Virus record (IMG/VR): IMGVR_UViG_2778261009_000003
Span: 1-14,454 of that record
DNA length: 14,454 nucleotides
Source of the DNA: a virus
Taxonomy: Duplodnaviria; Heunggongvirae; Uroviricota; Caudoviricetes
Reading direction: 5' to 3' (one strand)
The notes beneath the pieces were generated by a model. That model was given only the letters and a program-made list of their open reading frames with translations, was not told where the DNA came from and did not search any database. The translations under genes were made by a program, and so were the position numbers. Numbering within the stretch: position 1 is the stretch's first letter; every line of letters starts with the position of its first letter. Shown here one piece after another: positions 1-14,454 of this stretch.

Positions 1-128
1 GCTGGAAAGGCTGGGCCATACTCCTCCGGCAGAAGCAGAAAAAGCTTATTATGCTTCCATCGGAAACGATGATCTGGCAGCCTGAGTTCACAGATAAAAC
101 ACTCTCCAGGAAACCCGGGGCGGTTCAG
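1..128. repeat. Left copy of a perfect 128-bp inverted repeat (partner 14327..14454)
   Basis: Checked base by base: the reverse complement of 1..128 equals 14327..14454. The match stops at position 129 (g, where the partner strand would give t). This copy lies inside the HAD reading frame. Confidence 0.95.
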
Positions 129-548
129 GTGAAGTCGCTACGTGAAGCGGTTCATGAAGTGAATGGAATATGGAAATTTGCCCTTACAGATACTGATACA
201 GCTAAATTACAAAATTTCAATCAAACCGTTGAAGAAGAGCTTGGGCTTACATGCGAATGGTCGTGGCATGACCAAGTAGATATAGCACAAACCGGAAACA
301 GCAAAGGTAAACGATTGGCACAATGGGTTGAGTCTCAGGGTTTATCAATGAACCAAGTTATTGCTTTTGGGGATAACCATAACGATCTTAGTATGCTAAA
401 AAATGCTGGTCTTGGCGTGGCTATGGGTAATGCCGTAGATGAAGTGAAAGAATGTGCTGATTTAGTGATAGGAACTAACATGGAATCAGGAATTGCTGAG
501 ATAGTTAACAGATATTTTGATCATGTACCTGCACAAAATGTTTTATGA
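3..548 (+). CDS. Cof-type HAD-IIB family hydrolase (sugar-phosphatase-like), 5'-partial, runs off the window start
   Basis: Frame 3 is open from position 3 with no stop; stop codon at 546-548. The C-terminal motif VIAFGDNHNDLSMLKNAGLGVAMGNA matches the HAD motif III/IV region of Cof/YbiV-like phosphatases as I remember them. About 41% GC in a hand-counted 100-nt sample. Confidence 0.75.
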   Translation, partial: WKGWAILLRQKQKKLIMLPSETMIWQPEFTDKTLSRKPGAVQVKSLREAVHEVNGIWKFALTDTDTAKLQNFNQTVEEELGLTCEWSWHDQVDIAQTGNSKGKRLAQWVESQGLSMNQVIAFGDNHNDLSMLKNAGLGVAMGNAVDEVKECADLVIGTNMESGIAEIVNRYFDHVPAQNVL

Positions 549-575
549 TTTTGAAACTACTAGGAGAGTTGACCA

Positions 576-785
576 ATGACAGATGAACAATTTGAAAATA
601 ACTATCCAAGAGATCAATATAGCTACGTACGTAAGAGCTTTAGAACCAAAGGGACAATGGGACAAACAGAAATTGAAGTCTTTGATATTGTCACAAAAGG
701 TACTGGTGAAGTTGTGCTCACAGCGACACGAACAGAACATACTAATCTGCGTGGTTTAAACACTACAGTTAACTGGGATTGGTAA
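576..785 (+). CDS. Small hypothetical protein (69 aa), probably host-encoded
   Basis: ATG at 576 preceded by AGGAG (562-566) with 9-nt spacing; followed by a hairpin at 800-827. No family recognised. Confidence 0.55.
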   Translation: MTDEQFENNYPRDQYSYVRKSFRTKGTMGQTEIEVFDIVTKGTGEVVLTATRTEHTNLRGLNTTVNWDW

Positions 786-793
786 TGATTAGC

Positions 794-830
794 AAAAATA
801 AAGCCCGCTCAATTTACTGCGGGCTTTGTA
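794..830. terminator. Rho-independent terminator-like hairpin, probably bidirectional
   Basis: Stem aaagcccgc (800-808) pairs with gcgggcttt (819-827) around a 10-nt loop; A-run upstream on plus gives a U-tract on the minus strand. Sits where composition shifts from host-like to AT-rich. Confidence 0.5.
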
Positions 831-859
831 GATCATAAGATTATCTGAGAACTCTTGAA

Positions 860-889
860 TTCGACAATCTATTCATCGGTGATTAAAAT
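860..889 (+). promoter_or_regulatory. Candidate sigma70-like promoter (TTCGAC, 18-nt spacer, TAAAAT) that would give a near-leaderless transcript for the 897 ORF
   Basis: Hexamers read by eye at 860-865 and 884-889. No Shine-Dalgarno precedes ATG 897. Weak evidence. Confidence 0.2.
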
Positions 890-896
890 CTCTTAT

Positions 897-1601
897 ATGA
901 AAAAACATCATTTTAAAAAATTAGTTAAACAAATTAAATTTTCTCATATAGCTTGTTTAGCAGTCGGAATACTGATCCCGATATATATAGATGTCTTAGG
1001 TTTTCATGAATTTAATAGTTCTACTGTATCTGCCATTATGGATACAGTATTGGCAAGCATTGCTACTTATACACTATATAAAGTCAAAAATTGGTACAAT
1101 GAAAAGACACATACGAAAGGATTCGAACAAGCAAATAATTTTATTGTTCATTTATCCGATGCTAAATTAAAGTCAGAAAAAGTATTTGAGCACATAATGA
1201 ATATGTATTGCTATTTAGGCACCAAAAATTTGGGAAAAACAGACCCACATTATGAAAAACTCAATAATGAAATTGAGACATTATGGTTAGATTTTAAAAC
1301 TCATTTATCTGTGCTTTCTTCACAAAAAGACATATTAAAAGTTTGGGAAATCGAAATAAGACCAGATCAACGAGATGGCATAACCCAGTACATTAGTACT
1401 TTATATAAATTTTCAGAGCTTAGCCAAATGATGATCTTTTCATATAAAGATGTTAATGGCATGGCTCGTAAAAAATCATATGAGTTCAATCAAATTAGCT
1501 TCAATCAATGCTATGCCTTAACACAGATTCTATCTACATCTTGGATGAACACCTGGAGGTCATTATTTGTAATTACTAAGTCAACCACCCACCATGATTA
1601 A
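897..1601 (+). CDS. Hypothetical membrane protein with two predicted N-terminal TM helices and a roughly 170-aa soluble domain
   Basis: Long open frame in very AT-rich DNA (about 26% GC in sample 901-1000), where chance ORFs of this length are unlikely. The ORF track starts at TTG 855; ATG 897 (MKKHHFKKL) is preferred. Hydrophobic segments IACLAVGILIPIYIDVLGF and VSAIMDTVLASIATYTLY. Start uncertain. Confidence 0.5.
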   Translation: MKKHHFKKLVKQIKFSHIACLAVGILIPIYIDVLGFHEFNSSTVSAIMDTVLASIATYTLYKVKNWYNEKTHTKGFEQANNFIVHLSDAKLKSEKVFEHIMNMYCYLGTKNLGKTDPHYEKLNNEIETLWLDFKTHLSVLSSQKDILKVWEIEIRPDQRDGITQYISTLYKFSELSQMMIFSYKDVNGMARKKSYEFNQISFNQCYALTQILSTSWMNTWRSLFVITKSTTHHD

Positions 1602-1871
1602 AAGTATCTGTAGTAGCTCACCTAGTGGAATTTGTATTAATACAATACCAAACGCATCAAGAACAGGAACAATTATCCAATTATATAAAATGATTAGGGA
1701 AAGTACAAAACCAAGGAAGTTTCTCCAGTGAAAGGTGTTTTGCTCAATTTCAATTTTATTTGTCTCAATCTGTCCATCAGTGTTAGTTTTATGTTCCTCT
1801 TTTTCAATTATTTTTGTCTTTGTAAAAAGACTCATTATCGTACTAATTAATACGGAGATTGCATTTATCAT
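1581..1871 (-). CDS. Small membrane protein (96 aa) with a hydrophilic middle and two C-terminal TM helices
   Basis: ATG at 1871 with AAGGA 8 nt upstream; begins 12 nt after the stop of the upstream minus-strand ORF. Its 3' end overlaps the 3' end of the convergent 897..1601 ORF by 21 nt. Confidence 0.5.
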   Translation of the reverse strand: MINAISVLISTIMSLFTKTKIIEKEEHKTNTDGQIETNKIEIEQNTFHWRNFLGFVLSLIILYNWIIVPVLDAFGIVLIQIPLGELLQILLIMVGG

Positions 1872-1882
1872 ATTTCATTTCC

Positions 1883-2203
1883 TTATTGTAACTGGCATAC
1901 GACTGACCAAACGCGATGACCTTTGTAGACTTGATTAAAACATGACAGTACTGCTACTGTCTTATTATCACCAAGACATACGGTATCGAGTACATCACCA
2001 TCATTAACATTCGGAATATTGTTTAGATTGAAACTGAATACAATCAAATTCCCTTTACTCTTATCTACCTTCTTTTTAATTAACTTGCTACCCGAAAACA
2101 CTTTGTCATATGGCAAAGTAACACTTACAGGTTTGACGTTTTGAAATAGGAATTCATCCAGTACGGTATGGTCATAACAGGGATATTGATCAAGTATATT
2201 CAT
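1883..2203 (-). CDS. Hypothetical protein (106 aa if started at the internal Met; track ORF starts at 2215)
   Basis: Internal ATG at 2201-2203 is preceded by GGAG at about 6-nt spacing and overlaps the stop of the upstream ORF (TAATG). No family recognised. Confidence 0.45.
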   Translation of the reverse strand: MNILDQYPCYDHTVLDEFLFQNVKPVSVTLPYDKVFSGSKLIKKKVDKSKGNLIVFSFNLNNIPNVNDGDVLDTVCLGDNKTVAVLSCFNQVYKGHRVWSVVCQLQ

Positions 2204-2796
2204 TATTTTCTCCATTTATATTCGAATGTACCACTCATAGTTTGAAGTTGTCGTAATACCATTTTTTCGGTTGTGTCATAAAAATCAAATATTGGTTTTC
2301 TTCCAACACTTCCATAATAACCAATAACACGTTCCTTACTCGTTTTCGTCTTCTTGGTAGTGTCGATTAGATATGTCTTTCCAGACGTCTTACTCTTCAC
2401 TTTTTTATATTTATCGTTCTTACGCTTTGATTTAAGTTGACTTATATTACCCTGTTTTGTCTTCTTGGCGTTTTGGTATGGGATCGCTTTATATTCCTTA
2501 TTCCCTACATAATCAGGGTCAATAATATGCTTTAAGTATCTCGCCTGATTTCCCAGTACTATAATCTGGTTTACACTCTCAAATTCATTAAGCCGTTTAA
2601 AATTAAAGTACATCGCTCTACCCGTATATGGAATTACACCACCATCTACTTCCTGGTTAATTTTATGCTGTATCTGTTGGGTAACATTACGCATACGATT
2701 ACTTAGTTCTTTTTTGAAGTGTTTACCGATCTTTGGGGAATTTTTATTAACAAATTTTTTCATATCATCTGGTGAATGACCATTCTTCCATTTCAT
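2203..2796 (-). CDS. Lysine-rich basic protein (197 aa), putative DNA-binding partner with a NUMOD3-like N-terminal motif
   Basis: ATG overlaps the upstream stop as ATGA; GAGAGG RBS 6 nt upstream. N-terminus KNGHSPDDMKKF resembles the NUMOD3 motif of GIY-YIG homing endonucleases (from memory). Lys-rich tract KSKRKNDKYKKVKSKTSGK. Confidence 0.5.
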   Translation of the reverse strand: MKWKNGHSPDDMKKFVNKNSPKIGKHFKKELSNRMRNVTQQIQHKINQEVDGGVIPYTGRAMYFNFKRLNEFESVNQIIVLGNQARYLKHIIDPDYVGNKEYKAIPYQNAKKTKQGNISQLKSKRKNDKYKKVKSKTSGKTYLIDTTKKTKTSKERVIGYYGSVGRKPIFDFYDTTEKMVLRQLQTMSGTFEYKWRK

Positions 2797-3221
2797 GATA
2801 ACCTCTCTAATAATTGTTGCAGTACTTTGAATGTTTCAGAACGATTTTTACCAAGCCGTACTTTACACATCACGGCAAGATTCAAATTATTTGATTGCTG
2901 TCCTAAGAATAGAATCAACGCCGCTTCTACCTGCTCGGCTTCATTCGTCGTACTGAAACACCATAGTATTTGTTTTTCATAGTTCAGACCTGAATCGACC
3001 ATTGCCTGCACTTTCTTTGAGGAAGAATAATAATTCTCCCAGTTGGATTCCTTTGTAGTTGGCTTCAGCTTCTTTACATCCCGAATACCTTTGAAGATTG
3101 ACTTTACACCAAAATAATATGAACCATCGTCAAAAGTGATCATATATACAAAAGCTGCATACCTCCCGTCATTTATATCTTCATAATCCCATGTCTCAGG
3201 ATCATGCATTGTCCATTTCAT
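2793..3221 (-). CDS. GIY-YIG-like nuclease domain protein (about 142 aa from ATG 3221; track ORF starts at TTG 3236)
   Basis: Motif FVYMITFDDGSYYFG fits the GIY-(10 aa)-YIG spacing; Arg 8 residues after, then NEAEQVEAAL and SNNLNLA resemble the I-TevI Glu and Asn regions (from memory, not aligned). About 31% GC. Confidence 0.5.
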   Translation of the reverse strand: MKWTMHDPETWDYEDINDGRYAAFVYMITFDDGSYYFGVKSIFKGIRDVKKLKPTTKESNWENYYSSSKKVQAMVDSGLNYEKQILWCFSTTNEAEQVEAALILFLGQQSNNLNLAVMCKVRLGKNRSETFKVLQQLLERLS

Positions 3222-3257
3222 ATAAATACCCCACAAACAATAATTTATGAGGTATTT

Positions 3258-3704
3258 ATGTGTTTAAGAGAAAAATTAAAAGTATATGAAGGTACGAAAG
3301 AATACCAAGCCCATATGGGTTATTATCGCAATGGTAAATTCTGGGTGTATAAATGTAGTGAGAACAAAGATACGATTGGATATGGACATCTACTAAAAGC
3401 CTCTGAATCGTTCTCTAACGGCATTAACGAGGATGAAGCAGATAAACTACTGGATAAAGATATTGGCATTGCCAAACGTGATTTATCTACCTTAAATTTG
3501 AAATTACCACAGGACTGGGAAGACTTCATGGTTATTATGATTTTTCAGTTAGGCTTAGGTGGTACTAAGAAGTTTAAAAAGATGATCATTGCATTACAAA
3601 ACAATAATTATACAGAAGCAATTAAACAGGCAAAGGATAGTTTATGGTATCGTCAGACACCGAATAGACTTGACAAAATGATTAAAGATTTAATTAACAA
3701 ATAA
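3258..3704 (+). CDS. Phage lysozyme / endolysin, GH24 T4-lysozyme-like
   Basis: TIGYGHLL and SLWYRQTPNR closely parallel T4 lysozyme TIGIGHLL and SRWYNQTPNR. GAGG RBS 6 nt before ATG 3258 (track ORF starts at 3204, rejected). No signal peptide or SAR-like N-terminus. Confidence 0.8.
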   Translation: MCLREKLKVYEGTKEYQAHMGYYRNGKFWVYKCSENKDTIGYGHLLKASESFSNGINEDEADKLLDKDIGIAKRDLSTLNLKLPQDWEDFMVIMIFQLGLGGTKKFKKMIIALQNNNYTEAIKQAKDSLWYRQTPNRLDKMIKDLINK

Positions 3705-3735
3705 AAAAGGGGCATTAAGCCCCTTTTTATTTTTC
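3703..3735. terminator. Bidirectional rho-independent terminator between convergent genes
   Basis: A-run, GGGGC stem, ATTAA loop, GCCCC stem, T-run; lies between the lysozyme stop (3702-3704) and the 88-aa gene stop (3727-3729). Confidence 0.65.
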
Positions 3736-3993
3736 AAGTATCACAAGAATACGTGCAATATCTACTTCAAGTCGTCTGATTGATTCATCAACTGACTTAA
3801 GAGTAATCTTCATAGCTTCATGCTCACTTCGTAATGTAGTAACAGATTGTTCTACAAGTGCAAGTCGTGTTTCTACTGAGGCAAGACGTGCTTCTATTTC
3901 TGCATCATCAGTCTTATTATCACGAATGATAGTCCAGATTAATGCTACAAAAGTTAGAAAAACTGCAATCCCTGCAATTACCAATTCTACCAT
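3727..3993 (-). CDS. Small membrane-anchored coiled-coil protein (88 aa), possible lysis-associated (holin- or spanin-like) protein
   Basis: One N-terminal TM segment (LVIAGIAVFLTFVALIWTII) then a heptad-like charged helix. AAGGGA RBS upstream. No embedded lipoprotein ORF found in other frames, so not a classic Rz/Rz1 pair. Function is a guess. Confidence 0.45.
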   Translation of the reverse strand: MVELVIAGIAVFLTFVALIWTIIRDNKTDDAEIEARLASVETRLALVEQSVTTLRSEHEAMKITLKSVDESIRRLEVDIARILVILEK

Positions 3994-4055
3994 TCCCTTT
4001 AGTTCCCTTTTTAATTATTATAGGTAGTTTTTAGGCTACCCATATTTATTTAGTT

Positions 4056-7000
4056 TTAGTTACTAACGGGGTTCTCACCACTACGGAATAAGAAGAGATC
4101 AAGTCTGTCACCTGGTAGATTATTGTTTCCCTGATGTTCGCCTATATCCAGTCCACATGAACCACTACGGCCATCTGAAGCCATTACATATAGATAATTC
4201 ATCTTACCCCTACCTACAGCAGGAATTTGAATATTATCAATTTTATATGAAACTGGCGTATCTTCACCACCGGAACCTGCATCATAACCCCATAATAGAC
4301 GGTTTGCTATTCCATCCCCACCAACAAACACTTGAAAATAGTTCCACTTCCAGCATGTAAAATAAAAACTCATATTACTATTCAGAGTCCTTGCAAAGTC
4401 CTCCCCTTTAATACGCAATCCTACATATAGTCGACCTGGTTCTGGTCTATAGTTTTCTGGGAATTCTACCCCAGGAGGTGCCCATACGTTCCCCTGTCGA
4501 TTAACTCCAGTACTTTGAGGTCTGCACTGATCACCAACAATACGTGATGCATTAAGAGTACCAAGAATTGTACAGTCCTGGTTAATAGTAACATTATTCA
4601 TGGTTCCACTGGTTGCCTGAATATTACCCCGTACTGATACGTCCTGGAAGCTTGCCTTACCATTCTTATTGATCATCCAGCCTGTACTACCATTCCAGTT
4701 TGTAGATTGAATTTGCTGGGATATTTTTGCTGAGTCGATAACCCCGTTAACTATGTGTCCATTAAGGATTGAAGCATTGGCTATGCGAGCTGAGTCGATT
4801 GCTGCTATCTGAATTTTCGCACGCGAAACGGCAAGGTCATTTATCTGCCCTGTGTTTATACTCGCGTCTCCAATGACCGCACTATTGATATAAGTCTTAC
4901 CATTCTGAACTACAAACGGATATACCTTATCAGTCTGTTTAGCACTGTCAGTAGAAATAATACTGAAACGATCTGCCATTACCGTAAATGCTGAGTTTTT
5001 CCCGTCATTAGCAAGTGATACACCTGACACGTTGCCGTTATTCGTCACCTGAACCTGCCAGCGTGAACCAAGGTCATCAACAATATGTTTCTCAATAATG
5101 CCTGTGGCAACATCTGAATTCAGTAATTCATCTACAACATCATCATTTAGCTTTGAGTACGGAACTTTAGTATTCTGGTTAAAACCAATAGTTGGCGACC
5201 ATACTAATTCATCCTGTCCCATTACATCATATGCTGCAAGACGTCCGAACCACGATCCATCCTCTATCCCAAATGAAGCTGAGAAGCGGTTAGAAGAACT
5301 GAAATAGTGAACATCCGAACTAAAACCCTCATCCTTAGCACACTGGAACACTACACCAGAATAGTCTGGTACGTTTGATTCATCCCATTCTAAGAACACA
5401 TTATCATAGCCATTACGCAAACGTACACCAAGTAATTGGGGGTGCTGTGGGTTACTTACTTCAATCTGTACTTCTTCTGAATAAATTCCAGTACCGTGAC
5501 CGTGGGCAATAATACCAATTACACGATATCTGTTAAGTCCATCAGATTGATTCATTGCAAAGGTATATATCCAGTTAAAGTCCGTTGTAAAGTACGACTT
5601 AATATATGTACGATAACGGTCATACACACGAATTTCATAATATTTGAAAAAATCAGAGAATCGTTTTCCATTTACTGGCAAAGTACTTTGTTCATCCCAT
5701 CTGAATATAAAATCTTGTGAATAAGTCTGGTTCAATCCCATATTATCGTTAGTCATATCAAGATTAGTAATCTTTGGTAGGGCAAAAATCACCTGTGGAG
5801 TTTGATTATAAATTGCAACTAACTCAGATGAATAACCGAGAGTGTTATACGCCTCAATACCAAAATCATATTTAACACCGTGGATTAGATTCAGTATCTG
5901 AAACTCTGTGGTGTACTGTCCTACGTTACCAATCGAGATCCATGTATTCGAATCACTGCGTTTATATCTAATCTTATAACCCCGTACGCTTGAATCCTGG
6001 CTTAAATCCCATGTCATAAGCACGGCATTACCGTTAACGGTTGCACCAAGTTTCTGCACCTGCAAGTTTGATGGAGGTTCTACGTATGTCGCGTTTGGTA
6101 GATTTGTGATCCCGTCCTGTGGGAATCGTCCATGGTCTTTCCCCTGATATATGCCGTCCGCATAGGCTATAGCGGTAATCTGTACGACACCAGTCTTATC
6201 TACGGTCATCGGTACAGTACGTTGTATTACACGGAACTTATTATTAACAAATCCGGCTTCTTTGAAACTGAGTGTAAAAACATCGTAGACTGTGAGATCG
6301 GTAACGTATGTGTTAAAAGTTATACTATTAAGAACATACTTAGATTTTAATAGTTCGGTATTAGCCATTTTAGCAAGTTGTTTTTTGTCCTGAATCCATT
6401 TTAGATTAAGGTCTTTTTTAATGATTAAACCATCCCGTACCACTGTTTCATTTGTAAGCGTATCACTTGGATAACGAATAATATCTTCTGAGTAATCACC
6501 GCCTGGGTTTGTATAGGTCACATCGAATACGTTCGCATAATCCGTATTAGAACCAGTTGTGATATTCACAGTACCGAGAATGTTTTTTTCATCAAAATGA
6601 TATAGTGGGACATCGGCAGTATCTACGGTGAGATACATAATACCATTCGATTCATATATTACACCACCGAATGTAGACAAGATGCTTTCAAGGTTTTCTT
6701 TATATGACTTATCATAGGCAATAGCACCATTTGAATATAGTTCATTATTCTTACAGTACATTGCACAATTACGAAATGATGCAATATCAATATCATTAGG
6801 ATCAGTGTTGAAACCAAATTCATTATTTGTGATAAAGTCATATAACTGACTCGGTGGATTACTGGAGGGTTTACGAATGTTATCAGTAAGGTCATAAATT
6901 AGACGTCCTTTCATCTCCAATGAAAGTGCATAGTTTTGATTCACTAAAATACCATCAGTCAGACTACCATTAGTCTTACGGATAACCGAACAAACCTGTA

Positions 7001-7613
7001 CTAATCCATCACCACGCATTTCATCAGTCCAGCGAGATCCGCCATATTGCCGGGCAAGTGTCATAGAACCACCATAAGACGGCTTTCCAAAACGAATTTC
7101 GAGCTGGAGGAAGTTACGATACTTCTCACGCATAAGGGATGTAGAAACAATACCCTCACTGGTTATTTCGGCATCATCTAGTAAGATTGGACTGTTATCA
7201 AAGTATACCTGTTTAATTACGGCACCAGATTGTGCACCTGGAGCACGTCCGATCTCCCCGATACTAATAGCATGCACTGTGCATAGTTGGTTACTTTGTC
7301 CCTTATAGACGTTCTGCCATACGACAATGGAACCTACCTTAACAAATGATTCTTCGGTCAGGCTTCTATTAGTACCGCCATATACAATCGGTATCCCAGT
7401 ACTGGGTGAAGTACTTCGAGAGTTAACCGTTCCAGTACTGGGATAGTTTACCCCCTGATCTCCAACACGCATCATCTGGGAGGATGCAACATAGGATAAT
7501 GCTGCTACACCAACACCAATAGCGATAGATGCTGCAAGACCCACTGCTGCGTAAGCTGCGGCGGCGGCTGATGCACCTGCTATTACTGCTGTTAATACGG
7601 CTGCTACTGCCAT
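4056..7613 (-). CDS. Host specificity protein J-like central tail fibre / tail tip protein (1185 aa) with an N-terminal gpI-like hydrophobic extension
   Basis: C-terminal SGTMNNVTINQDCTILGTLNASRIVGD parallels lambda J SGTLSNVTIAENCTINGTLRAEKIVGD (from memory). FN3-like segment around KIRYKRSDSNTWISIG. GGAGGG RBS 7 nt upstream. About 46% GC. Confidence 0.85.
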   Translation of the reverse strand: MAVAAVLTAVIAGASAAAAAYAAVGLAASIAIGVGVAALSYVASSQMMRVGDQGVNYPSTGTVNSRSTSPSTGIPIVYGGTNRSLTEESFVKVGSIVVWQNVYKGQSNQLCTVHAISIGEIGRAPGAQSGAVIKQVYFDNSPILLDDAEITSEGIVSTSLMREKYRNFLQLEIRFGKPSYGGSMTLARQYGGSRWTDEMRGDGLVQVCSVIRKTNGSLTDGILVNQNYALSLEMKGRLIYDLTDNIRKPSSNPPSQLYDFITNNEFGFNTDPNDIDIASFRNCAMYCKNNELYSNGAIAYDKSYKENLESILSTFGGVIYESNGIMYLTVDTADVPLYHFDEKNILGTVNITTGSNTDYANVFDVTYTNPGGDYSEDIIRYPSDTLTNETVVRDGLIIKKDLNLKWIQDKKQLAKMANTELLKSKYVLNSITFNTYVTDLTVYDVFTLSFKEAGFVNNKFRVIQRTVPMTVDKTGVVQITAIAYADGIYQGKDHGRFPQDGITNLPNATYVEPPSNLQVQKLGATVNGNAVLMTWDLSQDSSVRGYKIRYKRSDSNTWISIGNVGQYTTEFQILNLIHGVKYDFGIEAYNTLGYSSELVAIYNQTPQVIFALPKITNLDMTNDNMGLNQTYSQDFIFRWDEQSTLPVNGKRFSDFFKYYEIRVYDRYRTYIKSYFTTDFNWIYTFAMNQSDGLNRYRVIGIIAHGHGTGIYSEEVQIEVSNPQHPQLLGVRLRNGYDNVFLEWDESNVPDYSGVVFQCAKDEGFSSDVHYFSSSNRFSASFGIEDGSWFGRLAAYDVMGQDELVWSPTIGFNQNTKVPYSKLNDDVVDELLNSDVATGIIEKHIVDDLGSRWQVQVTNNGNVSGVSLANDGKNSAFTVMADRFSIISTDSAKQTDKVYPFVVQNGKTYINSAVIGDASINTGQINDLAVSRAKIQIAAIDSARIANASILNGHIVNGVIDSAKISQQIQSTNWNGSTGWMINKNGKASFQDVSVRGNIQATSGTMNNVTINQDCTILGTLNASRIVGDQCRPQSTGVNRQGNVWAPPGVEFPENYRPEPGRLYVGLRIKGEDFARTLNSNMSFYFTCWKWNYFQVFVGGDGIANRLLWGYDAGSGGEDTPVSYKIDNIQIPAVGRGKMNYLYVMASDGRSGSCGLDIGEHQGNNNLPGDRLDLFLFRSGENPVSN

Positions 7614-7614
7614 G

Positions 7615-8004
7615 TTATTTCCCTCCGAATCTATAAATTTTATAATTGTTTTCTATTGGTTCATATTTCATTACTGTATAGACACCATCGATTAAAATGA
7701 TTACTTTACCTCTCCAGTACACAGTAGATTGGGAGCCAGTAATTAGGATATCCCCATCAAATGGTTCTACTTGTTTTATACCCAGATCATTACATAGGGC
7801 ATTTAGTGATTTATATGAACAATGTTCTTTTGCGTACTTTCGACCGCCAGTAGGTGACGTATATTTCTGATAGATTTCGTCCCTGTAATTTGTACCAAGA
7901 TGCATATCAATAACAGTCAGAGACATGATATGACAATCATTTTCACCGTATACAATTGGCTGACCGATTAGAGTACTAAGATATTCTGTAATAAATCCAT
8001 TCAT
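7615..8004 (-). CDS. Minor tail protein (129 aa), K-like position, partial NlpC/P60-like signature
   Basis: GQPIVYGENDC and GDILI resemble the NlpC/P60 G-x-P-Y-x-W-G-x-x-D-C-S-G and GDLVFF motifs, but no His follows. Start overlaps the upstream stop (TAATG). Confidence 0.45.
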   Translation of the reverse strand: MNGFITEYLSTLIGQPIVYGENDCHIMSLTVIDMHLGTNYRDEIYQKYTSPTGGRKYAKEHCSYKSLNALCNDLGIKQVEPFDGDILITGSQSTVYWRGKVIILIDGVYTVMKYEPIENNYKIYRFGGK

Positions 8005-8648
8005 TATTTTTTACTCGCTTGCCAAAACTGCTCTGAACTATTTAGTATTCCGATTAGATCAAAGAACTTATCACCCTTATGGGTTGATTGGTGAATTGAT
8101 GTACTTGATAGTAGACGTTGTGTCTGGTCTAATTTCTTCCATATGGAATTGAGATTAACAGTGGTTTCATTCTGTGTGTTAGTTCCATCTACAGAAAAAT
8201 CACTGCTAAAATAATCTATATATCCACTAAAAATACGATAACGGTAAAGAAGTGCACCTGTTGCAGGGTTAACGATCCCCATCCAGATATTAACTTTGGC
8301 ATCTTTCCACAATCCTCTTAAAGCAAGGGAAAGATAATCCTGGCTTACGTTACTAATCTTAAACGTAGTACCGGTATTATTGATCTGATTCTTTTCTACA
8401 TAGTTCGCAAAGGATGAATCAATTAGATCTGGAATTGGTTTATATACAATGCCATTGATATTCTGTTCTACTACTGCATCAGTAAGGTATAGATTACTTC
8501 CTGTAGGAGGTAATAGATCAATCAGTTTTACCATGATTCCACACTGGTATAATTCCCTTTCTGTAAGAACTGACTTATTATCACCCCGCATTAGATTCCA
8601 GTACTTTACTAATTCTGGGTTACTTAGTACATTGTTTGGAATTGCCAT
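8004..8648 (-). CDS. Minor tail protein (214 aa), L-like position
   Basis: Translationally coupled within the tail operon; AAGGGG RBS upstream. Assigned by position only; lacks the Cys cluster of lambda L. Confidence 0.45.
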   Translation of the reverse strand: MAIPNNVLSNPELVKYWNLMRGDNKSVLTERELYQCGIMVKLIDLLPPTGSNLYLTDAVVEQNINGIVYKPIPDLIDSSFANYVEKNQINNTGTTFKISNVSQDYLSLALRGLWKDAKVNIWMGIVNPATGALLYRYRIFSGYIDYFSSDFSVDGTNTQNETTVNLNSIWKKLDQTQRLLSSTSIHQSTHKGDKFFDLIGILNSSEQFWQASKK

Positions 8649-8649
8649 A

Positions 8650-9204
8650 TTATCCCCTTATATTCTCTGTTGCCGTAATTGTCATTTCAATAATATTCGT
8701 ACTTGGTAAGTCATATGTAGAGTTAGCAGGTGTAAGAATAAAAGAACCCATTAGATTATCGTATTTTACTGTTTCCCCTATCTGGATATTTCGGATCAGT
8801 CCTGGGTAGATATTCAGAGTCGTTCCACTACGGGCAATAACACGATAGAGTTTTTTGTGTCCTGAGAATTGAATTAAATCACCTGGGGAAAGGTTATTAG
8901 TATTGGTCTGAATAGATGTAGCCCCGGCTGTACGGGCTGCTGTTACCTGTACACCTGTCGCCTGATTACCTGAATAATCACCCCACCAACCAAGAGACAT
9001 ATCAAAAGGTCTGCCATTGGAATAGAGTGCAAGAAAGTTTGTTAAATCGGTTCTGTATTTTTTACTTGTTGTAACCTTAAAACTTATGCTGAAGTACTGT
9101 GTTCCGACAATACGGGTAATTACCTCACCAGACCATGTTTTGTTTTGGTATTGGGGGATATTATCAGAAAGTACAAAATCACTTATTAGAGAGTTATTAA
9201 ACAT
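8650..9204 (-). CDS. Minor tail protein (184 aa), M-like / distal tail position directly after the tape measure
   Basis: Position and AAGGA RBS. No diagnostic motif. Confidence 0.45.
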   Translation of the reverse strand: MFNNSLISDFVLSDNIPQYQNKTWSGEVITRIVGTQYFSISFKVTTSKKYRTDLTNFLALYSNGRPFDMSLGWWGDYSGNQATGVQVTAARTAGATSIQTNTNNLSPGDLIQFSGHKKLYRVIARSGTTLNIYPGLIRNIQIGETVKYDNLMGSFILTPANSTYDLPSTNIIEMTITATENIRG

Positions 9205-9219
9205 ATATTTTCCTTATAA

Positions 9220-9237
9220 AGCCCACATGAATGTGGG
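9220..9237 (-). other. Intergenic hairpin between tape-measure stop and next gene start
   Basis: gcccaca / tgaa / tgtgggc, 7-bp perfect stem; followed on the minus strand by a short U-run and then the RBS. Confidence 0.3.
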
Positions 9238-9251
9238 CATACTGTATTTAC

Positions 9252-11513
9252 TTAGACGTTCCTCTGTTGGCTTTTACGTACTGCCTGGGTGATAGTATCG
9301 GCGTGTTTATCACACATACTCTGGAATTTTGAATCTGTGAGTTCTCCGGCACCCTGAATAATTAAAGGGGCATCAATTTTAATATCACCACCTTTATCAC
9401 TCCCCTTATTATTCAAGTACTGTGTTAAGTCCTGGTTCAGAGATTTACCTACAACACGTTCACCTTTTTCAAGATTATATGTACCAGTCTTCGGTAGTGA
9501 GTCCCAACCATCATGTGCCTGACCTTCAATCTTTGTACCCTTAATCGTACTGACAATATTGGCACCTTCGGCTGCAACCTTAATACCCGCAGCGATGCCT
9601 GTAGGCCAGCCAAGCTTCATAGCCTCAGAAATACCCTGCTGAATATTGATAATAGACTGGGCAACTGCGATCCCTTTGCTCATTGCAAATGCAGCTTTTG
9701 CCATAGCATTACTTTCACCAAATACACCTGCAAGAGTAGTACCGAGATCCTGAGCACCCGTTGCATACATAGAAAGTGTCTTTTGCTGGGCATCAATATT
9801 AGCCTGACTCATTTTGTCTGTAGTAGATTGTTGAATTGCTACCATGCGATCTTGGTAATCCTGATAACTTAATAACTTCTGTTCATACAGACTTTGATTC
9901 AGTGCTAATTCGGCCTGTCCTTCTGTTGCTAATGTATCGAGCGTGTTCTGATCGGCACTCATATTTAATGGATCTTGATTAAGTCCCATACGTTCGTTTT
10001 GACCTGCCAGTACTGAATTAAGGTCTTTTCCTGACATAGAACCACCAATTGCCGAAATATTCTGGGCAAGTTTAAGTGGATCACTTTCAGTGAGCATTGA
10101 ATTAACCATTTCTTTATACAGGCGTTTACGTGAATCAGTCTGCTTTCTTAATAGTTCAGTCTTTTCAGCTTCAGTTTTACCAAGAGTATCTGCACTTATT
10201 TTAATGCGTTGTTCTATTTCATCCTGGGTCTTATTAAATTGTTGTAGCTGTAGGGCAGCACCATTACCTGCAATACCATTCATAGTCTGTTCCAGTACTT
10301 TGGCAGCCTGGATACGATCCTTTGCGGCCTTATCACTGGCTTTTTTCGCTTCTTCCCCTGCTTTACCATCATCGAAGTTAGAACGCTCTTTTGTCGTTCC
10401 TGTATATGCCTTTGTAGTTGGTTTATAGTCTTCCTGTGAATATTCACGGGCAAAGGCAGCAAGACCACCAATACCTGGTCCAAGTGGTGAAAAAACTGCA
10501 TCGGCTGCTGTCTGTACGTGTTTACGTCCTTTTGCTATTTGCTCGGGTGTAAACTCGGGTAATTCAAGGCCAATCTTTGATCCTAAATTACGGATCATGT
10601 CATAGAATTTAACGACCTGATCGTATAACGACTGTATGATCGTGTTTTTTGAATCCCAGTTAAAGAATGAATTAATAAACTCAACTGCTTTTGTTTTGAG
10701 GTTGTCAAACCATTGATATATTTCCTTACAGGCTTTTACGAGTCCATTAAAAATATCAATGAGGGGTGTAACAATTTCAAATGCAAGAGTTTTCAGTCCG
10801 TTACCAAGACCTGAAGTATTCTGACTTAACAGATCAAATGTTTTTGCCTGTTCATTAGTCATTGCTACGTTCTGGGCTGCAAGAGAGTTATTAAATTCAA
10901 TCTCACTATTAAAAGAGTTGAATGTAGGTATTAGTTTTGCAGCATCACCACCGAGAGCATTAATCATGTTTGTAATTTCGGCAAGATTTGCACCATTCTT
11001 TTTCATCTCAAAAAAGACTTTTGACAATGCCTGTAAACCACCATCAGCCTGTTTTAATGTTGGTATTAGGCTCTTTACATCTACGCCGAATGTTTTCAAG
11101 TCACCGCCAACGCCAGAACCGTCCGCAGACGCAATACCAAGTTGATCCATCACTGCTTCGTTAATCGAACCAACTTCTTCCATAGATAATCCTATGGTTT
11201 TGAATGCCCCTGACCACTGCTGGAGTTGCTCGGCACTTAGTCCGGTTGTGCGTGTCAATGCGTTGATGTCGTTTGCAAGTCCAATTGTATATGTGGTCAG
11301 TGCTGTAATAGCTGTAATTGCCATTGTTGCCGCATTACCAACACCACCAAGACCAGTTGCCATTGAACTTAGGCCACCACTAATACCACCAAATACACTA
11401 CCAGCACGATCACCAAAGTCGGCAAGTCCATTGCCAGCACTTTTTAAAGATTTTTGTAACCCAGATTCATCACCTGTGATTTCAAAAATCATCTGTTGTT
11501 TATTCCCTGCCAT
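9252..11513 (-). CDS. Tail tape measure protein (753 aa)
   Basis: Large Ala/Gly/Gln-rich ORF with low-complexity helical stretches, immediately downstream of the G/GT chaperone pair; its ATG lies 1 nt after the T-frame stop. Confidence 0.85.
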   Translation of the reverse strand: MAGNKQQMIFEITGDESGLQKSLKSAGNGLADFGDRAGSVFGGISGGLSSMATGLGGVGNAATMAITAITALTTYTIGLANDINALTRTTGLSAEQLQQWSGAFKTIGLSMEEVGSINEAVMDQLGIASADGSGVGGDLKTFGVDVKSLIPTLKQADGGLQALSKVFFEMKKNGANLAEITNMINALGGDAAKLIPTFNSFNSEIEFNNSLAAQNVAMTNEQAKTFDLLSQNTSGLGNGLKTLAFEIVTPLIDIFNGLVKACKEIYQWFDNLKTKAVEFINSFFNWDSKNTIIQSLYDQVVKFYDMIRNLGSKIGLELPEFTPEQIAKGRKHVQTAADAVFSPLGPGIGGLAAFAREYSQEDYKPTTKAYTGTTKERSNFDDGKAGEEAKKASDKAAKDRIQAAKVLEQTMNGIAGNGAALQLQQFNKTQDEIEQRIKISADTLGKTEAEKTELLRKQTDSRKRLYKEMVNSMLTESDPLKLAQNISAIGGSMSGKDLNSVLAGQNERMGLNQDPLNMSADQNTLDTLATEGQAELALNQSLYEQKLLSYQDYQDRMVAIQQSTTDKMSQANIDAQQKTLSMYATGAQDLGTTLAGVFGESNAMAKAAFAMSKGIAVAQSIINIQQGISEAMKLGWPTGIAAGIKVAAEGANIVSTIKGTKIEGQAHDGWDSLPKTGTYNLEKGERVVGKSLNQDLTQYLNNKGSDKGGDIKIDAPLIIQGAGELTDSKFQSMCDKHADTITQAVRKSQQRNV

Positions 11514-11514
11514 A

Positions 11515-11835
11515 TTATTTTCTTCCCATCCAGTTTAACATGTTTGCTCTCTGTTCTTCGGCGATCCGTTTCTCTCTCTCTTCGGCTTGTTCTTTAATGG
11601 TCTTATTGTTGATGATATTAAGAGAGTCCAATTCTGTGATACTGAATTTCTTTAAGTCTTCCTTCTTAATATTCCCAGTACTGAGCCATATAGCCTGGAG
11701 TATTTCGGTATGTCTTACCTGTTCAATTCGGGAAGAATTTGGTTCTACAAAAGTGTCATATACAAATAGATAGATAAAAAGCGAAAAGGGCATGGTGCAG
11801 AGATCTTCCACACCACACCCTTTTGTCATCAGCAT
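11515..11835 (-). CDS. Tail assembly chaperone T segment, probably expressed as a G-T fusion via -1 frameshift
   Basis: This ORF is in the -1 frame relative to G. Its frame is open upstream to a TGA three codons before the G stop, so it overlaps the slippery site. Confidence 0.6.
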   Translation of the reverse strand: MLMTKGCGVEDLCTMPFSLFIYLFVYDTFVEPNSSRIEQVRHTEILQAIWLSTGNIKKEDLKKFSITELDSLNIINNKTIKEQAEEREKRIAEEQRANMLNWMGRK

Positions 11836-11867
11836 TTTTAGAGAAAGTTTAAGAAACGGATCGCCTC

Positions 11868-12158
11868 TTACTTTTTTTCAATTTCTTCAATATTCATAGC
11901 TTCGGTAAAAATACGCGTGATTTCGGTATTAAGTTTGATTTGATAAACCATGTCAATTTCGCTTTCTACCTGTTCTGGTGATTTAAAAAGTTGTTTGCCA
12001 TCGACATCAACTACACAGTAATGAATTGTAGTGTACGGGTCACTACATTCACTATACTTAGAAATAGCTGGAAGACGAATATAAACAGTAAACCCCGGAG
12101 CAAGTTCAAAGGCATGTTTTTTGACACCAATTGCTGTCATTAGATTAGATAGATCCAT
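11868..12158 (-). CDS. Tail assembly chaperone G-like (96 aa)
   Basis: Small acidic protein between tube and tape measure; ends ...EIEKK* with slippery heptamer A-AAA-AAG directly before the stop. Confidence 0.65.
   Translation of the reverse strand: MDLSNLMTAIGVKKHAFELAPGFTVYIRLPAISKYSECSDPYTTIHYCVVDVDGKQLFKSPEQVESEIDMVYQIKLNTEITRIFTEAMNIEEIEKK
11871..11877 (-). other. Programmed -1 ribosomal frameshift slippery heptamer A_AAA_AAG (G/GT)
   Basis: Minus-strand aaaaaag (plus-strand ctttttt at 11871-11877) in the zero-frame register gaA AAA AAG TAA. Same heptamer as the E. coli dnaX shift site. Confidence 0.6.
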
Positions 12159-12190
12159 GTGTATTTTTTCCTTATTATGATTATTTTATA

Positions 12191-12667
12191 TTATGGTTTT
12201 GCTGCGATTTCACCAACTGCTACAGGTTGTCCCGTAATTGTCATGACGAATTCACGTGTCGCGACAGAATCAAAATCCCCACCGACAACATCAGAACTGA
12301 TATAGCCATTAACTACAGAGTAATAACCCGCACCATCGGTATCAGCGATGTTTTCGTAATAGGTTACTTTTACCTGCATAAGCGTCTGTTTTTGAGCTGC
12401 GGTAACTAACATCTCCTGTCCTACTGCCCCTGGTTTCCAGTTCACAGATAGGGTTAGATCGGGTACAGAACGAGAACCTAATAGCTTCTGTGCGTACTGC
12501 TTACCAAATGTATTTACTGAAATGATTGTACTCTCGGCACCTGCTGCTGATGGGAAAGCTGCAACTTCTTCAATTACTGTATAAGTGGTTGCCTGACCAC
12601 CACCTGCTGGTGCTTCTGCAATTTCTACTACAACGTTATTCGCTGCGAAAATTCGATTAAAAGCCAT
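12191..12667 (-). CDS. Major tail (tube) protein (158 aa)
   Basis: Size and position directly upstream of G/GT and tape measure; AAGGA RBS 8 nt upstream. No motif-level confirmation. Confidence 0.65.
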   Translation of the reverse strand: MAFNRIFAANNVVVEIAEAPAGGGQATTYTVIEEVAAFPSAAGAESTIISVNTFGKQYAQKLLGSRSVPDLTLSVNWKPGAVGQEMLVTAAQKQTLMQVKVTYYENIADTDGAGYYSVVNGYISSDVVGGDFDSVATREFVMTITGQPVAVGEIAAKP

Positions 12668-12688
12668 TTTAATTTCCTTATTTAATTA

Positions 12689-12707
12689 GGGTAACGTCCT
12701 GTTACCC
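12689..12707 (-). other. Intergenic hairpin upstream of the tube gene
   Basis: gggtaac / gtcct / gttaccc, 7-bp perfect stem, between the 533-aa ORF stop (12718-12720) and tube start (12667). Confidence 0.3.
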
Positions 12708-12717
12708 GTTTCCTTTT

Positions 12718-14319
12718 TTATTTATGAAGATTGTAGTACTGCACATATAGCCCCAATCCGCGTAAAAGTTCACCCGAATAGAAACTAAAGAACATACTAT
12801 TGTTTTCGGCAGTTGTTTCATTACCTGTTCTGATTGACGCAGGCCATGTACCATTCATTACATGATTTGGTGAAATAACTGCATAGTTAAGTTGTATTTC
12901 ATCAAATAGTAATTGAATTAGCTCATGGTCTGGATATCCGGCGATAGCCATCATGCATGCCCCTGCTAACCATAGACCTGACATATGAGGGGTAAAGCCA
13001 TCATATTCTACAGAACCATTATCCCTAAAATAGGTAGGAGCTTTACCGACATTATTTTTCATGAACCATTTTAGATAGTTCATCCAGTTCTGACAGAAAG
13101 ATATTAGTTTAGGAGGTATTACAGTACTGTCTTGTCGTGACCATAATTCATGTACTGCATCACACCCACCAAAGAAAGCCCTTGGTTCGTATCCACTCCA
13201 TGCTTCGGCGTACCAGTGCTGCATTATGAATTGATCTGGTTTACCATCAGGAGCATATGCTAAAGCGTCCTGTCTGTTCCATACGAAAGCCTGTGCACAT
13301 GGTCCTGGTAAAGATGGTTTAAATTTATTTTTAAACCATGCCTGAGAATCATATAGAAAATTGATACTGTTATTTAAGCGAGTATGATCTATTTCTGTTC
13401 CTTTAAAGCACCAGATCGCCGGTAGTTGATAACCAGGATACGGTAGACCACGCCAGCCAGAATATAACTGGGCATAGGGATCGGTAATGTTAGAGAACGG
13501 AATTAAACCGGGAGTATACGCAAGACTATCTAACATATAATCTTTAATAGTACAGTCACCTAATCGTGCTGTGTATCCATTACCAGTTGTGTCGTTAAAC
13601 GTAAGCAGTACTGTGACCGAATAATCACCTGTCCCAGCATCTGTATACATCGCAGGCAAATCATTAATACAATACCAGTCAATCTTTCCATTCACACCAT
13701 TTACTGGATCTGTATCAAGTAGCAGTGTGAAAGATTCACGGTTCGTTAGTACTGGGCTTGCTGGAATTGGATCTGGTTGAATCCATTCTCCTGGGTTATC
13801 TGGATCTTCAATTTCGGGGTGATCTGGTTGATAACCGTTTAGTTTGAAGTCAGCAATAGTAAAAGTCTTTGTAACCCATTCACCATTTGTTGCAGGGAGC
13901 ATAGCCCACCAACGCCATTTATTATCATCACTTATACGAAAGTTAAAATCATCATCATATGAACGATAGGTAAAAGACTGAATATTGGCAGTCTCTGGTG
14001 TGAATATCCAAAACCCCACCACCTGTCCCCCGTCACCATCCATTGTTGTAGACACGACGTTATCGTAATACTTCCCAAGTACTCCACTCTGATATTCAAA
14101 GTTTGTTACCGTGTTATCTCCATAATCGGCAATCATACGTAGATCGGCAGTCATATAATTAGAGCCATCTGGTTTCATCACACGTGTGAAACGATTCATA
14201 GGAATGTCCATTGTAGTAATAGATCCATCTGGATTAGTCATTGGTAAGCCACACCGATAATCAATTGCACCCTCTTCTGTCTTTGTTTTATTCACTGTGA
14301 CTTCAGCAGATACTGACAT
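12718..14319 (-). CDS. Large hypothetical protein (533 aa), Trp/Tyr/Asn/Asp-rich, enzyme-like; possibly 5'-truncated at the inverted-repeat junction
   Basis: 1.6-kb open frame. The only start is ATG 14319, 7 nt inside the junction, with no Shine-Dalgarno; the frame is open upstream into the repeat until a stop. Not recognisable as capsid, portal, terminase or sheath. Confidence 0.55.
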   Translation of the reverse strand: MSVSAEVTVNKTKTEEGAIDYRCGLPMTNPDGSITTMDIPMNRFTRVMKPDGSNYMTADLRMIADYGDNTVTNFEYQSGVLGKYYDNVVSTTMDGDGGQVVGFWIFTPETANIQSFTYRSYDDDFNFRISDDNKWRWWAMLPATNGEWVTKTFTIADFKLNGYQPDHPEIEDPDNPGEWIQPDPIPASPVLTNRESFTLLLDTDPVNGVNGKIDWYCINDLPAMYTDAGTGDYSVTVLLTFNDTTGNGYTARLGDCTIKDYMLDSLAYTPGLIPFSNITDPYAQLYSGWRGLPYPGYQLPAIWCFKGTEIDHTRLNNSINFLYDSQAWFKNKFKPSLPGPCAQAFVWNRQDALAYAPDGKPDQFIMQHWYAEAWSGYEPRAFFGGCDAVHELWSRQDSTVIPPKLISFCQNWMNYLKWFMKNNVGKAPTYFRDNGSVEYDGFTPHMSGLWLAGACMMAIAGYPDHELIQLLFDEIQLNYAVISPNHVMNGTWPASIRTGNETTAENNSMFFSFYSGELLRGLGLYVQYYNLHK

Positions 14320-14326
14320 TGCAGTA

Positions 14327-14454
14327 CTGAACCGCCCCGGGTTTCCTGGAGAGTGTTTTATCTGTGAACTCAGGCTGCCAGATCATCGTTTCCGATGGAA
14401 GCATAATAAGCTTTTTCTGCTTCTGCCGGAGGAGTATGGCCCAGCCTTTCCAGC
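14327..14454. repeat. Right copy of the perfect 128-bp inverted repeat (partner 1..128)
   Basis: Exact reverse complement of 1..128; an inverted duplicate of HAD-gene coding sequence fused to the 5' side of the 533-aa ORF. Confidence 0.95.

Follow-up and report, generated by a model that had tools for sequence, protein, structure and literature searches.

An AT-rich segment next to the tail-tip gene of an enterobacterial prophage as the probable promoter-distal end of its tail-and-lysis region, with one reading frame in a variable slot

The window analyzed here, a stretch of 14,454 nucleotides of viral DNA (IMGVR_UViG_2778261009_000003), contains, downstream of the gene for a J-like tail-tip protein, an AT-rich segment with five open reading frames (ORFs). 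Four of them, located in the minus strand at positions 1581–3236 and encoding a GIY-YIG nuclease, a 197-aa protein, a 106-aa protein and a 96-aa holin-like protein (hereafter, the block), very probably constitute the promoter-distal end of the tail-and-lysis region of the phage, and only the fifth, orf234, is situated in a variable slot. Their synteny in prophages of seven genera, a divergence roughly matching that of the tail genes and a phage-typical codon usage mark the four ORFs as the core of a lineage, and the block was evidently inherited vertically together with the tail genes.

The initial annotation had taken positions 850–3250 as a whole for an accessory island of moron or defence/anti-defence cargo, acquired separately from the tail module and adjoining a host flank. 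This reading proved to be suitable for orf234 with its variable slot but not for the four ORFs of the syntenic core at 1581–3236. The presence of five ORFs was confirmed: their products comprise 96–234 aa, matching what RefSeq annotates for the identical sequence in Escherichia coli FDN-9. The presumed host flank turned out to be phage DNA, since the HAD gene is located inside the prophage, and this gene and orf69 represent phage cargo (Table 1).

Positions 126–14329 of the window are 100% identical to the chromosome of E. coli FDN-9, where a 34.4-kb prophage is located between the 5′ and 3′ remnants of ybhA, adjoining the gene of a 604-aa serine recombinase. It is an AT-rich (38.5% GC) prophage of the siphovirus type residing in Enterobacteriaceae. 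The phage-borne HAD gene is truncated by a copy of IS629 (the cut is at window position 126), and positions 1–128 form a perfect inverted repeat of positions 14327–14454 (128-nt arms, 100% complementary).

Table 1. Features of the window discussed in the text (positions are counted from the first nucleotide of the window)
Feature	Position	Strand	Evidence or remark
IS629/IS1203 (IS3-family) copy, end	1..125	+	97-99% identity to IS629/IS1203 ends
3′ 141 codons of phage-borne homologue of YbhA (pyridoxal phosphatase, HAD-IIB)	126..548	+	intact 280-aa gene in FDN-9
orf69, small conserved phage gene near attachment site	576..785	+	67% identical homologue in Enterobacter L008
Stable hairpin after orf69, possible terminator	798..829	+	-19.4 kcal/mol, z -4.7; weak U tract
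Sigma-70-like promoter match, TCGACA-17-TAAAAT	861..889	+	10/12 consensus positions; consensus match alone
orf234	897..1601	+	N-terminal two-helix membrane hairpin, then variable four-helix bundle (family alignment; AF2 pLDDT 81)
Holin-like 96-aa membrane protein, last block gene	1581..1871	-	phrog_2024, 2.7e-7
Conserved 106-aa protein, always beside 197-aa gene	1883..2203	-	57-59% identity in other genera
Very basic 197-aa protein, small phage-specific family	2203..2796	-	distant link to phrog_1924 'minor tail protein'
Stand-alone GIY-YIG nuclease domain, SegE type, 142 aa	2793..3221	-	PF19835, 61.5 bits vs cutoff 25
Endolysin (phage lysozyme)	3258..3704	+	PF00959; phrog_13211, 1e-37
Bidirectional intrinsic-terminator-like hairpin	3704..3728	both	-15.3 and -16.4 kcal/mol on the two strands
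88-aa protein, N-terminal transmembrane helix and coiled coil	3727..3993	-	weak DUF2730 and spanin-like signal
J-like tail-tip protein	4056..7613	-	Phage_Tail_Tip 3e-24; 70-72% identity in other genera

Base composition and conserved gene order

The dip in GC content is real: positions 850–3250 contain 32.8% GC vs. 39.6% in the tail genes (4056–14329), and the hand counts initially reported (26% at 901–1000 and 31% at 2401–2500) were exact. At the same time, the J gene contains 40.4% GC overall rather than the 46% ascribed to it, 50% being reached only in local 100-nt windows. Nor does the AT-rich segment end at 3250: its maximum-likelihood changepoints are at 824 and 4066, delimiting the best-supported changepoint segment (log-likelihood ratio 19.2), which also takes in the genes for the endolysin and the 88-aa protein.

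The dip is lacking at synonymous sites, with a GC3 of 0.306 in the five ORFs vs. 0.283 in the other prophage genes (Mann–Whitney p = 0.31), while GC2 comprises 0.286 vs. 0.352 (p = 0.006) and the FYMINK amino acid fraction 0.38 vs. 0.31, respectively. The combination of a flat GC3 with a shifted GC2 and amino acid composition means that the low GC content of the block stems from small proteins rich in Lys, Asn and Ile and not from a foreign origin. The true compositional break separates the prophage as a whole (38.5% GC) from the chromosome of the host (52%).

It could also be argued that the phage genome is heterogeneous and the dip is mere noise without significance, since other 300-nt windows of the tail region also descend to 32–34% GC, and the GC content of single prophage genes ranges from 30 to 44%, tracking their amino acid composition (r = −0.76). 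Still, this possibility is slight given the support for the changepoints: the segment corresponds to a series of small non-structural genes, and a matching GC pattern was found in a relative residing in a host with 57.7% GC. Together, the changepoints, the series of small genes and the recurrence in the relative indicate that the dip reflects a class of genes.

The proposal that all of 850–3250 is a separately acquired island can invoke, apart from the bulk GC dip, the small size of the proteins (mostly unannotated), the terminator between the segment and the J operon and the pooled codon usage of the block, whose distance from that of the structural genes slightly exceeds the distance of randomly sampled codons (p about 0.009). 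Taken gene by gene, however, the codon usage of the block is as typical of the phage as its GC3 (z of 0.4–1.9 in the four genes vs. 1.85 in the J gene); it is orf234 that, with a z of 3.85, ranks second among the most deviant genes of the prophage. Likewise, the dip runs on over the endolysin gene to 4066, and the flank belongs to the phage, not to the host. The GIY-YIG protein weakly matches the generic ‘HEase’ model of PADLOC (3e-6), which would agree with a defence role, and there is a marginal match to PDC-M01A (0.003), but the search of the proteins against PADLOC-DB 2.0 detected no defence system.

The gene order in relatives makes a separate acquisition of the whole stretch highly improbable. 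Anchored by the J gene, the series J, 88-aa, endolysin, GIY-YIG, 197-aa, 106-aa and holin-like gene recurs in prophages of seven enterobacterial genera, i.e., Escherichia, Enterobacter, Klebsiella, Cronobacter, Pantoea, Citrobacter and Salmonella (E. coli N61 and L017/18, IMG/VR L005, Enterobacter L008–L013, K. aerogenes L010, Pantoea L016, Cronobacter L019/20, Citrobacter L025 and Salmonella L027). In every close relative examined across these genera, the four block genes are found in a fixed order, so the comparison with related phages shows four of the five ORFs to be core. Their products are 40–68% identical to those of the relatives and the products of the tail genes are 54–82% identical, i.e., the divergence is roughly matched. 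In distant relatives, the set comprises J, 101-aa, EndoVII+SAP, holin-like, 178-aa and 106-aa proteins (L007) or J-like, EndoVII, 183-aa and 99-aa proteins (phage DCP80). A scan of GTDB genomes with the J protein retrieved a single marginal locus (L004) and was uninformative.

Overall, the block defines an uncharacterized prophage lineage with a conserved trio of genes for the nuclease, the 197-aa and the 106-aa protein. The segment also represents a cautionary case: a phage may show a clear dip in its bulk GC content without harboring foreign cargo there, and it is GC3 together with synteny in relatives that tells a dip driven by amino acid composition from a true island.

The nuclease, its partners and the putative lysis genes

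The ORF at 2793–3221 is recognizable as a nuclease of the SegE-type GIY-YIG family (PF19835, E 1.2e-16). Residues Tyr26, Tyr36, Gly38, Glu99 and Asn114 of its product are invariant in eight homologues and align, in that order, with Tyr6, Tyr17, Gly19, Glu75 and Asn90 of I-TevI (the reference sequence was checked against PDB 1LN0/1MK0); I-TevI Arg27 has no unambiguous counterpart, Lys or Arg occurring nearby. Beyond the catalytic domain, the profile search found no recognizable DNA-binding domain in the 142-aa protein. A single-sequence PDB match of this protein to a metallo-beta-lactamase was judged spurious.

The SegE_GIY-YIG family is rich in selfish homing endonucleases, the best phage matches of the protein are annotated homing endonucleases of T4-like phages, and its catalytic residues are intact. 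These features would be expected of a selfish free-standing homing endonuclease which invaded the lysis region, the three other block genes being ordinary lysis or accessory genes. Such an invasion is unlikely, since all close relatives from the seven genera possess the gene at one and the same locus (41–56% identity), indicating vertical rather than sporadic inheritance. The small size of the protein and the above-mentioned result on DNA-binding domains also speak against it, and the presence of EndoVII, an unrelated nuclease, in this slot of distant relatives suggests that the nuclease function is under selection.

The nuclease may operate together with its two neighbors in the block. The slot is occupied by a GIY-YIG or a T4-type EndoVII nuclease depending on the lineage, and both partners are kept; for this reason we infer that the trio could act on DNA late in infection, e.g., by removing branched DNA or host DNA prior to packaging or in its course. 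Homologues of the 106-aa protein are present in the distant relatives L007 and DCP80 as well. The family of the 197-aa protein comprises 87 clusters, all of them hypothetical; 35 representatives were found among 1.84 billion proteins. The gene is absent from the cultured phages in INPHARED, and tblastn of the protein against 50,697 phage records retrieved no match. There was no relative in Pfam, and sequence and profile searches of the PDB with both families returned no match; the AlphaFold2 model of the 197-aa protein (from a 21-sequence alignment) featured a pLDDT of 46, too poor for fold searching. The ‘terminase small subunit’ P0087, which shares the C-terminus of the 197-aa protein, was rejected as a clue to packaging: it arose in a decayed prophage remnant of Enterobacter, where a deletion fused the small terminase gene to that of the 197-aa protein.

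The sole named link of the 197-aa protein, that to phrog_1924, would favor a virion role over a DNA role. In the competing explanation, both partners of the nuclease, encoded after J, belong to the virion as minor (tail) components, the block being structural and lytic and devoid of DNA processing functions. Eight of 21 members of the 197-aa family match phrog_1924 ‘minor tail protein’ (best 3.1e-21), as does the 178-aa protein of L007 (2.4e-6), which is 30% identical to the window protein; genes of the 197-aa/106-aa type follow J in three lineages. However, the window protein itself matched no PHROG profile, and the phrog_1924 member of RcCronus is encoded outside the tail genes, behind the primase genes at the end of the genome. 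No experimental basis for the name of phrog_1924 was found, and the two genes are always located beside a nuclease. A virion role appears possible though less likely than not, and a role of the trio in DNA processing is the tentatively preferred reading.

The initial annotation saw no recognizable structural or lysis gene among the five ORFs, yet the last block gene is holin-like. Its product scores below the gathering threshold of PF11351 (GTA_holin_3TM; E 0.0013, 19.6 bits vs. 24.8), while six of its eight homologues match this family at E up to 0.1 (best 8.9e-6). Two clear hydrophobic helices at the C-terminus and a weaker one at the N-terminus can be read from the sequence. The gene is conserved in all relatives examined and located 1.4 kb away from the endolysin gene. 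The latter is antisense to the flanking late genes, and this orientation is retained in the relatives except Salmonella. Likely, the holin-like protein and the endolysin would carry out lysis. No ORF with a lipobox, hence no o-spanin candidate, was found at 500–4100, so the lysis set looks incomplete; the homologues of the 88-aa protein in the relatives are weakly flagged as DUF2730.

The terminator-like hairpin is situated between the genes for the endolysin and the 88-aa protein. Being bidirectional and placed between the block and the J operon, it suggests that the block may be a separate transcription unit. The only Rfam match, a sub-threshold one of this hairpin to sraA, was taken as chance.

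The variable slot and integration into ybhA

The short slot at 786–1601 (plus strand), flanked by the holin-like gene and the attachment site, varies in content between relatives: it can harbor orf234-like genes, AbiGi, DUF3800, unrelated ORFs or nothing. The gene orf234 is replaced or absent in N61, L005, L008, L010, L016, L025 and L027, while in several ybhA-integrating relatives it recurs (about 42% identity) along with the HAD gene. The slot is a real accessory hotspot. The homologue of orf69 in Enterobacter L008 adjoins DUF3800 cargo; profile searches with orf69 gave no family match. A 225-aa ORF at the equivalent position of N61 was considered as a copy of a disrupted host gene (e.g., yggS) and rejected, as it matches no Pfam family and both yggS and yggR are intact.

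The candidate promoter is located just upstream of orf234, which is probably expressed from the prophage. Invariant polar residues are present in the N-terminal membrane hairpin of the family. Fold searches with the orf234 model retrieved only four-helix bundles of a generic kind, namely ligand-binding domains of chemoreceptors (E of 0.015 or weaker) and uncharacterized viral proteins (best 5.6e-6), from which no function follows. It is our guess that the protein might serve superinfection exclusion or defence, acting at the membrane; since the slot holds AbiGi and DUF3800 in relatives, orf234 is a reasonable candidate for phage exclusion testing.

The prophage apparently integrates inside ybhA by means of a large serine recombinase. 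The 604-aa ‘recombinase family protein’ (only weakly similar to XisF) adjoins the 3′ remnant of ybhA. Joined end to end, the two remnants read ...CCNGTYL|YDYH..., and E. coli and Enterobacter share one and the same attL junction, CACCTATTTG. The HAD gene initially ascribed to the host is a phage-carried spare copy of the split host gene. Its product exceeds the cutoff of the NCBIfam equivalog NF007821 (473.3 bits vs. 274, residues 1–269) and is 62% identical to E. coli YbhA; the gene contains 40% GC vs. 50–51% in the host ybhA and features phage-like codon usage. A full-length YbhA equivalog was present in every ybhA-inserted relative seen (six genera), and the layout was matched in a Citrobacter relative, in which, however, no remnant of ybhA was called. 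The HAD gene is absent from the N61 relative, sited between intact yggS and yggR.

Most likely, the phage equivalog substitutes for the host ybhA split upon integration. Lysogeny might then swap the pyridoxal-phosphate phosphatase of the host for the phage version instead of knocking it out. More tentatively, one can conceive of a temperate phage lineage of enterobacteria, which may be widespread, integrating into ybhA by its serine recombinase, swapping in its own YbhA (a complete and apparently long-resident equivalog beside attL) and expressing from the prophage, as a new exclusion or defence factor, orf234, which often seems to share a transcript with the HAD gene. A literature search retrieved no relevant report on phages which integrate into ybhA or which possess a copy of their own target gene. 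Among the by-products of this analysis, the spare ybhA copy is the most interesting and, if functional, would neatly illustrate how a phage makes up for the gene that it interrupts.

Comparison with known systems

Like the lysis cassettes combining GTA_holin_3TM with a lysozyme, the window possesses a gene for a small PF11351-like multi-helix membrane protein near a PF00959 endolysin gene at the end of the late region. It differs from them in that the two genes are split by three non-lysis genes, the endolysin gene is on the opposite strand, no spanin candidate was found at 500–4100, and the score of the holin-like protein is below the Pfam threshold.

The GIY-YIG core with the conserved Tyr, Tyr, Glu and Asn is shared by the window protein with T4 SegE, I-TevI and T4 EndoII. 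I-TevI and SegE have a DNA-binding domain, whereas none is recognizable in the window protein, which in size is closer to T4 EndoII (136 aa). The genes of the SegE/I-TevI type are sporadic; that of the window is, by its distribution, vertically inherited across genera. In distant relatives, the slot of the GIY-YIG gene is occupied by an EndoVII+SAP protein, related in type to T4 gp49 endonuclease VII.

Morons and attachment-site-proximal accessory genes were defined for lambdoid phages such as HK97 and HK022. Similarly to these, orf234 is a single gene with deviant codon usage on the strand opposite to the late genes, it is preceded by a candidate hairpin and a promoter-like site, and the content of its slot differs between otherwise syntenic relatives. 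Unlike morons, the four other ORFs are conserved core, and orf234 itself recurs in several relatives rather than being a one-off insertion.

Integration by large serine recombinases with splitting of the target gene is known from SPbeta in spsM and from elements of the phiC31 and Bxb1 types, and target repair from phage 21 and e14 at icd and from SXT at prfC. The window prophage resembles the former group by the serine recombinase at one end and the precise insertion into a protein-coding gene. However, splitters of the SPbeta type leave the gene broken, whereas the window prophage carries a complete, diverged YbhA equivalog; and while phage 21, e14 and SXT supply a replacement gene end, the window prophage brings in the whole YbhA equivalog, with an identity of 62% to that of the host.

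Gene order and probable lysis genes

The AT-rich span at 850-3250, holding five ORFs, had been interpreted in the initial annotation as an island of separately acquired accessory cargo. The dip in GC is real but was misread: the span is mostly conserved phage core, with one gene (orf234) of true variable cargo. The locus represents the end of the late region plus the moron slot of an uncharacterised prophage lineage, and the finding as first put is an ordinary one. Gene order and its conservation, composition, codon usage, family assignments, and the insertion site were observed directly.

The comparison with relatives was the decisive test. One order recurs: the tail-tip gene J comes first, followed by a membrane/coiled-coil protein of 87-95 aa, endolysin, GIY-YIG nuclease, proteins of 186-203 aa and 106-111 aa, and finally a holin-like protein of 96-100 aa. 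Its carriers are E. coli N61, an IMG/VR contig, Enterobacter hormaechei, Klebsiella aerogenes, Pantoea eucalypti, a second E. coli lineage, Cronobacter, Citrobacter freundii (where the locus stops inside the endolysin gene, with J and the 87-95-aa gene outside its view), and Salmonella. Identity to the window is 40-68% for the proteins of the minus-strand block at 1581-3236 and 54-82% for the tail genes, which fits co-divergence of the two. In the far relatives L007 and phage DCP80, the core is kept and the nuclease is different. The initial annotation had named conservation of the gene set as core across related phages as grounds for refuting the island, and by that measure the block is lineage core.

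The holin-like protein of the window matches phrog_2024 (2.7e-7) and stays below threshold for PF11351, which six of eight homologues match (best E 8.9e-6); together with the endolysin, it would accomplish lysis. The endolysin gene (3258-3704) is antisense to the late genes around it; this inversion is kept in E. coli, Enterobacter, Klebsiella, Pantoea, Cronobacter, and Citrobacter relatives, and the gene is co-oriented in Salmonella (L027 7924-8376). Since a predicted bidirectional terminator precedes the block, the latter may be transcribed from a separate promoter within the antisense endolysin gene, for which candidate sites are predicted. Homologues of the 88-aa protein are weakly flagged as DUF2730, and a scan of 500-4100 for a lipoprotein (o-spanin) ORF found none.

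Features of the locus and of the corresponding loci in relatives
Feature	Position	Strand	Description
HAD gene / ybhA insertion	window 126-548; L001 (E. coli FDN-9) 14204-15423; L003 6772-9236
orf234	897-1601	plus	modelled membrane hairpin (two helices), then variable four-helix bundle
Holin-like protein	1581-1871	minus	PF11351, phrog_2024
106-aa protein	1883-2203	minus (block)
197-aa protein	2203-2796	minus (block)	very basic; small family
GIY-YIG nuclease domain	2793-3221	minus	SegE-type; PF19835, 61.5 bits vs cutoff 25
Nuclease slot	window 2793-3221; L007 15121-15600; L015 8247-8714		upstream of 197-aa/106-aa pair
Bidirectional terminator (predicted)	3704-3728	both	between endolysin and 88-aa genes
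88-aa protein	3727-3993		next after J; N-terminal transmembrane helix and coiled coil; weak DUF2730, XhlA, Rz-like signals

Base composition and codon usage

The earlier GC counts were accurate for 901-1000 (26%), 2401-2500 (31%), and the HAD gene (41.6% for 51-548), whereas J, put at about 46%, measured 40.4%. Bulk GC is indeed lower at 850-3250 (32.8% vs 39.6% for 4056-14329), but maximum-likelihood changepoints delimit the AT-rich segment at 824-4066, moving its end from 3250 to the J stop codon and taking in the endolysin and 88-aa genes. There is no dip at third codon positions (GC3 of 0.306 in the five ORFs vs 0.283 in the remaining 26 genes of the prophage, p=0.31); the corresponding values of GC2 are 0.286 vs 0.352 (p=0.006). 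Phe, Tyr, Met, Ile, Asn, and Lys together make up 0.38 vs 0.31 of the residues, and across prophage genes their share correlates with gene GC at r = -0.76. The same pattern is displayed by an Enterobacter relative in a host of 57.7% GC (HAD 41%, orf234 homologue 31%, block 33.8%, J 40.7%). The dip is a property of a class of small Lys/Asn/Ile-rich proteins, not a sign of recent import.

Gene by gene, the four block genes are phage-typical in codon usage relative to the rest of the prophage (z of 0.42 for the 106-aa, 0.64 for the holin-like, 1.75 for the 197-aa, and 1.86 for the GIY-YIG protein; J, 1.85), and orf234 is the sole outlier among the five ORFs (z 3.85). The motif CTTATTATCAC occurs in three plus-strand copies, within 17-nt near-repeats at 1956-1972, 3908-3924, and 8569-8585, which may be due to chance in AT-rich DNA.

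The variable slot and the ybhA insertion

The part differing between relatives is the stretch from the holin gene to the attachment site. In E. coli and Enterobacter it harbors genes resembling orf234, and in Cronobacter these are joined by a further gene of 131 aa. Enterobacter L008 has DUF3800 there, along with a homologue of orf69 and a methyltransferase-like gene, whereas Pantoea has AbiGi among others and Citrobacter six genes that are unrelated. K. aerogenes, the IMG/VR contig L005, and N61 carry unrelated ORFs of 342, 320, and 225 aa, respectively, and in Salmonella the slot is empty. Ser, His, Tyr, Asp, and Thr residues are invariant in the membrane hairpin of orf234, and the fold matches of the protein are generic or uncharacterised only. 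A stable nucleic-acid hairpin (798-829) and a promoter-like site (861-889) lie upstream; orf234 and the HAD gene would be expressed from the prophage. "Moron-like cargo", proposed for five ORFs, is a fair description of orf234 in its variable slot alone, the other four being conserved core. That it shares a slot with AbiGi and DUF3800 is at most suggestive, by guilt by association; PADLOC, the kind of defence search proposed for the island, detected no defence system among the proteins.

A small mobile gene, orf69 (576-785), has a 67% identical homologue in an Enterobacter relative integrated elsewhere, again near the attachment site, and is missing from the other ybhA-integrating relatives, where the HAD gene lies only 27 bp from the orf234 homologue. 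Outside the window, the N61 relative seems to have another variable slot, filled with defence cargo (L002 38975-40257): SLATT and SMODS-nucleotidyltransferase genes (CBASS-like) adjoin the small terminase gene, and FDN-9 has other genes there.

Window positions 126-14329 match the chromosomes of two chicken isolates, E. coli FDN-9 and FDN-24, at 100% identity, and N61 is 97% identical over 1584-14329; these are the only carriers among 5,426 complete E. coli genomes. A plasmid search with the window gave no match, and matches in phage records were limited to its IS629 ends. Both termini consist, over their outermost 125-128 nt, of one and the same IS629/IS1203 end, and positions 1-128 and 14327-14454 make up a perfect 128-nt inverted repeat; therefore, the window appears to be a short-read contig stopping in IS copies. 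One copy cuts the phage HAD gene at position 126 and the other a 952-aa structural gene, intact in FDN-9; the copy of the prophage in the window has probably been rearranged or is defective.

The FDN-9 prophage (34.4 kb, 38.5% GC, within a 52% GC chromosome) sits within ybhA, whose 5' remnant ends ...CCNGTYL and whose 3' remnant, on the opposite side and adjoined by a 604-aa serine recombinase to which the insertion is ascribed, begins YDYHAKTV.... The label "host flank" for the HAD gene was wrong: in FDN-9, the gene is complete (280 aa) and inside the prophage, starting 147 bp within attL. Its product shares 62% identity with E. coli YbhA and scores 473 bits against the YbhA equivalog model (cutoff 274), which makes it, by model score, a full-length YbhA (pyridoxal phosphatase) equivalog carried by the phage. 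The gene has a GC content of 40%, and its codon usage is typical of the phage (z 1.06). The succession of pgl, ybhA 5' remnant, and full-length HAD gene is also found in Enterobacter, the second E. coli lineage, Cronobacter, and Salmonella; Citrobacter has the same pgl/HAD layout, but no ybhA remnant was called. The HAD proteins are 73-93% identical, and the attL junction is identical between E. coli and Enterobacter. The N61 relative, integrated between intact yggS and yggR, is without the HAD gene. The phage copy would make up for the split host ybhA; a literature search found no paper on such an offset. This phage-borne spare copy is the most interesting by-product of the analysis.

The nuclease slot and its partners

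The 197-aa family comprises 87 clusters at 90% identity, every one annotated "hypothetical", with 35 representatives among 1.84 billion proteins, and AlphaFold2 yielded no usable model. No annotation was found for the 106-aa protein in any family or database search. The sole named link of the 197-aa family is phrog_1924 "minor tail protein", via distant members; that the 197-aa and 106-aa proteins are minor virion proteins is a rival view of lower probability. The nuclease and these two proteins would form a trio with a selected late function on DNA, because the slot next to this constant pair is filled by either of two nuclease folds that are unrelated to each other.

A widespread 202-aa "terminase small subunit" (L023 6001-6609, Enterobacter roggenkampii) consists of a small-terminase N-terminus fused to a 197-aa-family C-terminus; the fusion arose by a deletion that took out all structural genes of a decayed prophage located at mdtG. 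Via this protein, FDN-9 orf185 (L001 39901-40458) was identified as the small terminase.

In L007, the order is J (merely 32% identical), a 101-aa protein, EndoVII+SAP, holin-like, 178-aa, and 106-aa proteins, then serine recombinase; in phage DCP80, a J-like protein is followed by EndoVII and by proteins of 183 and 99 aa. The GIY-YIG domain has Tyr, Tyr, Gly, Glu, and Asn residues that do not vary among eight homologues and that line up with the catalytic residues of I-TevI (reference sequence checked against PDB 1LN0/1MK0). The slot looks like a case of non-orthologous replacement beside two conserved partner genes, being occupied by GIY-YIG in the window's lineage and by T4-type endonuclease VII in two distant lineages (with a SAP domain added in L007).

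Follow-up and report, generated by a model that had tools for sequence, protein, structure and literature searches.

The window, by which we mean the whole 14,454-nt stretch of DNA that was analyzed, comes from a ~34-kb siphovirus-type prophage that sits in ybhA, of which it represents the tail and lysis end; the tube protein is encoded at 12191-12667. E. coli FDN-9 (NZ_CP158140.1, prophage at about 3,576-3,611 kb) is 99.97% identical to the window across positions 126-14329, and the genes look like those of an E. coli/Enterobacter prophage. A preliminary description of this DNA had placed a translationally coupled operon of four minus-strand open reading frames here, and their coordinates are identical to the RefSeq CDS calls of FDN-9. 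We refer to the four genes as g1 to g4 and list them with their neighbors:

g1, 2793-3221, minus strand: 142 aa, predicted stand-alone GIY-YIG nuclease with a Seg-like catalytic domain
g2, 2203-2796, minus strand: 197 aa, basic, rare family; candidate virion assembly protein (tail completion or DNA-end binding)
g3, 1883-2203, minus strand: 106 aa, small beta-barrel protein (structure model); candidate neck or tail ring protein
g4, 1581-1871, minus strand: 96 aa, three hydrophobic segments; probable holin
lysozyme gene (GH24-type endolysin), 3258-3704, plus strand: Pfam and PHROG matches; divergent from g1
o88, 3727-3993, minus strand: 88 aa, N-terminal TM segment and coiled coil; spanin-like or lysis-accessory candidate
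bidirectional intrinsic-terminator-like hairpin, 3704-3728, both strands: between o88 and the lysozyme gene

The g1/g2 junction is an ATGA overlap (read as ...TATCATGAAATGG) and the g2/g3 junction a TAATG overlap of 1 nt (read as ...AAAATAATGAAT), both as previously described. The gap between g3 and g4 is 11 nt (TAA + GGAAATGAAAT + ATG), not the 12 nt first given. Shine-Dalgarno-like purine runs precede the three downstream genes (GAGAGG before g2, TGGAGA before g3 and AAGGAA before g4), and a weak GGGG is the sole such element ahead of g1. The upstream boundary of the operon in the window is formed by the divergent lysozyme gene and the strong bidirectional terminator at 3704-3728, whose 10-bp stem includes 5 GC pairs and which has T runs on either strand. 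In total, 7 terminator-like sites were found where 1.5 were expected, and the promoter scan gave a result not above chance.

The co-occurrence check suggested in the preliminary description gave a clear answer. Of the 54 non-redundant related loci with sufficient flanking sequence, 52 have protein-level homologues of all four genes, arranged in this order and similarly close together, and the loci with the complete ordered set span tail-tip identities from 99% down to 33%. This conservation indicates that the four reading frames are real genes, not chance ORFs, and that they belong to the core of these prophages, not to their accessory genes. It is the stretch downstream, from g4 to the ybhA-like gene, that forms the truly variable accessory region; the four-gene block sits in the conserved late region. 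The lysozyme gene is in the same module as g4 in all clades and is co-oriented with g1-g4 in some loci (L033 and L073-78). Upstream of the lysozyme or nuclease gene, o88 is conserved in all clades.

The genes of the block do not share one history. Identity to the window for g2 and g3 follows that of the Dit-like, hub-like, peptidase and tip proteins (r = 0.96-0.99), a correlation carried largely by two or three clades and effectively a between-clade contrast, and the values for g1, the lysozyme and g4 against the same tail proteins are r = -0.16 to 0.42. The latter three genes occur as shuffled alleles. There are two shuffled allele classes of g4, each of the four possible pairings of g1 and g4 classes is seen, and different g1 alleles are combined with one and the same g2 type (g1-g2 r = 0.35). 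Both g2 and g3 evolve fast, each retaining 21-38% identity between clades. The operon is a mosaic, evolutionarily three units rather than one, and the single functional unit implied by the preliminary description is not borne out.

The nuclease-like character ascribed to g1 is well founded. The protein matches Pfam SegE_GIY-YIG (PF19835) over residues 9-104 (E = 1.1e-16, 61.6 bits against a cut-off of 25) as well as PHROG homing-endonuclease families. Across 13 diverse relatives (34-54% identity), residues Y26, Y36, G38, K40, E99 and N114 do not vary. Y26 lies in FVY, Y36 and G38 form Y-x-G, and E99 and N114 are the catalytic Glu and Asn; the canonical Arg is not unambiguously placeable in the alignment. 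Judged by the profile match and these residues, g1 is a member of the GIY-YIG nuclease superfamily with its catalytic residues intact. Its nearest phage matches by tblastn are the N-terminal domains of annotated Seg-like homing endonuclease genes (HEGs), at 30-40% identity. Past the catalytic core only ~35 residues remain, with no domain match and no C-terminal DNA-binding or targeting domain. In the sister DCP80-like clade, the nuclease position, which there falls between the o88-like gene and the g4-like, g2 and g3 genes, is taken by a full-length EndoVII (Endonuclease_7 plus T4 dimerisation domain). Because EndoVII occupies this equivalent position, the late slot may need a structure-specific nuclease. 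The position of g1 and its replacement by EndoVII are what point to debranching or resolution as its most likely role.

The description of g2 as basic and lysine-rich holds (pI 10.1, 44 K+R in 197 aa). Sequence and profile searches with the window g2 and g3 returned no matches in Pfam, PHROGs, NCBIfam, PADLOC or the PDB, and neither protein has a signal peptide or TM segment. Both belong to rare families, and that of g3 is an orphan. More distant g2-family members were informative. Seven of the 21 aligned match phrog_1924 'minor tail protein' (best E = 3e-21), all of them distant from the window g2, which itself has no such match, and hhalign joined the g2 family to R4C gp49 with a probability of 95.6% over 72 columns. 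On this profile evidence, g2 is homologous to vB_DshS-R4C gp49 and RcCronus gp44. R4C gp49 was the sole exception among the hhalign comparisons of the g2 and g3 profiles. Probabilities of ~1% or lower were obtained for three sets of targets: lambda FI, FII, Z, U, V and G (0.2% for the g2 family and gpZ); R4C adaptor, stopper, terminator, 007, 008, 019, 048 and terS; and, from the prophage itself, terS, the 95-aa protein and the gpFII-like 98-aa protein. When the prophage was searched with HMMs of neck proteins from R4C and RcCronus, nothing was found. A Pfam search of the 21 g2-family members gave no match, including to the tail-completion families PF04883 and PF06763, and PDB profile searches with the family returned nothing.

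We found no experimental basis for the 'minor tail' label of PHROG 1924 and no proteomic evidence for gp49 or gp44 in the literature. R4C gp49 is absent from the 12 modelled proteins of the R4C structure; virion proteins of the tail-completion kind are often missed in structural models. We set aside the AF2 model of g2, made with 23 close homologues, which has a pLDDT of 40. The fold evidence, which is weak, points to a tail-completion protein. The g2 family was found only in phages with the same structural module (Cronusvirus, S-CBS1, Ralstonia YO and the DCP80-like clade), and in four distant lineages the g2-like gene is immediately upstream of terS-terL. We discarded a TerS::g2 fusion (P0087) as a functional clue, as it is a deletion relic without structural genes. 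The apparent replacement of terS by g2 in S-CBS1 was also rejected, since a terS fragment spans the origin of that record. Loci of the most distant g2 relatives (P0108, P0116, P0118, P0121, P0123 and P0126) were not found in viral, genome or metagenome contigs.

The g3 gene is always immediately downstream of g2, and in three loci (L086-88) the pair lies directly 5' of the tail chaperone and tape-measure genes. In the enterobacterial clades, a GIY-YIG or EndoVII nuclease gene always lies upstream of g2, no more than two genes away; in one locus (L085), g2-g3 is present without a recognizable nuclease. The structure model of g3 is a confident beta-barrel with matches to phage tube and stopper proteins. 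PilZ domains, rather than phage proteins, match it best in structure, and we rejected a c-di-GMP-binding PilZ domain as the RxxxR and (D/N)xSxxG motifs are lacking. No similarity to the R4C terminator was seen, and a Foldseek search of BFVD gave nothing below E = 1e-2.

The small membrane protein described at the end of the operon is confirmed, with g4 hydrophobic segments at about 1-17, 51-70 and 73-95. It aligns to Pfam GTA_holin_3TM (PF11351) with E = 1.3e-3 and 19.6 bits, under the gathering score of 24.8. Of six full-length variants tested, four give E = 3e-4 to 1.3e-2, the best scoring 21.8 bits, so that none reaches the gathering score. PHROG matches are phrog_2024 (E = 2.7e-7) and the holin family phrog_3427 (E = 0.009). 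With its small size, about three TM segments and an adjoining endolysin gene, g4 is a probable holin. The lysozyme, named 'glycoside hydrolase family protein' in RefSeq, matches Pfam Phage_lysozyme (E = 1e-9) and PHROG tail lysozyme and endolysin families. From these matches, g4 and the adjacent lysozyme look like the lysis genes of the phage. The o88 protein has a hydrophobic segment at 1-25 and weak coiled-coil and Rz-like spanin matches. No lipobox o-spanin ORF was detectable in the region, which leaves the outer-membrane step of lysis unaccounted for.

We propose that the block consists of a DNA-maturation nuclease (g1), a tail or neck assembly pair (g2 and g3) and a holin (g4), all ordinary core late genes, and we give this reading about an even chance of being right. 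The genes would form the distal end of the late region, which serves morphogenesis and lysis, in a temperate siphovirus whose tail is GTA/R4C-like, as three functional and evolutionary units and not a single cassette. Here, g1 would be an active, domesticated stand-alone GIY-YIG endonuclease in the late nuclease slot, most likely cutting replicated phage DNA in a structure-specific manner (debranching or resolution) so that it can be packaged. The co-inherited g2 and g3 would function with the tail or neck. For g2, a tail-completion type of role appears most likely, as a basic monomer in the neck lumen that touches both the tape-measure protein and the end of the DNA. The g3 protein may be a small tube- or stopper-like beta-barrel, either building a ring of the neck or tail or decorating one, and is possibly the terminator. 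The putative holin g4, with the adjacent lysozyme and perhaps o88, would then lyse the cell.

Other readings were weighed as well. A DNA-maturation or packaging module, in which g1 and g2, perhaps with g3, act on DNA ends or cos and aid the lambda-type terminase, would resemble the HNH proteins that assist HK97-type terminases or the catalytic and targeting subunits of Slx1-Slx4. The place of the g2-like gene directly 5' of terS-terL and its closeness to a GIY-YIG or EndoVII gene in enterobacterial clades suit such a module, as does the pairing of a nuclease lacking its own DNA-binding domain with a very basic protein, and the ATGA overlap suggests that synthesis of g1 and g2 is coupled. However, g1 and g2 do not co-evolve, g1 alleles being shuffled against one g2 type, and g2 tracks the tail proteins. 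In addition, L085 and the Cronus-type phages carry g2 without a recognizable or adjacent nuclease, respectively. The lambda-type TerL already carries a cos nuclease. We consider this module unlikely. A related idea is that g2-g3 and an exchangeable nuclease constitute a so far undescribed phage DNA-end handling device, in which the structure-specific nuclease would trim or debranch the genome end and g2 and g3 would then capture it in the neck; we regard it as speculative and doubtful. If true, the R4C/Cronusvirus/GTA-like tail lineage would have in g2 its missing tail completion protein as well.

The whole block could instead be a lysis cassette, with g4 as holin, the lysozyme as endolysin, and g2, g3 and o88 as lysis regulators or as spanin substitutes that disrupt the outer membrane. 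The g2-g3 pair is always found among the o88, lysozyme and g4-like genes, even in rearranged modules, and a highly cationic g2 would fit such a function, as would the outer-membrane step left unaccounted for by the lack of a detectable o-spanin ORF. But g2 and g3 lack a signal peptide or TM segment, co-diverge with tail genes and not with lysozyme or holin, and g2 is not consistently beside lysis genes in Cronusvirus, S-CBS1 and Ralstonia phages, which makes the cassette improbable. The least probable reading is the one offered in the preliminary description, namely that a homing endonuclease is carrying passenger genes here, or that the prophage bears a module for defence, superinfection exclusion or anti-defence. 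The apparent descent of g1 from Seg-type HEG catalytic domains and its generic PADLOC 'HEase' match (E = 3e-6) favor it, and HEG turnover would also give the unrelated nuclease families that fill the slot by clade and the shuffling of g1 alleles. The fast evolution of g2 and g3 and the location near the prophage end, where morons sit, agree with it as well. Apart from that generic match, PADLOC returned for g1 just a weak PDC-M01A match, and its models gave no matches to g2, g3 or g4 at E <= 1. The sporadic presence and absence typical of HEGs is not seen for g1, which is nearly fixed, has invariant catalytic residues and lacks a DNA-binding domain, and EndoVII with a T4 dimerisation domain is of the resolvase and not the HEG type. 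The block is conserved next to a variable g4-ybhA stretch, and its genes do not evolve together as a system. We see no evidence for defence or for active homing.

If the core late-gene reading is right, the locus is ordinary phage biology and no defence candidate. It would supply a first functional hypothesis for two uncharacterized families, g3 and g2 (including PHROG 1924, R4C gp49 and RcCronus gp44), and g2-g3 would indicate where to look for the genes of neck components in the R4C/GTA-like siphovirus lineage. The nuclease would exemplify how a Seg-type GIY-YIG domain can shed its targeting domain and turn into a fixed late gene, replaceable by endonuclease VII.

Comparison with known systems places each unit. 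Like the RcGTA-type three-TM holins, g4 and its variants align to PF11351 (its C-terminal two-thirds) and neighbor a lysozyme gene, although every score is below the gathering threshold. With the Seg-type HEGs of T4-like phages, g1 shares the catalytic domain and the Y, Y-x-G, E and N residues, but it is only 142 aa long, has no C-terminal DNA-binding domain and is fixed in nearly all relatives, in the late operon of a temperate siphovirus. T4 endonuclease II (DenA), a phage-encoded stand-alone GIY-YIG nuclease of ~136 aa, has the same architecture; it degrades host DNA early, in a virulent phage, and g1 showed no sequence match to it in the PDB search. T4 endonuclease VII (gp49) resolves Holliday junctions and branches, and packaging requires it; it is unrelated to g1 in fold and sequence and is its counterpart in position only. 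For g2, the proposed counterparts are the tail completion proteins 80alpha gp51, lambda gpZ, HK97 gp10 and SPP1 gp16.1, and the order around g2-g3 in L086-88 resembles lambda Z-U-(V)-G-T-H. The homologues of the g2 family in PHROG 1924 (RcCronus gp44, vB_DshS-R4C gp49 and S-CBS1 gp43) are encoded just before terS, with no g3 and no adjacent nuclease found, and their phages share the terminase, adaptor, portal, capsid and GTA-like baseplate module of the prophage.

The genes g1 to g4 look like late genes of types already known from phages. The window covers the right-hand portion of a prophage of about 34 kb, whose features here follow one another in minus-strand order:

First in order: RcGTA/R4C-like tail module (tape-measure protein; Dit-like, hub-like and peptidase-like proteins; tip protein of 1185 aa)
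3727-3993, minus strand: o88, whose 88 aa include a TM segment and a coiled coil, after the tail module
3704-3728, both strands: strong bidirectional terminator between o88 and lysozyme
3258-3704, plus strand: lysozyme, opposite in strand, between o88 and g1
2793-3221, minus strand: g1
2203-2796, minus strand: g2
1883-2203, minus strand: g3
1581-1871, minus strand: g4
576-1601: variable region with o248 and o69, after g4
51-548: phage-borne ybhA-like phosphatase, after the variable region

Reading the sequence bore out the four minus-strand frames of the preliminary description. The g1 stop TGA overlaps the g2 start as ATGA, and the g2 stop TAA shares its last A with the g3 ATG as TAATG. A short gap separates g3 from g4 as described, although it is 11 nt (GGAAATGAAAT) rather than 12, with the g4 ATG at 1871. 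Shine-Dalgarno-like purine-rich runs lie upstream of g2, g3, and g4, and the coordinates of all four genes equal the RefSeq CDS calls of E. coli strain FDN-9, whose chromosome is 99.97% identical to window 126-14329. Because of the terminator between o88 and lysozyme, g1 to g4 are a transcription unit in themselves, from which the lysozyme gene diverges. The lysozyme and g1 starts are only 36 bp apart. The lysozyme strand is opposite to its neighbours in most relatives; in some (L033, L073-L078) it is co-directional and the complete set stands in one row.

In FDN-9, the prophage sits inside the host ybhA, and the integrating enzyme is a 604-aa serine recombinase. The prophage carries a full-length ybhA-like pyridoxal phosphatase gene beside the junction (window 51-548; L020 19204-20423; L021 9772-12236), which apparently replaces the disrupted ybhA. 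Window 1-125 and 14330-14454 are one IS3-family terminus, inverted relative to each other; one copy lies within the phage-borne ybhA-like gene and breaks it, and the second does so in a 952-aa tail protein gene that is unbroken in FDN-9. Since both ends interrupt genes in this way, the source-strain prophage is probably a defective one; alternatively, the window represents a contig that ends in IS copies. The 952-aa protein (phrog_2871) is encoded between the capsid and tail-tube genes (L020 32593-37133, partly window 12718-14319), as is a 560-aa fibre-like protein with similarity to a major tail protein at its N-terminus and to tail fibres at its C-terminus. This position is unusual for both genes.

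The IMG/VR collection gave 60 non-redundant loci, 54 with enough flank, and g1-g2-g3-g4 stand in the window order in 52 of these 54, neighbours overlapping or lying a few bases apart. Downstream of g4, the content varies from locus to locus, which indicates that the block is core and that an accessory 'moron' site adjoins it. The stretch from g4 to the ybhA-like gene (window 576-1601; equivalents in L002-L083) holds ORFs of 227-429 aa on either strand; o248 is a TM protein for which family searches gave no match. This stretch is likely the moron or accessory site, where a search for exclusion or defence genes has better prospects.

We compared each protein with its window counterpart, locus by locus. 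The identities of g2 and g3 follow those of the Dit-like, hub-like, peptidase-like, and tip proteins (r = 0.96-0.99), a correlation that in essence contrasts two or three clades. Where the tip protein is about 72% identical, g2 is about 60-66% and g3 55-65% identical; where it is 33-43%, g2 is 33-39% and g3 21-29%. The values for g1, lysozyme, and g4 against the tail pattern are r = -0.16 to 0.42. Alleles of g1 fall at about 54% or about 41% and those of g4 at about 70% or about 40-46%, and all four combinations occur. Thus g2 and g3 stay with the tail module despite freely recombining genes on both sides. Such a pattern is expected of proteins that have to fit cognate virion parts, not of a self-contained defence cassette.

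Neither g2 (pI 10.1) nor g3 matched Pfam, PHROGs, NCBIfam, PADLOC, or PDB sequences. The g2 family is very small: 1.84 billion proteins contain 35 representatives at the 50% identity level, and the named ones belong to E. coli, Enterobacter, Klebsiella, Cronobacter, Pantoea, and their relatives. In a clade comprising the left 26 kb of Escherichia phage DCP80 and L085-L088, g2 is about 25% identical, a homologue of g3 (HMM E = 1e-7 to 1e-27) comes directly after it, and a short g4-like gene adjoins the pair. The nuclease position holds an endonuclease VII of the T4 type, full-length and complete with dimerisation domain, except in L085, where nothing recognisable was found there. In L086-L088 (IMG/VR contigs, about 2100-12000), the order is peptidase, tip, o88-like, endonuclease VII, g4-like, g2, g3, tail chaperones, and tape measure, the last two directly after g2-g3, which places the lysis/nuclease/g2-g3 block within a rearranged tail gene cluster. 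The DCP80 record (PQ671644.1) is classed as T4-like Gaprivervirus, and its first ~26 kb carry genes for a terminase of lambda type, a portal, a capsid, and a siphovirus tail module akin to those of this prophage family; the record may be an assembly chimera or a recombinant of an unusual kind.

More remotely, the g2 family links to PHROG 1924 ('minor tail protein'), a group comprising RcCronus gp44, vB_DshS-R4C gp49 (hhalign probability 95.6% against the g2 family), S-CBS1 gp43, and Ralstonia YO phages. In these phages, the g2-like gene is the final gene ahead of cos/terS-terL, and a search for g3 found none. All of these g2-bearing phages share a structural module of lambda-type terminase, terL-portal adaptor gene, fused protease-capsid gene, and GTA-like baseplate. 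In L092-L095 (Enterobacter roggenkampii and relatives, 10001-10609), a 202-aa ORF annotated 'terminase small subunit' is a TerS N-terminus fused to the final ~60 residues of a g2 homologue. The ORF sits in a ~7-kb prophage relic without any structural genes. This relic is widespread: 64 blocks of the collection contain it (24 contigs read).

That g2 is a tail completion protein is a hypothesis rather than a result, albeit the best one available. According to the 80alpha paper, these proteins are monomers inside the neck whose positive surface caps the DNA end and which bind tape-measure N-termini; symmetrised maps of lambda, JBD30, and DT57C showed none. Such non-appearance would explain why gp49 is not among the 12 modelled proteins of the R4C structure (PMC10276861). 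Sequence-level comparisons of the g2 family with gpZ and Pfam were negative.

With three hydrophobic segments, matches to the GTA_holin_3TM model just below threshold (g4 and 4 of 6 full-length variants tested), and a neighbouring lysozyme, g4 is the obvious holin candidate. On the most economical reading, the operon would comprise three units: g1 as a late nuclease specific for DNA structure, g2-g3 as a pair associated with the tail or neck, and g4 as the holin. Alternatively, g1 and g2 could form a DNA-end or packaging device, in keeping with the distant g2 genes that adjoin terS and with a g1 devoid of a DNA-binding domain, but the two show no co-evolution. A role of g2 and g3 as lysis accessories would suit their constant company of lysozyme, holin, and o88 and the lack of a recognisable o-spanin; against it, both are without export signals and co-diverge with the tail.

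The preliminary description was right about the four-gene operon and took it for a homing endonuclease with passenger genes or an undescribed defence, exclusion, or anti-defence module. That interpretation is only partly supported. Its strongest points are that g1 descends from homing endonucleases and that the nuclease slot turns over; against it, g1 is fixed and has no targeting domain, PADLOC matches are absent, and the operon evolves as a mosaic. With the three-unit reading, two uncharacterised families, g2 and g3, gain a testable hypothesis.

As for the nuclease, g1 is a GIY-YIG domain (PF19835, 61.6 bits against a cut-off of 25), and its GIY tyrosine, Y-x-G motif, catalytic Glu, and Asn are unchanged even in relatives only 34% identical. 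Among phage proteins, g1 is closest to the N-terminal catalytic domains of Seg-type homing endonucleases from T4-like phages; unlike these enzymes, g1 has only 142 aa and no DNA-binding domain. T4 endonuclease VII clears branches before packaging, and g1, as a putative late structure-specific nuclease, is analogous to it by position.

Follow-up and report, generated by a model that had tools for sequence, protein, structure and literature searches.

Two genes for membrane proteins converge near the left end of the DNA considered here, and their 3' ends overlap. Does such a pair form one functional unit, in which two cargo proteins act in the membrane and mutually antisense transcripts tie their expression together, or is it the place where two independent modules of a prophage meet? 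The question arises from an initial annotation of the window, that is, the whole 14,454-nucleotide stretch of a caudoviral genome that was analysed (IMG/VR record IMGVR_UViG_2778261009_000003), which took both products for candidate superinfection-exclusion or abortive-infection factors. The longer ORF encodes 234 amino acids on the plus strand (897-1601) and the shorter one 96 amino acids on the minus strand (1581-1871), each with an ATG start. The 21 nucleotides that they share (1581-1601) comprise the last six codons (STTHHD) and the stop of the longer ORF, antisense to the last codons and stop of the shorter one.

The descriptive part of that annotation stands. E. coli FDN-9 has the same pair, overlapping identically, in its PGAP annotation (L001, 12772-13476 on the plus strand and 13456-13746 on the minus strand), and two complete E. 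coli genomes retain the arrangement (99.9% identity). Hydropathy segments and predicted helices mark both products as membrane proteins, encoded at a prophage end, and the pair does occupy the most AT-rich part of the window, where GC content falls to about 0.30 (minimum 0.296 at 1001-1500; 0.30 in the 234-aa gene and 0.31 in the 96-aa gene, against 0.40 in the structural genes). Neither an Rfam scan of positions 1-4200, which gave no match at or near gathering scores, nor a repeat search around the gene pair, which gave no meaningful repeats, adds a further element.

The base composition, together with the missing Shine-Dalgarno motif before ATG 897 and a Pfam score below cut-off for the window's copy of the 96-aa protein, might suggest that one of the two ORFs is no real gene and arose by chance in AT-rich DNA. 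However, the homologue families of both ORFs are large and constant in length, PGAP calls both genes, and the 234-aa protein has a confident fold prediction. Purifying selection, named at the outset as the property to be checked, is evident for both (dN/dS 0.10-0.38 in the family of the 234-aa protein, hereafter the 2TM family; pN about 0.2, far below a pS of 0.8-0.98, in that of the 96-aa protein). The homologue families and substitution ratios have already effectively refuted a chance origin, the probability of which is vanishingly small, and by these sequence signatures both ORFs are real genes.

The 96-residue protein and the lysis genes

The 96-aa protein has hydrophobic segments at residues 4-22 (Kyte-Doolittle (KD) hydropathy 1.5) and 50-96 (up to 2.3, two helices), and AlphaFold (AF2) places helices at 2-16, 49-73 and 83-94, with a mean pLDDT of only 64; it is a small protein with three hydrophobic helices. 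Its 189 relatives, 64-95% identical and mostly of 97 residues, are nearly all one residue longer than the window copy, and the membrane helices are highly conserved among them. Many, including many at 64-70% identity, are named '3TM-type holin' or carry a precomputed PF11351 match. While the window copy itself scores 19.6 bits (E 1.3e-3), below the gathering cut-off of 24.8, all 28 aligned members match PF11351 at E<=0.01 (best E 1e-6), and membership therefore follows by transitive homology. A tblastn search with the protein against 50,697 phage records gave no match. Holin activity has been demonstrated for a member of PF11351, TeaA of phage ICP1 (bioRxiv 10.1101/790493). TeaA differs from the present protein in its length, 182 aa against about half that, and neither pairwise comparison nor hhalign of the holin alignment against TeaA shows similarity.

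The genomic setting agrees with the family. Upstream of the 96-aa gene in its leftward transcription unit lie, all on the minus strand, genes for a 110-aa protein (1883-2215), a 197-aa protein (2203-2796) and a SegE-like GIY-YIG endonuclease (2793-3236; PF19835, E 1.2e-16); these ORFs (1883-3236) are tightly packed or overlapping, and prophages of Cronobacter and Enterobacter keep the same gene order. Divergent from this unit, 1.4 kb from the holin gene, is the gene for a T4-lysozyme-type endolysin on the plus strand (3258-3704; PF00959, E 1e-9), its start called by PGAP at the equivalent of window position 3258. A bidirectional terminator (3704-3728) directly follows it, and the gene set is syntenic in relatives. 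The endolysin has no hydrophobic N-terminal signal and therefore needs a holin. Judged by its relatives and its neighbours, then, the 96-aa protein is a PF11351 3TM-type holin, the predicted product of the last gene of the prophage lysis operon; rather than a cargo or exclusion factor, as first proposed, it would be the phage's own. By analogy with tested members of its family, the holin would build up in the inner membrane during late infection and open this barrier to the endolysin, which has no signal of its own. A palindrome, AAATACC...GGTATTT, was considered as an operator shared by the lysis genes and the 234-aa gene and was rejected, the mirror-image ribosome-binding regions of divergent genes being the more probable explanation.

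The prophage that carries these genes splits ybhA, with a serine recombinase at its far end and a full copy of the HAD phosphatase gene at the end that holds the holin and the cargo. For its tail-tip protein no relative above 30% identity comes from an isolate, which leaves the prophage without a characterised reference phage.

The 234-residue protein and its cargo slot

The AF2 model of the 234-aa protein (pLDDT 80.9) comprises a basic N-terminus, a membrane hairpin of two helices (about residues 15-36 and 41-63), a cytoplasmic four-helix bundle (64-216) and a disordered tail. Structure prediction, proposed initially as a check, thus yields a membrane hairpin, and the two transmembrane segments first counted are both there as helices; the first is a clear transmembrane helix (residues 17-36, mean KD hydropathy 2.04), whereas the second is marginal (residues 42-63, KD only about 1.1) and rich in Ser, Thr and Asp. 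Lysine and arginine number six in residues 1-16, four in residues 62-80 and none in the loop. The model shows a polar, conserved hairpin of predicted N-in/C-in topology, which would sit in the inner membrane, joined to a hypervariable cytoplasmic four-helix bundle.

A homology search, also proposed initially, places the protein in a family of about 190 clusters (17 database members are identical to it) and connects it with no named or defence family. Pairwise identity across the 2TM family averages 61% for the N-terminal part and 23% for the C-terminal part, domain swapping is present, and D32, S41, S42, T43, D49 and T50 of the hairpin are invariant. The protein itself matches no family in Pfam, PHROGs, PADLOC or NCBIfam. 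Scans of relatives (24 members against Pfam, 83 against Pfam and PADLOC) likewise returned nothing above noise. In all these scans the only hits were CdiA_C, below threshold (18.9 bits; cut-off 26.6), and scattered single matches; homology to a known exclusion or defence family is thus absent from these scans. A profile search of PDB sequences gave nothing below E 0.15, tblastn with the protein against the 50,697 phage records gave no match, and nothing relevant was found in the literature on the protein accessions, ybhA-integrating prophages or the 8xMP family. On sequence grounds the 2TM family is real, compact and well delimited, albeit uncharacterised, and it lacks a Pfam, PHROG or PADLOC entry.

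Upstream of the 234-aa gene and on the same strand lie the 3' part of a prophage-borne, ybhA-like HAD phosphatase gene (126-548; Pfam Hydrolase_3, E 4.9e-31), cut in the window by an IS629 end (1 to about 132; the IS629 match covers 1-135) and intact at 843 nt in FDN-9, and a small ORF of 69 aa (576-785) without a family match, copies of which, 68-71% identical, occupy the same position in two related loci (L019 and L022). This HAD-69aa-2TM module is also found beside resolvase, DUF3800, SLATT_5, 8xMP and CdiI genes. Alternatively, the 234-aa protein could be a lysogenic-conversion protein with no relation to phage conflict, a membrane-stress, signalling or metabolic accessory working with the neighbouring phosphatase and 69-aa protein, which we consider unlikely though by no means far-fetched.

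The gene is always found at an end of the prophage and is directed towards the late genes, and all 14 of its IMG/VR matches fall within about 2 kb of a provirus end. The order of HAD and 2TM genes on the plus strand followed by the holin gene on the minus strand recurs in Cronobacter and Enterobacter, and at other integration sites a methyltransferase gene on the minus strand takes the place upstream of the same convergent pair. The occupant of the slot varies. In the N61 prophage (97% identical) it is an unrelated gene, while the holin is kept at 95% identity, and in another locus (L015) it is a distant paralogue of the 2TM gene (hhalign probability 93%); the N61 cargo and other slot occupants match no family. 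An accessory gene of the prophage, outside the late operons and in a variable slot, is what the comparison of loci reveals, and the reading of the 234-aa gene as a cargo-type gene is supported accordingly by sequence. It is oriented against the late genes and along with the phage-borne ybhA replacement, so it is probably expressed in the lysogen, an expectation drawn from orientation only.

How the gene is started is less clear-cut. The initial annotation was right that no Shine-Dalgarno motif precedes ATG 897 (ctcttatATG), and a GGAG motif is present in other relatives and subgroups of the 2TM family. It had also pointed to a promoter that would begin transcription next to the ATG. The best-scoring sigma-70 promoter-like site in 500-4100 is indeed there on the plus strand (TCGACA-17 nt-TAAAAT, 861-889; 10 of 12 matches), its -10 element stops 7 nt short of A897, a spacing that suits a start at or next to the ATG, and the predicted transcript start (about 895-897) adjoins that codon. 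What does not hold up is its distinctiveness, since promoter-like sites in 500-4100 are not enriched (12 observed, against 17.1 +/- 4.2 in shuffled sequence) and the site is absent from the equivalent place in L019 and L022, the two closest module relatives. A leaderless mRNA from this promoter is therefore possible and not conserved.

The overlap and the terminators

The initial annotation also made a feature of the mutual antisense overlap. About 20 distinct related loci show convergent 2TM and holin genes, and none of them overlap; the overlap is confined to the window lineage. Moreover, ten 2TM/holin pairs that adjoin directly were examined, and 8 of them are separated by a GC hairpin with flanking A- and T-runs, that is, a predicted bidirectional terminator; in the Cronobacter locus L003 the terminator lies at 8690-8720. 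A hairpin of this kind also lies downstream of the holin in strain N61, where homology to the window begins exactly at the holin stop codon. Insulation of most adjacent pairs is, as far as sequence comparison goes, the opposite of what selection for mutual antisense transcripts would produce, and conservation of either the overlap or the terminator-less convergence is not found. A clear terminator is also missing in two further loci (L029 and L037), which suggests that a terminator-less junction is tolerated more than once.

In the window, positions 828-2000 contain no intrinsic terminator on either strand. Within 780-2000, both strands considered, a single GC hairpin has a T-run, and it lies on the far side of the cargo gene (797-836; stem 803-811/820-828). 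It is a candidate bidirectional intrinsic terminator flanked by an A-run and T-runs, with a predicted fold of -19.4 kcal/mol on the plus strand and -15.2 kcal/mol on the minus strand and the better T-run on the minus strand (TTTATTTTT); L019 and L022 have an equivalent hairpin whose stem differs in sequence. Transcripts would thus read through the junction both ways, and those of the holin unit would cross the whole cargo gene antisense, up to the hairpin at 803-828.

The protein sequences indicate how the overlap may have come about. Three relatives of the 234-aa protein (P0010, P0012 and P0013) terminate at the position that aligns with K228, and residues 230-234 have a pLDDT below 50, as a disordered tail in the model. 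In this lineage the hairpin and the native cargo stop are missing, and the cargo ORF runs six codons further, into the antisense of the holin gene. At the local composition a stop is expected about every 12 codons by our estimate, so that six further codons, once the native stop had gone, are nothing unusual. From these comparisons, the overlap appears to have arisen by accident, through loss of a terminator and of the native cargo stop, and does not look like a regulatory device.

The same lack of a terminator could be read as a switch, in which cargo mRNA in the lysogen silences leaky holin expression and the holin-unit transcript in the lytic cycle silences the cargo, by antisense or interference. 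The better T-run of the 803-828 hairpin is on the minus strand, as if to stop leftward transcripts once past the cargo gene, and both the arrangement in the two complete genomes and the protein with its 17 identical members have been retained. Nevertheless, just one of about 20 distinct loci has the overlap, the bidirectional terminator of most relatives speaks of a family built for insulating two units, and the run-on is what chance predicts at this composition. A functional overlap is in our view distinctly unlikely.

The pair, then, marks the point where two independent modules meet, at the left end of an E. coli prophage of roughly 35 kb in ybhA. We hold the joint architecture, namely holin identity, cargo status and accidental overlap, to be probable, a judgement which does not extend to any exclusion function. 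Once the smaller protein is assigned as a holin and the overlap is taken as accidental, most of the apparent oddity disappears, and what is left is an ordinary module boundary with one unstudied protein family, a family that fills a terminal cargo slot in enterobacterial prophages of a widespread, uncultured group. The terminator-less junction amounts to a natural experiment, a holin operon and a lysogen gene minus their insulator.

Possible functions and comparison with known systems

Of the original exclusion or abortive-infection proposal, the part that concerned the 96-aa protein falls with its assignment as a holin, and the part that concerned the 234-aa protein survives as a reasonable guess in view of the cargo slot. 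It is our best guess for this protein too, albeit a tentative one, held at rather less than even confidence. An effector-like conserved hairpin, a hypervariable recombining domain, paralogue turnover and AT-richness are hallmarks that the 2TM family has in common with conflict genes. In such a factor the conserved hairpin would act on the membrane or serve for docking, and the variable bundle would confer specificity. Should the protein prove to be such a factor, defence catalogues would gain one more family.

The tight and widely conserved adjacency to the holin could instead indicate a lysis-related role, with the 234-aa protein acting on the 3TM holin as an antiholin-like inhibitor in the lysogen, which would block leaky holin or the holin of superinfecting relatives, or as a timing factor. 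More than 25 loci, with holins at 40-95% identity, have the 2TM gene beside the holin gene; antiholins are typically transmembrane proteins encoded beside holins; the membrane hairpin is the most conserved part of the protein, and the membrane helices of the holin are highly conserved too; and three family members show weak Phage_holin_8 matches (E 0.007). However, the gene lies on the strand opposite the holin unit, the HAD-69aa-2TM module occurs without a nearby holin in four loci (L019-L022), and the N61 prophage keeps its holin without a 2TM gene. The phylogenies are also discordant, identities to the window 2TM and holin proteins being 48% and 40% in L003 and 23% and 66% in L011, and similarity to ArrA of ICP1 is absent (hhalign probability 0.06%). 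Co-transcription or co-inheritance with the holin and similarity to a known antiholin, which would mark an antiholin, are thus not seen for the 234-aa protein, and regulation of lysis is improbable. A further reading, in which the hairpin binds the equally conserved 3TM holin helices and blocks or prematurely triggers lysis by superinfecting relatives, with terminator loss in this E. coli lineage adding a reciprocal antisense switch, would amount to a new kind of prophage immunity via the lysis machinery and is very improbable.

The holin of the Rhodobacter capsulatus gene-transfer agent is also a PF11351 member. Like PF11351 holins, the 96-aa protein is small and highly conserved, has three hydrophobic or helical segments and is encoded in a lysis region with a signal-less endolysin; unlike them, it is encoded after a homing endonuclease gene and two genes of unknown function, and its gene diverges from that of the endolysin instead of being co-transcribed with it.

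For the 234-aa protein, a BFVD fold search of predicted viral structures returned as best matches, all of them phage proteins of similar size, two 'Myoviridae sp. ctoNH1' proteins and the 23.2-kDa ORF of Haemophilus phage HP1 (P51700). The ctoNH1 match (E 2.5e-6, TM 0.68/0.80) is to an uncharacterised protein. P51700 (E 5e-3, TM-score only about 0.4), also uncharacterised, is encoded in the int-cI region, a classic position for lysogenic conversion. At 12-15% identity, and with all matches uncharacterised, these give no function for the 234-aa protein. It shares two membrane helices with helical extensions with the SLATT 2-TM effectors, the island of the L022 homologue also contains a SLATT_5 gene, and 2 of 24 family members weakly match DUF4231 (E about 0.01), which is SLATT-related. 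Identity as a SLATT effector was nevertheless rejected, as hhalign against the L022 SLATT_5 protein gave a probability of 0.4% and no SLATT family of Pfam matched.

Convergent transcription and antisense switches are known from pR/pL of coliphage 186 and from the 'excludons' of Listeria. Like these, the window has convergent units without a terminator, for which long overlapping transcripts are predicted; in contrast to them, its terminator loss is specific to one lineage with insulated relatives. Finally, gp15 of HK97, SieA of P22 and Imm of T4 are superinfection-exclusion proteins of the inner membrane. The 234-aa protein differs from them in being mostly a cytoplasmic four-helix bundle and in lacking sequence or profile similarity to known exclusion or defence families, but it resembles them as a small to medium-sized, predicted accessory product of the inner membrane encoded outside the late operon, by a gene that is AT-rich, variable among related phages and replaceable by other cargo.

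The holin gene and its lysis partners

Two convergent open reading frames, each starting with ATG, meet in the left part of the window: one of 234 codons on the plus strand (897-1601; here the 2TM gene) and one of 96 codons on the minus strand (1581-1871). The initial annotation described a 21-nt overlap of their 3' ends (1581-1601) in the most AT-rich part of the island, and both observations hold, since the two frames are present, the identical pair is called by NCBI PGAP in E. coli FDN-9, and the pair forms the GC minimum of the window (0.30-0.31 vs 0.40 in the structural genes), with the 500-nt low point (0.296) at 1001-1500. Both genes are constrained, as a check for purifying selection demonstrates: dN/dS is 0.10-0.38 for moderately diverged pairs of the 2TM family, and in the 96-aa family mean column identity is 74-80%, with pN of ~0.2 against pS of 0.8-0.98. 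What lies here is an ordinary module boundary, at which the phage's holin gene abuts a lysogen-type cargo gene.

The 96-aa protein has 189 relatives, nearly all of 97 aa, many of which bear the name '3TM-type holin' or a PF11351 assignment. The suggestion that it might be cargo, acting as an exclusion factor, is not sustained: PF11351 is matched by all 28 aligned family members (best E 1e-6; the window's own copy scores 19.6 bits against a cut-off of 24.8), and a gene for a signal-less PF00959 endolysin lies 1.4 kb away. These relatives and this endolysin, together with the strong constraint, the three helices indicated by hydropathy and a low-confidence model (pLDDT 64), and the demonstrated holin activity of another PF11351 member, ICP1 TeaA (10.1101/790493), argue that the gene encodes the prophage's own holin.

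The lysis region (1883-3704) is unusual: its leftward unit opens with a gene for a SegE-like GIY-YIG homing endonuclease, in whose place the related loci L011 and L013 have HNH genes, continues with two unknown genes (197 and 110 aa) and closes with the holin gene. The endolysin gene diverges from this unit across a shared spacer of ~36 nt, and no spanin pair was recognised in 1883-3704. A palindrome, AAATACC...GGTATTT (3219-3262), in the spacer between the GIY-YIG and endolysin genes recurs between the methyltransferase and 2TM genes of relatives (L015 8950-9000, L027, L028); it probably consists of two mirror-image Shine-Dalgarno-plus-ATG regions, the alternative being a shared operator. A possible lysis accessory is an 88-aa protein (3727-3993, minus strand) that has an N-terminal transmembrane helix, a coiled coil and weak matches to Rz-like spanin, DUF2730 and XhlA; with its gene the tail operon comes to an end, at a strong bidirectional terminator (3704-3728).

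The prophage end as a cargo slot

Positions 126-4100 have counterparts of 99.9% identity in the complete chromosomes of two E. coli strains, FDN-9 and FDN-24. In FDN-9 they correspond to the left end of a ~34.6-kb prophage inserted into host ybhA, so that a 5' fragment of the gene adjoins pgl and its 3' part adjoins modC; a 604-aa serine recombinase gene stands at the far end. At the left junction the prophage carries a full-length ybhA-like HAD phosphatase gene. With this arrangement (L001 11204-12423; L018 16772-19236) the phage looks to be compensating for the gene that its recombinase disrupts; fragment and full copy also occur together in Enterobacter and metagenome loci (L005, L008, L013). 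This HAD gene is intact (843 nt) in FDN-9 and interrupted in the window (within 1-548) by an IS629 end (1-~132), and the window strain therefore has neither host ybhA nor the phage replacement. Rightwards of the HAD gene come a 69-aa ORF, a hairpin, the 234-aa gene, the minus-strand 96-aa, 110-aa, 197-aa and GIY-YIG genes, the plus-strand T4-type lysozyme, the 88-aa gene and the tail genes. The 69-aa ORF (576-785, plus strand) has no family match; it is 68-71% identical to its equivalents in the closest HAD-69aa-2TM modules (L019, L022), which lie on other elements, and is absent from Cronobacter and Enterobacter prophages. A close isolated phage relative was not found, the tail-tip protein being at most 30% identical to any.

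In every prophage that has it, the 2TM gene occupies the end of the element, is read in the opposite direction to the late genes and converges on the holin gene, and the 14 IMG/VR matches are all within ~2 kb of a provirus end. The order HAD-2TM/holin recurs at the same ybhA site in Cronobacter and Enterobacter, a paralogue-like gene (250 aa) separates HAD-2TM from the holin in one decayed island, and at two other chromosomal sites the order is DNA methyltransferase (minus), 2TM (plus), a 261-aa paralogue and holin. In the prophage of E. coli N61, 97% identical from the holin rightwards, the slot holds an unrelated, frameshifted gene. Such constant convergence could be read as a 2TM protein directed at the holin; the HAD-69aa-2TM module is found elsewhere too, on elements without a nearby holin, beside resolvase, DUF3800, SLATT_5, 8xMP and CdiI genes, and the holin and 2TM phylogenies are discordant. 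By sequence comparison, the position behaves as a cargo slot.

The N61 slot gene (L002 6805-7963) is split into 225- and 102-aa parts by a frameshift in an A-run and has no family match; that prophage is integrated next to yggR, and a methyltransferase gene there is reduced to its first 36 codons. In a second subgroup, the divergent neighbour of the 2TM gene encodes a ~240-aa protein (L015 8221-8949, L010 7238-7954, L011 7261-7986, all minus strand) without a Pfam match at E<=0.01, whose NPPF motif is typical of N6-adenine DNA methyltransferases. Distant paralogues in or near the slot (L015 9782-10567, minus, hhalign probability 93%; L033/L035 ~780-1578, minus; L011 12796-13461, plus) mean that some prophages have two diverged copies on opposite strands.

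Origin of the overlap

Among ~20 distinct loci the overlap is confined to the window lineage; in the others 12-73 nt separate the genes, or more where another gene intervenes. In eight of ten directly adjacent pairs this spacer contains a bidirectional terminator, a GC-rich hairpin with A- and T-runs on its flanks, and N61 has one of the same kind 3' of its holin. The window has none between the two genes, and its homology with N61 starts exactly at the holin stop codon. Its holin lacks one residue in comparison with nearly all relatives, and K228 is aligned with the last residue of several relatives of the 234-aa protein. The six codons that close the 234-aa frame (STTHHD) are thus read on into holin antisense. 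These residues are disordered in the AlphaFold model, and the length of the run-on is about that expected by chance at the local base composition. In 780-2000 a single terminator-like hairpin occurs, at 803-828, with the better T-run on the minus strand. Leftward lysis transcripts would thus probably traverse the 234-aa gene from end to end, and rightward ones would run into the holin gene; the overlap, peculiar to one lineage, is best explained by loss of an insulating terminator.

At the other end of the gene, ATG 897 indeed lacks a Shine-Dalgarno sequence, as do L019 and L022, whereas other 2TM subgroups carry GGAG and in Cronobacter and Enterobacter the gene starts 27 nt after the HAD stop. 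The promoter proposed there survives in part: TCGACA-17-TAAAAT (861-889) is the best match in 500-4100, but such matches are no commoner than in shuffled sequence and none is called at the equivalent site of L019 or L022. A leaderless transcript is possible in the window and would not be a family trait.

The 2TM/four-helix-bundle family

Neither the 234-aa protein nor 83 family members give a match to a Pfam, PHROG, PADLOC or NCBIfam model. A word index returns 37 relatives (23-48% identity, 212-248 aa) from Cronobacter, Enterobacter, Klebsiella, Kluyvera and Citrobacter, and a full profile search 188 clusters. The two transmembrane segments originally claimed are modelled by AlphaFold (pLDDT 80.9) as a membrane hairpin of helix 15-36 and the first part of helix 41-107, but the second is only marginally hydrophobic (KD ~1.1). 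A four-helix bundle extends to residue 216, before a disordered tail. Lys/Arg residues are abundant at the N-terminus and just after the hairpin but not in the loop, a pattern that predicts N-in/C-in topology and places the bundle in the cytoplasm. Mean pairwise identity is 61% in the hairpin region and 23% in the bundle, and the invariant residues are polar (D32, S41, S42, T43, S45, D49, T50). Hairpin and bundle recombine independently: the family member P0013 is 77% identical to P0004 in the N-terminal part and 37% in the C-terminal part, where it is 91% identical to P0010.

In the 461-aa member P0195 an 8xMP domain (PF24838, E 2e-24) stands at the N-terminus, either fused to the family region or merged with it in gene calling, and L022 has an 8xMP gene (6215-6898) 3.9 kb from its 2TM gene. 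The two membrane families, both uncharacterised, may therefore be functionally linked; a literature search on 8xMP found nothing.

The remaining interest of the gene pair lies in this uncharacterised family. Where its genes lie, how much they vary and how often paralogues replace one another favour phage exclusion as the leading hypothesis, one that we hold tentatively and at rather less than even chance; action on the holin, lysogenic conversion without phage conflict and an antisense switch are the rival readings. Neither a SLATT_5 protein nor the ICP1 antiholin ArrA showed similarity in profile comparisons, and the BFVD fold matches are uncharacterised phage proteins, including an HP1 ORF (int-cI region).

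Follow-up and report, generated by a model that had tools for sequence, protein, structure and literature searches.

The two overlapping reading frames at positions 2203 to 3221 of the window, by which we mean the whole stretch of 14,454 nucleotides analyzed here, are real genes that look like they encode two separate proteins, a SegE-type nuclease and a tail-completion-type protein, and the arrangement is phage mosaicism of the ordinary sort, if slightly odd in two respects. The best explanation, which we hold to be probable, is that a temperate siphovirus prophage of E. coli carries, at its distal end, two translationally coupled but independent genes, the upstream one (ORF1) encoding a minimal SegE-type nuclease and the downstream one (ORF2) a virion protein of the tail-completion class that would work together with the product of ORF3. 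The first-pass annotation had proposed a homing endonuclease split over two chains, with the catalytic domain in ORF1 and the linker and DNA-binding half in ORF2. The prophage adjoins ybhA/pgl, and the features of the region are the following.

1581–1871, minus strand: ORF4, 96 aa, holin-like membrane protein whose gene closes the operon; Pfam GTA_holin_3TM matched weakly (E = 0.0013), under the family cutoff
1883–2203, minus strand: ORF3, 106 aa; its start overlaps the stop of ORF2 (TAATG)
2203–2796, minus strand: ORF2, 197 aa, basic; predicted tail-completion-protein fold of the HK97-gp10/λ gpZ type with an inserted β-domain bearing Lys-rich loops
2793–2807, minus strand: ORF1/ORF2 junction, read directly from the sequence, with the ATGA stop/start overlap (2796–2793) and GAGAGG (2807–2802)
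2793–3221, minus strand: ORF1, 142 aa counted from the ATG; predicted single-domain SegE-type GIY-YIG nuclease
3258–3704, plus strand: endolysin (phage lysozyme, GH24), in RefSeq a 'glycoside hydrolase family protein'; homologues carry Pfam Phage_lysozyme
3704–3728, no strand assigned: bidirectional intrinsic-terminator-like hairpin, 10-bp stem with T-runs on both sides
3727–3993, minus strand: protein of 88 aa, transmembrane segment at the N-terminus plus a coiled coil, weak DUF2730 match; downstream of the tail-tip gene
4056–7613, minus strand: tail tip protein, 1185 aa, named 'phage tail tip protein' by RefSeq; Pfam Phage_Tail_Tip and fn3 are present in homologues

The gene layout described by the first-pass annotation is borne out. 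Both reading frames are present on the minus strand and share the ATGA at 2793–2796, and the GAGAGG ribosome-binding site of ORF2 falls within the 3' end of ORF1 and precedes the ORF2 ATG by 5 nt. The start codon of ORF1 is the same as in the RefSeq annotation of strain FDN-9, whose prophage bears an IS3 insertion among its head and tail genes. ORF1 is divergently oriented to the endolysin gene, with start codons 36 bp apart, and the hairpin at 3704–3728 separates the end of the last small gene of the tail operon from the end of the endolysin gene. This hairpin is the strongest of seven terminator-like sites, versus 1.1 in shuffled sequences; a promoter scan returned fewer sites than the shuffles, so that it provides no evidence on promoters. 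The ATGA geometry of the junction is not kept across related loci. Among 86 loci we found overlaps of 4 nt (18 loci), 1 nt (30) and 10 nt (1), and in the same set gaps of 0 nt (5), 1 nt (3) and 9 nt (29). A fusion of ORF1 and ORF2 by programmed frameshifting or readthrough was dropped as a candidate, since the frame of one gene relative to the other differs from locus to locus.

Profile matches and a structure model identify ORF1 as a genuine member of the SegE-type GIY-YIG nucleases, one that comprises a predicted active domain only and is under constraint (dN/dS = 0.093). It matched Pfam PF19835 SegE_GIY-YIG over residues 9–104 with 61.6 bits (cutoff 25, E = 1.1e-16) as well as two PHROG homing-endonuclease families, and its best sequence matches are the Seg-type homing endonucleases of T4-like phages. 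The predicted fold is the α/β fold of GIY-YIG proteins with the catalytic domain of I-TevI as the nearest structure, and the GIY-YIG motif and catalytic domain assigned to this frame in the first-pass annotation are confirmed at this level. In 61 distinct sequences the two tyrosines and the glycine of the motif F24-V25-Y26 ... Y36-x-G38 are invariant. The same holds for E99 and N114, the Glu and Asn that had been pointed out at plausible catalytic spacings and that would correspond to E75 and N90 of I-TevI by motif order and spacing rather than by residue-level superposition. R46, ten residues past the YIG tyrosine and a candidate equivalent of the catalytic R27 of I-TevI, is R or K in the relatives, and K40, another basic residue and the second candidate, is invariant among them. 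Of 168 relatives found, 120 were listed, and all 120 of these, from Enterobacterales throughout, contain PF19835. A profile search of genome contigs with the ORF1 alignment retrieved three loci, and the PDB chains searched with the ORF1 profile yielded nothing meaningful.

Beyond the catalytic domain ORF1 has 22 additional residues at the N-terminus, a single C-terminal helix (127–141) and nothing else; no second Pfam domain was matched in it, and no linker or DNA-binding domain is recognizable. The same compact build is found among the 120 listed of the 168 relatives, nearly all of which are 137–157 aa long (about 132–157 aa overall), the sole exception being a protein of 230 aa with an unrelated Cys-rich N-terminal extension that is likely a DNA-binding module. 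Seg proteins have roughly 200 aa or more. ORF1 shares its catalytic domain with SegE and I-TevI both by HMM (PF19835) and by fold, but with its 142 aa it is devoid of the C-terminal part of I-TevI, in which a catalytic domain of 92 aa is followed by a 75-aa linker and then by the DNA-binding domain (PMC2988022). Like seg genes, it sits between phage genes that are conserved, can be swapped as a self-contained cassette and has expression signals of its neighbors embedded in it (PMC2988022). Seg-type endonucleases are, however, sporadic in their distribution and their genes belong to T4-like lytic phages, whereas ORF1 occurs in every related genome sampled and resides in a temperate prophage. 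The PADLOC defence models returned a generic 'HEase' match (3e-06) for ORF1 and no match to the PD-T4-3 family, and ORF2 to ORF4 had no PADLOC match. T4 endonuclease II (DenA), a stand-alone GIY-YIG enzyme, has no detectable sequence relationship to ORF1. Self-protection against EndoII depends on the modified DNA of the phage, and modified DNA is not known in a temperate enterobacterial prophage.

The assignment of ORF2 to the second half of a homing endonuclease had relied on a NUMOD3-like motif, GHSPDDMKKF, and this part of the first-pass annotation was not confirmed. NUMOD3 (Pfam PF07460) gave no match to ORF2 even at E <= 10, and BLASTP against a real NUMOD3 protein aligned 9/33 identities with an E value of 0.089 that applies to that single comparison. 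What the N-terminus of ORF2 shares with NUMOD3 is a short resemblance of the form H-x-P-[DE]-x-[MI]-x-K-F only, and GHSPDDMKKF shows free variation across the broader ORF2 family. In the model it opens a single long α-helix that spans residues 9–49, so that the motif region is part of a 40-residue helix in a different fold. The proposed HMM searches returned the GIY-YIG profile but not a NUMOD. The Lys-rich tract of ORF2, also pointed out at that stage, is real, its basic character is kept across homologues, and the gene is under purifying selection (dN/dS ~0.09).

The ORF2 model matched the tail-completion-protein fold of the HK97-gp10/λ gpZ type, and on the strength of this model and of the family links described below ORF2 is likely a putative neck or tail protein of the virion belonging to the tail-completion class. 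The model agrees with the published description of 80α gp51, with its long bent N-terminal helix, β-hairpin or loop, and C-terminal helix, while λ gpZ carries an additional β-domain at its apex, as ORF2 does, and proteins of this fold class contact DNA in virions (PMC11661146). The length of λ gpZ, 192 aa, is also similar. In terms of sequence, ORF2 differs from the tail completion proteins λ gpZ, HK97 gp10, SPP1 gp16.1 and 80α gp51 in that HK97-gp10_like and gpZ are not matched: Pfam HK97-gp10_like was not found in ORF2 or 32 family members, and hhalign of the ORF2 family against λ gpZ was not significant (probability 0.9%). The PDB chains searched with the ORF2 profile gave nothing meaningful, neither tblastn of ORF2 nor megablast of the region matched any of 50,697 phage genomes, and Foldseek against BFVD yielded weak matches only.

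A search of 1.84 billion representative proteins with the ORF2 profile retrieved 34 clusters, all of proteins with at most 244 aa. Distant members of this family match phrog_1924, 'minor tail protein' (best E = 3.1e-21), and among the relatives of its most distant member is gp44 of the Cronusvirus RcCronus, annotated 'minor tail protein', a label that in both cases is an annotation of predicted function. RcCronus gp44 is tied to the ORF2 family via intermediate sequences and aligns co-linearly with ORF2 with common P-FT-R, Q-A-YL and GN motifs, but the profile comparison by hhalign was not significant. As ORF2 is without a significant sequence-level match to HK97-gp10_like, gpZ or gp44, its tail-completion assignment rests on one fold match together with the intermediate-sequence links. 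The RcCronus genome has the same overall layout of head and tail genes, no tail-completion or terminator gene is annotated between its capsid and tail tube genes, and gp44 is likewise displaced to the genome end; unlike ORF2, it has no GIY-YIG gene upstream. Canonical tail completion genes lie between those for head closure and the tail terminator or tail tube, whereas ORF2 is found at the far end of the late region, past the tail tip and endolysin genes, and, again unlike these proteins, it is paired with the small conserved ORF3. No Pfam match was obtained for ORF3. Its positional homologues, recognizable by the motifs K..KK and KG.R, trail ORF2 homologues even in locus L016 and phage DCP80, where a GIY-YIG gene is missing, and by this conservation ORF3 appears to be a real partner of ORF2.

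ORF1 lies directly upstream of ORF2 in 86 of the 86 enterobacterial loci having both, and an empty ORF1 slot was seen in none of them, whereby it should be noted that the 86 loci were retrieved via ORF1 or ORF2 themselves. Such uninterrupted presence is not what one usually sees with selfish homing genes, and a functional partnership of the two would fit it as well. In more distant phages ORF2 lacks a GIY-YIG neighbor: three of the 89 ORF2-bearing loci in total (L016–18) contain ORF2 and ORF3 without a GIY-YIG gene, and in DCP80 the same two genes come after a gene for EndoVII. In the prophage remnant L087 just the block of lysozyme, ORF1 and ORF4 is retained. The divergence of ORF2 follows that of the tail tip (ρ = 0.86 overall, 0.83 and 0.81 within clades), and by this measure ORF2 appears to co-evolve with the tail tip gene; for ORF1 versus ORF2 the values are 0.41 overall and 0.35 and 0.38 within clades, and the correlation of ORF1 with its neighboring genes is weak. 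In one pair of loci, L021 and L023, an exact cassette replacement affected ORF1 and nothing else. The flanking DNA is 83% identical upstream and 94% identical downstream of ORF1, homology breaks off at the start of ORF1 and sets in again at the stop, and the encoded proteins are 41% identical for ORF1 versus 96% for ORF2. A second candidate for such a swap, L051, was rejected, as it showed continuous homology of 88% with no sharp replacement, leaving a single clean event. Fused homologues, for which the first-pass annotation had suggested looking, were found neither in the 34 ORF2 clusters from 1.84 billion proteins nor among the 120 listed of 168 ORF1 relatives.

These data bear directly on the two readings that unite both genes in one enzyme. 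A two-chain homing endonuclease, in which ORF1 would provide catalysis and ORF2, kept stoichiometric by translational coupling, would provide DNA binding and targeting in trans, could account for an ORF1 without any DNA-binding domain, for a strongly basic ORF2 whose fold class touches DNA in virions (PMC11661146), and for the constant adjacency of the two genes, which are closely spaced or overlapping in 86 loci in a way consistent with translational coupling. We nevertheless regard it as highly improbable. ORF2 has the fold of a tail-completion protein in place of a NUMOD, its divergence follows the tail tip and not ORF1, it occurs with ORF3 where no GIY-YIG gene exists, it is fused to the nuclease in none of its 34 clusters and in none of the 120 listed ORF1 relatives, and it remained nearly unchanged beside a strongly different ORF1 allele. 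Furthermore, the one ORF1 variant with a likely DNA-binding module has gained this as an N-terminal Cys-rich extension and not as an ORF2. The natural two-gene layout that the first-pass annotation preferred over a frameshifted pseudogene thus stands, with 86 loci, variable junctions and dN/dS values of about 0.09 for both genes, but the split enzyme it was meant to represent is not supported. A decayed, frameshifted remnant of a single-chain GIY-YIG homing endonuclease we consider next to impossible, even if an ATGA overlap could in principle arise from a 1-nt frameshift, as there are six junction geometries, among them 9-nt spacers that keep the frame but hold a stop codon, strong purifying selection on both frames, a well-folded and unrelated domain in ORF2, and no fused protein resembling an ancestor in either set of homologues. 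A wider form of cooperation, in which ORF1 acts with ORF2, alone or together with ORF3, either as a two-chain targeting nuclease or as one brought to the neck of the particle or its DNA end, with an activity tied to the virion or to packaging, would account for the two genes never being parted in enterobacterial prophages, and we give it only a slim chance.

A different alternative leaves ORF2 as a structural protein and concerns the role of ORF1, which might be a domesticated nuclease for late degradation of host or unpackaged DNA, like T4 EndoII, or for the restriction of other phages, like PD-T4-3. Its slot is never empty in the 86 loci, the low dN/dS ratio is accompanied by invariant catalytic residues, the single-domain size resembles EndoII, and the L087 remnant has preserved ORF1 between lysozyme and ORF4. 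Against this stand the top sequence matches, which are Seg-type homing endonucleases of T4-like phages, the PADLOC result, which is generic and leaves the PD-T4-3 family unmatched, and the exact cassette replacement, a behavior of mobile nuclease genes (PMC10448857, PMC2988022). We consider domestication unlikely on balance, yet a reading to be taken seriously.

In the preferred reading of two coupled but independent genes, ORF1 would be a complete but minimal catalytic domain, encoded by a resident, free-standing homing-endonuclease-like gene in a fixed slot between endolysin and ORF2. It presumably cuts DNA by the usual one-metal GIY-YIG chemistry, and its benefit could be selfish homing, marker exclusion of related phages, or, if domesticated, a late nuclease role such as that of T4 EndoII. 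The retention of ORF1 is probably aided by its embedding, with the ribosome-binding site of ORF2 inside it and the divergent endolysin start abutting it. ORF2 would be a neck or tail protein of the virion, of the class of λ gpZ, HK97 gp10 and 80α gp51, whose Lys-rich loops, going by the fold, would constitute a DNA- or lumen-facing insertion, and its functional partner would be ORF3 rather than ORF1.

These results are not surprising enough to alter thinking in the field, but they hold a lesson for annotation, in that a basic reading frame behind a GIY-YIG domain need not be the half that binds DNA. ORF1, as a minimal SegE-like nuclease with universal retention and strong constraint, could suit the study of how homing nucleases become fixed or domesticated. 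For the small unannotated family that ends widespread prophages of the Enterobacterales, the analysis of ORF2 provides a likely identity as a virion protein of the tail-completion type.

Two overlapping reading frames, with GAGAGG before the second, had been described in the first-pass annotation, and as read from the sequence this physical observation is correct. The features of the region are the following.

Genes and signals in the window
Minus-strand order: tape measure, distal tail protein, tail proteins, tail tip (1185 aa), 88-aa TM/coiled-coil protein
Then: endolysin (opposite strand), ORF1, ORF2, ORF3, ORF4, cargo genes, host junction
3704-3728: bidirectional terminator-like hairpin, strong, perfect 10-bp stem, A-runs and T-runs on the flanks
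3221 to 2793, minus strand: ORF1, 142 aa from ATG; same start in RefSeq (99.9%-identical E. coli chromosome)
Minus strand, within ORF1: GAGAGG, 5 nt ahead of the ATG of ORF2
Minus strand: ATGA overlap of ORF1 stop and ORF2 start
2796 to 2203, minus strand: ORF2, 197 aa
2201-2205, minus strand: TAATG overlap of ORF2 end and ORF3 start (ORF3, 106 aa)
After ORF3, minus strand: ORF4, 96-aa membrane protein

The window represents the right-hand end of a prophage of E. coli, adjoining ybhA-like pyridoxal phosphatase and pgl genes; in a second strain a sister copy resides elsewhere in the chromosome. The start codons of ORF1 and the endolysin gene are divergent and 36 bp apart. The hairpin at 3704-3728 lies exactly between the converging 88-aa and endolysin genes and divides tail genes from endolysin; judging by its sequence it is capable of intrinsic termination in both directions and, barring antitermination of late transcription, would keep the operon of ORF1 to ORF4 apart from that of the tail genes. 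Note that the first ~140 bases (1-143) match the terminal part of an IS3-family, IS1203-like element that occurs in thousands of E. coli records, and that the chromosome of E. coli FDN-9, otherwise identical, aligns from base 126 only, so that the element appears to have inserted in the ybhA-like gene beside the prophage end in the source of the window. Two further features of this prophage were noted at locus L001 (35451-37133 and 37409-38637): a 560-aa protein with an N-terminal major-tail-protein-like segment (phrog_158) and a tail-fibre-like C-terminus, and an IS3 element inserted among the small head-tail genes in FDN-9, so that the FDN-9 copy may itself be defective. The cargo genes that lie from ORF4 to the host junction differ by lineage, with uncharacterised 69-aa and ~234-aa (membrane) proteins here (576-1601) and a KAP NTPase and a DUF2806 gene in L003 (7293-9867), and look like a variable region of the moron or defence type.

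ORF1 had been read as a GIY-YIG catalytic domain, and this is borne out. It matches Pfam SegE_GIY-YIG (PF19835; E = 1.1e-16; 61.6 bits, cutoff 25) and PHROG homing-endonuclease families, and from T4-like phages tblastn retrieved Seg-like "homing endonuclease" genes with 31-42% identity over the N-terminal half. The AlphaFold model, built with 31 homologues, is confident (pLDDT 91.6, pTM 0.87), and in 61 distinct sequences with pairwise identities down to 33% the motif tyrosines Y26 and Y36 as well as G38, K40, E99 and N114 are invariant; at the site of the canonical arginine the residue is R or K. With a median dN/dS of 0.093, ORF1 is by predicted domain and modelled fold a real GIY-YIG nuclease. 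It consists of the catalytic domain, a short N-terminal extension and a single C-terminal helix, and no linker, zinc finger, NUMOD or HTH was found in its 142 aa. PF19835 is present in 120 of 120 relatives listed (of 168 found), nearly all of 137-157 aa and all from Enterobacterales. Among these listed matches P0236 alone (230 aa, on a 2.7 kb contig) has an added domain, an N-terminal, Cys-rich gain of ~90 residues (KANKVHNYQYDYSDSTYVN...C..C...) that is not ORF2 and looks like the DNA-binding modules with Cys residues that other phage endonucleases have.

The relation of ORF1 to ORF2 was analyzed in 92 loci, 89 of which carry ORF2. ORF1 lies directly upstream in 86 of them, always as a separate ORF, in Escherichia, Enterobacter, Klebsiella, Cronobacter, Salmonella, Serratia and others. 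The frames overlap by 4 nt (18 loci), 1 nt (30) or 10 nt (one), abut with a 0-nt gap (five), or are separated by a 1-nt gap (three) or a 9-nt spacer (29). As this geometry differs between loci, the relative reading frame is not conserved, which excludes a programmed fusion as well as the frameshifted pseudogene that the first-pass annotation had already doubted.

The further proposal, a split homing endonuclease whose second chain is NUMOD3-like, is not supported. Divergence of ORF2 follows that of the tail tip, three genes away (Spearman ρ = 0.86 overall, 0.83 and 0.81 within two clades); for ORF1 and ORF2 the values are 0.41, 0.35 and 0.38, and in 27 locus pairs ORF2 is at least 90% identical while ORF1 is at most 60% identical. 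ORF2 and ORF3, its conserved follower, occur without the GIY-YIG gene in more distant phages (L016-18, Rhodobacter phage RcCronus and phage DCP80), and the ancient partner of ORF2 is ORF3, not ORF1. Between L021 and L023 DNA homology ends at the ORF1 start codon and restarts at its stop codon, with flanks 83% (upstream) and 94% (downstream) identical and proteins 41% (ORF1) and 96% (ORF2) identical: an exact cassette replacement, the one clean event found. Together with the likely N-terminal route to DNA binding in P0236, these observations argue against a functional two-chain enzyme.

In Escherichia phage DCP80 (L080, 5247-6745) the homologues of ORF2 and ORF3 are immediately preceded by a T4-type recombination endonuclease VII gene, with an endolysin gene nearby, so that a different nuclease occupies the position equivalent to ORF1. 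The classification or assembly of DCP80 may merit a check, as it is labelled Straboviridae yet carries a lambda-J-like tail tip relative.

ORF2 itself has no Pfam match at E <= 10 and none in PHROGs or PADLOC. Its supposed NUMOD3 motif, GHSPDDMKKF, gave 9/33 identities at E = 0.089 in one comparison with a genuine NUMOD3 protein and is unconserved once more distant relatives are aligned. When 1.84 billion representative proteins were searched exhaustively with its profile, the small ORF2 family came out as 34 clusters of at most 244 aa, all lacking a GIY-YIG domain, and on these grounds ORF2 as a NUMOD3 or DNA-binding half is not supported. P0087 (Enterobacter roggenkampii, 202 aa, 34 contigs) is a chimera that begins as a terminase small subunit and finishes with the last ~65 residues of an ORF2-family protein; it probably marks a prophage remnant with everything between terS and ORF2 deleted.

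In the confident AlphaFold model of ORF2 (pLDDT 87.5, pTM 0.74), a helix of 40 residues at the N-terminus is followed by a β-rich middle part and by a helix at the C-terminus. It matches the tail completion protein gp51 of 80α, the equivalent of λ gpZ, HK97 gp10 and SPP1 gp16.1, which sits inside the neck in contact with the end of the DNA and with the tape measure protein (PMC11661146). The plan is exactly the helix/β-hairpin/helix described for gp51, and the Lys-rich tract falls in an inserted β-region that would correspond to the additional β-domain at the apex of gpZ (PMC11661146). Six distant family members match phrog_1924, "minor tail protein" (best E = 3.1e-21), and relatives of the most distant, P0122, include gp44, the last gene of RcCronus and its kin. 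RcCronus shares the head and tail layout seen here and has no annotated tail-completion or terminator gene from capsid to tail tube. Alignments of the family by hhalign with gpZ and with gp44 were both non-significant; links at the sequence level being indirect, the assignment rests mainly on fold. ORF2, with ORF3, is most likely a tail-completion or neck component of the virion, as modelled.

For ORF1, domain identity and fold, selective constraint, genome position and one horizontal replacement are established, and the gene most likely encodes a minimal GIY-YIG nuclease of the Seg type that occupies a fixed slot in the prophage family and presumably cuts DNA by standard GIY-YIG chemistry. 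It may be selfish, acting in homing or marker exclusion between related prophages; its Seg-like affinity and the cassette swap lean to mobility (cf. PMC10448857). Or it may be domesticated, in which case it could have a T4 EndoII-like role (PMC1564403) or restrict in the manner of PD-T4-3; some benefit is what the slot, never empty, and the strong constraint lean to. Retention may also be owed in part to the embedded ribosome-binding site of ORF2 and aided by the divergent endolysin promoter, probably embedded in ORF1 too, as described for embedded expression signals in T4 seg genes (PMC2988022).

A 257-aa NUMOD3-containing gene between two tail genes of L017 (1410-2183), absent from syntenic L016 and L018, is a textbook sporadic insertion of the homing-endonuclease type, whereas ORF1 is always present. 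The endolysin gene upstream of ORF1 runs opposite to it in most lineages but shares its strand in others (L003/L007/L011/L014/L019/L088 versus L015 and L085-87); its orientation has flipped during the history of the family. A Serratia remnant (L087, 4545-6636) has lost all tail genes and keeps only the endolysin-ORF1-ORF2-ORF3-ORF4 block, by an IS (rve) transposase.

The locus shows phage genome mosaicism of an ordinary kind. Two features are mildly unusual: a Seg-like nuclease that lacks a DNA-binding domain is fixed throughout a prophage family, and the tail-completion-like gene is displaced, standing at the late region's far end.

Follow-up and report, generated by a model that had tools for sequence, protein, structure and literature searches.

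The window analysed here is the entire contig NMAY01000054.1 (14,454 bp) of an E. coli draft assembly (GCA_002536795.1). Profile searches with Pfam and PHROG revealed a set of non-contractile tail genes on the minus strand (Table 1). The tube, the G/GT pair, the tape measure protein, three minor tail proteins and the J-like tip listed in a preliminary description of this DNA were all real, as judged from the profile matches and, for G/GT, the slip site. No sheath match was found with Pfam or PHROG in the window or in the remainder of the complete element in FDN-9, which is described below.

The chaperone genes follow the tube gene and precede the tape measure gene, which is the expected position. 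T is reached via a -1 frameshift at the slippery heptamer A_AAA_AAG (about 11871-11877), and the frame is open to 11515. A PDB sequence search matched the J-like tip with the lambda gpJ chains 8xcj and 8iyk.

Table 1. Features of the 14,454-bp window, and genes of the complete FDN-9 element that lie outside it
Feature	Position	Strand	Evidence
IS629/IS1203-type (IS3 family) right end: IRR and last orfB codons; contig edge	1..127	+	Inverted repeat, IS identity
Target duplication GGTG (4 bp), left IS629 insertion, in phosphatase gene	128-131		
Phage-borne YbhA-like HAD pyridoxal phosphatase gene, 3' part, IS-cut	128..548	+	PF08282 E=5e-31
Hypothetical protein, 69 aa	576..785	+	Annotated in FDN-9; no significant family match
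Accessory protein, 234 aa, N-terminal membrane segment; strand opposite to late genes	897..1601	+	FDN-9 annotation
Holin candidate, 96 aa, two C-terminal hydrophobic segments	1581..1871	-	Weak PF11351 GTA_holin_3TM E=1.3e-3; phrog_2024 E=3e-07; hydropathy
Hypothetical protein, 106 aa	1883..2203	-	No family match
Lysine-rich hypothetical protein, 197 aa	2203..2796	-	FDN-9 annotation; no family match
GIY-YIG (SegE-like) nuclease-domain protein, 142 aa	2793..3221	-	PF19835 E=1.2e-16
GH24 (T4-type) endolysin, 148 aa; strand opposite to late operon	3258..3704	+	PF00959 E=1e-09; phrog_13211 E=1.3e-37
Bidirectional terminator-like hairpin between convergent endolysin gene and tail operon	3704..3728		10-bp stem, T-runs on both sides
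88-aa protein, N-terminal membrane anchor and coiled coil; final tail-operon gene	3727..3993	-	Weak DUF2730 match
J-like tail tip / central fibre protein, 1,185 aa	4056..7613	-	PF09327 E=3e-24; PF13550; fn3
DUF6950 minor tail protein, 129 aa	7615..8004	-	PF22262 E=4e-08, above curated cut-off
Minor tail / hub-like protein, 214 aa	8004..8648	-	phrog_2048 E=3e-26; weak PF09931 match
Distal tail protein, 184 aa	8650..9204	-	phrog_1302 E=5e-17; weak PF21430 match
Tape measure protein, 753 aa	9252..11513	-	phrog_13674 E=6e-56, full-length coverage
Tail assembly chaperone pair G (11868-12158) and GT	11515..12158	-	Three-frame translation and slippery-heptamer search
Tail tube protein, 158 aa	12191..12667	-	phrog_158 E=9e-17; PF16461 match below cut-off
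952-aa tail-fibre-like gene, C-terminal 533-536 codons, cut by IS629	12718..14327	-	phrog_2871 E=5.5e-174
Target duplication GTAC (4 bp), right IS629 insertion, in 952-aa gene	14324-14327		
Second IS629-type copy, right end, inverted; contig edge	14328..14454	-	Inverted repeat, IS identity
Prohead-protease/HK97-fold MCP fusion	FDN-9, outside window		PF04586 and PF05065
Lambda-family portal	FDN-9, outside window		PF05136 E=1e-58
TerL, lambda-gpA-type	FDN-9, outside window		PF05876 and PF20454
TerS	FDN-9, outside window		phrog_57
Large serine recombinase, 604 aa, abutting the ybhA 3' fragment	FDN-9, outside window		PF00239, PF07508 and PF13408

The T4-type endolysin recognised earlier was borne out by its Pfam match, and 3258 and 14319, between which the preliminary description had placed the tail and lysis genes, are true ORF boundaries. 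The endolysin is labelled glycoside hydrolase in the FDN-9 annotation. Terminator-like sites exceeded expectation (7 seen against 1.5 expected). Promoter-like sites were not enriched over shuffles (12 seen against 17 expected), and no promoter is therefore claimed.

The 96-aa protein may be the holin, a weak assignment drawn from its profile matches and hydropathy. The GIY-YIG protein was found beside the endolysin, at 38-56% identity, in all 16 of the more distant relatives whose DNA reaches this region, and was 98.6% identical in the relative N61. A PDB sequence search with the 197-aa protein gave nothing useful. The 234-aa protein had no match in PADLOC or PDB and, in Pfam, none that passed the curated cut-off; its gene is absent from N61. 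PADLOC and Pfam searches of the accessory and early-region ORFs gave no matches, and a tRNA scan of the window found no tRNA genes.

The left part of the window, from about 830 leftward, had been taken for host-like DNA. This did not hold. The part of the phosphatase gene in the window, which begins with the third base of codon 141 and includes the stop codon, belongs to a phage-borne gene that is complete (280 aa) in FDN-9. Its product is 62% identical in amino acids to the host YbhA, and its GC content is 40%, versus 50-51% for host ybhA. The attL of FDN-9 lies about 0.6 kb past the left edge of the window.

Positions 1-128 and 14327-14454 form a perfect inverted repeat. Each contig edge consists of 127 nt from one and the same end of an IS629-type element of 1,310 bp, with the two edges inverted relative to each other. 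They were 97-99.6% identical to IS629/IS1203 copies, and the TG...CA termini were present. L004 contains a complete copy of 1,310 bp (1318-2627). The length of 127 nt suggests an assembler k-mer overlap. The right-hand junction, previously called anomalous, is thus merely an IS629-type end. A DNA search of the phage collection with the window matched the IS ends alone, and there is therefore no close sequenced phage.

The unique 14.2 kb of the window (126-14329) was 100% identical to the chromosomes of FDN-9 and FDN-24, both complete genomes. In FDN-9, the operon continues past the window into an uninterrupted 952-aa gene (phrog_2871), followed by the gene for a 560-aa tail protein and then that for a gpW-like protein. 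The ORF at the right of the window (533 aa, 12718-14319) starts at residue 420 of the 952-aa protein, of which it is the C-terminal 56%, and it covers only profile positions 536-1041 of phrog_2871. The tail genes of the window had been described as a complete set. The genes stand, but the set is not complete: its rightmost ORF is a cut gene, and the 560-aa protein and the connector genes, upstream of the 952-aa gene, lie outside the window. A PDB sequence search with the 952-aa protein gave nothing useful.

Pfam and PHROG searches agreed with the earlier statement that the window holds no capsid, portal, terminase or integrase. All of these are present in the FDN-9 element (Table 1), which spans about 33 kb after subtraction of FDN-9's own IS and has a GC content of about 38-40%. 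The absence of head genes from 14 kb of a prophage of about 33 kb is unsurprising by itself. The element interrupts host ybhA, leaving a 5' fragment of the gene on one side and a 3' fragment on the other, with an att junction core of TTG. A search of the literature on prophage attachment at ybhA gave no relevant result; the sole match concerned the site of lambda between ybhC and ybhA.

The early region of the FDN-9 element (about 6.5 kb) contained no recognisable repressor, Cro-like or replication gene; its products include proteins of 304, 183, 236, 198, 133 and 158 aa. Among its 17 ORFs, Pfam, PHROG and PADLOC gave a single match, an HNH endonuclease, and such profile searches may miss divergent genes. 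The competence of the element as an autonomous phage is therefore putative.

For the outer half of the fibre-like gene, we predicted the products of its N-terminal half fused to the IS629 IRL, taking each target-duplication length from 1 to 5 bp. Of these, the fusion with a 4-bp duplication (433 aa; P0150, WP_190319087.1) is the only one that exists in a collection of 15 billion proteins, and it is carried by one contig of 10,290 bp. The phosphatase fusions built on the FDN-9 allele were not found in this collection because of an allele difference (S34G). A 142-aa N-terminal fragment of the phosphatase (P0157), on one contig of 332,330 bp, ends at the stop predicted for a 4-bp duplication. The two halves fit, as indirect evidence, a simple insertion of each IS629 copy with a 4-bp target duplication.

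Judging from their uniqueness and length, the 433-aa and 142-aa halves probably belong to the assembly that yielded the window. On the same grounds, the 10,290-bp contig would carry the head module. A whole head module fits on it, because in FDN-9 the insertion point and the start codon of TerS are about 9.9 kb apart, not counting a 1,336-bp IS peculiar to FDN-9.

Head genes were present in every one of the 27 related loci of sufficient length for a judgement. Terminase, portal and capsid genes were upstream in all five E. coli draft or metagenome loci whose sequence covers the full 10 kb preceding the tube gene. A sixth E. coli locus, with 7 kb upstream of the tube gene, begins within the capsid gene. 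Capsid and portal genes also preceded the tail genes in all 19 more distant relatives with enough flank, a tally made up of eight prophages in other Enterobacterales genera and nine of 11 IMG/VR contigs (11-36 kb), 17 together, plus N61 and FDN-9/24. Family contigs of 31-36 kb, from either particles or prophages, are present in IMG/VR.

The element is sporadic, being present in three of 5,426 complete E. coli genomes. The related copy in N61 occupies a second chromosomal site, near yggR. Head modules have been swapped against the conserved tail among the relatives. The tape measure protein was at most 34% identical to any in the phage collection, and no cultured phage was close.

The family consists of elements of about 33 kb in Enterobacterales hosts, with a GC content of 36-45%. 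Enterobacterales hosts have about 50-55% GC; the one host value measured here is that of E. coli ybhA, 50-51%. The family lacks recognisable repressor or replication genes, and a GIY-YIG nuclease belongs to the conserved core of its lysis cluster. TerL is full length (629-638 aa) in the strains of GCA_014809025.1 and GCA_024675835.1. Decay was nevertheless seen repeatedly. In FDN-9, TerL is split into 150 and 470 aa and an IS lies within a connector gene; in N61, an IS lies in the fibre gene; and in L016, an IS1-associated deletion has removed head and tail genes, from the J-like gene through TerS.

We interpreted the window as very probably an IS-interrupted tail-plus-lysis fragment of a conventional temperate siphovirus-type prophage, with its headless look an effect of assembly boundaries. 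The complete element is ordered TerS, TerL, portal, protease/capsid fusion, connectors, 560-aa tail protein and 952-aa fibre-like protein. The tube, G/GT, tape measure, distal tail, hub-like and DUF6950 proteins and the J-like tip follow. The lysis cluster (GH24 endolysin, GIY-YIG protein and holin candidate) comes next, with the YbhA-like phosphatase beside attL. In close relatives, the large serine recombinase has integrated the element into E. coli ybhA, and intact copies elsewhere presumably make infectious virions.

The source strain would have received two independent IS629 insertions, in the genes for the phage phosphatase and the 952-aa fibre protein respectively. As a multi-copy element, IS629 halted the short-read assembly at each of these copies, and the result is a 14.45-kb contig with tail and lysis genes alone and a headless look. 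The preliminary description had offered a prophage fragment with head genes past the right-hand junction as its alternative, and that alternative was correct. It had also named head genes contiguous with the operon as evidence against a tail-only element; such contiguity was observed in the relatives and is presumed for the source genome.

The favoured reading in that description was an F-type tailocin-like element, in which a domesticated tail cluster with its own lysis genes makes headless bactericidal particles. Tailocin loci, such as the Pseudomonas F-pyocins and the Listeria monocins, are without capsid, portal, terminase and integrase genes and occupy fixed chromosomal positions. Within the window, tail and lysis genes do stand alone, there are a bidirectional terminator and a separate lysis unit, and the tube, tape measure, chaperones and tip without a sheath, together with a lysis cassette containing a weakly assigned holin candidate, are those of a tailocin. 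However, the rightmost gene is a fragment of a longer one, and the 100%-identical copies in FDN-9 and FDN-24 are contiguous with capsid, portal, terminase and serine integrase genes. The FDN-9 element has features expected of a temperate prophage: terminase, portal, an HK97-fold capsid with protease, a recombinase and att junctions. It therefore departs from a tailocin both in its head genes and in its integrase and att junctions; nor is it a fixed, vertically inherited locus, given its sporadic occurrence and its second site in N61. No judgeable relative was headless. The right-hand IS629 would be no help either, since it parts the tail genes from the upstream part of their operon and would be polar on expression. 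A tail-only tailocin has no support in these data, and we consider this reading extremely unlikely.

IS copies bound the window on both sides, and IS-linked decay occurs in the family, as where IS1 adjoins the deletion in L016. A true remnant in the source strain, stripped of its head, packaging and integrase genes by IS629-mediated deletion or rearrangement and reduced to the 14.2-kb segment, is nevertheless very unlikely. An adjacent deletion would eliminate the outer half of the gene together with the duplicated target, whereas both outer halves exist with the exact 4-bp duplication of simple insertions, and the N-terminal half of the fibre gene is on a 10.29-kb contig of the right size for a head module. 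The probability is negligible that the two IS629 copies, as a composite transposon, moved the tail-lysis segment to a new location. Two identical inverted IS ends do flank the segment, but beyond them lie the other halves of the two cut phage genes, and the duplications are distinct (GGTG and GTAC); a composite transposon is expected to have one shared outer duplication and foreign flanks. Both readings were rejected on the target-duplication evidence.

It is also highly improbable that the whole family of about 33 kb is a non-autonomous particle producer, domesticated or dependent in the manner of a GTA or a helper-dependent element. The small genome, the weak GTA-holin match and an early region without recognisable replication or immunity genes would suit this. 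Against it are the site-specific integrase and att sites, the sporadic distribution, the phage-typical swapping of heads against a conserved tail, the full cos-type terminase (TerS and gpA-like TerL) and the IMG/VR family contigs of 31-36 kb; unrecognised early genes are, moreover, frequent in novel phages. Given its low GC, the lack of recognisable repressor or replication genes, the conserved GIY-YIG nuclease and the phage-borne YbhA homologue, we give a slim chance to the family being unusual in its maintenance or regulation, for example through host xenogeneic silencing, helper dependence or host-controlled particle production.

The conventional prophage fragment carries a caution: a contig that ends in a multi-copy IS can make part of a prophage resemble a tail-only, tailocin-like element. 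Such cases are quickly resolved by looking for IS termini at the contig ends and for truncation of the terminal ORF against the profile coordinates. The element itself belongs to an ordinary serine-integrase siphovirus-type prophage lineage of Enterobacterales that was not previously characterised. Its modest interest lies in the repeated IS-driven decay, in a tail fibre also found in virulent rV5-like myoviruses and in the integration into ybhA with a putative phage-borne replacement. In the ybhA-integrating lineage, the YbhA homologue of the phage may replace the host gene destroyed by integration.

The insertion element at the window ends has the features of IS629/IS1203 (1,310 bp, TG...CA termini, a 4-bp target duplication and orfAB with a programmed frameshift), with no notable difference; just 127 nt of each copy are inside the window. 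Taken alone, the window resembles the F-type tailocins in having non-contractile lambda-like tail genes adjoining lysis genes. The element differs from them in its capsid, portal, terminase, integrase and att junctions and in being sporadic and mobile.

A full-length alignment of the 952-aa protein, a member of phrog_2871, with the tail fibre of Vequintavirinae or rV5-like myoviruses (for example 4MG, PHB05, inny and SPLA5a) showed about 54% identity. Unlike in those phages, the gene here lies upstream of a tube gene within a small, temperate prophage of siphovirus type, and the copy in the source strain is split by IS629 into ORFs of 433 and 533 aa.

With the lambda/HK97-like temperate siphoviruses, whose tail module runs gpG/GT-gpH-gpM-gpL-gpK-gpI-gpJ, the element shares the order of terminase, portal, protease/capsid, connectors, tube, G/GT with its -1 frameshift, tape measure, minor tail proteins, J-like tip and lysis genes. 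The families in common with lambda are gpA (PF05876 and PF20454), Phage_portal_2 and Phage_Tail_Tip in Pfam, in addition to the gpJ matches in PDB. On the other hand, its protease and capsid form one fusion protein, its recombinase is a large serine enzyme in place of a tyrosine integrase, and large additional tail proteins of 560 and 952 aa are encoded upstream of the tube gene. Its GC content of 38-40% and its lack of recognisable CI/Cro or O/P-type genes also set it apart from these phages.

The window was bounded by a perfect inverted repeat (1-128 against 14327-14454). The right end of an IS629/IS1203-type element of the IS3 family formed both arms, which were 97-99.6% identical to many copies in E. 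coli and Stx phages; a full-length copy of 1,310 bp was delimited in another locus (L004). A look-up of the 533-aa ORF at 12718-14319 showed that contig NMAY01000054.1 of E. coli draft assembly GCA_002536795.1, 14,454 bp long, is the window in full, so no source contig extends beyond it. The contig stops because the assembler failed to cross the multi-copy IS. The IS-derived sequence was 127 nt on each side, which would correspond to a typical assembler k-mer overlap.

The 533-aa ORF matched the phrog_2871 tail-protein profile at positions 536-1041 only, and is therefore a truncated gene. Its start corresponds to residue 420 of the complete phrog_2871 protein (952 aa).

ORF listing and profile searches gave a minus-strand, lambda-like, non-contractile tail operon and lysis genes (see table), and no head, packaging or integrase genes in the 14,454 nt. 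This agreed with the preliminary description in essentially all its tail and lysis genes and in the absences. Its "complete tail set", on the other hand, consists of real genes but is incomplete: the phrog_2871 gene is truncated, and a further tail protein (560 aa) is encoded outside the window.

Features of the window and of the FDN-9 element to its right
Feature	Position	Strand	Match or basis
SegE-like GIY-YIG protein	2793-3221	-	PF19835, E=1e-16
Two proteins without assigned function	left of endolysin	-	profile searches
Holin candidate, 96 aa	left of endolysin	-	profile searches and hydropathy
GH24 endolysin	3258-3704	+	PF00959
J-like tip, 1,185 aa	4056-7613	-	PF09327, E=3e-24; lambda gpJ chains
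DUF6950 protein	7615-8004	-	PF22262
Hub-like protein	8004-8648	-	phrog_2048
Distal tail protein	8650-9204	-	phrog_1302
Tape measure	9252-11513	-	phrog_13674, E=6e-56
Tube	12191-12667	-	phrog_158, E=9e-17
Full 952-aa protein	FDN-9, first right of window		phrog_2871
560-aa protein	FDN-9, next		tube-like N-domain, fibre-like C-domain
Small connector proteins	FDN-9, next		
Prohead-protease/capsid fusion	FDN-9, next		PF04586 + PF05065
Lambda-family portal	FDN-9, next		PF05136, E=1e-58
Large (gpA-type) and small terminase	FDN-9, next		PF05876 + PF20454; phrog_57
Genes without recognised function, ~6.5 kb	FDN-9, next		
Large serine recombinase, 604 aa	FDN-9, last		PF00239 + PF07508 + PF13408

Between tube and tape measure, a 96-aa G ORF ended at a slippery A_AAA_AAG, from which the -1 frame was open as far as 11515. 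This is a canonical G/GT arrangement.

The endolysin gene and the tail operon converge on a strong bidirectional terminator hairpin between them (3704-3728; region 3258-3728). In the window's subclade the two are on opposite strands, whereas other family members have them on one strand. The GIY-YIG protein (142 aa) consists of this domain and nothing else. It adjoined the endolysin, at 38-56% identity, in all 16 of the more distant relatives reaching that region (loci L025-L042). With this constancy, its gene looks like a core lysis-cluster gene, not like a homing endonuclease of sporadic occurrence.

Positions 126-14329 matched the chromosomes of E. coli FDN-9 and FDN-24 at 100% identity; strain N61 was 97% identical from 1584 onward. 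The element was found only in these three of 5,426 complete genomes. In FDN-9 the operon is joined to capsid, portal, terminase and serine recombinase genes. This left the proposed tailocin without support. The alternative offered with it, a prophage fragment with head genes past the right-hand junction, was correct, directly from the continuation of the operon in FDN-9 and by inference for the source genome.

The FDN-9 element is about 34.4 kb long, counting its own 1.3-kb IS. Among the 17 ORFs of its early region (FDN-9 region L002, 2700-8700), genes for a repressor, a Cro-like protein, an excisionase or replication were not recognised, and the sole match was an HNH endonuclease. This could reflect divergence or, improbably, a less conventional biology.

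Host ybhA, which lies between pgl and modC, is interrupted by the element at about codon 71 (FDN-9 regions L001, 16204-17423, and L002, 10625-11236); each junction has a TTG core. The left flank was pgl and the ybhA 5' fragment in the eight places displayed. The left part of the window, previously taken as host DNA, belongs to a phage-borne YbhA homologue gene (128-548 in the window) 147 bp inside attL, and the entire window therefore lies within the prophage. This homologue is full-length (280 aa) and 62% identical to host YbhA, and its gene has 40% GC against 50-51% for host ybhA. The N61 relative, integrated elsewhere (near yggR), has no such gene. This suggests that the phage may replace the host gene disrupted by its own integration.

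Also near attL, at 897-1601 (+), is the gene of a 234-aa membrane-anchored protein, on the strand opposite to the late genes. Its place is that of a moron-type accessory gene, and N61 has a different gene there. For the protein, PADLOC and PDB searches were negative, and Pfam gave nothing above the curated cut-off.

A simple IS629 insertion was predicted to make the outer half of each cut gene, beyond the window, read into the IS left end, giving a specific product whose sequence varies with the length of the target duplication. Five variants were made for the fibre gene, of which one, the 4-bp duplication version, exists among about 15 billion proteins. This 433-aa product (C-terminus ...GGVDNTSTEPPRESWRLNFLRKR) is E. 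coli WP_190319087.1, on one 10,290-bp contig only. For the phosphatase (YbhA homologue) gene, the cluster included a 142-aa member, on one 332,330-bp contig only. Its C-terminus, ...RPVFRQV, is the exact point where a 4-bp duplication brings the TGA of the IS in frame, and its sole difference from the prediction was the common S34G allele.

As each truncated product was unique to one contig, the two contigs probably belong to the same assembly as the window. In FDN-9, after removal of its private 1,336-bp IS, the point corresponding to the fibre-gene insertion lies about 9.9 kb from the TerS start codon, so the 10.29-kb contig is just long enough for a complete head and packaging module. The two 4-bp duplications differed (GGTG and GTAC), and the outer gene halves were intact. 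Together they indicate two independent simple IS629 insertions in the source strain. The same two features argued against a deletion, a composite-transposon move and a tail-only locus.

The exact tube protein occurred in 179 blocks of the collection. Terminase, portal and capsid were present in all five loci having the full 10 kb upstream of the tube, and no relative with enough flank was without head genes. Where a contig starts within the fibre gene or the 560-aa gene, this is simply a break in the assembly. The more distant relatives kept the order TerL - portal - capsid - p560 (the 560-aa protein) - (p952, the 952-aa protein) - tube - tape measure - J - endolysin - GIY-YIG. They comprised 11 IMG/VR contigs, which ranged from 11 to 36 kb (31-36 kb in six), and eight prophages in Pseudescherichia, Escherichia sp., Rouxiella, Leclercia, Yersinia and Mangrovibacter. 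GC was 36-45% throughout the family; Enterobacterales hosts have about 50-55%. The tape measure had no close relative among cultured phages (identity at most 34%). The lineage is uncharacterised, yet of a well-known kind.

In N61 and an IMG/VR contig (L024), the tail module was 95-99% identical to that of the window, but the head module only 31-43%. This is ordinary phage mosaicism. The swap of the head and packaging module was clean (N61 region L005, 35177-41310, against L001, 36217-42458). SLATT and SMODS (CBASS-like) genes adjoin the terminase in N61.

IS-driven decay was recurrent in the family (L005 28636-32752; L001 34409-35637 and 40072-41986; L016, in CP141656.1, 3426-4123). The fibre gene was struck independently by IS629 in the source strain and by IS3 in N61. 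FDN-9 has an IS3-family element inside a 145-aa connector gene, and its TerL is split (150 + 470 aa). CP141656.1 has lost the J-like gene through TerS, beside an IS1.

The window shares a tail set and lysis genes with F-type tailocins, a resemblance due solely to where it was cut. Unlike them, the element has head and packaging genes, and it is not a fixed locus lacking integrase and att sites. It fits a temperate siphovirus-type prophage, albeit with no recognised repressor or replication gene. Aligned from end to end, the 952-aa protein shared about 54% identity with a tail fibre protein of rV5-like (Vequintavirinae) virulent myoviruses. Its gene (window 12718-14327; L001 29593-32451) lies upstream of the tube gene in this temperate siphovirus-type prophage.

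Follow-up and report, generated by a model that had tools for sequence, protein, structure and literature searches.

The closest described counterparts of the protein examined here belong to the tail tips of phages λ and T5 and to the megatrons of RcGTA and R4C. In λ, gpI forms a trimer in the tail-tip lumen, where it plugs the channel and holds the C terminus of the tape measure protein (PMC10721106, PMC11101478). It comprises the helices H1 and H2, a plug (residues 159–175) and strands threaded through the hub domains of gpJ, and in the open state the lumen no longer contains the helices (PMC11101478, PMC10721106). In T5, a plug closes the tube, then refolds and anchors in the membrane; the authors of that work are sceptical that siphophages in general have a pore-lining helix (PMC10038345). 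The extreme N terminus of the RcGTA and R4C megatrons is a hydrophobic helical gate (iris or penetration domain), which has been proposed to insert into the outer membrane (PMC7296036, PMC10276861). Membrane insertion is a hypothesis even for λ gpI and RcGTA, and no system has yet yielded proof of insertion into the outer membrane (PMC11101478, PMC12617516).

Tail-tip genes without a separate gene I

The window analysed here, that is, the whole stretch of 14,454 nt from the virus record IMGVR_UViG_2778261009_000003 (positions 1 to 14,454), carries a set of prophage tail genes on the minus strand. In order, these encode a tape measure protein (9252–11513 (−), 753 aa; assigned from its size, its composition and its place upstream of the distal tail protein), a distal tail protein (8650–9204 (−), 184 aa; phrog_1302 distal tail protein, E = 5e-17, with a weak match to the Pfam DTP-pb9 B-domain), a hub protein at the gpL or RcGTA g13 position (8004–8648 (−), 214 aa; phrog_2048 tail protein, E = 3e-26), a small DUF6950 protein at the gpK or RcGTA g14 position (7615–8004 (−), 129 aa; Pfam DUF6950, E = 4e-8; phrog_2134) and a J-like protein. 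Phage henriette and a JGI contig share this order, and both also have a DUF6950 gene preceding the J-like gene. A separate distal tail protein, a separate hub, a small gene and a large hub/fibre protein also make up the layout of the RcGTA g15 and R4C megatron loci. The hub protein, which has a weak match to Pfam Phage_phiJL001_Gp84_N (PF09931; E = 0.004, 17.8 bits, below the curated cutoff of 26), contains a single cysteine, whereas the RcGTA hub has an Fe–S cluster. The DUF6950 protein had no PDB sequence relative and no peptidase family match in Pfam, NCBIfam and the PDB; the gene in the K position thus differs from that of RcGTA and R4C in encoding DUF6950 and not a recognized NlpC/P60 peptidase.

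λ gpI is a separate protein of 223 aa whose N-terminal domain is ubiquitin-like and whose gene lies between K and J. In the prophage, the ATG of the J-like gene (7613–7611) follows the TAA stop of the DUF6950 gene (7615–7617) after one spacer base. This leaves no room for a separate I gene, the absence of which the preliminary description had stated; the same joined layout is present in RefSeq genomes. The ubiquitin-like domain was also missing. Pfam PF06805 (Lambda_tail_I), which spans gpI 14–97 only and was detected in λ gpI as a positive control, was absent from the J-like protein and from the other window ORFs scanned (all except the tape measure protein and two chaperone ORFs), and tblastn with gpI 1–100 found no match in the window.

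Architecture of the J-like protein

The J-like protein is a baseplate-hub tail-tip protein of 1,185 aa (4056–7613 (−)), assigned from its ORF, Pfam, profile and Foldseek results and the RefSeq annotation (WP_069917189.1, ‘phage tail tip protein’). Hub domains HDII–HDIV were recognized by the Pfam Phage-tail_3 region (PF13550, E = 6e-6), by profile and by Foldseek, and are followed by FN3 (Pfam fn3, residues 513–595) and a central fibre/tip region (Pfam Phage_Tail_Tip, 850–944). An NCBIfam scan returned only a weak lambda_TipJ match, in the C-terminal fibre region, and BLASTP matched the protein to gpJ 821–1106 (E = 4e-12). Foldseek relatives were T5/DT57C pb3, λ gpJ, T1, JBD30, Chi and RcGTA, headed by pb3 and gpJ, and in the PDB the family profile matched T5 pb3 at E = 1e-62 and λ gpJ at E = 6e-43. 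The body thus finds its best match in both sequence and structure in T5/DT57C pb3 (PDB 7ZHJ, 8HQZ; Foldseek E ~1e-32), and it also matched RcGTA 6tba_8A (Foldseek E = 1.7e-13, TMt 0.57). The RcGTA and R4C megatrons differ, as the J-like protein has FN3 domains and a λ-type central fibre end. Its hub and FN3 domains are homologous to those of λ gpJ, the T1 tail fibre and the F2-pyocin tail fibre (8IYK_J, 9L9P_S, 25VF_A); with λ gpJ it also shares the C-terminal tip-fibre region.

The first 48 residues are strongly hydrophobic, as had been proposed, and the ORF translation begins exactly with the N-terminal sequence quoted in that proposal. They include no charged residue and consist of A/G/V/I/L/M/S to 92%, versus 45% in the remainder of the protein. 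Kyte–Doolittle hydropathy (19-residue) exceeds 1.6 only within this segment, in two blocks (window starts 1–10 and 14–27). AlphaFold2 (AF2) predicted helices at residues 3–21 (7551–7607 (−)) and 29–48 (7470–7529 (−)) with low confidence (pLDDT <50 over residues 1–71, and ~30 for the first helix). These are candidate counterparts of gpI H1 and H2, which likewise precede a plug and show comparable hydropathy blocks at gpI 101–156; the equivalence rests on position and composition, with no reliable alignment. Hydropathy and AF2 also place the segment where the megatrons carry their hydrophobic helical gate, at the extreme N terminus. A Sec or lipoprotein signal peptide was considered and rejected, as the n-region lacks charge and two long hydrophobic blocks extend over 48 residues.

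A Ser/Thr/Gly-rich linker follows (residues 49–72; 7398–7469 (−)), predicted by AF2 as coil with low pLDDT and corresponding in position, by hhalign, to the plug region of gpI (gpI 159–175 and the following loop). Next is a strand module (residues 73–105; 7299–7397 (−)) with a PxVYG…(R/K)VG motif, IPIVYGG-[TNRSLTEESFV]-KVGSIVVWQNV, the counterpart of gpI 186–211 and T5 pb3 263–280. Residues 74–101 of this module align with gpI LPVLYGE MRVGSRVV, with a 10-residue insertion in the J-like protein. AF2 strands were predicted at 76–78, 91–94 and 96–102, and pLDDT climbs to 69–88 from residue ~72, where the modelled chain joins the hub domain. The first J-type motif, SNQLCTVHAISIGEIG (residues 107–122; 7248–7295 (−)), corresponds to λ gpJ 21–37 (TQLLSVIDAISEGPIEG) in the local HMM and alignment view. 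Similarity to gpJ begins at residue ~107–108, equivalent to gpJ residue 21 and close to the residue ~105 given previously; judged by sequence, this is where the λ I/J gene boundary would fall.

Profile-level homology to the C-terminal half of gpI

Sequence profiles, and profiles only, indicate homology between residues ~1–105 of the J-like protein and the C-terminal half of λ gpI. When a profile built from 99 pre-J segments was searched against 177,635 PDB sequences, the only matches at E < 0.01 were λ gpI and one gpI homologue (9e7m_Ia, 1.1e-4; 9e7m_Ic, 1.2e-4; 8iyk_I, 6.4e-3; 25vf_9, 7e-3). The next match had E = 0.33, and the RcGTA megatron (g15, with its N-terminal domain at residues 1–46) was not among the matches at E ≤ 10. 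Aligned by hhalign with 25 gpI homologues, J-like residues 47–105 fell on gpI 158–211 (probability 93.8%, E = 1.7e-7). Individually, 8 of the 99 pre-J segments matched phrog_32, the gpI family (best E = 1.3e-5), and 5 matched phrog_4554. The gpI-related signal is short (25–47 aligned columns) and moderate, but exceeds chance, since real gpI scored 19.4 bits against a maximum of 14.5 among 40,000 shuffled gpI sequences when the profile covered the post-hydrophobic part only. Through profiles, the N terminus therefore has the C-terminal strand motif of gpI (PVLYGxxRVG), and the resemblance of PIVYGGTNRSL...VKVGS to the gpI C-terminal region, first suggested in the preliminary description, was confirmed by the profile search, hhalign and the shuffle control.

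The relationship extends to the order of elements. On a 340-aa family profile, a local HMM placed gpI 127–221 on positions 10–94, directly followed by gpJ 21–66 on 85–140. T5 pb3 aligned with the same profile from residue 263 (FIPVVYG…AEGEIDG) at position 61, directly after the pb3 plug. An intermediate homologue from phage DCP80 reads LPLVYGEQRVGS versus gpI LPVLYGEMRVGS, and λ gpI itself matches phrog_31, the PHROG family ‘central tail fiber J’ (E = 3.5e-8).

Simpler searches did not recover this relationship. BLASTP of J-like residues 1–138 against λ gpI gave no significant match (E = 3.7), a gpI-family HMM (25 close homologues) matched none of the six-frame window ORFs, the J-like N terminus included, and the N-terminal segment on its own matched no Pfam or PHROG family. 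All relatives recovered in the search for gpI homologues were at least ~70% identical, which leaves the gpI profile shallow. Alignment to gpI, which had been suggested as a check, was thus positive with profiles and negative with pairwise BLASTP and the gpI-family HMM; in pairwise form it would have looked like a refutation, because the relationship is visible to profiles only. Separately, a borderline tblastn match of gpI (E = 0.01; 14017–14226, in an ORF upstream of the tail tube gene) was due to a shared ‘DGDGGQVV’ run unsupported by the gpI HMM and was dismissed as chance.

Set beside known structures, the N-terminal region most resembles the C-terminal half of gpI (~100–223; PDB 8IYK, 8K35, 8XCG, 9E7M), with two Ala/Gly-rich hydrophobic helices, a linker or plug and the strand motif (in gpI, LPVLYGEMRVGS), both sitting directly before the first gpJ-type motif. 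The prophage module differs in having no ubiquitin-like domain, in forming the N terminus of the J-like chain and in the insertion inside its motif. By contrast, λ, T1 and the F2-pyocin each have a separate gpI-type chain (8iyk_I, 9l9p_A, 25vf_9), and the J proteins of these systems start at or close to the ‘EGxI’ motif without a hydrophobic extension. As in the J-like protein, the motif of T5 pb3 (FIPVVYG…AEGEIDG) runs on without a break into the hub domains, and in pb3 it comes right after the tube-closing plug. However, pb3 also holds a gpL-like part (residues 1–262), which makes its plug internal rather than N-terminal, and the T5 plug refolds into a β-hairpin, whereas the prophage has two hydrophobic helices.

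Conservation across the family

To relatives of the prophage protein, the joined arrangement is ordinary. A word-indexed homologue search with the N-terminal 320 aa returned only four partial close relatives, and an exhaustive search of representatives gave the family. The PxVYG-type motif was joined to the J-like part in all 105 representative relatives, and the Y-G position was kept in every one (100 YG, 4 FG and 1 LG). At least one hydrophobic segment lay upstream of the motif in 82 of 105, with two segments in 33 and one in 48. Some relatives (P0026/P0032 type) have the motif and no hydrophobic segment, which argues that some lineages can do without the helices. Phages DCP80 and henriette have the same continuous layout. 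A survey for fused versus separate I and J, as had been recommended, therefore yielded the joined form throughout, and the gpI-like plus J-like layout is what this large, known family usually shows.

Proposed role and alternatives

Homology to gpI, gpI-then-gpJ collinearity, conservation throughout the family and the lack of both a separate I gene and the ubiquitin-like domain were all directly observed. Taken as a whole, we consider it probable, with good confidence, that residues 1–105 are a form of the module that makes up the C-terminal half of λ gpI, here joined covalently to the J-like chain, with a lumen-plug and membrane-insertion role assigned by analogy. The N terminus likely plugs the lumen and, once the receptor is bound, inserts into the outer membrane, and the strand segment (73–105) is best explained as packing onto the first of the hub domains in the J-like body. 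By analogy with the λ, T5 and RcGTA/R4C structures, the virion would hold three copies of the module inside the tail-tip cone, with the strand segment zipped into the hub domains and the linker and helices closing the channel and holding the tape measure C terminus (a contact suggested by λ and T5; PMC10721106, PMC10038345). Binding of the receptor by the central fibre would swing the hub domains outward and loosen the plug; the hydrophobic helices would then drop onto the outer membrane and insert, anchoring the opened tube and helping to form a pore through which the tape measure protein and DNA exit. One copy of the module per subunit is guaranteed, as the module belongs to the J-like chain, and a gpI-type ubiquitin-like domain would not be needed for its delivery.

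Doubt about whether the extension is real could arise from residues 1–48, which are low-complexity, have codons of 52% GC versus 40% in the rest of the gene and are modelled by AF2 with low confidence; the true start could then be the Met at residues 47–48, or a frameshift could have merged a small I-like gene with J. A downstream start was rejected because a strong Shine–Dalgarno sequence, GGAGGG (7621–7626 (−), read from sequence), lies 7 nt upstream of the first ATG (7613), itself 1 nt from the upstream stop, and a start at Met47 would leave ~140 nt untranslated in a tightly packed operon. The residues are also conserved at the protein level, with 24–37 of 48 identical in eight homologues (P0001–P0019). 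A frameshift, raised in the preliminary description as a possible sequencing error, was likewise rejected: the reading frame is continuous, the intact CDS occurs in three complete E. coli genomes (identical in two, 97.7% identical in the third), and ~100 independent cluster representatives, together with DCP80 and henriette, share the layout. We regard an artefact as effectively refuted. Convergence, in which docking of a strand on a hub domain demands similar residues with no common ancestry, would fit the short motif that carries the signal and the failure of the pairwise and one-directional HMM tests. Yet it would have to account for the same succession of helices, linker, PxVYG..RVG and J ‘EGEI’ motif, for exact collinearity with λ I then J and contiguity in T5 pb3, for a shared gene neighbourhood (tape measure, distal tail protein, hub, K-position gene) and for intermediate sequences that bridge the families, including the match of λ gpI within phrog_31. 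We judge it very improbable.

A different function for the hydrophobic N terminus is unlikely but deserves more weight than either of these. The segment might serve in assembly rather than entry, as a transient inner-membrane anchor or intramolecular chaperone that is later buried or removed. Historically, gpI counted as a tail assembly protein, a name that PDB and RefSeq records still use; relatives without the hydrophobic segment exist, and the unproven state of outer-membrane insertion (PMC11101478, PMC12617516) also leaves space for such a role. Against it, the hydrophobic helices of λ are in the lumen of mature tails and leave on receptor binding (PMC11101478), the N-terminal helix gates the channel in RcGTA and R4C virions (PMC7296036, PMC10276861), and the window contains no indication of a cleavage site.

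Evolution of the I–J boundary and implications

The preliminary description proposed an I–J fusion lacking the ubiquitin-like N-domain. Absence of the domain held up in the Pfam and tblastn searches; to speak of fusion as an evolutionary event overstates the case, as the contiguous form is the norm in the family and in T5 pb3, with a functionally similar N-terminal helix domain in RcGTA and R4C. The split I and J of λ may instead be the derived state. More broadly, it is a plausible reading, to which we give slightly less than even weight, that the helices, plug and PxVYG strand form an ancient siphophage tail-tip ‘gate and pore’ cassette whose gene boundaries have moved repeatedly, with the unsplit form ancestral and λ I arising by fission. 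The cassette would then be internal in T5 pb3, N-terminal in the prophage and ~100 related lineages (with an analogous gate in RcGTA/R4C), and a separate gene with an added ubiquitin-like domain in λ, T1 and F-pyocins, the helices having been lost in the P0026/P0032 type. λ I would have split from an ancestral hub protein inside a β-sheet, and the ubiquitin-like domain would then have been recruited to deliver the orphaned fragment.

The analysis reveals no new mechanism. What it adds is a functional label for residues 1–105 of this ‘phage tail tip protein’, which are undescribed in RefSeq; the Pfam gpI model ends at the ubiquitin-like domain, and no Pfam or NCBIfam model therefore covers the region. 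At the level of sequence, it shows that one and the same element forms the C-terminal half of gpI, the N terminus in many J-like proteins and the segment that follows the plug of T5 pb3, which should aid the annotation of tail tips that seemingly lack gene I. Members of the family, as naturally occurring one-chain variants, could further be used to ask whether the hydrophobic helices really build the exit pore in the outer membrane.

A tail module in a rare prophage

A rare E. coli prophage has its right end in the window; the 4056-8004 region is present in 3 of 5,426 complete genomes in a genome search and is adjoined by pgl/ybhD in E. coli strain FDN-9. A siphophage tail module lies on the minus strand, comprising the tail tube protein (12191-12667), two chaperone-sized ORFs, a 753-aa tape measure protein (9252-11513), the distal tail protein (8650-9204), a 214-aa hub protein at the gpL/g13 position (8004-8648), a 129-aa DUF6950 protein at the position of lambda K and RcGTA g14 (7615-8004) and the 1185-aa J-like protein (4056-7613), which is a single CDS in RefSeq ('phage tail tip protein'). 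The DUF6950 protein had no peptidase family match and no PDB sequence relative; Vibrio phage henriette and a JGI metagenome contig likewise have a gene of this family ahead of the J-like one. Whereas lambda gpL and RcGTA g13 contain a 4Fe-4S cluster (PMC10721106), the hub protein here cannot form one because it has a single cysteine.

Window 51-548 encodes a fragment of a host HAD-type hydrolase that marks the prophage-chromosome junction, yet window 1-135 matches records at or near IS629 or transposase annotations in Stx-type phages. At the other end, the last ~135 bases (14318-14454) match the ends of IS3/IS629-family elements common in Stx phages. The 533-aa ORF at 12718-14319 (minus strand) covers no more than a portion of what in FDN-9 is a 952-aa CDS (locus L005, 22663-25521); in the window's strain an IS probably interrupts this gene. 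A 'DGDGGQVV' run in this ORF (14017-14226, minus strand) resembled 'EGDGGQVVV' of gpI in tblastn (E=0.01); the gpI family HMM gave no support, and we took the match as chance. Elsewhere, a 147-aa ORF (2793-3236, minus strand), which carries a SegE-like GIY-YIG homing-endonuclease domain (Pfam E=1e-16), sits among small genes adjoining the phage lysozyme gene (3204-3704), which is on the plus strand, opposite to the tail genes, and a 96-aa ORF (1581-1871, minus strand) has a weak GTA_holin_3TM match (E=0.001, below the curated cutoff).

The J-like N terminus is related to lambda gpI

A preliminary description had likened the N terminus of the J-like protein to the C-terminal half of gpI, the separate 223-aa tail-tip protein encoded between lambda K and J. 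The sequence it quoted is the exact start of the translation, and the hydrophobicity it noted was borne out: residues 1-48 have no charged residues, are 92% A/G/V/I/L/M/S (45% in the remainder) and hold, in two blocks, the protein's only strongly hydrophobic stretches. The ATG at 7613, with GGAGGG seven bases upstream, lies one base past the TAA of the DUF6950 gene, so that a separate I gene, reported as absent, cannot fit. The ubiquitin-like domain of gpI is likewise missing, as proposed, with no Pfam match in the ORFs scanned (those other than the tape measure ORF and the two chaperone-sized ones) and no tblastn match of gpI 1-100 in the whole window. Similarity to J does begin near residue 105, as the first gpJ motif (gpJ 21-37, TQLLSVIDAISEGPIEG) falls opposite window residues 107-122 in a local family profile.

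Detecting the gpI relationship depended on the profile used. The window segment had no significant BLASTP match to gpI, a profile built from close gpI relatives missed the window protein, and Pfam cannot detect the link because its gpI model spans residues 14-97 only; profiles built from relatives of the window protein did recover it. Residues 1-320, searched exhaustively against 1.84 billion cluster representatives, matched 116 proteins, whose common N-terminal plan runs from a hydrophobic stretch through a polar linker to a P-V-V-Y-G-x-x-R-V-G-G motif and then a J-type 'yL.vv.l.EGeI' motif. Certain intermediates are near-identical to gpI (LPVLYGEMRVGS) in the former motif, including phage DCP80 (LPLVYGEQRVGS) and cluster representative P0093 (LPVLYGKMRVGG).

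Four tests used A1, an alignment of 99 homologue segments each cut immediately upstream of the J-type motif. Against 177,635 distinct PDB sequences, its profile gave four matches at E<0.01, all gpI-type chains (lambda gpI three times, at 1.1e-4, 1.2e-4 and 6.4e-3, and the F2-pyocin gpI homologue at 7e-3), the next-best being at E=0.33. Of the 99 segments taken singly, 8 matched phrog_32, the gpI family (best E=1.3e-5), and 5 matched phrog_4554. Profile-profile comparison with 25 gpI homologues (probability 93.8%, E=1.7e-7) paired gpI 158-211 with residues 47-105 of the window protein, which carries a 10-residue insertion (TNRSLTEESFV). Finally, real gpI outscored 40,000 shuffled copies against a profile restricted to the post-helix part, so hydrophobic composition is not the source of the signal. 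Collectively, these sequence comparisons support homology.

The relationship is also collinear. On a single 340-aa family profile, gpI 127-221 maps to positions 10-94, gpJ 21-66 to 85-140 and gpJ 230-424 to 191-354; the window protein therefore reads as the gpI C-terminal half followed directly by gpJ. T5 pb3 aligns from residue 263 onward (FIPVVYGVQKIPGIPIF…AFAEGEIDGF) with the profile from position 61 on (whole match E=1e-62), the junction being contiguous as in the window protein. This alignment starts directly after the pb3 plug, the hydrophobic tip of which is at 233-236 (PMC10038345). Lambda gpI itself matches within the PHROG family 'central tail fiber J' (phrog_31), and public families thus already include joined I-J proteins.

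An AlphaFold2 model (40-sequence alignment, mean pLDDT 72) placed helices at 3-21 and 29-48 and coil through residue 75, all at low confidence, and confident strands at 76-78, 91-94 and 96-102 running on into the hub domain. The same helix-helix-loop-strand order is described for gpI 101-223 (PMC11101478). Foldseek neighbours of the body were T5/DT57C pb3, lambda gpJ, JBD30, T1, Chi and the RcGTA particle.

The DCP80 record (locus L002, PQ671644.1, 10817-27521) is classified as Straboviridae/Gaprivervirus (T4-like) but carries the closest cultured-phage homologue of the siphophage-type J-like protein described here, preceded by a tape-measure-sized gene; its classification or assembly may deserve a check.

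The joined form is widespread

A sequencing frameshift or wrong start codon could in principle create such a layout, but neither is credible: the intact CDS recurs unchanged in two complete genomes and at 97.7% identity in a third, eight homologues each share 24-37 of the first 48 residues with the window protein, and the motif is joined to the J-like body in 105 of 105 representatives having an N terminus. At least one hydrophobic segment lies upstream of the motif in 82 of these 105, and two in 33. Some relatives keep the motif without the helices. Five representatives (P0026, P0032, P0079, P0080 and P0111) start ~10 residues before PVVYG without a hydrophobic segment, with an in-frame stop immediately upstream of the start in the P0032 lineage, whose neighbouring genes also lack a hydrophobic segment. 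The J-like relative in a JGI contig (L006 2024-7066, Ga0620837_000564) starts in the same way; in-frame stops lie upstream of its start, the DUF6950 gene ends 20 nt before it, and none of the neighbouring tail-tip proteins has a membrane-like segment.

The preliminary description took this layout to suggest an I-J fusion. Its observation is confirmed and its interpretation supported, the data establishing homology and layout but not the direction of change. The contiguous form dominates this J-like family and is present in T5, whereas in lambda, T1 and F2-pyocin the two parts are split and a ubiquitin-like domain is present. Because the lambda I/J boundary cuts what is elsewhere one continuous strand-and-domain unit, fission fits at least as well as fusion.

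A probable built-in plug

In the lambda tip, the lumen holds three gpI chains with strands threaded through gpJ hub domains, and the gpI plug (159-175) shuts the tube and gives support to the tape measure protein at its C-terminal coiled coil; helices H1/H2 are gone from the lumen once LamB is bound, and their entry into the outer membrane is a proposal (PMC10721106, PMC11101478, PMC12617516). The same role has been proposed for the N-terminal iris/penetration domain of the RcGTA and R4C 'megatron' (PMC7296036, PMC10276861), an analogous gate to which the A1 profile found no sequence link among PDB sequences, and in T5 the plug refolds, anchoring the opened cone in the membrane (PMC10038345). 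By analogy, the window protein most likely works like these, with its own module: it would play a gpI-type role through one built-in copy per J subunit, acting without a ubiquitin-like domain. Membrane insertion is hypothetical in all of these systems.

The window J-like protein is thus a typical member of a known, widespread architecture. For annotation, Ala/Gly-rich hydrophobic helices followed by PxVYG..RVG at the start of a J-like protein indicate that it carries its own gpI-like plug, and a separate gene I is then not to be expected.

Follow-up and report, generated by a model that had tools for sequence, protein, structure and literature searches.

Is the 533-aa open reading frame (ORF) at the edge of a phage tail operon of Escherichia coli a complete gene, or is it the remainder of a longer gene that was cut at the neighbouring sequence junction? 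The question is raised by a stretch of 14,454 nucleotides, hereafter referred to as the window, which represents the entire contig NMAY01000054.1 (14,454 bp) of the E. coli draft assembly GCA_002536795.1. The original prediction, made from the letters alone, described the ORF (12718..14319, minus strand) and a terminal repeat next to it, both of which are real. It placed the repeat junction at 14326/14327, 7 nt from the ATG, and held that this junction cuts a gene or operon whose native 5' region, or upstream coupled gene, had been replaced.

Results

The interrupted gene and its intact allele

The complete chicken genomes of E. coli FDN-24 and FDN-9 contain positions 126..14329 of the window with 5 mismatches (in FDN-24, 5 in 14,204 nt and none inside the 533-aa ORF) and display no insertion sequence (IS) at either end. 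In FDN-24, where the identity ends exactly at the IS terminus, the gene is intact (L001 24593..27451), comprising 2859 nt and encoding a protein of 952 aa (WP_215254545.1). The 533-aa ORF is identical to residues 420-952 of this protein, which corresponds to the back 56% of the gene, and its ATG coincides with the internal Met420, the first in-frame methionine past the junction. The proposed cut through a gene is thus borne out, and on sequence grounds ATG 14319 is no native gene start. The complete 3' remnant extends over 12718..14327 on the minus strand, beginning with base 2 of codon 417 and ending with the stop codon, with zero mismatches to FDN-24. An IS629 end could not be found inside the FDN-24 locus, the IS of that prophage being a different IS3-family element at another site.

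As anticipated for a cut gene, homologues carry the N-terminal 419 residues that precede the window ORF. A protein that is complete as it stands in the window would have full-length homologues beginning at the equivalent methionine; instead, the full-length ones among 304 homologues are nearly all 927-960 aa long, with a query coverage of 99-100%. Coverage reaches at least 80% in 520 records of the phage collection, the best of which align over residues 4-952 with about 54% identity. The 90%-identity cluster of the protein comprises 114 sequences from E. coli, E. fergusonii, E. marmotae and E. albertii and is dominated by 952/953-aa forms, located on 47, 28 and 23 contigs, as compared with one contig for the 533-aa form. 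Aligned with full-length cluster members, the 533-aa ORF occupies columns 421-953, and about half of the invariant columns of a 44-sequence alignment fall within residues 1-418. Residues 2-950 of the intact protein are covered by a match to phrog_2871 ('tail protein'; E = 0). Full-length members of this family measure about 930-960 aa, and the window ORF, spanning residues 420-952 only, is by this measure a fragment of a phrog_2871 member and not a complete member.

The native start of the intact gene overlaps a conserved 560-aa gene by TAATG, in agreement with the upstream coupled gene that had been guessed. Shortened forms of the same gene are found elsewhere, with 490 aa in E. marmotae, 550 aa in E. 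albertii and 760 aa in E. fergusonii. Shortening at such varied positions suggests that the prophage is often decaying.

Upstream of ATG 14319 the frame stays open for 21 sense codons and then reaches TGA, and ATG, GTG and TTG are all absent among these 21 codons. The lack of an alternative start had been recognized correctly, whereas the estimate of about 22 codons was slightly too high. A Shine-Dalgarno (SD) core of the AGGAGG type of at least 4 nt could not be found 3-13 nt upstream of the ATG, as had been claimed. However, the terminal repeat of the IS supplies a G-run, GGGGCGG, at positions -19 to -13, which pairs in silico with the anti-SD sequence at -7.7 kcal/mol and is separated from ATG 14319 by 12 nt; the usual spacing between SD and start codon is 5-10 nt. 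'No usable SD' is therefore a fair description of this start, and 'no purine run at all' would be wrong.

The remaining genes of the operon had all been credited with an RBS or with tight coupling to their neighbour, and this largely holds. AAGGA, AAGGGGA or GGAGGG is located 6-10 nt upstream of the starts at 12667, 12158, 9204, 8648 and 7613, and the starts at 11513 and 8004 display a start/stop overlap with the neighbouring gene; the exception is the gene at 11515..11835, the start of which is uncertain. Since 31% of all operon positions score -1.5 kcal/mol or weaker in anti-SD pairing, a missing SD alone is statistically unremarkable. The case for a cut gene is carried by the homology evidence and not by the RBS evidence, and the 533-aa ORF would lack an RBS because Met420 never served as a start. 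A check of its first 120 codons for in-frame internal starts turned up a single strong SD-like run, ahead of the GTG codons 100/101. As candidate starts these codons were rejected as unsupported, the SD-like run being taken for a chance match in coding sequence.

The insertion site

The two ends of the window form a perfect inverted repeat of 128 nt with 100% identity (1-128 and 14327-14454). Base 128 of the repeat (14327) belongs to the native sequence and agrees with the repeat only fortuitously, which places the true IS terminus at 14328, 8 nt from the ATG. The predicted closeness of junction and start codon is thus correct, whereas the exact place is not. Positions 14328..14454 (minus strand) comprise the last 127 nt of an IS629-type element of the IS3 family; every base agrees with the end of a complete copy of 1310 bp, which is located at L004 618..1927 and carries the annotation 'IS3 family transposase, programmed frameshift'. 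This complete copy was used as IS reference, and the 5'-truncated copy L003 was set aside. The two-ORF frameshifted transposase is seen in the reference copy; of it, the window contains only the final 27 codons of OrfB (…LERLGHTPPAEAEKAYYASIGNDDLAA and stop), followed by the right terminal inverted repeat ending …GGGGCGGTTCA. Read along the minus strand, the order at the junction is transposase end, …GGGGCGGTTCA, GTACTGCA and ATG, and the IS is oriented the same way as the tail operon. A second IS629 right end occupies 1..127 (plus strand), being the reverse complement of 14328..14454 and thus inverted with respect to the first copy. The G+C content is 52% in the IS ends and 38% in the window interior, and the 127-nt end is matched in 4082 of 5426 complete E. 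coli genomes.

IS1203 and IS3411 are isoforms of IS629 (IS3 family; E. coli, Shigella), and the ends TGAACCGCCCCGGGAATCC… and …GGGGCGGTTCA are those of this group. TG…CA ends with the inverted repeat TGAACCGCCCCGGG… are present at the window ends, and the left end TGAACCGCCCCGGGAATCC… is found on a second contig of the same assembly, NMAY01000058.1. These ends are consistent with the published description of IS629 (PMC3271280), an element reported to generate target duplications of 3-4 bp and known to insert into prophage genes. A short direct target duplication of this kind, GTAC, was found on both sides of the element.

For the missing 5' part of the gene, eight junction products were predicted, assuming a duplication of 0, 2, 3, 4 or 5 bp and the left or right end of the IS, and the resulting proteins were looked up by exact sequence in a collection of about 15 billion proteins. 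Of the eight, only '4 bp + left end' is present there, as a protein of 433 aa (WP_190319087.1) in which residues 1-418 are extended by EPPRESWRLNFLRKR. Its coding sequence lies at the 3' end of NMAY01000058.1 (10,290 bp), where the genes for terminase, portal and capsid and the 560-aa gene precede the 5' gene fragment. One copy of the GTAC duplication is located at 14324..14327 of the window, accounting for 4 of the 8 nt between the IS and ATG 14319, and the second precedes the IS left end at 10162-10165 of NMAY01000058.1 (…ATACCAGTAC followed by TGAACCGCCCC…). The end of that contig reads …GATAATACCAGTAC followed by TGAACCGCCCCGGGAATCC…. When 300 + 300 native flank bases are joined minus one GTAC, the 600-nt join is found exactly in FDN-24.

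The same genome retains, on NMAY01000058.1, both the upstream neighbour and the 5' 1.25 kb of the gene. Hence, the native 5' region has been severed from the ORF, as proposed, but the idea of a replacement does not hold. Judged by the two junction sequences, the event is an insertion, and neither a substitution nor a deletion, with the 5' part displaced by 1.3 kb and not lost. Both contigs break within the IS, and the linkage of 5' fragment, IS and 3' fragment rests on two separate contig ends. The IS tail measures 125 nt on NMAY01000058.1 (10166-10290), compared with 127 nt at both ends of the window, which stop inside IS copies. The 127-nt ends were considered for naming the assembler or its k-mer size; with 125 nt on the sister contig, no single k-mer overlap fits.

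At the opposite end of the window, the second IS cuts the gene of a 281-aa HAD-IIB 'pyridoxal phosphatase' in codon 141, of which a 3' remnant is present at 128..548 (plus strand). The called ORF 51..548 is a chimera of 165 aa, composed of 26 IS-derived residues and the HAD C-terminus, with ATG 51 inside the IS. The terminal CA of the IS restores a CAG codon at this junction. None of nine reciprocal products predicted under simple-insertion or rearrangement models was found by exact-match look-up. Something other than a simple insertion may have formed the left junction; the miss could also stem from an allelic difference or from another choice of start codon. In FDN-24 (L001 11204-12423), pgl is adjoined by an incomplete 5' HAD-IIB fragment, presumably of the host gene ybhA. 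The edge of the prophage comes next, with a complete pyridoxal phosphatase gene of 281 aa. Apparently, the prophage integrated into the fragmented HAD gene and carries a full-length copy of its own.

Gene product and genomic context

The split gene belongs to the same operon as the downstream siphovirus-type tail genes (4056..12667, minus strand). Based on Pfam and PHROG assignments, these comprise a tail tube gene (12191..12667), two chaperone-sized ORFs (11868..12158 and 11515..11835), the tape measure gene (9252..11513), a distal tail protein (8650..9204), a hub-like protein (8004..8648), a DUF6950 protein (7615..8004) and a tail-tip/J-like protein (4056..7613), all on the minus strand. The order of these genes is the same in FDN-24. 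For the second chaperone-sized ORF (11515..11835), three annotations give three starts (106, 104 and 98 aa). Measuring 96 aa and about 100 aa, the two small ORFs (within 11515-12158, minus strand) occupy the interval from tail tube to tape measure, where one usually finds tail assembly chaperones expressed by programmed frameshifting.

The 560-aa gene upstream of the split gene (L001 27454-29133; NMAY01000058.1 7231-8913) encodes an N-terminal tail-tube-like domain (phrog_158, residues 3-140) and a C-terminal tail-fibre-like domain, so that the operon has two tube-like genes flanking the fibre/glycosidase gene. Beyond the tail-tip gene, the region 2793-3704 contains a GIY-YIG (SegE-like) ORF (minus strand) and an ORF for a phage lysozyme (plus strand), beside several AT-rich ORFs with no function assigned (855-2796). 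The prophage of FDN-24 has an interruption of its own, an IS3-family element other than IS629 that separates the head genes from a small gene (L001 29399-30725). In the strain of the window this site is intact (NMAY01000058.1 6966-6974) and a 145-aa gene is called there. With IS elements at different sites, FDN-24 and the window's strain each have their own IS hit in the same prophage.

For the intact 952-aa protein, no sequence match was found in Pfam or the PDB. A confident structure model displays a putative (α/α)6 barrel in combination with CBM-like β-sandwiches. The C-terminal helical region comprises only about 230 residues, compared with a barrel match of 325 residues, and the match must therefore also use N-terminal helices. 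In the model, the barrel seems to need helices 6-102 and 297-334, which are absent from the 533-aa remnant, suggesting that the cut at residue 418 splits a glycosidase-like (α/α)6 barrel. Since helices from either part of the split gene seem to contribute to the modelled barrel, the remnant is unlikely to fold or act alone and probably has no function. The CBM-like β-sandwich region is retained in the remnant, according to the same model.

Discussion

The matching 4-bp duplication, together with the exact empty site in FDN-24, argues for a simple IS629 insertion, and nothing among the evidence gathered contradicts the insertion itself. Very probably, a 1310-bp IS629-type insertion split a 952-aa prophage tail gene, and the contig was broken at the IS. 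The element would have transposed into codon 417/418 of the gene, copying the 4-bp target GTAC and coming to lie co-oriented with the late operon of a siphovirus-type prophage, either cryptic or temperate. In FDN-24 this prophage adjoins pgl near the bio genes. The assembler stopped at the multi-copy IS, so that the window begins and ends about 127 nt inside IS copies. The window thus keeps the 3' 1.6 kb of the gene, with the 5' 1.25 kb at the end of another contig, and the 533-aa ORF extends from the first in-frame methionine (native Met420) to the native stop. Because the remnant is without differences from the intact allele, the insertion appears to be recent. The tail fibre function of the prophage would be lost unless the IS excises precisely.

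A later rearrangement that moved the 3' fragment away from its 5' half is unlikely, albeit worth some weight. Either the 14.2-kb segment would have been inverted between the IS629 copies, or the left IS would mark a deletion or another event. The segment is indeed flanked by two identical IS ends in inverted orientation, an inversion would leave the contigs unchanged, and the reciprocal of the left junction was missing under all nine models. However, this miss is weak as a negative, since one SNP or another start call defeats an exact-match look-up. There is no positive evidence for a rearrangement, and the intact duplication at the right junction points to a simple insertion at the origin. 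It is scarcely credible that the joint of IS and gene is an assembly chimera and that the gene is intact in the real genome. Although the IS sequence is limited to the last 127 nt at both contig ends, where assembly is least reliable, a chimera would not give rise to a reciprocal contig that ends at the exact same nucleotide and carries the 4-bp duplication typical of IS629; moreover, a contig break at a multi-copy IS is expected and no error. Practically no credence can be given to the view that the 533-aa ORF is a genuine complete gene which lacks an SD and is leaderless or non-canonically initiated. Its length, its intact frame with an ATG and the gene call from two pipelines speak for this view, yet the ORF is identical to the back part of a 952-aa protein, and the N-terminal part that it lacks accounts for about half of the columns that are invariant in the family. 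Furthermore, no homologue starts at Met420, the shorter cluster members being contig-end partials or broken elsewhere.

It is very improbable that the C-terminal remnant still yields a shortened protein with some function, e.g. glycan binding, by read-through from the IS transposase and with the G-run as RBS. The co-orientation of IS and ORF, the lack of a terminator-like site between them on that strand, the ability of GGGGCGG to pair with the anti-SD and the β-sandwich region kept in the model are all compatible with such expression. On the other hand, the G-run is spaced 12 nt from the ATG, the transposase frame stops 57 nt upstream of ATG 14319 and is out of frame, the frame of an IS-internal ATG stops after 33 codons, and the modelled barrel seems to require the missing helices. 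Read-through transcription from the IS into the remnant and the downstream tail genes is possible. Fainter still is the chance that the inverted IS629 pair turns the 14.2-kb tail block into an invertible or composite-transposon-like cassette, with the remnant perhaps acting as a free glycan-binding fragment that affects the cell or competing phages.

Under the preferred reading of a simple IS629 insertion, the consequences are mainly those of annotation. One IS-disrupted gene accounts for both the 'hypothetical protein' of 533 aa and WP_190319087.1 of 433 aa; the two are its halves, deserve a pseudogene flag and should not be counted as two proteins. The prophage copy would be devoid of a tail-fibre-like component, a small structural polymorphism of the sort for which IS629 is already known in E. 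coli. No new biological question is raised by the split gene.

Comparison with known systems

The kind of event described here, an IS629 insertion giving a split prophage pseudogene at the edge of a draft contig, is already known. The inserted element is like IS629 and its isoforms IS1203 and IS3411 in the 127-nt end, the TG…CA ends, the frameshifted two-ORF transposase (as seen in the reference copy) and the 4-bp duplication; no substantive difference is apparent from the window, which holds element ends only.

The closest comparison for the gene product is provided by gp25 of the phi92-like phage Bas62 JohannJBalmer (QXV81371.1), which displays about 54% identity over residues 4-952 and belongs to the same length class. 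Its depositors labelled it a lateral tail fiber protein 'with several glycosidase domains', and its gene is situated among baseplate and fibre genes. Phages of the phi92-like and rV5-like groups possess many glycan-hydrolysing fibre domains (PMC8594841, BASEL paper). In contrast to these 145-kb lytic myoviruses of the phi92/rV5 type, the gene described here is part of a siphovirus-type tail operon of an E. coli prophage, with tail tube, tape measure, distal tail and tip genes both in the window and in FDN-24. It is located between the gene of the 560-aa tube-plus-fibre protein and the tail tube gene, and the window copy is a 3' fragment only. In the structure model, the protein may resemble the (α/α)6-barrel glycoside hydrolases GH8, GH105/YteR, GH76 and GH88, to which its sequence identity is only 8-12%. 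Unlike in these enzymes, the barrel of the prophage protein appears to be broken up by large β-sandwich insertions.
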